Of a stretch of 32,000 nt of DNA, positions 1-32,000 are shown piece by piece. The DNA is from Vibrio vulnificus CMCP6 (GTDB taxonomy: Bacteria; Pseudomonadota; Gammaproteobacteria; Enterobacterales; Vibrionaceae): NCBI RefSeq assembly GCF_000039765.1, contig NC_004459.3, positions 2,181,127-2,213,126 on the forward strand. Reading direction: 5' to 3'. A model generated the notes under the pieces. It did no database searches. It saw only the letters and a list, made by a program, of their open reading frames with translations, and was not told the DNA's origin. Position 1 is the stretch's first letter; the number at the start of each line of letters is the position of its first letter. A program made the position numbers and the translations under genes.

Positions 1-1989
1 TATCACACGGAAAGTTGGTATTTATCGGTCGTCAATTTGCCAGAAAACAGCGTCGCTTGGTCAAACGTATACACCGACCCTTACACGCAAGTTCAGATGA
101 TCACTGCCTCTCAGCCTTATTTTATTGATGGTGAGTTTGCAGGTGTGGCAACCGTTGATATCTCACTAGAAACGCTTTTCGATTTCGTTAAAGGTCATAC
201 TGAGAAATATCAACTTGGTGTGTCAATTTCTGACCCTGGTGGTAAGTTGTTGCTTGAGCATGCTTTTCATCTCACACGCGATCGCTATATCAGTGAAATT
301 GAAGTGGCCGATATTGGTTGGCGTGTCCGCGTTATCAACTCGCAATTGACCGTGTCTGATGAAGTGTTTGGCCAAGTGATGAGGGTAGAAGCAGGTATTC
401 TTCCTTTCCTTCTGATTTGTGTTTTGGTGGGCTATTACACACTGAATCGATACGTGATTAAGCCCATCATCTCGATTGCGAAGAAAGTGGATGTGTCTAA
501 AACGGGCGGTATTATCGACATTCACTATGACAGTGAAGACGAAATCAAACACCTAATCGAAACCATCAATGAGAAAACCGTCTATTTGGAAGCCGAGAAA
601 GTCAAAGCCCAAGCCTCAACCAACGCTAAAACGGCCTTTTTGGCCACGCTCTCCCATGAAATTCGTACCCCGATGAACGGTGTGCTTGGTACGGCACAGA
701 TCTTACTAAAAACGCCATTAAACGAAGAACAACGTAAGCATCTCAAAACCCTCTATGATTCCGGTGATCACATGATGACGTTGCTCAACGAAATTCTCGA
801 TTACTCGAAAATAGAGCAGGGGCATATGGAGTTTGATAACAATCCTTTCCCATTTGACTCCATCATTGGCAGTGTTAACAGCGTTTACTACACCTTATGT
901 GCCGAGAAAGGCCTGCAGTTTAAAGTGTACACAACGGTACCAACGGGCCGCTGGTATTGCGCAGACAAAGCACGCCTGCGCCAAGTGTTATTCAATCTGC
1001 TCAATAACGCCGTGAAGTTTACCGCAAGAGGCTTGGTGGAAGTGTATTTTGAAGAGCACACAAGGGAGCAAGCCAACTATCTATCAATCAAAGTAAAAGA
1101 CACCGGCATCGGGATCCCTGAGTCGGCGCAAAAACGCATCTTCCGACCTTTTGAGCAGGCTGAATCGTCAACCACTCGCCGTTTTGGTGGTACAGGGCTT
1201 GGCCTCGCCATCGTCAAACAAATTGCTGAACAGATGGGCGGCAGTGTTGCTGTGTCTAGCCAAGTAGGATTAGGAACCTGTTTTACGGTTGAGCTGGCTT
1301 TGGAATGCACCTCACCAGAAACGGAGAGCCCTGAGCCAAGATACAAGCTCAACTATCAGGGGTTACGAGCACTGATTGTTGAAGATAACCGGACCAACGC
1401 CATCATCATCGAAACCTTCTTAAGGAATAAAGGCTTCAGCTGTGAACGTGTGGAGAATGGAGAGCAGGCGATAGCGTGCGTAACACAGCACCCGTTTGAT
1501 CTGATACTGATGGACAACCATATGCCCGTTATGGATGGTATTGAAGCGATTACCGCGATTCGTGCCATGGACTCACCTTGTCGACATACCTTGATTTTTG
1601 GCTGTACCGCCGACGTGTTTAAAGAAACCCGAGAGCGCATGTTAGGGGTAGGGGCGGATCATATTATCGCCAAGCCAATAGTAGAAGCCGAACTGGATGA
1701 TGCTTTATTCCAACACGCGAAACTTTTGTACCAGTTTCGAGCAGAAGATGTGCAAGCACAAGTTGAAGAGCAATCGATAGAATCACTTCTCGTCGGTTTC
1801 TATATCGCGATAGAAAACGGGGAACTTACTCAAGCGCACAACGCGATCAGCCAAATTCGCGGCCAGCACAAAGACGCGATCGAGCCTGCATTGGCACAAT
1901 CACTCGCCAGAATTGAACAGCAACTGAGCGAGAATAAACAACCAGATCAAGAAGAAATCAACCTGCTGACCGTGTTGTTGGCGGATTGA
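1..1989 (+). CDS. hybrid sensor histidine kinase / response regulator (5' end outside window)
   Basis: Frame 1 is open from nt 1 (YHTESWYLSVVN precedes the ORF-track start at 37), so the gene begins upstream of the window. It has a Cache-like N-terminus and a TM segment (ILPFLLICVLVGYY). Kinase motifs: H-box LATLSHEIRTPMNG and HATPase boxes NLLNNAVKFT, DTGIGI and GGTGLGLAIV. Receiver domain: LIVEDN...DLILMDNHMPVMDG. Stop TGA at 1987-1989. Confidence 0.9.
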   Translation, partial: YHTESWYLSVVNLPENSVAWSNVYTDPYTQVQMITASQPYFIDGEFAGVATVDISLETLFDFVKGHTEKYQLGVSISDPGGKLLLEHAFHLTRDRYISEIEVADIGWRVRVINSQLTVSDEVFGQVMRVEAGILPFLLICVLVGYYTLNRYVIKPIISIAKKVDVSKTGGIIDIHYDSEDEIKHLIETINEKTVYLEAEKVKAQASTNAKTAFLATLSHEIRTPMNGVLGTAQILLKTPLNEEQRKHLKTLYDSGDHMMTLLNEILDYSKIEQGHMEFDNNPFPFDSIIGSVNSVYYTLCAEKGLQFKVYTTVPTGRWYCADKARLRQVLFNLLNNAVKFTARGLVEVYFEEHTREQANYLSIKVKDTGIGIPESAQKRIFRPFEQAESSTTRRFGGTGLGLAIVKQIAEQMGGSVAVSSQVGLGTCFTVELALECTSPETESPEPRYKLNYQGLRALIVEDNRTNAIIIETFLRNKGFSCERVENGEQAIACVTQHPFDLILMDNHMPVMDGIEAITAIRAMDSPCRHTLIFGCTADVFKETRERMLGVGADHIIAKPIVEAELDDALFQHAKLLYQFRAEDVQAQVEEQSIESLLVGFYIAIENGELTQAHNAISQIRGQHKDAIEPALAQSLARIEQQLSENKQPDQEEINLLTVLLAD

Positions 1990-2016
1990 GTTATTTAATG
2001 TAGTTTAATTACGAAA

Positions 2017-2044
2017 TAAAGCCGCTGAAAAAGCGGCTTTATTC
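2017..2044 (+). terminator. rho-independent terminator after the sensor kinase
   Basis: Stem aaagccgc (2018-2025) pairs with gcggcttt (2033-2040) across a tgaaaaa loop, followed by a T-rich tail (tttattcattt). Confidence 0.7.
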
Positions 2045-2235
2045 ATTTCTGGCGAATTAAACTACATCTTGCGTTTAAATTGGTTATTAATTTACATCTT
2101 TCAATTAAAAATGGTGCCAAAAACTACAAATTATACTGCTCTAATAGCGCGATGAACTGCATGTGAGTTTGTTTGTTGGTTCATGATGTCGTTATTTTGC
2201 TAATTTTGCAGTTTTTAATTTTATAGAGGAAGAAA

Positions 2236-2685
2236 ATGAAATCTCGTGCGCCATTTTGTATCCGTCATGCGGCAGCTGATACTTTTGCTATGGTGGTTTT
2301 TTGCTTTATCTCAGGGATGATTATCGAGATTCTGATTTCTGGAATGACTTTCCAGCAATCTCTGGCATCAAGAACGTTATCTATTCCGGTTAACATCGCG
2401 ATCGCGTGGCCTTATGGTGTGTTTCGTGATTGGGTTCTTCGCCAAGGTGCGCGTGTATCGACCAGTGGACTGATGAAAAACGTATCCGATTTAGTGGCGT
2501 ATGTGCTTTTTCAATCACCAGTCTACGCCGGTATTTTGCTTGCGGTAGGCGCATCGACAGAGCAGATCATCACGGCAGTGACCAGCAATGCGATTATCTC
2601 TTGCGGTATGGGCGTTCTGTACGGCTACTTCCTAGATATGTGTCGCCGTTGGTTTAAGGTTCCTGGCTACTATCAGCAAGCATAA
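2236..2685 (+). CDS. alaE: L-alanine exporter AlaE
   Basis: 149 aa, the same length as E. coli AlaE (YgaW). Recalled identity blocks: [12 protein letters not shown], SGMxFxQS, IPVNIxIAWPYG, AYVxFQSPVYAxILL, YGYFLDxCRRxFKV. An RBS (agagga) lies upstream. Confidence 0.85.
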
Positions 2686-2760
2686 TTGCTGGTAGATTGC
2701 TCGATTTAGCCAATTACTAGCCAACTAAACTCCTCATGGCGCTTTTTTTTAAAACTGGGC

Positions 2761-2789
2761 TTGACCAATCCCAAGATAATCATTAAATT
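2761..2789 (+). promoter_or_regulatory. candidate sigma70 promoter for tRNA-Ser
   Basis: TTGACC (2761-2766), a 17-nt spacer, then TAAATT (2784-2789), followed by a GC-rich discriminator (gcgcctcg) typical of stable-RNA promoters. It lies about 40 nt upstream of the tRNA. Confidence 0.4.
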
Positions 2790-2829
2790 AGCGCCTCGTT
2801 GGCACGAGTTGCCACACAAAATTTGATTC

Positions 2830-2917
2830 GGTGAGTTGTCCGAGTGGCTGAAGGAGCACGCCTGGAAAGTGTGTGTACGGCAACGTACCGAGAGTTCGAA
2901 TCTCTCACTCACCGCCA
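2830..2917 (+). tRNA. tRNA-Ser (anticodon GGA), long variable arm, encoded CCA
   Basis: GGTGAGTTGTCCGAGTGGCTGAAGGAGCACGCCTGGAAAGTGTGTGTACGGCAACGTACCGAGAGTTCGAATCTCTCACTCACCGCCA. The acceptor stem GGTGAGT pairs with ACTCACC. The anticodon loop is CTGGAAA. The T-arm is GAGAGTTCGAATCTCTC. The long extra arm is that of a class II tRNA. Confidence 0.92.
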
Positions 2918-2953
2918 CATTCTTGAAGAAAGACGTCCTAGGACGTCTTTTTT
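2897..2953 (+). repeat. left copy of island-bounding direct repeat (tRNA 3' end plus terminator)
   Basis: The 39-nt core ccacattcttgaagaaagacGtcctaggaCgtctttttt (2915-2953) recurs at 11758-11796 with two substitutions. The upstream cgaatctctc (2897-2906) matches cgagtctctc (11745-11754). Confidence 0.85.
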
Positions 2954-2954
2954 T
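2928..2954 (+). terminator. tRNA-Ser terminator (inside left direct repeat)
   Basis: Stem aagacgtc (2930-2937), loop ctag, stem gacgtctt (2942-2949), with the T-run continuing to 2954. Confidence 0.75.
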
Positions 2955-3381
2955 ATGCCTGTAAATTTGTTAAATCAATGACTTTAATTCATTGAAAGTC
3001 CAATGAAGTTCGATACAAGTTATCAACGACGAACTAAGTTTAAGAAAATACTCACGTCACGTTTAGGTGCCTTAACCACTCATCAAATCCGTTTGGGAAC
3101 AACCGTTTTCTAGCAGTTTAGAAAGGCTTTGATGTGATCGATAAATATCCCACACTCTATTGCAGGCCGATCTTGCTATCAGGCTATTCTGAGAGCGCTG
3201 CCTTTATCATTTTTCGTCCTAGCCATGAGCACGGATAAATCTTCGCCAGATCAAGGTTATAGAAACTTGATCAACAGCAAATTTACTCCAACATGTGGAC
3301 ATAAATCACGAAAGTTCGATTAAAACACGGAGAATATTGAGTATTATGTAACTCTATGAACATCCATATGAGACATAACTG

Positions 3382-3951
3382 TTGAACTTAGCGAAAGCCC
3401 TTAGCATTCTTTCAAAATCTTCACCTTATGCGGTGAGCACTGAGAGAGAGCAAAATCAAGATCATCTGGCTGATTACAAGCGCTACATCTACATCCAGAC
3501 AGATATAGAAACGGATTTCAAAAAGGCACTCCTATCTGCCAAGCCCAATCAAATCATCTTCCTATGTGGAAGTAGTGGCGATGGTAAATCTGAGATTTTG
3601 ACGCAGTATAGCCAGAAGCACAAAGCGACTCATGATTTCCACTTGGATGCGACTCACAGCTTCAACCCAAGCCAGACGGCTATTCATACTCTCGATCATC
3701 GATTTTCCGAGTTCAAACAAAGCAATAAACCTCTCGTGGTTGGCATCAACGTGGGTATGCTCGGCAACTACACGGAAGAAGGGGCTGGAGAGCATATCGA
3801 TGTTAAGAATGCAGCTCGGAGTTTTCTCGCTCGCAATCGCTCTGAAATTCCAGAGCAGTATGTGTTTTTGGATTTTGAAGACTATCCGAAGTTTACATTT
3901 AGTAACGAGGGTAGTGCATCTGATTTTGCGGAGCAGTTTCTAAAAAACTGA
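3382..3951 (+). CDS. P-loop NTPase of unknown family, possibly truncated or decaying
   Basis: 189 aa from a TTG start, with a TAA stop two codons upstream (3376-3378). Walker A is FLCGSSGDGKSEIL and a possible Walker B is YVFLDFED. The ORF ends right after an A6 run (3942-3947). The +1 frame then reads LTAQTLDNPFYVL to a stop at 3987-3989, a possible frameshifted continuation. Confidence 0.45.
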   Translation: MNLAKALSILSKSSPYAVSTEREQNQDHLADYKRYIYIQTDIETDFKKALLSAKPNQIIFLCGSSGDGKSEILTQYSQKHKATHDFHLDATHSFNPSQTAIHTLDHRFSEFKQSNKPLVVGINVGMLGNYTEEGAGEHIDVKNAARSFLARNRSEIPEQYVFLDFEDYPKFTFSNEGSASDFAEQFLKN

Positions 3952-4137
3952 CAGCTCAGACGCTTGATAACCCGTTTTATGTGCTTTAAGTGCGTTCAAT
4001 CGTATTGTCCTAAAGCATGTTGATTTTGTGGTTTTTGAAAAAATACTGGAGGGATTTTTGGGCCTTGTTGCTCTTATTGATCAAGTAACGTGAAGCTAAA
4101 GATGAGTTGCAGCATCACTAGCCGCAACTCACTGTAC

Positions 4138-4995
4138 TTAAGTGTAATCAAAGTATGCTGTCAATTGATGAGCTTCTGGTTGCGCTCTAAGTAATTTTTC
4201 ATCTTGCGTCGATCCCATACGGCGAAGGAAGTAATGAACTAAAGCTCTTCGGGTTGTTATTTCCAACTTACTATCTTCCATAGCGTAGTCGTCTGCAACA
4301 ACCACTCGCTGTTGCTCAGATAAGTAAGGATTAGGTGTAATCGTTAACTTAACTTGATGGTTCCAACTGTCATCGTGCTCTCGTGTCTTTGATGACTTAT
4401 CCATTAAGTCAGGTTCGTTTCTAAAGCGACTTAATACAAAATCTCGAAACTCATGTTTTTCTTCACAATATGCTCTTACATGCCACCTTATTCCATCATA
4501 GACTAAGCTGTGAGGCGCAATAATTCTACCTCGAACTTCAGGGGTAGAGAGTGACACATAGTCAATGTCTACGCGAAGATTAGCCCTTGCTGCCGCAATT
4601 AATCCTCGAACGATGTTCGGTGATATAGTCCTTTCAGGGACGTTCAATATAGTCGATTGAGCTTCCCCCCAGTTAAAGAACTCAAAGGTTTCTTCTTGGT
4701 TATATTGTTGATGGAGCATCAGCAAGTACTCATGAGCAGTCCCTTGAGTAAACAAAGGCTTAAAGTTGTCTGCTGGCCTGTAGCCTTTAATTGTCCTATC
4801 GAGTATCAATTGACCTTGGTTAGTTAAGCTAATGTACTTGTTGATATCCCTAGAAGCTTGTTGTCTTCCTATGTGAAAAGCATCACATAGATGATTTGTC
4901 GTGAGTCGACCCTCCCAAAGAGCAATGATCTCAATTAGTCGAAATCGTACTTGTTGGTCCCATTTGATATCTGCTTGACTCATGTTCGTGCTCAT
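4138..4995 (-). CDS. WYL-domain transcriptional regulator (BrxR/CapW-like architecture)
   Basis: N-terminal wHTH (LTTNHLCDAFHIGRQQASRDINKY). Central WYL-type motif (YDGIRWHVRAYCEEKHEFRDFVLSRF). C-terminal extension. Likely start is the ATG at 4995 (MSTNMSQ) or 4983 (MSQ), not the ORF-track start at 5046. It is divergent from the 5202 operon. Confidence 0.8.
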   Translation of the reverse strand: MSTNMSQADIKWDQQVRFRLIEIIALWEGRLTTNHLCDAFHIGRQQASRDINKYISLTNQGQLILDRTIKGYRPADNFKPLFTQGTAHEYLLMLHQQYNQEETFEFFNWGEAQSTILNVPERTISPNIVRGLIAAARANLRVDIDYVSLSTPEVRGRIIAPHSLVYDGIRWHVRAYCEEKHEFRDFVLSRFRNEPDLMDKSSKTREHDDSWNHQVKLTITPNPYLSEQQRVVVADDYAMEDSKLEITTRRALVHYFLRRMGSTQDEKLLRAQPEAHQLTAYFDYT

Positions 4996-5001
4996 AAATG
5001 T

Positions 5002-5048
5002 TACATGTTGATGTATACAGTATATACATGTAGCAATAAAGTACATAT
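5002..5048. promoter_or_regulatory. cluster of TACAT/ATGTA inverted motifs, candidate operator in the divergent promoter region
   Basis: The region reads ttACATGttgATGTAtacagtataTACATGTAgcaataaagTACATat. It contains 7-bp arms atgtata/tatacat with a 5-nt spacer, and a perfect 8-bp palindrome tacatgta. It lies between the regulator start and the operon. Confidence 0.3.
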
Positions 5049-5201
5049 ATTTATTGTGGATATTGGGAGGAGCACTAAAAGTCAGGAATCTTTACTGTGT
5101 GAGAGTCGATGGTATTGAAAGCTGTAACCTGATTTAGTGGCCACAAATTCAAACTGGTTGATTTTCAATTAAGAAAAACAACAAAACTCGAGACAAATAC
5201 G

Positions 5202-8200
5202 ATGATGTATGCCGGATTGACCAAAGTTATTGCTATAAATTCTTATCAGAAAAACAAGATGTTTTCTGAGTATTCTTTTGATGCTCCCACTCAGATCACT
5301 GGCGGTAACGGAGAAGGCAAAACATCACTGTTAAGGCTCATTCCGTTCTTTTATGGAGCGACTGGCACGCAGATCGTCAGAAAATCGAATGTTAATAAGC
5401 CCTTTGCAGAATGGTATTTACCACACAACAATAGTTATATTGTTTTCGAGTACATTACTGCTCGTGGTCAAGTTGCTCATGTCATTTGTTATCGAAACCT
5501 TAGTACTAAAGGTGGAGTTGTTTACCTTTTCGTTAAAGGTCAGTTTGAGCAGTCAATGATCATTAAACAAGATAGCGAAGACAAGCCTTACGCTATCGGC
5601 TGTACAAAGCTGGCTGCGGAGCTGAATGCTAACGGCTTACATTACGAATCACGTATTACTAGCGTCAAAGAGTATCGCGAAATTATCCAAAACATTAATG
5701 CAGGGAATTTGAGCAATCAGTTCCTGAGCTACTCTTTGTGCTCTGGTCGTCATGATGTCCGTCACATTGAAAAAATCACAGCGGCGTTGATTCAAGGTGA
5801 ATTCAATATGGCCGACACAAAGGCGCTTTTCCTGGATATCCTCGAACAAGGGAATAGCACATTAGAGTTTGGTGTAGATGCAAACAGAATTGAACAATGG
5901 TGTGATGATTACAACGGCCTAACTGCGTTCCTAAACAAAAAAGAAGCGTTCATTGACGCTATTGCGAACAATAAGCAGATTGCTTATCTAACCAATCAGC
6001 TAGCAAGTGCCTTAATAACTATTCGTGACGTGTCTGAAAGCCTTGATGGATCTCTTAAGACAACCGAACTGAAGCGCTCAGATTTTCTTGAAAACAGTGA
6101 CAAGCAGATTGGCGAAATTAATCAAGATAAGCTTGATAAAGAGGTTCAAAAGAGTGCTCTTCAACGCTCTATCACAAGTATCAACTCTGAGATCGAAGTA
6201 CATCACAGCAAGCTTATAACATACGAAAACAGTGGTTATCCAGAGCTGTCCGTCAAGCTTAAGCAATTGCCAGAAATGGAAGACAGGGTGGCACAACAAA
6301 GACAAAGTTACGCCAATCTTGAAACTAAGGTAAATGATGCCAAAGCAAAGTATGAGAAAGACAAACAAAGCCTTGTTAGTAAGTTCAACAAAGAAAAGTC
6401 TGACCTAACAGAGCAAAAACTTGATGCCGAAAAAGAGTGCAAGGTTAAAAAAGACAAGATAGACGATGTATATCAGCCACAGTTAAAGGAACTGACCCAA
6501 ACCCATACGAGTTTTATAGCGGATAAATCTCAGGCTCTTATGGAACATAAGGCTGAACTCGCCACTCAAAAACAGCGACTAAAGAACCCAGATATTGATG
6601 AGCTTCTCATTGAGCAGAGAGAGCTGTTGGAGTCTGAGAAGGACAGATTACAAGAACAAGTAGACACGTTAAAACACAAGACAACTGTGAGTGAGAAGGA
6701 AGGAGTCAACTTACAAACTAAACGTGAAAAGTTACTCGAAAGATTAGAGGCCACTCGTCGAAATATGCGCGATGCCGAAGCTAGGTTAAAAGTAGTCAGT
6801 AACCGATTAGACCCAGATTCAGGAACCTTGTTCTCGTTCCTGGAGGCTAATCGACAGGGATGGCAAAGCTCTCCACTTGGTCGTGTTCTTACCGATGAGC
6901 TTTTGATGGACACGACACTCAAGCCTTCTATGACTGAAGATTCAGGTTCAATGTACGATTTATATATCGATACGAGCAACCTAGCCGATTGTAGTGTCAC
7001 CAACAAAGCTGATGTAGAAGAGCAGGCTCAATTGATGGATCTTATCGGTGAGCTTGAAGATGCAGAGGCCGATTTCAACAAGCACATTTCGAAAAATGAT
7101 TCTGCTATTAAGCAGTCAGCGCTTGAGTTGTCACGACTACGCAATGAGCTGCGAAACGCTGAGGGTGACCTAGCACAAACTAAGATTAACCTTAAAAACA
7201 AGAAAATAGAGATTGCCCGTGCAAAAGAGGGCTTAGTCGAAAAAATTAATATAAGCATCAAATCGATTGAGAAAGCTATAGCCCTGATTGAACAGGAAAT
7301 TTCAGTGACGCGTGAACGTTTTGAAGAAGCAAAATTAGAGTTAAACAACGACAGGCTTACTCAAATTAGCAATGTTGAATCATCACTTGATCTCACGATC
7401 GGAGCTATAGACGAACTACTGGAAAAAAGGACTCTGACATTAGGCGAGAACAAACAGCGCATCAAAACGGAGTATGAACAGCGGTTGAGTGATCAAGGTA
7501 TTAGTGGCGAAATCTATCAATGCTACAAAGAAGAAATCGAATTGCTTGATAATGAGATCAAAAACTTAAAAGAGAAGTCTCATAAAATCAAAGAATACGA
7601 GACATGGCTTGCTGTTTATGAAGTGGATGATCCTAAGAGACGTGACGATCGCAATACTAAGGTCAAAGAGCTTGAAACGGTGCATCAAGAGATTAAATCT
7701 TTTGACATTAAACTGAAAGAGTTGAGAGCTAAAGTTCATCGAACCAAAAAAGAGTTTGATGAGAAGCTCTCTATCTTGAGAAACCACAAACAGCGAGCTG
7801 ACAGTGCAATCTCTCGCCTAAGTAACTATGTGATGTTTGAGGGCGAAGAAGGCAGCCAAGAAGCGCTCGATTATAACGGCGATTTAAATTCACTATTGAG
7901 TGATGTAGAGAGCAAACTCCCAGAGTTAGAGAGACTTACTAAGCTACGTAAAAAAGATATACAACAGATGGAAACTATAACTCTCAACCTTGGTGGCGGG
8001 GAGCTGTATCGTTTCTGGAATGAAAGCAGCCGAAACACCATTTCAGAGGATATTGTTGCTAGTGACTCTAAGCGAATAGATATTCTAGAAATCATCATGA
8101 ATGACATTATTCCTCAAGTGACCAGCATAACAATTGAAAGCGCGGTCAACATGGGGCGTATGCTCGTTGACTTCAAGCATCGGTTACTTGGCTTCGACCG

Positions 8201-8864
8201 TGATATTAAAAAACTTGGTCGTAATATCTCTGAACAAGTAAAGCTCAATAACACGTTCTCTGTAGTTGGTTCTATTGACATTAACGTTGAGAGTTCGCTT
8301 TCCAAACTACAAGGTTGGCAAGATATTATTAACTTCTCTGAGATTTACGAAGAGTGGGATAAAACGGGATCTGCTGAGCTACCAACCAAAGAGTTTTTTA
8401 ATGCGTTAAGTACACTGACGTACCACATTAGTGCCGAGAAAGTTAAGAAGCCTACTGAACTGTTTGATATCAAATTTGAAGTCATCGAGAACAACCAGCG
8501 TAAAACGGCCAAAACAGATAAAGATATGCGTGATTTAGCCAGTAATGGCACGAACTTGCTTATTCAATCCATGTTGTATTTAGCGCTACTGACGCAGCAA
8601 CGTGGAGCAAGTCGACTATCAATAACTTACCCAACCGATGAGATTGGTAAGCTGACGGCAGAAAACCAAGCCAAACTGCTCAAAATGATGGGGGCACACA
8701 ACTTCAATGTTATCGCGGCTCAACCCGATGGCAATAATCGTACAGCTAATTTATTCAAGTACCTGTACCACTTAACGCCTTACAAGAACATTTTCAATAA
8801 ACCTAAAGTTAGCAAACTCGCGTTAGCCAAAGCCGCTGAAACTAGCACAGGAGTAGAAGCATGA
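5202..8864 (+). CDS. SMC/MukB-like coiled-coil ABC ATPase (JetC/MksB-like)
   Basis: 1220 aa. Walker A is GGNGEGKT (aa 34-41, nt 5301-5324). Two long K/E/Q/L-rich arms (about aa 270-535 and 610-1000) flank a central non-coiled segment (about aa 537-605, nt 6810-7016). The C-terminal head has ASNGT in the signature position (nt 8541 onward), followed about 30 aa later by Walker B ITYPTDE (D1146/E1147, nt 8637-8642). Confidence 0.8.
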   Translation: MMYAGLTKVIAINSYQKNKMFSEYSFDAPTQITGGNGEGKTSLLRLIPFFYGATGTQIVRKSNVNKPFAEWYLPHNNSYIVFEYITARGQVAHVICYRNLSTKGGVVYLFVKGQFEQSMIIKQDSEDKPYAIGCTKLAAELNANGLHYESRITSVKEYREIIQNINAGNLSNQFLSYSLCSGRHDVRHIEKITAALIQGEFNMADTKALFLDILEQGNSTLEFGVDANRIEQWCDDYNGLTAFLNKKEAFIDAIANNKQIAYLTNQLASALITIRDVSESLDGSLKTTELKRSDFLENSDKQIGEINQDKLDKEVQKSALQRSITSINSEIEVHHSKLITYENSGYPELSVKLKQLPEMEDRVAQQRQSYANLETKVNDAKAKYEKDKQSLVSKFNKEKSDLTEQKLDAEKECKVKKDKIDDVYQPQLKELTQTHTSFIADKSQALMEHKAELATQKQRLKNPDIDELLIEQRELLESEKDRLQEQVDTLKHKTTVSEKEGVNLQTKREKLLERLEATRRNMRDAEARLKVVSNRLDPDSGTLFSFLEANRQGWQSSPLGRVLTDELLMDTTLKPSMTEDSGSMYDLYIDTSNLADCSVTNKADVEEQAQLMDLIGELEDAEADFNKHISKNDSAIKQSALELSRLRNELRNAEGDLAQTKINLKNKKIEIARAKEGLVEKINISIKSIEKAIALIEQEISVTRERFEEAKLELNNDRLTQISNVESSLDLTIGAIDELLEKRTLTLGENKQRIKTEYEQRLSDQGISGEIYQCYKEEIELLDNEIKNLKEKSHKIKEYETWLAVYEVDDPKRRDDRNTKVKELETVHQEIKSFDIKLKELRAKVHRTKKEFDEKLSILRNHKQRADSAISRLSNYVMFEGEEGSQEALDYNGDLNSLLSDVESKLPELERLTKLRKKDIQQMETITLNLGGGELYRFWNESSRNTISEDIVASDSKRIDILEIIMNDIIPQVTSITIESAVNMGRMLVDFKHRLLGFDRDIKKLGRNISEQVKLNNTFSVVGSIDINVESSLSKLQGWQDIINFSEIYEEWDKTGSAELPTKEFFNALSTLTYHISAEKVKKPTELFDIKFEVIENNQRKTAKTDKDMRDLASNGTNLLIQSMLYLALLTQQRGASRLSITYPTDEIGKLTAENQAKLLKMMGAHNFNVIAAQPDGNNRTANLFKYLYHLTPYKNIFNKPKVSKLALAKAAETSTGVEA

Positions 8865-9499
8865 AGCCAGTATCACTAGTTCTAGAATCTCTACTTAGTG
8901 GCCGTTTTATCTGCCCAGCCACTGATCGTGAAGCTTACAAGACACTTAAAGAGGACCGAACACACCGAGAAATCAATCAAGCGTTGACTCTTATGGGCCG
9001 CGAGCTCCAATGTACGAGCAGAACCAGCGCCTATTATGTCACCTATAAAAGTATCGACGATCACAATCGTCGTCAGGTGACTACGTTGATGAGTAATGTA
9101 CACGGTATCATTCGACCTGTAGTTAAATTCGTGTCGACAGTCAGTGAGGCTGCTCAAGTTGAAGCGGTGATGGTTGGTGGTGATGAGTTAAATGTGCCTG
9201 TGCTGAGTGCGCAAATCCAATCGTCTCCTAGCTTGATGGAGAAACTCGATAGTATTTACCGACTCCCAAAAGTGAGTCGGAAAAAAGTGCGTGACAGTGC
9301 AGCGGATAAACTCAATGTGGTTGTCGAATTTCTGGTTAAGGAAGGCGTGGCTCATTTAGTAAACAAAGAGCGCCAACTCTATGTGATGACGGGAAAATTA
9401 GACTTTGTTTACGAGGTGCTCGATTTTATCGATACGCATGAAAAGATCGTTGAGACAGTTAACAAAGCAAACGAGAGTCAAGGGGAGTTCGACTTTTGA
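8861..9499 (+). CDS. uncharacterised 212-aa subunit (size and position of a JetB/MksE-type KITE protein; homology not shown)
   Basis: Its start overlaps the upstream stop as ATGA (8861-8864), which suggests translational coupling. No motif is recognisable by eye. The assignment rests on operon context only. Confidence 0.5.
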   Translation: MKPVSLVLESLLSGRFICPATDREAYKTLKEDRTHREINQALTLMGRELQCTSRTSAYYVTYKSIDDHNRRQVTTLMSNVHGIIRPVVKFVSTVSEAAQVEAVMVGGDELNVPVLSAQIQSSPSLMEKLDSIYRLPKVSRKKVRDSAADKLNVVVEFLVKEGVAHLVNKERQLYVMTGKLDFVYEVLDFIDTHEKIVETVNKANESQGEFDF

Positions 9500-9514
9500 T
9501 GAGCCCTCAAAACA

Positions 9515-10798
9515 ATGGGAAACATGGGTGGTGTTAACCACATGCTTCGTTTAATCAGCCAAGCAAAGGACACATTAACGCATGTTTTTGAAAATGGCAC
9601 GATACGTGAAACTCATGAAAACGCTAATGACCTACGTAAATTAAAAGAAGCCCGTGTCGTTATCGTGACAAGCCGCGGCTACCGTGTGCACCCTAAGATG
9701 GAAGCGCTGATGAACTATTTCCTTGAAACGGAAGCGAGTTCATTTCTTGGGACACAACATGCTGAGCGCATTCCAGAAATTCAGAGCTTAACGCAAGAAT
9801 ACCTGGAAGCTAAATTAAATGGCAAAAGAGAACAAGAGGCGGATAGGTTTAATAGCCTTGAAGGTGTCGTTTATGAAATCACAATGGACTTGCAAGAGTC
9901 TTGTCGTCGTTTAAGAAATCGTATCAGTTATGACTTTGGTTATGGCCATACGCTCACTCAGAAACAAAAAGAGAACCAAGTTGCTATAGAGCAAGCTGAA
10001 AAGCTTGTTACTGGCATGAAAGCTTTCTCTTTTAAGTTGTTGAGTGAAATGGCTGGAGATAACTCAGAGCTCAACACCTTGTTTTGTGCTGAAATGCACA
10101 GTGCGATTCGTAGTTGCCAACAAGAGCTCGGGTCTATCCTAATTCAACTTCGAGCTTTGATGCTGAAATATCGTAACCGCGAGCGAGATAAGGATCTGAT
10201 CAATGCCTTTGATCGGTTTATTGATCAAGAGCCACACTGGACCCCAAGTGACGATTTGATTTTGCCTGATGAGGTAGCAAAGCACGATGGTATACCGATG
10301 TTTTGGCTTTCAGAGCCTATACAATTTGCGCATCACCCAAATCCTGATGATTTGGACCAAGAGCCGGAATTGGCCGATATTGTTGAAAAAATTACGACAC
10401 AGCCTTCCGAACAAGAAGATCTTCCTGTTGTTGAAGAAGCTGAGCGCCGAAAATTGACACTTGATGTTGAAATACAAGAGTTGATTGAAGCGGACATTGA
10501 TTCTCATTGCGATAGCTTTTTTGCTGAAGCCTTTATTGGCAAGGGAAAAACCAGTATTTCCGCTTTGGAATATTACGAGAAAATCAATAATGATTTGCCG
10601 GAAGATCTTGACCCGCTCACTTGTGCTAAAGACGTGTGGCTATTTAGCGTGCTTAATTTCCATAGTTCAATGCTTCCCGAAGATAGCAAAGGCTTTACCG
10701 TTGAGCCTATCGGGTCTTATACCTATTTAGCAAAAGGTAGCAATATAGGTTACGGAAACCTTCACTTAGAAGATGTGTCTATAGCGAGGAAACTGTGA
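9515..10798 (+). CDS. uncharacterised 427-aa subunit (possible kleisin analogue, JetA/MksF-sized; homology not shown)
   Basis: It begins 15 nt after the previous stop. Alternative ATG starts lie at 9524 and 9542. The central part looks helix-rich and there is an acidic linker (DDLDQEPELADIVEKITTQPSEQEDLPVVEEAE). The functional call rests on context only. Confidence 0.5.
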   Translation: MGNMGGVNHMLRLISQAKDTLTHVFENGTIRETHENANDLRKLKEARVVIVTSRGYRVHPKMEALMNYFLETEASSFLGTQHAERIPEIQSLTQEYLEAKLNGKREQEADRFNSLEGVVYEITMDLQESCRRLRNRISYDFGYGHTLTQKQKENQVAIEQAEKLVTGMKAFSFKLLSEMAGDNSELNTLFCAEMHSAIRSCQQELGSILIQLRALMLKYRNRERDKDLINAFDRFIDQEPHWTPSDDLILPDEVAKHDGIPMFWLSEPIQFAHHPNPDDLDQEPELADIVEKITTQPSEQEDLPVVEEAERRKLTLDVEIQELIEADIDSHCDSFFAEAFIGKGKTSISALEYYEKINNDLPEDLDPLTCAKDVWLFSVLNFHSSMLPEDSKGFTVEPIGSYTYLAKGSNIGYGNLHLEDVSIARKL

Positions 10799-11688
10799 GT
10801 AGAATTATTGATGATCTAACTGGTAGTGATTTAAATCGGCTAAAACAACTTTTCTCTCCAGCAAAGGTTAATAAAGGTGCCAATGTAGCGCTAAGTGGCG
10901 TGTTTGATACTTTTCACCGTGATTTTAGCGTTGGGATCGCCAGAGGTGAAAATTTGCAACTGACGCCTAGAGATATGCGTCAAATTAGGAAGGTGATTAA
11001 AGAACAATCAGGCTTTGATCTTTTAACTGACCCTATCCCGAACTCTCGAACGGAGATGGCTCAGTTCTTTCCAAACGAGAAGCTAAGCTTAAGGCCTGTC
11101 AAAGACAAGATCATTAAAATTTATGGGATTTTGTCCACGAACATAAATGGCAAATCATATGACTTAGAAAAAGGCATGAACATTGAAATAGCTCTAAGTC
11201 ATTTGAAGAGCATTGAGCACAGCCAAGTTGTGATTGTTGAAAACTATGAGGCGTTTTCTAAGTTTAGACTGGTACCAGCCGACTTGGGGCCTAACCCACT
11301 TATCGTTTACCGGGGAGATAAGGACACTGGAGTAATATCAAAAGAAATTGCATTGGCTTTTCCAGACATAGAGCTTATAGCTTGGTTTGACACCGATCCT
11401 CAAGGTATTGCTTTAGCTTTATCATCGGGAGCGGTTTATATGCTGCTTCCACATTTATCAATAGATACTCTTAAAGAACTTGGGCGCTCAGAGTTATTTA
11501 CGGATCAATACCAAAACTGGAATCGAGTCTCAAAGCTTATCCCTCCTGAGTTAGAGTTCATAATGTCTAAGTTGGAGAAAGGGATCACCCAAGAATCAAT
11601 TGTGGCAAACAGAATAGTCCTGAAACTGCATCAATTTCAGTTATGTGGAGAGTCTGGAGGCCAAATCGAGGAATGCCTAAAGCCGTGA
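10795..11688 (+). CDS. short JetD/MksG-like Toprim-domain protein (putative nuclease)
   Basis: The GTG start overlaps the upstream stop as GTGA (10795-10798), with aggaaa upstream. Toprim-type motifs: VVIVENYEAF (E149, nt 11239-11241), VYRGD, and AWFDTDPQGIALAL (D199/D201, nt 11389-11397). At 297 aa it is shorter than my recollection of canonical JetD. Confidence 0.65.
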   Translation: MSRIIDDLTGSDLNRLKQLFSPAKVNKGANVALSGVFDTFHRDFSVGIARGENLQLTPRDMRQIRKVIKEQSGFDLLTDPIPNSRTEMAQFFPNEKLSLRPVKDKIIKIYGILSTNINGKSYDLEKGMNIEIALSHLKSIEHSQVVIVENYEAFSKFRLVPADLGPNPLIVYRGDKDTGVISKEIALAFPDIELIAWFDTDPQGIALALSSGAVYMLLPHLSIDTLKELGRSELFTDQYQNWNRVSKLIPPELEFIMSKLEKGITQESIVANRIVLKLHQFQLCGESGGQIEECLKP

Positions 11689-11744
11689 CACTGGAGTTTA
11701 GATTTAAATGATGTTTGCGTCAGATTAGGCTTGTCTGATGCATG

Positions 11745-11796
11745 CGAGTCTCTCTCCCCACATTCTTGAAGAAAGACATCCTAGGATGTCTTTTTT
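11745..11796 (+). repeat. right copy of island-bounding direct repeat (degenerate tRNA 3' end plus terminator)
   Basis: The sequence is cgagtctctctccccacattcttgaagaaagacAtcctaggaTgtctttttt. The two differences from the left copy's 39-nt core sit at paired positions of the hairpin stem and are compensatory (a G:C pair becomes A:T). Confidence 0.85.
11771..11796 (+). terminator. terminator hairpin in right repeat copy
   Basis: Stem aagacatc (11773-11780), loop ctag, stem gatgtctt (11785-11792), with the T-run continuing to 11796. Confidence 0.6.
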
Positions 11797-11916
11797 ATAT
11801 AAGATTACTAAAAATCAATAAGTTACTTTGGTAATCCCTCCGAATTTGTCCAACCAAATCCACTGTTTCAAGTAATACCCACGCTGTTTTTCTGATGCAT
11901 ACGATAATGAATGATG

Positions 11917-14823
11917 TTACTGCGTAATAACCTTTTTCAGCCTCGCAAATGTCTTCATCGAGTCATTGGCAGGCATTAGCTCGTAATCTGGGTTGTTCGC
12001 TTTTAGCCAGTAGCGCCCTTGTGCATCCTTCTGCACGACACGTAGTAGGTACTGATTCTCGCCCGAGCTATCTTGGATTTCGATAGCCATGGTGTTGCCT
12101 GTGATGGAGCCAGCGGATATTGGCGTCACAAACTCGAGTAACAGCAAATCGCCATCTAAAATGGGTGTCTTGCCACCGTTCATCGAATTGCCAGAGGCGC
12201 TGGCCAAGAAATGTTTTTGAGGATTGAGGTTAGCCATATCAACGGGGATGTGTTCAACCTCTTCGTGAGATCCAGTCTTAAAATGACCACAAGCGATCTT
12301 AAGGTTTGGGTAGTAGGGCAACAAGGTTCCTTCATTGGCTGCCTCTGCTGGAGTGGTCGGTTGTGCCACTGTTTGATGAGTCTGTTTAGGTTGCCTGTCT
12401 GAATACTGAGCAAGTTGTAGGTCCACGAGCTCTTTGACAAAGTCATGGAATGCTTGCTGCTGGAGTGGGGCGACATCAAAGTCAGCTTTGAGCTTTCCGT
12501 CGGCAAGCTTAAACCAAACTCGACTCTTGGTTTTGTTTCCACCTACAAATGCGTTGATAGGGTTACTAAGCCAATATTTCAACCATGCCTGAGAGTCTGC
12601 GGTTAAGCGTTGGTTGATCTCTGACAGGTCGGATGCCTTTAGCTTGGGATAACGAGACAGCACATGCCAACTTTTACTCGCGAGCACTTCGATACTCGGG
12701 GCATCTCTGAACCCATCCAGCTCGAGGTAGGCTTCAAGCAATATCGCTTTAAAACTCTTGGTCATGCTTGCTTTTTGGATGGCATTGGCAAAGAAGTCAC
12801 GATGTTCGCGAACGAGGTAATCTAACTCCGGATCCTTGTCCATACTTGCGACCAGCTCTAGCCAACTACCGTGCTGCTTGTTCACTTTGGCCAGGTCGTA
12901 ACCTGCTCGGTAATACTCGACTGCACGAGGTCGATGGCCCAAATGGTTGGTCAAATGTTCAAATTCTTCTTGAGCAGAATAGCGAAGCTGCTTTGTCAGC
13001 GTTTGCCAAAAATCGATGATTTTCGGATCGATGTTGGTAAAGCAACCTTTGCCTAATTCGGGCCGTGTTTGTGACTTATCACTCAACTGTTCGAGTGAGC
13101 TTGATGTGCTGATCCCTAAAATTTCTTTCTTGTTCAAAAACGAGCGATGGTTCCCAATGAAATCCAATACCACCAAGTGTGATTTGTCCGTGTGACGACG
13201 AAGTCCTCGGCCCAATTGTTGAATGAAAACGATGTTGGATTCAGTCGGGCGCAGCATTAGCACGGTATCGATTGAGGGTAAATCAGTCCCTTCGTTGAAC
13301 AGATCAACCGAGAAGAGAATTTGAATTTCTCCTTTATCCAGCATGCTTAACGCTTCATTACGACGAATGGAGGAATCACTGTGTACAGAAAGCGCCCTCA
13401 AGCCTTTATCTGCAAAAGTTTGATTGAAGTGCTGCGCCATAAAATCAGCGTGCTTTTTGGATACACAAAACGCCAAGGTGCGAGTTTGTTGCCTGTTTTG
13501 CCAATGTTTAAAAATATGTTTGGCACGTCGTGTGGTTGCAAACTGGGCGTCAAGGGCGGTGGGGTCAAATTTACCATTTCGCCATGGGATCTCTTGATAA
13601 TCGACCGAGTCATCCCAGATGCCGTAGTAGTGAAAAGGCACAAGAATTTCATCATTGATACCATGCACTAAGTTACGTTCAAACACTAAGTTGTCGTGGC
13701 AAAGCGAGAGGATGTTCGCTTGGTCTGTCCGTTCTGGAGTTGCTGTTAGCCCAAGTAAAAATTTAGGCTCGAAGTAACTGAGAATATTGAGATAGGTTTT
13801 GGTGCTGGCATGATGAAACTCATCTACCACGATGTAATCAAAATGGTCGGAAGCAAAGTGTTTGAGGTGTGCTGCTTTACCCAAAGTTTGCACTGAGGCA
13901 AACAGCATCTCTTTGTTTCTTTCTTTGCTCTTACCGTGATAGTAGCCTGCGGATTTTTGCGGCCAAAGTTTCGCGAAAGTCATCAGTGCTTGAGTCAGAA
14001 TTTCTTCGCGGTGAGCAACGAACAGAACTCGCTTTGCTTCCAGTTGTTTGGCATCAAACGCAGATAACCAAGTTTTCCCCATGCCAGTGCCCATCACAAC
14101 CAATCCACGCACATTTCCTTTTTGACGAGTCTCGCTGAGTCGCTGCAATGCGTCTAACTGTGCCGAGTTGGGTGAATATTCTTCGTTATCCAATAGCGTC
14201 GTATCACCGACTGCTGAAAGCTTGGGTGGTGTTCTTCTTTTGATGTAGCTGTCAATCCATTCATCCGTCAGCAATATGGCAGATGGATGATGAAACAGTT
14301 TGTCAAACTGGGTTCGGATATTGTGAAACTGCGCCGCTTGAAGGGAGTTGTCTGGTTGCTGGTAATCTAAACGTAGGCACCATTCATGGGCATCGGTGAG
14401 TGCGGTTTTACTGATGTTGTTAGAGCCAACAAAAGCAGCTCCTTGGTAAATGGAACGAGCTTCATCGCTGCGAACAAATATGTACGATTTGAGGTGAAAA
14501 CTGCGGTTATTGGTTTCAAAAATCTTAATTTCTATCTCATCTCCTTCTAGTTCGATCAGAGAACGCAACGCAATAGGATGAGTGATGTGCAGGTAATCTG
14601 ACGTTAGGATGCGCAGCTTTAAGGCCTGTTGGCGTGACTTTTTACGTTCAATCGCCTCGTGAATGCTTGGTAGAAGCAAGTCTAGACCAGAGGGTTGAAT
14701 AAAGGACACTGCAATCTCTATCTCGGTAGCATGGTTGATCGCGTGGATCAGCTGCGGCAGCAGAGGGTCTTCACCACCAGTGGTTAATAAGCTGTCTTTG
14801 ATAGTAAGCGACTGATTTGGCAT
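11917..14823 (-). CDS. PLD(HKD)-nuclease / SF2 DEAH-type helicase fusion with C-terminal LexA/UmuD (S24)-like domain
   Basis: 968 aa. HKD motif: FHLKSYIF...FVGSNNIS (H110/K112). Helicase motifs: I VVMGTGMGKT, II IVVDEFHH, III GLTATPER, VI QQLGRGLRR. A region of about 270 aa follows the helicase core. The C-terminus reads LPYYPNLKIACGHF...ASGNSMNGGKTPILDGDLLLL...YLLRVV...LKANNPDY, which matches the S24 fold pattern. Confidence 0.8.
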   Translation of the reverse strand: MPNQSLTIKDSLLTTGGEDPLLPQLIHAINHATEIEIAVSFIQPSGLDLLLPSIHEAIERKKSRQQALKLRILTSDYLHITHPIALRSLIELEGDEIEIKIFETNNRSFHLKSYIFVRSDEARSIYQGAAFVGSNNISKTALTDAHEWCLRLDYQQPDNSLQAAQFHNIRTQFDKLFHHPSAILLTDEWIDSYIKRRTPPKLSAVGDTTLLDNEEYSPNSAQLDALQRLSETRQKGNVRGLVVMGTGMGKTWLSAFDAKQLEAKRVLFVAHREEILTQALMTFAKLWPQKSAGYYHGKSKERNKEMLFASVQTLGKAAHLKHFASDHFDYIVVDEFHHASTKTYLNILSYFEPKFLLGLTATPERTDQANILSLCHDNLVFERNLVHGINDEILVPFHYYGIWDDSVDYQEIPWRNGKFDPTALDAQFATTRRAKHIFKHWQNRQQTRTLAFCVSKKHADFMAQHFNQTFADKGLRALSVHSDSSIRRNEALSMLDKGEIQILFSVDLFNEGTDLPSIDTVLMLRPTESNIVFIQQLGRGLRRHTDKSHLVVLDFIGNHRSFLNKKEILGISTSSSLEQLSDKSQTRPELGKGCFTNIDPKIIDFWQTLTKQLRYSAQEEFEHLTNHLGHRPRAVEYYRAGYDLAKVNKQHGSWLELVASMDKDPELDYLVREHRDFFANAIQKASMTKSFKAILLEAYLELDGFRDAPSIEVLASKSWHVLSRYPKLKASDLSEINQRLTADSQAWLKYWLSNPINAFVGGNKTKSRVWFKLADGKLKADFDVAPLQQQAFHDFVKELVDLQLAQYSDRQPKQTHQTVAQPTTPAEAANEGTLLPYYPNLKIACGHFKTGSHEEVEHIPVDMANLNPQKHFLASASGNSMNGGKTPILDGDLLLLEFVTPISAGSITGNTMAIEIQDSSGENQYLLRVVQKDAQGRYWLKANNPDYELMPANDSMKTFARLKKVITQ

Positions 14824-14837
14824 CGACTCTTTCCTAA

Positions 14838-15425
14838 CTATCGTCTAATAAGGATGGCGTTGAGCCATTGTTCCGATTCTCGACCCGGTCTTACGTCTGA
14901 CGTTACCCAAGTTTGCTTGATCGTTAAAGGTGATGTCGCGAGTGTTGTGTGTAGCTTATGCTCATCCATATCGGTAAAAAAACGTCCGTGACGTACTTGA
15001 GCCGCTTGACCATATTTGAATGAGCAGTAAAAGAGACCCTGCGGTTTTAACAATTGGCTTAGTGTGAAAAAGGTTGCTGCTAACTCTTCGTTTGGTACAT
15101 GCAGCAAAGAGGCACAAGCCCAAATGCCATCAAAGCTGTTGGGCTCGGCACGGAAGGTGTCAAACTTGGCATGGGTGACGTGTTGTTCTAAATGGCGAGA
15201 AGCCAGTTCAACCAAGGCTTGATTGGCATCGAACGCCGTCACTTTAAAGCCTAGCGCTTTGAAATGTTTGGCATCACGGCCAGAGCCACACCCCGCATCG
15301 AGAATGGCACCGTTTGGATTGAGGTGCGGCAGAAACTGGTCATACAGTTTCTGAACATCGACGCTTACGGTCGACTCGAAGAAAGATTGAGCATTCTTGG
15401 TGTAATATTGGTCGGTGATGTTCAT
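14838..15425 (-). CDS. class I SAM-dependent methyltransferase (small-molecule type)
   Basis: 195 aa. Motif I is ILDAGCGSGRDAKHF and the acidic post-I residue is in VTAFDAN. No DPPY/NPPY or PC-type DNA-methyltransferase motifs are seen. Its stop lies 14 nt upstream of the helicase start, so the two form an operon. Confidence 0.75.
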   Translation of the reverse strand: MNITDQYYTKNAQSFFESTVSVDVQKLYDQFLPHLNPNGAILDAGCGSGRDAKHFKALGFKVTAFDANQALVELASRHLEQHVTHAKFDTFRAEPNSFDGIWACASLLHVPNEELAATFFTLSQLLKPQGLFYCSFKYGQAAQVRHGRFFTDMDEHKLHTTLATSPLTIKQTWVTSDVRPGRESEQWLNAILIRR

Positions 15426-15794
15426 GGAGCGGACGGCCGGTGCATTGAAAGAGACTATTTTGCACTATCTGTTCTTTTTCTTCCACGTGGTACTGCCGTT
15501 TGCGTGATATTAACCTATTGATTCTGTTTAAGAGAAGAGGTTTTGTCGCTTACATCTATGACACTAAATTAAGAAAGATGTTCATCAAAGAATATTCCTT
15601 GAACGCTACAGGTTACAGTGATTTGAAGATGCTCGTTCATTGTCAGGCTGTAGTGGTCTACTAAAATTGGCCGCGTTTTTAGAGTTTTCCCAAAACAGGC
15701 CTTTTTTCATATCTGCACAAAAGCAATGCATCTCTGGATTTGATTCGGGATGGCCTTAAATAACAGACCATCCTTTTTGCATACAGCCACTTCA

Positions 15795-17126
15795 CTAAAT
15801 ATCGAGCCGCAAGTTTTCTTGTATTTCATCTATCAGTGTTTTTGGTACATCCCATTCCTCAGCAAGCTGACGCCAAGTTGATACGTGCTCAATTGTTGTA
15901 TCAATAATATCGTCGATCTTTCTCTTGTTAAAAATAGGGCTTAGTTTCTCTAAGCTATAGAAATCACTTCGTGTAAAGTTATCTCTTTTACCATTCAAGC
16001 TCATCCAATGGCTGTTCACCCATTTACTACCTGGTTTATAGCTATAGGCTAAATCATAAGCTGGTGCGAGAGACCATTTGTCTTTTTTTAGCCTGTCTTG
16101 TTTCAACATAAAGGCAAAGTTCTTTGAGTGGTCGTCATGATTTCGAGCAATGATATTGAACGTCATGCGCTTGAATAGCTGCTCAGCGTCAACAGCGGAA
16201 AGCTTCAACTGTCTGGCAATGCCAAATAACTCTGCGTATGAGAATGACCCAGGCTTTTTATAATCAATGTGGGCAAGGCCGTTTAGCGTTTGTACGTGTA
16301 CCTTGCTATTTTTAATTCGATCAAACCGCTGTGTAATAAAGTGTCGTCGATTGCCTTCATGGAGTAAGCGGCATGGCATCATATCGACACCGCATTTGTT
16401 AGCCATTAAATGATAAACAAACTCCATCGCGCCATAGCCTAATGGGTCACCGAAGGTTTCTTGATTTTTGTTATGCTCACTAACACCATCAAACTTCATC
16501 AAATAATGAGTAAACCCACTTGGCACGTTGGTTTGGCCGGAGCGGACTTGAGTAAAATCTTCATTAAATGCTAATACGGCTTTCGGTCTTGCGCCGCCCG
16601 CACTCATACCAACAGATAATAAAGACATCATTGCCTCCCTATCGTCTTGGCCATTTTGTTTGAGCTCTACTTCAAAATTACCTCGTGAATCTAAGATTTC
16701 TTGTGCAATTGAAACGAGCGATTGGATTTCTACCTGTTGTGAAGCATTTAAACTTCGTAACTTTGTCGCTGGCGCATATTCAAGAGCGCCCATGCCTCGC
16801 TTTCCCGTATATTGGAGGCGTTGCAGTGGTGTAATGTCACTCGGTGAACGGCCCTGACTTGCAACCCATGCGTTGAGAACCGCGTTACCAAAATCATCAG
16901 GTAACGAGTCAGCAATTAAACCTGGAAGTCCTTTAAAGGTATTGAAATCCAGTTCGGGAAAGCGATAGATACGATTCGATAATGGCATTTTGATTGGAGA
17001 CAGCTCGACCCCCTTTTTTACAAAGCTGGGATCATATTCAAATGACCCAAGTCCCTTTTCAGTGTCAAAACTCACAGCGCCAACGAGATCGTCTTGGTAA
17101 GTTATTGTAATGACTTCCATTACCAT
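15795..17126 (-). CDS. hipA: HipA-family serine/threonine kinase toxin
   Basis: 443 aa. It has a HipA N-terminal coupling region, a GGARPKAVL loop and the catalytic block NHDDHSKNFAF. An alternative start at 17120 would give a TAATG overlap with the hipB stop. Confidence 0.88.
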   Translation of the reverse strand: MVMEVITITYQDDLVGAVSFDTEKGLGSFEYDPSFVKKGVELSPIKMPLSNRIYRFPELDFNTFKGLPGLIADSLPDDFGNAVLNAWVASQGRSPSDITPLQRLQYTGKRGMGALEYAPATKLRSLNASQQVEIQSLVSIAQEILDSRGNFEVELKQNGQDDREAMMSLLSVGMSAGGARPKAVLAFNEDFTQVRSGQTNVPSGFTHYLMKFDGVSEHNKNQETFGDPLGYGAMEFVYHLMANKCGVDMMPCRLLHEGNRRHFITQRFDRIKNSKVHVQTLNGLAHIDYKKPGSFSYAELFGIARQLKLSAVDAEQLFKRMTFNIIARNHDDHSKNFAFMLKQDRLKKDKWSLAPAYDLAYSYKPGSKWVNSHWMSLNGKRDNFTRSDFYSLEKLSPIFNKRKIDDIIDTTIEHVSTWRQLAEEWDVPKTLIDEIQENLRLDI

Positions 17127-17443
17127 TCTGGTGTTTCCTCATCTTTATTACTGCGCTGGCCAGAGGCTCTCTGCCTTTTCTTTCCTTGCAGTTTTGCCAG
17201 CTGTAAGGGAGAAATTTCTTGTTTAGGGATAAAGAGATCAATTTGTTCTGTAAGGTCTAATGCCATTAATATCGCGATCATGATATCGAGCTGCACTTTT
17301 CCTTTTTCTGCATTCAAAACTGTTTTGCGGGCAATGCCAGCAATTTCTGCAACTTCAGATTGTGTTAGGTCTCGATTGAGTCGAGCTTGCTTCAACCTAT
17401 CGCCGATCTCTTCTGCTAATGCTGCGGCTGTTACATGTTTCAC
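17120..17443 (-). CDS. hipB: HipB antitoxin (XRE-family HTH)
   Basis: 107 aa. The HTH is LTQSEVAEIAGIARKTVLNAEKGK. The basic/acidic tail ends in ETPEW, like the terminal Trp of E. coli HipB (NLEW). It overlaps hipA. Confidence 0.85.
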   Translation of the reverse strand: MKHVTAAALAEEIGDRLKQARLNRDLTQSEVAEIAGIARKTVLNAEKGKVQLDIMIAILMALDLTEQIDLFIPKQEISPLQLAKLQGKKRQRASGQRSNKDEETPEW

Positions 17444-17486
17444 TCTAAAGTCCTATTTCGGTTTCATTGTTTGTGTTTTGTCTGTG

Positions 17487-17510
17487 TAATGTCCTTAATT
17501 TAGGACCTTA
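17487..17510. promoter_or_regulatory. candidate HipB operator
   Basis: Imperfect 24-bp palindrome taatGTCCTtaatttAGGACctta. The core GTCCT-N6-AGGAC is at 17491-17506, about 45-65 bp upstream of the hipB start. An extra GTCCT half-site lies near 17450. Confidence 0.35.
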
Positions 17511-17949
17511 TGTTGGCACTGTCAATGATCGCATTTAGTGTTCCATTTTGGTGACATTAAGTGTTTTTAAGTCTAATAAAGTAACTATTTTTGGACATTG
17601 TGATGTTTGTAGAAAATCTCTTTTAGAGGGGAGTGATGGAAGGCTCTTTGGAGGGATTACCAGAAGCTCAACGGCTCCAACAAGAATTGAAAAGGCGGTA
17701 TGGCTATCATGCGCTCTCTATCAGAGGCAGCACTGAACAAGTTTACAGGGCTTGATATGACTGAAACGAAGTTGAATGTCTAATTATCGCAAGGGTGCCG
17801 ATTTGAATTGTGGGTACACGTTAAAAGTGACTGGTGATTGTTAAGGTAGTGCTAGTCAATCTTTCTATCGGCTTTCAAGTCTTCATTATCATTCGATATA
17901 AACTTACGACAATAAATTACTCTTGGTTATGAAAAGGATTCATAACACA

Positions 17950-17958
17950 TGGTATAAT
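17950..17958 (+). promoter_or_regulatory. candidate extended -10 promoter (TGgTATAAT)
   Basis: Perfect TATAAT at 17953-17958 with TG at 17950-17951, about 120 nt upstream of the 18081 gene. No good -35 element is present. Confidence 0.3.
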
Positions 17959-18080
17959 CTGCGGCTATAACATGCTGTGGTAAAAGAGATTTGTAGAATG
18001 TTCCGCTGTGGTGCCTTTCCCCTCTTAACCCATTGTCAGAAAAATAGTGAACAAACAAAGAATAGAAGGAACGAACAAAC

Positions 18081-18452
18081 ATGAAATGTCCAAAATGCAG
18101 TTCTGATTTTGAACAGCTTCAAACACCGCTAGGTGATGTAGAAAGATGCACGGAGTGTAAAGGGCTGTGGATTGACGCTTATGAAGTTGAAGCGATGAAA
18201 CCTCTTGCAGATGTCATCGATTCAGGTGATGAAGAGATCGGTAAAGCATTTAACGTGATAGACCGCATCAATTGCCCGGTTTGCCCCAACAACCAGTTAC
18301 TGCGCTTAGTTGATCCAAAACAGCCTCACATTTGGTTTGAAAGCTGCCCAACGTGTAAAGGCCGTTTCTATGATGCAGGTGAATTCAAAGATTTAGCTAC
18401 TCTCGACCTTTCTGACTTTTTCAAAAAGTTTGGCCTAGTTGAACGCTTGTAG
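18081..18452 (+). CDS. zinc-ribbon (zf-TFIIB-type) domain protein
   Basis: It has two CxxC...CxxC units: CPKC..CTECKGLWID and CPVC..CPTCKGRFYD. An RBS (aggaa) lies upstream. Confidence 0.7.
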   Translation: MKCPKCSSDFEQLQTPLGDVERCTECKGLWIDAYEVEAMKPLADVIDSGDEEIGKAFNVIDRINCPVCPNNQLLRLVDPKQPHIWFESCPTCKGRFYDAGEFKDLATLDLSDFFKKFGLVERL

Positions 18453-18600
18453 ATTCTACATCACATAATGAGGCGGGTTTCCATCGCTTGGTATAGTTAG
18501 CTAAGGGGTCGGAACTCGCTGATGTTGATGCATGGAAGTTAGAAGATATGGCGACCAAGACCAGGTCGCGTTCTTATTATCTCATCACGGAGCAAACAAC

Positions 18601-19119
18601 ATGGAATTAGTTGTCCCTTCACCAGAGCTTGAGCTTGCCTTTGCGCATTTTTACGACGATTTTGCTCAGAATGATCGTGAAAATGCGGACTATTATTTTG
18701 AGGGCAAAACAGATTTTTCAACGTATGTTCAGCGTTTGCACGATGAAGCAATGGGGGTAAATCTACGCGAAGGCTATGTACCATGCAGCCACTTTTGGCT
18801 GGTGGATGCTCAAAAAACGGTTCTTGGTGCTATTCGAGTTCGTCACAACATCAATAACGAATTTCTCGCCATAGAAGCAGGCCACATTGGCTACGATATC
18901 GCGCCTTCACATCGAGGAAAAGGGAACGGTAAAGTGATGCTTAAGTTGGCATTGCCGAAAGCGGCAGAGCTTGGCATTGAGCGGGCGTTAATCACCGCTG
19001 ATGAAGATAACCTTGCATCGCGAGGTGTGATAGAAGCCAACGGTGGCGAGTTTGAGAGCATTGTTATGGGTAAGGTGTTTCCCAATGCTTTGGCTCGGTA
19101 TTGGGTTGATTGTAAGTAA
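18601..19119 (+). CDS. GNAT-family N-acetyltransferase
   Basis: The acetyl-CoA motif is HRGKGNGKVMLKLAL. The preferred start is the ATG at 18601 (MELVVPS), which has ggag about 10 nt upstream. The ORF-track start at 18532 is less likely. Confidence 0.75.
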   Translation: MELVVPSPELELAFAHFYDDFAQNDRENADYYFEGKTDFSTYVQRLHDEAMGVNLREGYVPCSHFWLVDAQKTVLGAIRVRHNINNEFLAIEAGHIGYDIAPSHRGKGNGKVMLKLALPKAAELGIERALITADEDNLASRGVIEANGGEFESIVMGKVFPNALARYWVDCK

Positions 19120-19167
19120 ATCGCCCACTTTCATTCCAACAAAGAGATGACCACCTAGGAGGTTCAT

Positions 19168-19707
19168 TTGAATCATCGTGTTGTGTTTACCGGTGGGCCG
19201 GGGGCGGGCAAAACCTCCGTTATCGAATATCTCAATAACTTAGGTTACCCAAGTGCGCCCGAAGTGGGGCGAAAAGTCATCCAAGCACAAATGCAAGCTC
19301 AAGGTAGCGCGTTACCTTGGTTGGACAAATTGGCCTTTCGCGATCAAATGGTGGCTGAAGAAATCAAAAACTATGACGACTTTGGGCATGCGGTAACCAC
19401 TTTTTATGATAGAAGCATTATTGACTGCTATGGCTACAGTAAGCTTGAAAACTTACCCATTTCGACGCTTTTATCCACGAAATGTTGCGAGTTAAGGTAT
19501 GAGCGTAAGGTGTTTATTTTCCCGCCGTGGGAATCGATCTATAAAAATGATCGAGAGCGAAAGCAAGATTTTAAAGAAGCTGTTGCTACGTATCGCGAGA
19601 TGGTGAGTGCCTACACGCAGTTTGGTTACGATTTGCTTGAAGTGCCGATGGTTTCCGTTCGAGAGCGAGCGGAATTTATTTTAAACAACCTTAGGTCAAA
19701 TCTTTAG
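19168..19707 (+). CDS. AAA_28/NadR-like P-loop ATPase
   Basis: Walker A is VVFTGGPGAGKTSV. The start is TTG, preceded by a strong RBS (aggagg). Confidence 0.7.
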   Translation: MNHRVVFTGGPGAGKTSVIEYLNNLGYPSAPEVGRKVIQAQMQAQGSALPWLDKLAFRDQMVAEEIKNYDDFGHAVTTFYDRSIIDCYGYSKLENLPISTLLSTKCCELRYERKVFIFPPWESIYKNDRERKQDFKEAVATYREMVSAYTQFGYDLLEVPMVSVRERAEFILNNLRSNL

Positions 19708-19734
19708 TATGGCGTTATGCCTTTGGGAGAAAAG

Positions 19735-20205
19735 ATGAAGTTTTATCGCGCAGAGGAGTATCAGGCTTCTTGTGAACAACGCTATCAAAAATACAAAAGT
19801 GAGATTGAAGCGCTACTCCCTGATGCCGTTGTCGAGCATGTGGGAGCATCTTCCATTCCTTTGGCGGTCTCTAAAGGTGACTTGGATATCTATGTGGGTG
19901 TGGATAGCGAAGATTTAGAGAGCGCGGTAAAAATACTCAAAGGTTTGGGCTTTGAGGAAAAGCAAGATACGTTAAGAACGCCTGAGCTATGCATGTTGGA
20001 AAGCACCGCCAATGACGATGTAGCATTCCAAGTGGTTGCCAATGGTTCTGAGTTTGAGTGCTTTTTGGCGTTTCGAGATAAGCTTCGTGCAAACCCTGAG
20101 TTGGTTCAACAATACAATACACTGAAAATGGCTTGTACTGGTTGGTCTCAAGACGAATATCGTCTGAAAAAGTCAGCGTTTGTTGAACATGTTTTGGCGC
20201 AGTAA
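19735..20205 (+). CDS. GrpB-family protein
   Basis: EHVGASSIPLAVSKGDLDIYVGV matches the GrpB nucleotidyltransferase-like core. The preferred start is the ATG at 19735 (MKFYRAEEY), with an RBS gggaga. Confidence 0.7.
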   Translation: MKFYRAEEYQASCEQRYQKYKSEIEALLPDAVVEHVGASSIPLAVSKGDLDIYVGVDSEDLESAVKILKGLGFEEKQDTLRTPELCMLESTANDDVAFQVVANGSEFECFLAFRDKLRANPELVQQYNTLKMACTGWSQDEYRLKKSAFVEHVLAQ

Positions 20206-20222
20206 ATAACGTGTGTAAGAAG

Positions 20223-20753
20223 ATGGATAAGCTCATTGCCCTCATCAAAGAAGACCGAATGAGAACAGAGGCGTTAGGCCATGTGGCCGAGTTGTCATTG
20301 CCTCAGTGCTATATTGCCGCAGGCTTTGTGCGAAATTTGGTGTGGGATTCATTACACGGTTTCGTCACTCCCTTGAATGATGTTGATGTGATCTACTTTG
20401 ATCCCACAGAGTCAAACCCCGATGCTTATCTGCAATATGAAGCGCATTTAAAGGCGCGTATGCCGCAGTTCAATTGGCAGATTCGCAATCAAGCAAAAAT
20501 GCATATTCGTAACGGGGATGAGCCGTATCAAAGCGCGGTAGATGCCATGCGTTATTGGCCAGAGAAAGAAACGGCGGTGGCCGTTCGGCAAGTGGCGGCA
20601 GATCGCTATGAATGTGTTTCGGCTTTTGGGCTTGAATCTCTATTTCGTGGGCATATCACGCACAATCCAAAGCGTTGTTTGGCAACGTTTGAACACCGCG
20701 TTATTTCAAAAGGATGGGTGTCCCGCTGGCCCAAATTAGTGGTGATGTCGTAA
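20223..20753 (+). CDS. nucleotidyltransferase-family protein (NTP_transf_6-like)
   Basis: The core is CYIAAGFVRNLVWD...NDVDVIYFD. The preferred start is the ATG at 20223 (MDKLIAL). Confidence 0.65.
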   Translation: MDKLIALIKEDRMRTEALGHVAELSLPQCYIAAGFVRNLVWDSLHGFVTPLNDVDVIYFDPTESNPDAYLQYEAHLKARMPQFNWQIRNQAKMHIRNGDEPYQSAVDAMRYWPEKETAVAVRQVAADRYECVSAFGLESLFRGHITHNPKRCLATFEHRVISKGWVSRWPKLVVMS

Positions 20754-20850
20754 CAACACGGTGCTGCTTGGGCTTGCCTTTACCGTGATGCTGCTGGTGG
20801 CTCTGAATCTGCATCACTCATTTCTATCAATTCACGGAGTGGAGAGAATA

Positions 20851-21240
20851 ATGGAAGCAAAAGAGGTCGTTTTAGCCTATTGGCAGGCGATGAAAAGCAA
20901 TGATTTTGCCAAAGCCAGTGAATGGTTAAGTTTGGATTTTGAGGGTTTTTGGCCGCAATCTGGCGAACTTATTGTTGGCAGAGAGAATTTTATCGCGATT
21001 AACACCGATTACCCGGCCAATGGTGTTTGGACATTCGACATTCATTCCGTTGTTTGTGAAGGGGCTACGGTTGTGACAGACGTTGTGATCACCGATGGCG
21101 TTCAAAAAGCGCGAGCCATTACCTTTCATACGGTTGAAAATGGGCTTATCTGCAAGCAAAAGGAATTTTGGCCCGACCCAATGCCAGCGCAAACCTGGCG
21201 TTCAAAATGGGTCAAGATCGTTCAAGAGTCGTTTGATTAA
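20851..21240 (+). CDS. SnoaL/NTF2-like fold protein
   Basis: The N-terminus is the SnoaL-like MEAKEVVLAYWQAMKSNDFAKASEWL. The ATG at 20851 has an RBS (ggagag). The longer ORF-track start at 20761 is unlikely. Confidence 0.6.
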   Translation: MEAKEVVLAYWQAMKSNDFAKASEWLSLDFEGFWPQSGELIVGRENFIAINTDYPANGVWTFDIHSVVCEGATVVTDVVITDGVQKARAITFHTVENGLICKQKEFWPDPMPAQTWRSKWVKIVQESFD

Positions 21241-21298
21241 GTGATTTTTGGGCTATCGCGAGCCACAAAAGAATAAACGAAACAATAGGGAGAAAGTT

Positions 21299-21934
21299 TT
21301 GCAAGAGTTTCAAGTTTACCTGTTTGATATGGATGGCACCTTAGTGAACTCGGAGCCGTTGAAGGGGCAAGCATTAGCCCTGGCTTGTCAAGATTACGGC
21401 TCAGTGGTGGATTTTAATATCTATAAAGAGGTGATGGGGGAGAGCTGGCCTGTGGTCACTGGCCACTTTTTCAAACACGCGAATATTTCCCCTGAGCTCG
21501 CCGAGTTCAATACACACTTTCGGGCTCACTACGAGAGATTGTTGTCGGAAAACCTCGAATTGAATCGCGGTGCGAAAGCGTACATTGAACATTTGAATGC
21601 GAGCGGAAAGCAGTGTGCCGTGGTGAGTTCGGCAGCAACGTGGATGGTGGAAAACATACTGAATGCGCTGGATCTGAAGGAGGCGTTTAAGGTTGTGATC
21701 ACACAAGAACACGTCACAAAACACAAACCCGACCCAGAAGCCTTTAATCTGGCGTTGTCAAAACTGGGTGTGACGCCAGAGCAGGCAATTATATTTGAAG
21801 ATTCTCATGCTGGCGTCTTGGCTGGTCGAGCGAGCGGTTGTAACGTGGTGGCCATCAGGCATGAGTTTAATGGCAAAAATGATTTGAGTGGCGCGGTTGC
21901 TTGTATCGAGAGTTTTGAAGCGCTTTTGGTGTAA
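21299..21934 (+). CDS. HAD-superfamily hydrolase (beta-phosphoglucomutase-like subfamily)
   Basis: Motif I is LFDMDGTLVNSE, motif II is AVVSSA, and motifs III/IV are K...FEDSHAGVLAGRASG. The preferred start is TTG at 21299, with an RBS gggaga 5 nt upstream. Confidence 0.75.
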   Translation: MQEFQVYLFDMDGTLVNSEPLKGQALALACQDYGSVVDFNIYKEVMGESWPVVTGHFFKHANISPELAEFNTHFRAHYERLLSENLELNRGAKAYIEHLNASGKQCAVVSSAATWMVENILNALDLKEAFKVVITQEHVTKHKPDPEAFNLALSKLGVTPEQAIIFEDSHAGVLAGRASGCNVVAIRHEFNGKNDLSGAVACIESFEALLV

Positions 21935-22003
21935 TGCAAAACGCAAACAAATTCAGGCCAAGGTCGGGCAATACGGTGCATTTGAAACAACGCCTAATGC
22001 TTT

Positions 22004-22035
22004 AAAAACTCAACCTGGTGACAGATTGAGTTTTT
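22004..22035. terminator. bidirectional terminator between convergent HAD and MCP genes
   Basis: A 10-bp stem aaaaactcaa (22004-22013) pairs with ttgagttttt (22026-22035). The A and T tracts on either side allow it to work on both strands. Confidence 0.7.
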
Positions 22036-22065
22036 ACTTTTTGTCGGCCAAGTATTCGTTGACCG

Positions 22066-23706
22066 TTACACTTTAAAGAAGGCAACTTCTTGTTTGAGAT
22101 GATCAGAAAGCGCGTTCAAGTTCTGGCTGGCCACCTGGTTATTCTCCATTGATCGAATGGACTCCTTCGACATGCAGGATATCTGTTCCATGGCCACGAC
22201 GAGCTCACGGACCACTTCCACTTGTTCATCCGTTGCGATCACAACGTCACGCACTCGGTTGAGAGAATCTTGAGACTGCTGCTCAATGCTCACCAGCAGT
22301 TGGCTCGCTTGTGCGGTGTTTTTCTGACAACTCTCTACTTTAGGCTGTGTGTTTTCCATTGCGCTCACGCTGGCAACGGTTTGAGCTTGCACTTCTTTGA
22401 GCATCGCCTCGATCTGCGTTGTCGCTTCGCCTGTACGTTTGGCTAGGCTCCGTACCTCATCGGCCACAACGGCAAAGCCACGCCCAGATTCACCCGCTCG
22501 CGCCGCTTCTATCGCGGCATTCAGCGCGAGCAAGTTGGTTTGCTCTGAGATACTGCTGATCATATTGACGATTCCGCCAATATCGCGCGTTTTGGCTTCT
22601 AGCTGTTTGACCTGAGCAACCGTTTCATTGACGGCGACTGTCACAGACAGCATTTGCTCCGCTACTGCCGCCACAAGCACGCGGCCATCACGGGCATTAT
22701 CCGAGGTATTGACTGAGTTTTGTTCAGTAAGGCTCACCACTTTAGCAATCTCATCAATGCTGGCGTGCATGCTTTCTAATTTTGTGGCCATGTTTTGTGT
22801 CAGCGATGCTTGTTGCTGAGCGGAGTCAAAGACCGAACTGGAACCGCTTGAAACGGCTTCCACTTGGGTGGCCAGTTGCTCTGATGCGTTTCGGATATTG
22901 TGCACGATAGAGCTGAGTTTATCGGACATCAACGAAAGTGAGTGCAGAATACTGCCTTGGTCACTGCTCTGATATTGTTGAGTTAACTCGCCATTGGCCA
23001 TCAACTGAATCGCATGTTGAGCCACATAAGGTTCACCCCCCAAGGAGAGGCGAAAACTGCGCTCAATAATGAAACCAACCATCGCCGAAATCAGCACGGC
23101 GATACCACTTAGCACCAGCATTAAGCTCTGAAATCCGTTGGCCTCCGCACGAGCGATGGGCGTCAGTTGTTGGTTGAGCGACTCTTGATAATCAATAAAC
23201 TCATTGATCACTTTTAACCAGTTGGCGAAGCTTGGACGAACTTGCTCAAGCAGCATAGGGGTAACGTCTTCGCCACTCTTTTTCTTCGCAATCACTTCTC
23301 TCACAAGAGGCAGCGTTTTTGTTTGTATATCACCAATGCGCTGCAAAATGGCTCGCTCTTGCGCTGAAAAGGGAATGCCATCAGCCATCATGCTTTGCAT
23401 GTTTTGTTCCGATTGTTGATAGAATTTTTCTAATCGACGGATTTCATCTTCAAAACGAGCAAGCTCTTGTGGGGTTCGAGCCATTGCAACATCGCGAATG
23501 GCGATAGCTCGATCATGAACACTGCCGCGAAAGTTGATCGCGTATCGTTGTTTTACCGAGTTAATGTCCGTCACCTCAGCAAGGCTCATGTCGATAAAGT
23601 TAACTTTTTGAATTCCGACGATGGTCAGTAATGCCATAAGTGCCACTAACGTACCAAAACCGAGCGCCAAACGCGTCCTTACTTTTAACTTTGCAAGGTA
23701 TTGCAT
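22066..23706 (-). CDS. methyl-accepting chemotaxis protein
   Basis: The signalling hairpin is [35 protein letters not shown]. There are two TM segments and a HAMP domain. The preferred start is the ATG at 23706 ([12 protein letters not shown]), with an aggag RBS. Confidence 0.9.
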
Positions 23707-24354
23707 TCCATACTCCTGATAGCAAACGTAACCGTTGAGGCAATGTCGCCAGCAACGCCTATTTTTTAGTTTTTGTGGAAAGAGTGAGACCGCTTTATTC
23801 GAGCAAAAATGACAAGCAACCAAAGAAAGGGTGAAGTATCACCAACATTGATGAAATCAGCGCCTGGATATTGTGGTCTCGCGCGACATTCTCGCAGAGG
23901 GAGAAGGGGGGAATCCAATTGCTTGCTGTGATTAGGTTAATCGGTAAAAACTATTGAAGTAGTAAGCTTAGCGATGCAAAAGTATGCCCTATATACAATT
24001 GCGGAGTTTCACTAACGTTTCGGGTTTCTGACTGTCGTTGAGTGATGTTGGCTATCACATACATATCTTGTACTTGATATGTCAATCGTTGCCATGACTG
24101 GTCAATCAATTCTCCTTCCTCTTTAAGCACAATTTTTACAGTGTTTTTTTTGCCGATTAAAGGAGTATAGTTGGCGTTAACCCAATGTTTTATCGAACTA
24201 TATTATTCATTTTTTGCTCAGTTATTAGTCAGAAATGGCTCAAAAATCAATAGGTAAAACAGGGTTGGTAATAACAAAGCAAATAGCTCAATGTTTGCTG
24301 TAAGCAGTAATAAAAAGGCAAGTGCGAGAGAACTGGCCGACGAAGGAGAACACC

Positions 24355-25350
24355 ATGATCAAGATCGCTTTTTTTAGCGCGAAATCTTATGACGAAGCCT
24401 CGTTTAATAAAGTGAATGGCAACAAAGAGTATGAGTTTCACTACCATGATTTTCGCTTGCGGCTAAAAACCAGCAAAATGGCTCAAGGTTGTGATGTGGT
24501 CTGTGCTTTCGTCAATGACGATCTCTCTTCCCCTGTCCTTGAGCAGTTAGCGCTTGGTGGCACAAAGCTGATTGCGATGCGCTGTGCTGGGTTTGATAAA
24601 GTCGATCTGCAGGCGGCCAAAGAACTGGGTTTGCAAGTGGTGCGAGTGCCAGCGTACTCTCCAGAGGCGGTAGCGGAACACGCGGTTGGCATGATGATGT
24701 GTCTGAATCGTCGCTTGCATAAAGCCTATCAGCGAACTCGCGATGCCAACTTCTCGCTTGAGGGGTTAGTTGGCTTTAATTTCTACGGCAAGACCGTTGG
24801 GGTCATTGGTACGGGGAAAATCGGCCTTGCGACGATGCGGATTCTAAAAGGATTGGGGATGGAAATTCTTTGCTACGATCCTTATGAAAATCCACTGGCC
24901 ATCGAAATGGGCGCGCGCTACACCACTCTCCAGGAGATTTACCAAAGTGCCGATGTGATTTCGCTGCATTGTCCGATGAGCAAAGAAAACTTCCATTTGC
25001 TCAATGAACATTCGTTTGAACAGATGAAAGATGGTGTGATGATCATCAACACGAGCCGCGGTGAATTACTTGATTCAGCAGCGGCGATTGAAGCGCTGAA
25101 AAAAGGCAAAATAGGCGCATTGGGCCTCGATGTTTATGACAACGAGAAAGATCTGTTCTTCCAAGACAAATCGAATGATGTGATTGTCGATGACGTGTTC
25201 CGCCGTTTGTCTGCGTGCCACAACGTTTTGTTTACTGGCCATCAGGCCTTTTTAACGCATGAAGCGTTGAACAATATTGCCTCGGTAACGCTTAACAATG
25301 TCGAGGCTTTCTTTGCTGGCAACACCTCTGGCAATGAGCTGGTGGAATAA
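24355..25350 (+). CDS. ldhA: D-lactate dehydrogenase (2-hydroxyacid dehydrogenase family)
   Basis: Long identity blocks match recalled E. coli LdhA: RCAGF, VVRVPAYSPEAVAEHA, YQRTRDANFSLEGL, GVIGTGKIG, VISLHCP, NTSRG, FRRLSACHNVLFTGHQAFLT. The start ATG at 24355 follows aggaga. Confidence 0.9.
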   Translation: MIKIAFFSAKSYDEASFNKVNGNKEYEFHYHDFRLRLKTSKMAQGCDVVCAFVNDDLSSPVLEQLALGGTKLIAMRCAGFDKVDLQAAKELGLQVVRVPAYSPEAVAEHAVGMMMCLNRRLHKAYQRTRDANFSLEGLVGFNFYGKTVGVIGTGKIGLATMRILKGLGMEILCYDPYENPLAIEMGARYTTLQEIYQSADVISLHCPMSKENFHLLNEHSFEQMKDGVMIINTSRGELLDSAAAIEALKKGKIGALGLDVYDNEKDLFFQDKSNDVIVDDVFRRLSACHNVLFTGHQAFLTHEALNNIASVTLNNVEAFFAGNTSGNELVE

Positions 25351-25371
25351 CGGCCGCAGATGGGTTGTGTG

Positions 25372-25416
25372 AAGCAGTGTCACTCTTATTGAGTGGCACT
25401 GCTTTGATTGTTTTTT
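25372..25416 (+). terminator. ldhA terminator
   Basis: Stem aagcagtgtcactc (25372-25385) pairs with gagtggcactgctt (25391-25404), followed by tgattgtttttt. Confidence 0.75.
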
Positions 25417-25571
25417 GGCGTGTTACGCTTTGTTACAACTGGCCCCATTGCCAAGGTAGGTGGTTGCTGATTTACTAAATGTCCCTAAGCAATAGAGGTA
25501 TATTTTTTAATGGACGACCCCCTTAGTCGACAAAACACTTCCCTTACTTCCACTGATGTGGAGCTCTCCTT

Positions 25572-26342
25572 ATGTTAGAACTGTTCATGCAACCCGAAAC
25601 GTGGGTTATTTTTGCCACATTGTTTGCCTTGGAGATTGTACTTGGCGTAGATAACGTCGTATTTATCTCTGTTTTGTGTGAACGATTACCAGTAGAACAA
25701 CGAAAATTCGCCCGCAATATGGGTATTAGCCTTGCGGTTTCTGCGCGTATCGTGTTGGTCTTTTCCATCTCGTGGGTGATGTCTCTAACGCAACCGATCT
25801 TGTCATTTCAAGATGTTGAATTCACTGGCCGTGATGTGATCATGATTGCTGGTGGCGCATTCTTACTGGCTAAAAGTGCCAAAGAGTTGTGGTCTTGGTT
25901 AACGCAGCATGAGCATGCACATTCCACCCACGTCAGAACGGGTTTGGCTGTGGTATTGCTACAGATTGTCGCGGTGGATGCCGTTTTCTCTATGGACTCA
26001 GTTATCACGGCGGTTGGCCTGACCAATGAAGTGCCTATCATGGTAGCCGCCATTTTAGCCTCGGCAGTGGTGATGGTGCTAACGGCTGAAAAGATCAACC
26101 ATGTGGTGACTAAGTACCCAGGTTTTAAAACCTTGGCGTTACTTTTCCTGATCCTATTGGGAGGGTTACTCATGGCCGAAGGTTTCGCAGTTCACGTGAA
26201 TAAAGGCTATGTCTACTTCGCGATGGCTTTTGGTTTGATATTAGAGCTTTGCCATATTCAGTTGAAGAAAAAGCAAAAGGTGAATATTCGTCGTATTCGT
26301 CCGTTAAACGTGTCTATTCAAGGCGATCTTATCCGAGGGTAA
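25572..26342 (+). CDS. TerC-family integral membrane protein
   Basis: 256 aa and multi-pass. The TerC signature is FALEIVLGVDNVVFISVL, with a second repeat LLQIVAVDAVFSMDSVITAVG. Confidence 0.8.
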   Translation: MLELFMQPETWVIFATLFALEIVLGVDNVVFISVLCERLPVEQRKFARNMGISLAVSARIVLVFSISWVMSLTQPILSFQDVEFTGRDVIMIAGGAFLLAKSAKELWSWLTQHEHAHSTHVRTGLAVVLLQIVAVDAVFSMDSVITAVGLTNEVPIMVAAILASAVVMVLTAEKINHVVTKYPGFKTLALLFLILLGGLLMAEGFAVHVNKGYVYFAMAFGLILELCHIQLKKKQKVNIRRIRPLNVSIQGDLIRG

Positions 26343-26366
26343 AACGCTAAAACTAGGCTATGAAGT

Positions 26367-26386
26367 AAGGCTCCGAAAGGGGCCTT
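26367..26386 (+). terminator. stem-loop after the TerC gene (weak T tail)
   Basis: aaggctcc, loop gaaa, ggggcctt, followed only by attacg. Confidence 0.4.
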
Positions 26387-26441
26387 ATTACGCTGAGGAA
26401 GCCCTAAAAAAATCGATAAAACGGCTTAAGCCAATGCCACT

Positions 26442-27457
26442 CCGTCATTCTCACGCACGCTTTAGGATGGGTCCCCGCCTGCGCGAGGATGACAAGAAAA
26501 AGACGAAAGAGACAAGCAGACAAGAGACGGTTCGGGAGAGAGTTGAGTGCTTTGTTGTCTCCAGAAAGCCTGCCACATGACAGACACGAATAGCGCTAAA
26601 ATTGGTTACCATTACAGAGTCACACTCACCATCACCGTCATTCTCGCGAACGCGGGAACCCATTCATCCGCGTCCGCCGAGTGCTTCGTTAGCAAAAGTC
26701 CTTACAGCGGCAAGCATCTACAAACGAAGAGACAGCGTCCCCCAATGCCGTCATTCTCGCGAACGCGGGAACCCATTCATCCGCGTCCGCCGAGTGCTTC
26801 GTTAGCAAAAGTCCTCACAACGACAAACATCTACAAACGAAGAGACAACGTCACCCATCACCGTCATTCTCGCGAACGCGGGAACCCATTCATCCGCGTA
26901 CGCCGAGAGTTTTGTTAGCAAAAGTCCTCACAACGACAAACATCCCAAATGCCGAGAGAGCAAGGTGAACTCAGTCGTACCATCAACCCACAACGCACGC
27001 TTTAGGATGGGTCCCCGCCTGCGCGAGGATGACAAGAAAAAGACGAAAGAGACAAGAGACGGTTCGGGAGAGAGTTGAGAGCTTTGTTGTCTCCAGAAAG
27101 TTTGTCACACGACAGACACGAACAGCGCTCAAATTGGTTACCATTACAGAGCCATACTCACCATCGCCGTCATTCTCGCGAACGCGGGAACCCATTCATC
27201 CGCGTACGCCGAGTGCTTCGTTAGCAGAAGTCCTTACAACGACAAACATCTACAAACGAAGAGACAACACCCTCATCACCGTCATTCTCGCGAACGCGGG
27301 AACCCATTCGTCCGCGTCCGCCGAGAGTTTCGTTAGCAAAAGTCCTCACAGCGGCCAGCATCCCAAATGCCGAGAGAGCAAGGTGAATTCAGTCGTACCA
27401 TCAACCTACAGCGCACGCTTTAGCATGGGTCCCCGCCTGCGCGAGGATGACAAGAAA
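26442..27457. repeat. nested REP/BIME-like mosaic repeat array
   Basis: Higher-order units start with cgcacgctttagGatggg at 26454, 26994 and 27412 (the third is partial), giving periods of 540 and 418 bp. Inside are five sub-repeats of 112-113 bp beginning gtcattctcgcgaacgcgggaaccc, at 26637, 26750, 26863, 27169 and 27281. The unit heads (gggtccccgcctgcgcgaggatgac) are the inverted relative of the sub-repeat heads. Confidence 0.85.
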
Positions 27458-27505
27458 TAGCTGAAAGAGATAGGCAGACAAAAGCCTTTAGAACACGGGA
27501 AATCT

Positions 27506-29296
27506 CTAATCCGCTGACCACACATTACGAATATCTGGCCAGCCCCAGTTGGTGAGCGCAACGTCATGAAGCACCCCGTGAAAGCGCAAAGTCTGACGAT
27601 GATGAAACAGAGGAGTAAGCCAACACTCACTAATGAGCAGTGATGCAATCGGCTCTAACTGTTGCAGATACTCGTGCAGGGGTACCTGCTCTCTCAGCAG
27701 AGTTAACTGATTGAGCAACCAAGCTTTGTCGCTTTCAGTCATGCAAGCATGAAGAATCGGATTACTAAACAGCATGGCAAAGGCCGAGGGATGTCGATTG
27801 TCATCCAGATTAAGGCTGGTGAGCACTAAATCTTCATCCCATTGCTGATCTAAACTGCGCTGATGTAATTCTTGATAGGTATAGCAACGAATCACCACTT
27901 CAATGCCAATCTTGGCTAGCAGCCTAGCAATGGCATTCGCACAAATATTCAACGCAGTGTAATTGTAAACCGCGAGGGTGATTCGTCGAGGCAGCGAAAC
28001 GACGTTCGCTGGCGTTTTGAGTACAGCACGCCAATGTGGCAGCAAATTGGCGGCGTGGACAACGCCAAACATATTGCCGTGACGACGGATCTCCTCCTCA
28101 ATGGCGGATGGGCTGAGCATCTGCATCAAGTAGTGGCGCTGAGCATAATCAAGAGGCAGGGGAGCGCGCTGATTAAAAAGCAGCATCAAACATCCATCTT
28201 CTACTCGGCTATGTTGTTGCTCGGAATCATTAGGTTGTCGTTGTTTGGCATTCTTTGTGACGTTGAAACTGCAAGGCGTTGGTGGCGATTCTGGATGGTT
28301 GGTTTCAATCAACGTCGCGCTTAAGCGCTCTTCATCTACCCGCCAGATGGTTACTTTTTCTGTCAATGCTCGGCACGCATAAAACTGATTAAACGCTTTT
28401 AAGCAGAGCTTATTCTCATTGTGTTCCGTCACTTCAAAGGCGCCACTGCCCACAACGGGTATGCGACGCTCGCGAAGGCCAGCAACGTTGTTGAGCTGGC
28501 TAACTGGCTGTATCGCGTATTTCACGCCTGTAATCAGCCCTGCAAAACCAAGATCGGGTCGATCGAGGGAGAACACCACCTTAAAAGGCGTTGGCGCTTT
28601 GATGTCGACAACGTGAGCCAGCTCTTGTTGATGACTTGGCAAGCGGGACAGTTTGGCAAATAGACTCACAATGCTCGCTGCATCAATGGCGGCGCCGTTG
28701 TGAAACGTCAACCCCGGCCGCAGATGGAAAGTCCATTGCAACAACTGAGTATCATAGTGCCAATGGTGTGCCAGCTCTGGTTGAATCTGGCCATGGGTAT
28801 CAACGGACACCAAACAACAATAGATCTGGCGAATTAAGAAACGTTCGCTACTGCGTTGTGGAAGATGGGGCAATAATGGCTCAAACATGCGCTTGTAAGT
28901 CAGCTGAATATGCAGCCGGCCTTCTTGCAGTGTCGCGCCCGATGTACGTTTCAATAACTTGGCGAAGGCAATGTCATCGTTATCAAGAATAGCGAGGGCT
29001 TTTTCGTATTTGCCGATGCGAACCCGTTTGGCCGCCAGCTCTTCTTTCAACGCAATGAGCTCAAAATTCAATACCAGTGATGAACGATGATGGCGTCCTG
29101 GCTTGGGCGTCCAGCTCAGCCAGCCCACTTGATGCAGCTTCACCAAAAGATTACGCGCATGACGAGTGCTGGTAAAAAGACGATCAGCCAGCTCAGATAG
29201 GGTGGTTTTTATTTCATCTCCCACACCTAATGGGGTCAGTCGCGCGTAATAGCGCAGTAAGTTCAGATCGGACACACATACCTCGGTGAGCATCAT
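27506..29296 (-). CDS. SgrR-family transcriptional regulator (HTH plus family-5 solute-binding domain)
   Basis: 596 aa. The N-terminus has a winged HTH (TTLSELADRLFTSTRHARNLLVKLHQVGWLSWTPKPGR). A long SBP_bac_5-like domain follows (ELAHHWHYD...WTFHLRPGLTFHNG), parallel to E. coli SgrR. Confidence 0.8.
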   Translation of the reverse strand: MMLTEVCVSDLNLLRYYARLTPLGVGDEIKTTLSELADRLFTSTRHARNLLVKLHQVGWLSWTPKPGRHHRSSLVLNFELIALKEELAAKRVRIGKYEKALAILDNDDIAFAKLLKRTSGATLQEGRLHIQLTYKRMFEPLLPHLPQRSSERFLIRQIYCCLVSVDTHGQIQPELAHHWHYDTQLLQWTFHLRPGLTFHNGAAIDAASIVSLFAKLSRLPSHQQELAHVVDIKAPTPFKVVFSLDRPDLGFAGLITGVKYAIQPVSQLNNVAGLRERRIPVVGSGAFEVTEHNENKLCLKAFNQFYACRALTEKVTIWRVDEERLSATLIETNHPESPPTPCSFNVTKNAKQRQPNDSEQQHSRVEDGCLMLLFNQRAPLPLDYAQRHYLMQMLSPSAIEEEIRRHGNMFGVVHAANLLPHWRAVLKTPANVVSLPRRITLAVYNYTALNICANAIARLLAKIGIEVVIRCYTYQELHQRSLDQQWDEDLVLTSLNLDDNRHPSAFAMLFSNPILHACMTESDKAWLLNQLTLLREQVPLHEYLQQLEPIASLLISECWLTPLFHHRQTLRFHGVLHDVALTNWGWPDIRNVWSAD

Positions 29297-29754
29297 GGAG
29301 AGTGACCATTGTAATGAAAATTGGTGTGGCTAATGGTGAAAACCTTCCGCTTGGTTTGTTCCTCTTTTGCGGGTTTTGAGACAGTTGAGTGCGTAGTGGG
29401 GCAAGAAAAAACGATAAAGCGGAGCGAACGGCAACGCATTGCTCAGTTTTTCTCATCATCTTTGCAAGGCAGAATGAAAGGGTAGAGACAACGCAGGAGG
29501 GCGATGTATGTACCTAACTCAGAAAACGGAAAAGCACCCCATGGCGGAGTATTACCAGCACAGGTTACAACAGAGTCATAGTCGTATTGAGCGTTTGGCT
29601 CTGCTGGCCTTAATGGAGTTGATGTTTGCCCGCTCAGAGCCAGCGCAATCAAGTAAGAATAAACACTAACTCCGCAAGAATAAACGCAGCACTCTTCACT
29701 GCTCCTGATGGTTCAAATAGCTTTCCCCCAAAGTCTATGGTTGAGTGCTGCTTT

Positions 29755-29792
29755 TGCCCAATAAACAACTCCCCCAACCGAGGTTGAGGGAG
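29755..29792 (-). terminator. terminator of the AhpD-like gene
   Basis: The hairpin ctcccccaacc/ggttgagggag (29769-29792) has one mismatch. On the minus strand it is followed by TTGTTTATT. Confidence 0.55.
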
Positions 29793-29812
29793 CGTGTCTG
29801 AGGCTTACCAGA

Positions 29813-30346
29813 TTAAACGTCCAACGAGACCACCGGGAAATCGATGTCTGTCTCCGCAATGTGGTTTGCGTAGTTGGTAAAGGTGTTAAGTGCGACTTGC
29901 GCTAATACTTCAAACAACAATTCGTTATCGAGCCCCTTCGCTTGTAAATCGGCTAACAGCTCGTTTGAGATCACGCCGCGTTGTGTCACCACCAGTGCTG
30001 CAAATTCAACAATCGCTTGATCAACGCTGTTATCGGCTTCGACTTTACGTGCTGCCACGATTTCTTCTTTGGTTAAACCCGTGCTTGATGCAATCAGCGT
30101 GTGAGCGGATAGGCAGTATTGACAAGCATTGGCTTGACCTACCGCTAAAGCCACCAATTCACGTTGGCGAGCGGTCAGTTTGCCTTTGCCCAGCGAATCA
30201 CCAAACGCCAGAATTGAGTTCAATACCGTTGGCGAGTGAGCGATGGTGGCGTAGAGGTTTGGCACCATACCGAGTTTCTTTTCGATCGCTGATAGTGTGA
30301 TTTCCGCTGCGCCTTGTGGGTTAACCAGTTTTTGGATACGAGACAT
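29813..30346 (-). CDS. carboxymuconolactone decarboxylase / AhpD-like alkylhydroperoxidase family protein
   Basis: The CxxC-H core is ANACQYCLSAH. The preferred start is the ATG at 30346 (MSRIQKLV), with an aaggaaaa RBS. Confidence 0.75.
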   Translation of the reverse strand: MSRIQKLVNPQGAAEITLSAIEKKLGMVPNLYATIAHSPTVLNSILAFGDSLGKGKLTARQRELVALAVGQANACQYCLSAHTLIASSTGLTKEEIVAARKVEADNSVDQAIVEFAALVVTQRGVISNELLADLQAKGLDNELLFEVLAQVALNTFTNYANHIAETDIDFPVVSLDV

Positions 30347-30450
30347 AATGTTTTCCTTTTTGTGTGTGCTGATTTGTTGAAGAGATATTGACACAAGAAG
30401 TAAGACGATTTATCACTAAAAGTCTTATTGGATATACCAAGGGTCTTTTT

Positions 30451-31290
30451 ATGGATGCACTATCGGCACTCGTTCAACACGCCGCCCCCAAAGCGAACTT
30501 GTTTTTTAGTGGCAATCTTTGTGGCAGCTCGGAGAGCACAAGCCACGGGCAAGGTGGCCAATTGCACTTACTGAAAAGTGGAGAGCTGAATGTGTATGAG
30601 TCGCACGGGCGCAAACATGTGTTAACTGAACCGACACTCATTTTCTACCCAAAGGGGCGCAAGCATTCTATTCAGTCACGCACGTTACAAGGCTGCGATC
30701 TGGTGTGTGCAACGGTAAGCTTTCAAGATTCCCCTTTATTGAGAGCAATGCCCGAAGTGGTGGTGATTCCGTTAAGTCAATTGACGCATCTTGATTCCGT
30801 GCTGAGCTTGCTGTTTGATGAGGCGTTTTCACAGCGCTACGGTTACGTCGCCAGCATCGCGCATTTGTTGGATCTGCTGTTGATTTTGCTGATCCGCCAT
30901 TTGGTGGCAGAAAACATTTGTCAGGCAGGAGTATTGGCGGCGTTGGCTCATCCGAGATTGGCATCGTCACTTGAGGTGATGCATAACCAAATGGATCATC
31001 CTTGGACAATAGAGAGCCTTGCGCGAGAGGCAGGCATGTCGCGTGCCCGTTTTGCGGCCGTTTTCCAGCAGACGTTAGGACAGCCCCCGCTGACTTACCT
31101 GACAGAAGTTCGTTTACTTAAAGCGCAACAGTTATTGCTTTCAGGACAAGCGATAAAGTCGGTCGCGCTGGAGGTGGGCTACAGTGGCAGTGTTGCTTTT
31201 ACTCGCGCATTTAGCCGATGTTTTGATACCACACCGGCTCAATGGTTAGCGCTTCAGCAAGCACAAGCTCACACGAGTCCTGCTGAATAA
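30451..31290 (+). CDS. AraC-family transcriptional regulator (cupin-like N-terminus)
   Basis: The C-terminal double HTH is WTIESLAREAGMSRARFAAVFQQTLGQPPLTYL...SVALEVGYSGSVAFTRAFSRCFDTTPAQW. The preferred start is the ATG at 30451. It is divergent from the AhpD-like gene. Confidence 0.85.
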   Translation: MDALSALVQHAAPKANLFFSGNLCGSSESTSHGQGGQLHLLKSGELNVYESHGRKHVLTEPTLIFYPKGRKHSIQSRTLQGCDLVCATVSFQDSPLLRAMPEVVVIPLSQLTHLDSVLSLLFDEAFSQRYGYVASIAHLLDLLLILLIRHLVAENICQAGVLAALAHPRLASSLEVMHNQMDHPWTIESLAREAGMSRARFAAVFQQTLGQPPLTYLTEVRLLKAQQLLLSGQAIKSVALEVGYSGSVAFTRAFSRCFDTTPAQWLALQQAQAHTSPAE

Positions 31291-31328
31291 GCGGCATTCG
31301 GGAAGTAGAGAAGAGACGAAAAGGCCCC

Positions 31329-32000
31329 TCATGCCACTTCGGGAATCGCTTTTGGCGGCTCTTCCAAATCGGGCTCTTTTTGCACAGTAGGGACTTGACC
31401 TTCACCCACGGCGCTGAGGTAACAGCCACTGAGTTTGATGGCGAGATACATATCCGCGCGCAGCAAAATGCCACCTTCACTGGTGCTGATGCCCGTCAAT
31501 TCACACCACTGACGAAGGCGTCGTTTACGGCCGGCTAGAATCAAGCGAATTCCTCGTTTTTTCAGCGTTTCATGCACATCCGCGAGCGTTGCCATTACAC
31601 TCAAATCTAGGTGAGTGAAGCTAGAAACCGCATCCACCACCACGCAACCCACGTCTTTGGTGTGTTCCGCGTGTTCCAGTAAACGGCGCTTAAAATACGG
31701 TGCGTTGAAGTAGGTGAGTGGCGAGTTAAAACGGTAGATCACCATACCTGGGATCGGAGTCGCTTTGCCTGTGCCGTCGACGGTGCGAATGGTGCCTTCT
31801 TCATCCAACCCAAGCAATTGATCGCTTGGGCGCATAACGATGCGCAAGAACTGGAACAGACCCAACAACACCGCCAAGGTGATGCCCGGTATTACGCCAA
31901 TCACCAGCACAGAAACAAAAGTGATGGAGGCGAGATAGAAGGCGTCTTTGTCACGTTTTCGTAAGATCCAAATGCCTTTAAGATCAAGCAGCGACAGCGA
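31329..32000 (-). CDS. SulP-family anion permease, C-terminal part with STAS domain (5' end outside window)
   Basis: The minus-strand frame stays open to nt 32000 (reading ...DKDAFYLASITFVSVLVIGVIPGI). The STAS-like segment is VVVDAVSSFTHLDLSVMATLADVHETLKKRGIRLILAG. Confidence 0.8.
   Translation of the reverse strand, partial: SLSLLDLKGIWILRKRDKDAFYLASITFVSVLVIGVIPGITLAVLLGLFQFLRIVMRPSDQLLGLDEEGTIRTVDGTGKATPIPGMVIYRFNSPLTYFNAPYFKRRLLEHAEHTKDVGCVVVDAVSSFTHLDLSVMATLADVHETLKKRGIRLILAGRKRRLRQWCELTGISTSEGGILLRADMYLAIKLSGCYLSAVGEGQVPTVQKEPDLEEPPKAIPEVA

What the first reader, a model, noticed from the sequence alone, without database searches (positions are those of the whole stretch)
5202..11688. 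Four-gene SMC-like ATPase plus Toprim operon: Wadjet/Mks-like parts in a non-canonical arrangement
Seen in sequence: four same-strand ORFs of 1220, 212, 427 and 297 aa. They are joined by an ATGA overlap (8861-8864), a 15-nt gap, and a GTGA overlap (10795-10798). ORF1 has the split ABC head of an SMC/MukB-type protein. Its Walker A is GGNGEGKT, Walker B is YPTDE near the C-terminus, and two long coiled-coil arms flank a central hinge-like segment. ORF4 carries Toprim-type motifs, a Glu in VVIVENYEAF and DxD in WFDTDPQG, as in JetD/MksG. Established knowledge: the described bacterial systems that pair an SMC-like ATPase and two small accessory subunits with a JetD-type Toprim nuclease are Wadjet (JetABCD) and MksBEFG. 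These restrict plasmids. Their usual order is kleisin (A), KITE (B), SMC (C), nuclease (D). Here the order is C-like, B-sized, A-sized, D-like. The D-like protein is short. I can recognise no JetA/JetB-type motifs in the two middle proteins. Inference: this is either a permuted, strongly divergent Wadjet subtype, or a separate family that shares only the motor and the Toprim module. Its position in an AT-rich tRNA-linked island next to a WYL regulator fits a defence role.
Basis: partly seen in the sequence, partly recalled or inferred. Interest (0 to 1): 0.85.

Follow-up and report, generated by a model that had tools for sequence, protein, structure and literature searches.

The report
Gene-order-permuted Wadjet (MksBEFG) plasmid-defence operon
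This is a real four-gene SMC-motor-plus-nuclease operon from the Wadjet/Mks anti-plasmid group, in a rare clade with the motor gene first; that clade is listed in a 2025 supplementary table but has never been tested experimentally.

Summary
The four co-directional ORFs exist as described. They form a cassette of fixed order and gene sizes in more than 50 bacterial species.

- **ORF1** is a full-length DUF3584 SMC-like ATPase (MksB/JetC role).
- **ORF2** is a KITE protein. Its relatives hit Pfam MksE and the JetB family DUF4194.
- **ORF3** has no sequence family. Its low-confidence model matches MukF best, so it is the likely kleisin.
- **ORF4** (DUF7281) has a JetD/MksG/Topo VI-A-type Toprim domain with invariant Glu and DxD, but lacks the DUF3322 arm of type I JetD.

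Bürmann et al. 2025 (Cell, Data S1) list 11 "BEFG" and 1 "BEF" operon clusters among 869. These form one clade with 100% bootstrap support. My family profiles hit all four genes of one listed operon.

No experiment exists on the nuclease-bearing form. The window's proteins get no convincing PADLOC v2 Jet match.

The divergent BrxR-type regulator and the neighbouring restriction, CBASS and Tn7-like genes favour plasmid or foreign-DNA restriction. A nuclease-less Shewanella relative has cisplatin and motility phenotypes.

This copy carries a 1-nt insertion near the mksF start.

The parts
4138..5046 (-). Divergent BrxR-family WYL transcriptional regulator. The maximal ORF is 302 aa; identical contigs aa, equivalent to window 4138-4983.
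   Evidence: Pfam WYL E 1e-11. PADLOC WYL E 3.8e-24. Precomputed WHD_BrxR + WYL + BrxR_CTD on the identical gene in L060-L063. Present upstream and divergent in all 8 Vibrionaceae loci, and not detected next to the cassette in the loci from other taxa.
5047..5201 (.). 155-bp divergent intergenic region between brxR and mksB; presumed promoter and operator region.
   Evidence: Sequence read. One weak sigma-70-like match at 5023-5051; the number of matches in the region is no higher than in shuffled sequence. Its function is inferred from position only.
5202..8864 (+). mksB/jetC-like SMC ATPase (DUF3584), 1220 aa. Walker A is G34-T41 (K40), signature S1114/G1116, Walker B D1146-E1147.
   Evidence: Pfam DUF3584 E 4e-143 over residues 12-1191 of the protein and positions 3-1189 of the 1191-position model. 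9 of 9 homologues hit DUF3584. Invariant motif residues. Only weak PADLOC JetC/LmuB hits. The family profile hits the listed MksB of A. indicus pB18-1 at E 1.4e-139.
8861..9499 (+). mksE/jetB-like KITE subunit, 212 aa. Overlaps mksB by ATGA.
   Evidence: Pfam MksE E 2.8e-5, 25 bits against a cutoff of 27, covering residues 7-174. At family level, 13 of 16 hit MksE (best 2.9e-10) and 11 of 16 hit DUF4194 (best 3.6e-6). The profile hits the listed MksE of pB18-1 at E 1.1e-31.
9499..10798 (+). mksF-like putative kleisin. The natural start is ATG 9499 (TGATG overlap with the mksE stop). A 1-nt insertion at about 9526 shifts the frame. The ORF as read is 9515-10798 (427 aa); intact relatives are 432 aa.
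   Evidence: Frameshift shown. No Pfam, PADLOC or PDB sequence match, even for 77 family members. The family has 197 representatives at 50% identity, nearly all of the 150 listed being about 400-470 aa. AF2 model has pLDDT 60: N-terminal helical part, disordered 234-326, C-terminal helix/strand domain. Foldseek top 3 PDB hits are MukF (3euh_A E 0.021, prob 0.93; 3euh_B; 1t98_A), and a chain of the E. coli JetABC entry 8as8 ranks 10th. The 90% cluster of family representative P0062 (hit by the ORF3-family profile at E 1.7e-95) contains PML85184.1, listed as MksF by Bürmann et al..
10795..11688 (+). mksG/jetD-like Toprim nuclease (DUF7281), 297 aa. Overlaps mksF by GTGA. Toprim Glu is E149; DxD is D199/D201. 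Invariant NPLxxYRGD at 167-175.
   Evidence: Pfam DUF7281 E 8.9e-23. At family level: 23 of 23 DUF7281, 10 of 23 JetD_C (best 3.2e-7), 5 of 23 DUF2399, 4 of 23 TOP6A-Spo11_Toprim (best 3.1e-4). PADLOC JetD1/2/3 hits, best 1.8e-7. Invariant residues. Foldseek top hit is Topo VI-A 1d3y_B, E 2.4e-3. MksG 8b7f is among the two best PDB profile hits (E 1.1-1.4, not significant) and aligns at VENxDSF and GDxDxxG.
11769..11796 (+). Terminator-like hairpin with a U-run after mksG, lying between convergent genes.
   Evidence: RNA fold -13.8 kcal/mol, z -4.1, 0 of 200 shuffles fold as well. Sequence read.

Best explanation
The locus is a five-gene module: a BrxR-type WYL regulator transcribed divergently from mksB-mksE-mksF-mksG. 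It belongs to the Wadjet/Mks group of SMC complexes.

**Inferred mechanism, by homology with type I and II Wadjet**
1. An MksB dimer (ABC ATPase heads, coiled-coil arms, small hinge) is closed by the MukF-type kleisin MksF, which carries a dimer of the KITE protein MksE.
2. The complex loads on DNA and extrudes loops using ATP.
3. On small circular DNA, extrusion runs to completion or stalls.
4. The dimeric Topo VI-A-type Toprim nuclease MksG is then licensed to cut, so plasmids and other circular invaders are destroyed.
5. BrxR represses or tunes expression from the shared intergenic region.

**Shown here**
- The identity of three subunits by profile matches, and of the fourth by fold match and published orthology.
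- Intact, invariant catalytic motifs.
- Strict conservation of the cassette.
- Membership of the published BEFG clade.
- A defence-island context.

**Inferred, not shown**
- Complex assembly.
- Loop extrusion.
- Circular-DNA specificity.
- BrxR control.

This particular copy has a 1-nt insertion at codon 10-11 of mksF. It may therefore make an N-terminally shortened MksF by reinitiation, or be inactive, unless the extra base is a sequencing error.
For: **Conservation**
- The cassette has the same order and sizes in 50 or more species of Vibrionaceae, Methylococcales, Betaproteobacteria, Flavobacteriales, Alteromonadales and Halomonas/Vreelandella.

**Subunits**
- ORF1 is DUF3584 end to end, with invariant Walker A, signature and Walker B residues.
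- ORF2's family matches MksE and DUF4194.
- ORF4's family matches JetD_C, DUF2399, the Topo VI-A/Spo11 Toprim family and PADLOC JetD models, with invariant E149, D199 and D201.
- ORF3's model matches MukF best.

**Published catalogue**
- Bürmann et al. 2025 (PMC7617805) Data S1 lists BEFG operons with matching gene sizes. Their MksB sequences form one clade with 100% bootstrap support within the tree of Wadjet-group and other SMC proteins.
- My four family profiles hit the four genes of listed operon NZ_CP044456.1 at E 1.4e-139, 1.1e-31, 2e-44 and 6.5e-22.
- The cluster of P0062 contains the listed MksF PML85184.1.

**Defence context**
- BrxR-type regulator.
- DptF fragment, type IV REase-like helicase, methyltransferase and HipBA in the window.
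- Type I R-M beside the cassette in other Vibrio contigs.
- CBASS and a Tn7-like TnsD gene beside it on an IncC plasmid.

**Mechanistic precedent**
- Type I and II Wadjet cleave circular DNA in an ATP- and JetD-dependent way (PMC10586767; 10.1101/2025.03.10.642339).
Against: **No direct test**
- No functional data exist for any nuclease-bearing member of this clade.

**Weak sequence links**
- The window's own proteins fail or barely reach curated thresholds: MksE scores 25 bits against a cutoff of 27, and JetD_C scores E 0.02.
- None of the four proteins gets a convincing PADLOC Jet hit.
- The kleisin assignment rests on a model with pLDDT 60 and Foldseek E-values of 0.02-0.09, plus another group's iterative profiles.

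**Evidence pointing to chromosomal roles**
- A nuclease-less BEF relative in Shewanella has chromosomal-type phenotypes, cisplatin sensitivity and motility (10.1101/072470).
- In 27 or more Halomonas/Vreelandella species the BEFG operon sits at one conserved site beside GntR, deacetylase and SBP genes, not in an island.

**Structural and sequence differences**
- MksG lacks the DUF3322 arm through which type I JetD docks on JetABC. Activation may therefore differ.
- The window's mksF is frameshifted.
Confidence: 0.6

Rival explanations
1. The complex works mainly on the host chromosome. It would be a MukBEF/MksBEF-like condensin or DNA-damage-tolerance factor, with the Toprim protein processing chromosomal substrates such as cross-link-stalled or entangled DNA rather than invaders.
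For: - Price et al. (10.1101/072470) report that the DUF3584 gene Sama_0592 is important for cisplatin resistance and motility in three Shewanella species, and cofit with the two downstream hypothetical genes.
- The S. amazonensis SB2B locus carries DUF3584 followed by genes of 221 and 406 aa, hit by the B, E and F profiles at E 4e-286, 1e-64 and 5e-138. This fits the reported gene set; the locus tags were not checked.
- Halomonas/Vreelandella BEFG operons share one conserved, non-island neighbourhood in 27 or more species.
Against: - The Shewanella operon has no mksG within 8 kb, so its phenotype says nothing about the nuclease-bearing form.
- Published reviews hold that nuclease loss accompanies the switch to chromosomal roles in MukBEF and MksBEF (PMC10586767, PMC7617805).
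- The window's copy is in a variable island with a BrxR regulator and restriction genes, and the same cassette travels on plasmids and in a Tn7-like element.
Confidence: 0.15
2. It is a defence system whose main targets are phages or other mobile elements rather than small plasmids. For example, it could sense circularised or replicating phage genomes, possibly with abortive-infection-like self-damage.
For: - BrxR-family regulators sit beside the cassette here.
- The cassette sits beside anti-phage systems: CBASS, type I R-M and a type IV REase-like gene.
- The short MksG lacks the type I docking arm, so licensing could differ.
Against: - Every characterised Wadjet system acts on circular plasmid DNA, not on phages (PMC10586767; 10.1101/2025.03.10.642339).
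- Nothing in the sequence points to a phage sensor.
Confidence: 0.1
3. This particular copy is a decaying, non-functional remnant, whatever the family does.
For: - There is a 1-nt insertion at codon 10-11 of mksF relative to otherwise identical contigs.
- Relatives show decay too: mksB is split in L013 and L050, mksB and mksG are truncated in L052, and an IS256-family element interrupts mksB on pVIM-Exn692.
Against: - All four ORFs are otherwise full length with intact motifs.
- In-frame ATGs at 9515, 9524 and 9542 could allow reinitiation a few bases from the premature stop. The first ~10 residues are not conserved in the family.
- An extra G in a G-run is a common sequencing error.
Confidence: 0.15

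Closest known systems
BEFG clade of the Wadjet/Mks group, as listed in Bürmann et al. 2025 (Cell; PMC7617805, Data S1)
   Same: - Same gene order (B-E-F-G) and same gene sizes (about 1212/208/418/282 aa in V. breoganii).
- All four family profiles hit a listed operon.
- The cluster of family representative P0062 contains the listed MksF PML85184.1.
   Different: - The window's operon itself is not in the list. It belongs to a BrxR-linked Vibrionaceae subgroup.
- The paper catalogues the clade only. The text passages I retrieved from the paper do not mention it, and no experiments are reported on it.
Wadjet type I (JetABCD / MksBEFG / EptABCD; E. coli GF4-3, P. aeruginosa PA14, C. glutamicum)
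   Same: - Four subunits: SMC ATPase, kleisin, KITE and a Topo VI-A-type Toprim nuclease.
- Co-directional, overlapping genes.
- Conserved ATPase motifs and Toprim Glu/DxD motifs.
   Different: - Gene order is F-E-B-G (A-B-C-D) there and B-E-F-G here.
- Type I MksG/JetD has DUF3322 plus DUF2220 (C. glutamicum MksG). Here the protein is 281-297 aa with no DUF3322 hit.
- The JetA family DUF3375 is absent.
- PADLOC Jet HMMs barely register.
Wadjet type III and neighbouring FEBG clades with short MksG
   Same: - JetD3 model PDLC00591 is the PADLOC model hit by the most ORF4-family members (12 of 23).
- Sister clades in the published MksB tree have MksG of 267-282 aa.
   Different: - Those operons keep the FEBG order, and most of those checked have shorter MksB.
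- Sequence similarity is at the limit of HMM detection.
MukBEF / MksBEF nuclease-less condensins, including the Shewanella DUF3584 operon (Sama_0592-0594)
   Same: - SMC-kleisin-KITE core.
- The Shewanella operon is a true orthologue of the window's B, E and F genes, in the same B-E-F order.
   Different: - They have no Toprim nuclease, sit in a housekeeping context, and give chromosomal or DNA-damage phenotypes.
- The window has mksG and lies in a defence island.
Lamassu (LmuB SMC-like ATPase)
   Same: ORF1's N-terminal half gives a weak PADLOC LmuB hit (E 2.1e-7).
   Different: - There is no LmuA effector and no LmuC.
- KITE, kleisin-like and JetD-like partners are present instead.
- The LmuB hit covers only the head and part of the coiled coil.

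Membership tests
Wadjet/Mks group (JetABCD / MksBEFG) | SMC-type ABC ATPase with Walker A, signature motif, Walker B, long arms and a hinge | tested here: met
   DUF3584 matched end to end, E 4e-143. K40, S1114, G1116, D1146 and E1147 are invariant in 9 homologues. Conserved blocks lie at the two ends and at 543-575. Direct JetC HMM hits are weak only, best 4e-6 in the family.
Wadjet/Mks group (JetABCD / MksBEFG) | KITE subunit of the MksE/JetB/MukE type | tested here: met
   13 of 16 family members hit Pfam MksE (best 2.9e-10) and 11 of 16 hit DUF4194 (best 3.6e-6). The window protein alone scores 25 bits, just under the cutoff of 27.
Wadjet/Mks group (JetABCD / MksBEFG) | Kleisin of the MukF/MksF/JetA type that bridges SMC neck and cap | tested here: inconclusive
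   - No Pfam, PADLOC or PDB sequence match for 77 members.
- The AF2 model is weak, pLDDT 60. Its top 3 PDB matches are nonetheless MukF, with prob 0.82-0.93 and E 0.02-0.09.
- An orthologue is labelled MksF in Bürmann Data S1.
- Bridging of neck and cap was not tested.
Wadjet/Mks group (JetABCD / MksBEFG) | JetD/MksG nuclease with a Topo VI-A-type Toprim domain (metal-binding Glu and DxD) | tested here: met
   10 of 23 family members hit JetD_C (best 3.2e-7), 5 hit DUF2399 and 4 hit TOP6A-Spo11_Toprim. PADLOC JetD1-3 hits. E149, D199 and D201 are invariant. Foldseek top hit is Topo VI-A. The window protein alone scores JetD_C E 0.02.
Wadjet/Mks group (JetABCD / MksBEFG) | Placement of the SMC subunit inside the Mks/Wadjet group in a phylogeny | tested here: met
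   - I built no tree of my own.
- The 12 BEF(G) MksB sequences form one clade with 100% bootstrap support among FEBG clades in the published tree.
- The window family's B profile hits one listed MksB at E 1.4e-139.
Wadjet/Mks group (JetABCD / MksBEFG) | ATP- and nuclease-dependent restriction of circular plasmid DNA | not testable with these tools
   This needs transformation or retention assays and in-vitro cleavage assays.
Wadjet types I-III as currently defined and annotated | Operon order kleisin-KITE-SMC-nuclease (or nuclease first) | tested here: not met
   The order here is SMC-KITE-kleisin-nuclease. mksFEBG is described as the conserved order. In Data S1 the counts are FEBG 609, GFEB 155, FEB 93, BEFG 11 and BEF 1.
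Wadjet types I-III as currently defined and annotated | Type I domain set: JetA DUF3375, and JetD with a DUF3322 N-terminal arm plus DUF2220 | tested here: not met
   No DUF3375 hit among 77 ORF3 relatives. No DUF3322 hit among 23 ORF4 relatives. ORF4 is 281-297 aa.
Wadjet types I-III as currently defined and annotated | Recognition by PADLOC v2 Jet HMMs | tested here: not met
   For the window proteins: JetC3 E 0.0028 (coiled coil only), JetB1 E 0.0013, no JetA hit and no JetD hit. DefenseFinder could not be run.
MukBEF/MksBEF nuclease-less condensins | SMC-kleisin-KITE operon without an associated Toprim nuclease | tested here: not met
   mksG is present and overlaps mksF. The nuclease-less form exists in Shewanella and is listed for Ruminobacter.
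Lamassu | LmuB with an LmuA effector (and usually LmuC) | tested here: not met
   Only a partial LmuB-type hit on ORF1 (E 2.1e-7, residues 13-539). No PADLOC LmuA or LmuC hit on any of the nine island proteins scanned.

The most novel reading that the evidence does not exclude
The BEFG clade is a functionally distinct fourth Wadjet type. Its short MksG lacks the type I docking arm and would be licensed in a different way.

The most novel reading not excluded is that the nuclease-bearing complex also, or mainly, acts on the host chromosome in DNA-damage tolerance. Two observations leave this open:
- The cisplatin phenotype of the Shewanella BEF orthologue.
- The fixed, non-island chromosomal position of BEFG in 27 or more Halomonas/Vreelandella species.

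That would make it an SMC-Toprim machine for chromosome repair rather than immunity.
Probability: 0.15. Interest if true: 0.75.

Novelty: new variant of a known kind. Interest (0 to 1): 0.45.

Why it matters
**State of the field**
- Wadjet is the only known SMC complex that measures DNA topology or size and then cuts.
- Only type I, and lately type II, have been studied. The literature still speaks of three types (10.1101/2025.03.10.642339).

**What this clade offers**
- It is a compact fourth arrangement with very divergent subunits, and the window's four proteins get no convincing PADLOC v2 Jet match. Defence inventories of Vibrio, Acinetobacter, Psychrobacter, Halomonas and IncC plasmids may therefore under-count it.
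- It contains three forms:
  - island- and plasmid-borne BEFG with a BrxR regulator;
  - BEFG at a fixed chromosomal site in Halomonas;
  - nuclease-less BEF in Shewanella, which has measured DNA-damage phenotypes.
- This gives a natural series for testing the idea that chromosome-organising MukBEF-like complexes arose from defence systems by losing the nuclease.

**Limit**
- The practical gain is modest unless experiments show a new licensing mechanism or a new substrate.

Tried and rejected
**Searches that found nothing useful**
- Direct phmmer of each of the four proteins against PDB sequences gave nothing relevant.
- Profile searches against PDB for the B, E and F families gave only coiled-coil or designed-protein noise.
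- For G, MksG 8b7f appeared only at E 1.1-1.4. That is suggestive motif alignment, not statistical proof.
- A second word-index search with the ORF3 alignment found no new homologues.
- A megablast search of E. coli genomes found no match.

**Weak models and unavailable tools**
- AF2 models were weak (pLDDT 68.7 for ORF4, 60.2 for ORF3) because the alignments allowed for prediction were shallow. The fold matches are therefore supporting evidence only.
- Petrushenko 2011, Rybenkov 2014 and Doron 2018 are not held in the library. I could not check whether the 2011 Mks survey already noted this subfamily.

**Readings rejected**
- Lamassu was considered because of the LmuB hit, and rejected because the partner proteins are of the KITE, kleisin-like and JetD types.
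- DUF3581, upstream of the Shewanella operon, was considered as a replacement nuclease. The G profile does not hit it. It is not called next to the cassette in the identical-sequence Vibrio contigs L060-L063, and the upstream ORFs tested in Halomonas are GntR, deacetylase and SBP genes.
- The PLD-helicase-S24 gene and the methyltransferase downstream were considered as extra subunits. They were rejected because the three other Vibrionaceae loci whose downstream genes I identified carry type I R-M genes there instead.

**Left as conjecture**
- Equating invariant Y172 with the proposed MksG Tyr258 rests only on spacing from the Toprim Glu (23 against 22 residues). It could not be aligned.

Full report
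**1. Observation**

The window carries four co-directional ORFs at 5202-8864 (1220 aa), 8861-9499 (212 aa), 9515-10798 (427 aa) and 10795-11688 (297 aa). The stated ATGA and GTGA overlaps are there.

- In ORF1: Walker A (K40), signature S1114/G1116, and Walker B D1146-E1147.
- In ORF4: E149, D199 and D201, plus an NPLxxYRGD block.

One detail needs correcting. The 15-nt gap before ORF3 exists only because the window has one extra G (about position 9526) compared with otherwise identical contigs and all relatives. In relatives mksF starts at the ATG overlapping the mksE stop (TGATG, window 9499) and encodes 432 aa. In the window that frame ends after 12 codons, and the long ORF resumes at 9515.

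A hairpin with a U-run follows ORF4 at 11769-11796 (-13.8 kcal/mol, z -4.1).

**2. What the proteins are**

*ORF1.* It matches Pfam DUF3584 end to end (E 4e-143). All nine homologues tested do the same. PADLOC JetC and LmuB models give only weak, partial hits.

*ORF2.* Alone it scores just under the Pfam MksE cutoff (25 against 27 bits). Across its family, 13 of 16 members hit MksE (best 2.9e-10) and 11 of 16 hit the JetB family DUF4194. It is therefore a KITE subunit.

*ORF4.* It is DUF7281. Across 23 relatives:
- 10 hit JetD_C (best 3.2e-7), 5 hit DUF2399 and 4 hit the TOP6A/Spo11 Toprim family.
- PADLOC JetD1, JetD2 and JetD3 models are hit, best 1.8e-7.
- None hits DUF3322, the N-terminal arm of type I JetD/MksG.

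Its moderate AF2 model (pLDDT 68.7) matches Topo VI-A best in the PDB (E 2.4e-3). C. glutamicum MksG (8b7f) is among the two best profile hits. The E-value is not significant (1.1-1.4), but the alignment falls exactly on VENxDSF and GDxDxxG.

*ORF3.* It has no Pfam, PADLOC or PDB sequence relative, even when 77 family members are scanned. The family has 197 representatives at 50% identity, and nearly all of the 150 listed are about 400-470 aa. The AF2 model is weak (pLDDT 60). It shows an N-terminal helical region with long helices, a disordered stretch at 234-326 and a small C-terminal helix/strand domain. Its three best PDB matches are all MukF (prob 0.82-0.93, E 0.02-0.09), and a chain of the E. 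coli JetABC entry 8as8 ranks tenth. This supports the kleisin role but does not prove it.

**3. Conservation and relatives**

A genome scan with the ORF4 alignment returned 55 loci. In essentially all loci with enough flanking sequence, the same four genes occur in the same order and with the same sizes. The taxa are Vibrionaceae, Methylococcales, Methylotenera, Dechloromonas/Azonexus, a Flavobacteriales MAG, Paraglaciecola, Alishewanella and about 35 Halomonas/Vreelandella species.

The divergent WYL gene accompanies the cassette only in Vibrionaceae. It is a BrxR-family regulator with WHD_BrxR, WYL and BrxR_CTD domains.

Neighbourhoods differ between groups:
- In 27 or more Halomonas/Vreelandella species the operon sits at one conserved site after GntR-family and deacetylase genes.
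- In Vibrionaceae the neighbours vary and are defence genes. They include type I R-M. In the window they are a DptF fragment, a PLD-helicase type IV REase-like protein, a methyltransferase and HipBA.
- On the IncC plasmid pVIM-Exn692 the WYL-BEFG cassette lies next to a Tn7-like TnsD gene and a type II CBASS. Its mksB is interrupted by an IS256-family element.
- Twelve plasmid records carry an ORF4 relative.

**4. Is it already known?**

The literature describes three Wadjet types. The usual order is kleisin-KITE-SMC-nuclease, with mksFEBG called conserved.

However, Bürmann et al. 2025 (Cell, PMC7617805) ran six rounds of profile search for Mks operons and deposited the result as Data S1. That table lists FEBG 609, GFEB 155, FEB 93, BEFG 11 and BEF 1.

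The twelve BEF(G) entries come from Psychrobacter, Acinetobacter, Vibrio breoganii, Ferribacterium, Ferrimonas, Paraferrimonas, Methylomonas, Psychromonas and Ruminobacter. Their gene sizes match the window's. Their MksB sequences form one clade with 100% bootstrap support in the deposited tree. The neighbouring clades are FEBG operons with short MksG of 267-282 aa.

I linked the window to this clade in two ways:
- Profiles built from the window's relatives hit the four genes of the listed A. indicus pB18-1 operon at E 1.4e-139 (B), 1.1e-31 (E), 2e-44 (F) and 6.5e-22 (G).
- Family representative P0062, hit by the ORF3-family profile at E 1.7e-95, has a 90% cluster that contains PML85184.1, the listed V. 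breoganii MksF.

The family is therefore catalogued as a Wadjet-group member with subunits assigned. The text passages I retrieved from that paper do not mention the clade, and I found no paper that names or tests it.

**5. A nuclease-less orthologue with phenotypes**

Price et al. (10.1101/072470) reported on DUF3584 in three Shewanella species, for example Sama_0592. It is important for cisplatin resistance and motility, and is cofit with two adjacent hypothetical genes.

The S. amazonensis SB2B locus reads DUF3581, then DUF3584 (1226 aa), then genes of 221 aa and 406 aa. This fits the reported gene set; I did not check the locus tags. The B, E and F profiles hit these genes at E 4e-286, 1e-64 and 5e-138. 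No G gene lies within 8 kb.

So the clade contains both nuclease-bearing and nuclease-less forms. This parallels the published view that MukBEF and MksBEF are Wadjet-group members that lost the nuclease.

**6. Mechanism**

Best-supported reading, confidence about 0.6. MksB, MksF and MksE form a MukBEF-like loop-extruding complex. Together with the Toprim nuclease MksG it restricts circular foreign DNA, under BrxR control.

- Shown: component homology, intact and invariant catalytic residues, cassette conservation, clade membership and defence context.
- Inferred: assembly, loop extrusion, substrate choice and regulation.

The armless MksG suggests that the docking and licensing interface differs from type I. 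In type I the N-terminal sequences of the JetD arm-CAP domain connect JetD to JetABC.

Rivals:
- A chromosomal or DNA-damage role (0.15).
- Phage rather than plasmid targeting (0.1).
- Independently of the other two, inactivity of this copy because of the mksF frameshift (0.15).

**7. Verdict**

The novelty claim must come down. The arrangement is rare (12 of 869 catalogued clusters) and uncharacterised, and the window's proteins get no convincing PADLOC v2 Jet match. But it is already recorded in a published dataset, and it is mechanistically a variant of a known kind.

Interest is 0.45. It would be higher if experiments show a new licensing mode or a chromosomal function for the nuclease-bearing form.

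Noticed in passing
window 9499-9542: There is a 1-nt insertion (an extra G in CATGGGTGG) at codon 10-11 of mksF, compared with identical contigs L060-L062 and all relatives. The natural start frame ends after 12 codons. In-frame ATGs at 9515, 9524 and 9542 could allow reinitiation. It may be a sequencing error in a G-run.
   Followed up: yes
window 11917-14823 (-): A 968-aa protein combines a PLD-like nuclease domain, an SF2 helicase (ResIII + Helicase_C; PADLOC type IV mREase E 7.8e-93) and a C-terminal LexA-like S24 peptidase domain. A 195-aa SAM methyltransferase (14838-15425, -) lies next to it. The S24 fusion is unusual for a restriction helicase. The pair travels with the BEFG cassette in L060-L063, whereas other Vibrionaceae loci (L002, L003, L005) have type I R-M genes downstream instead.
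   Followed up: partly
window 3382-3951 (+): A 189-aa N-terminal fragment of the phosphorothioation-dependent restriction protein DptF/DndF (models are 504-530 positions long) lies just after tRNA-Ser (2830-2917). It is probably a remnant of an earlier Dnd/Dpt defence cargo at this tRNA-linked site.
   Followed up: no
window 15795-17443 (-): A HipA (443 aa) and HTH/HipB-like (107 aa) toxin-antitoxin pair lies at the far end of the island. Housekeeping-type genes (zinc ribbon, GNAT, AAA_28, MCP) follow from about 18 kb.
   Followed up: no
L064 (E. hormaechei IncC plasmid pVIM-Exn692), 944-9849 and 10183-16340: The WYL-mksBEFG cassette (ORF4 61% identical to the window's) lies next to a Tn7-like TnsD gene, beside a CapH/CapP-like regulator pair and a type II CBASS (CD-NTase, E1/ThiF, JAB, SAVED). 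mksB is split by an IS256-family ISSod4 insertion, so a putative anti-plasmid system is inactivated on a conjugative resistance plasmid.
   Followed up: partly
L057 (Shewanella amazonensis SB2B CP000507.1), 2722-9221: A nuclease-less B-E-F orthologue is preceded by a DUF3581 gene (233 aa) and followed by a hairpin-like inverted repeat. UniProt and NCBI label the MksF orthologue 'phosphoenolpyruvate carboxylase', which looks like a propagated misannotation.
   Followed up: partly
L016-L055 (Halomonas/Vreelandella loci), about 2100-3900 upstream of mksB: GntR/FCD regulator and histone-deacetylase-family genes lie on the same strand immediately upstream of mksBEFG in 27 species. I did not test whether they are co-transcribed or just conserved neighbours.
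   Followed up: partly
window 10795-11688, residue Y172 of ORF4: An invariant Tyr in the NPLxxYRGD block lies 23 residues after the Toprim Glu. This is similar to the position of Tyr258 (22 residues after E236), which Weiss et al. 2023 discuss as a possible catalytic residue of MksG. The equivalence rests on spacing only and could not be aligned.
   Followed up: partly
L013, L050, L052: mksB is split or truncated in three relatives, and mksG is also truncated in L052. This suggests recurrent decay of the system.
   Followed up: no
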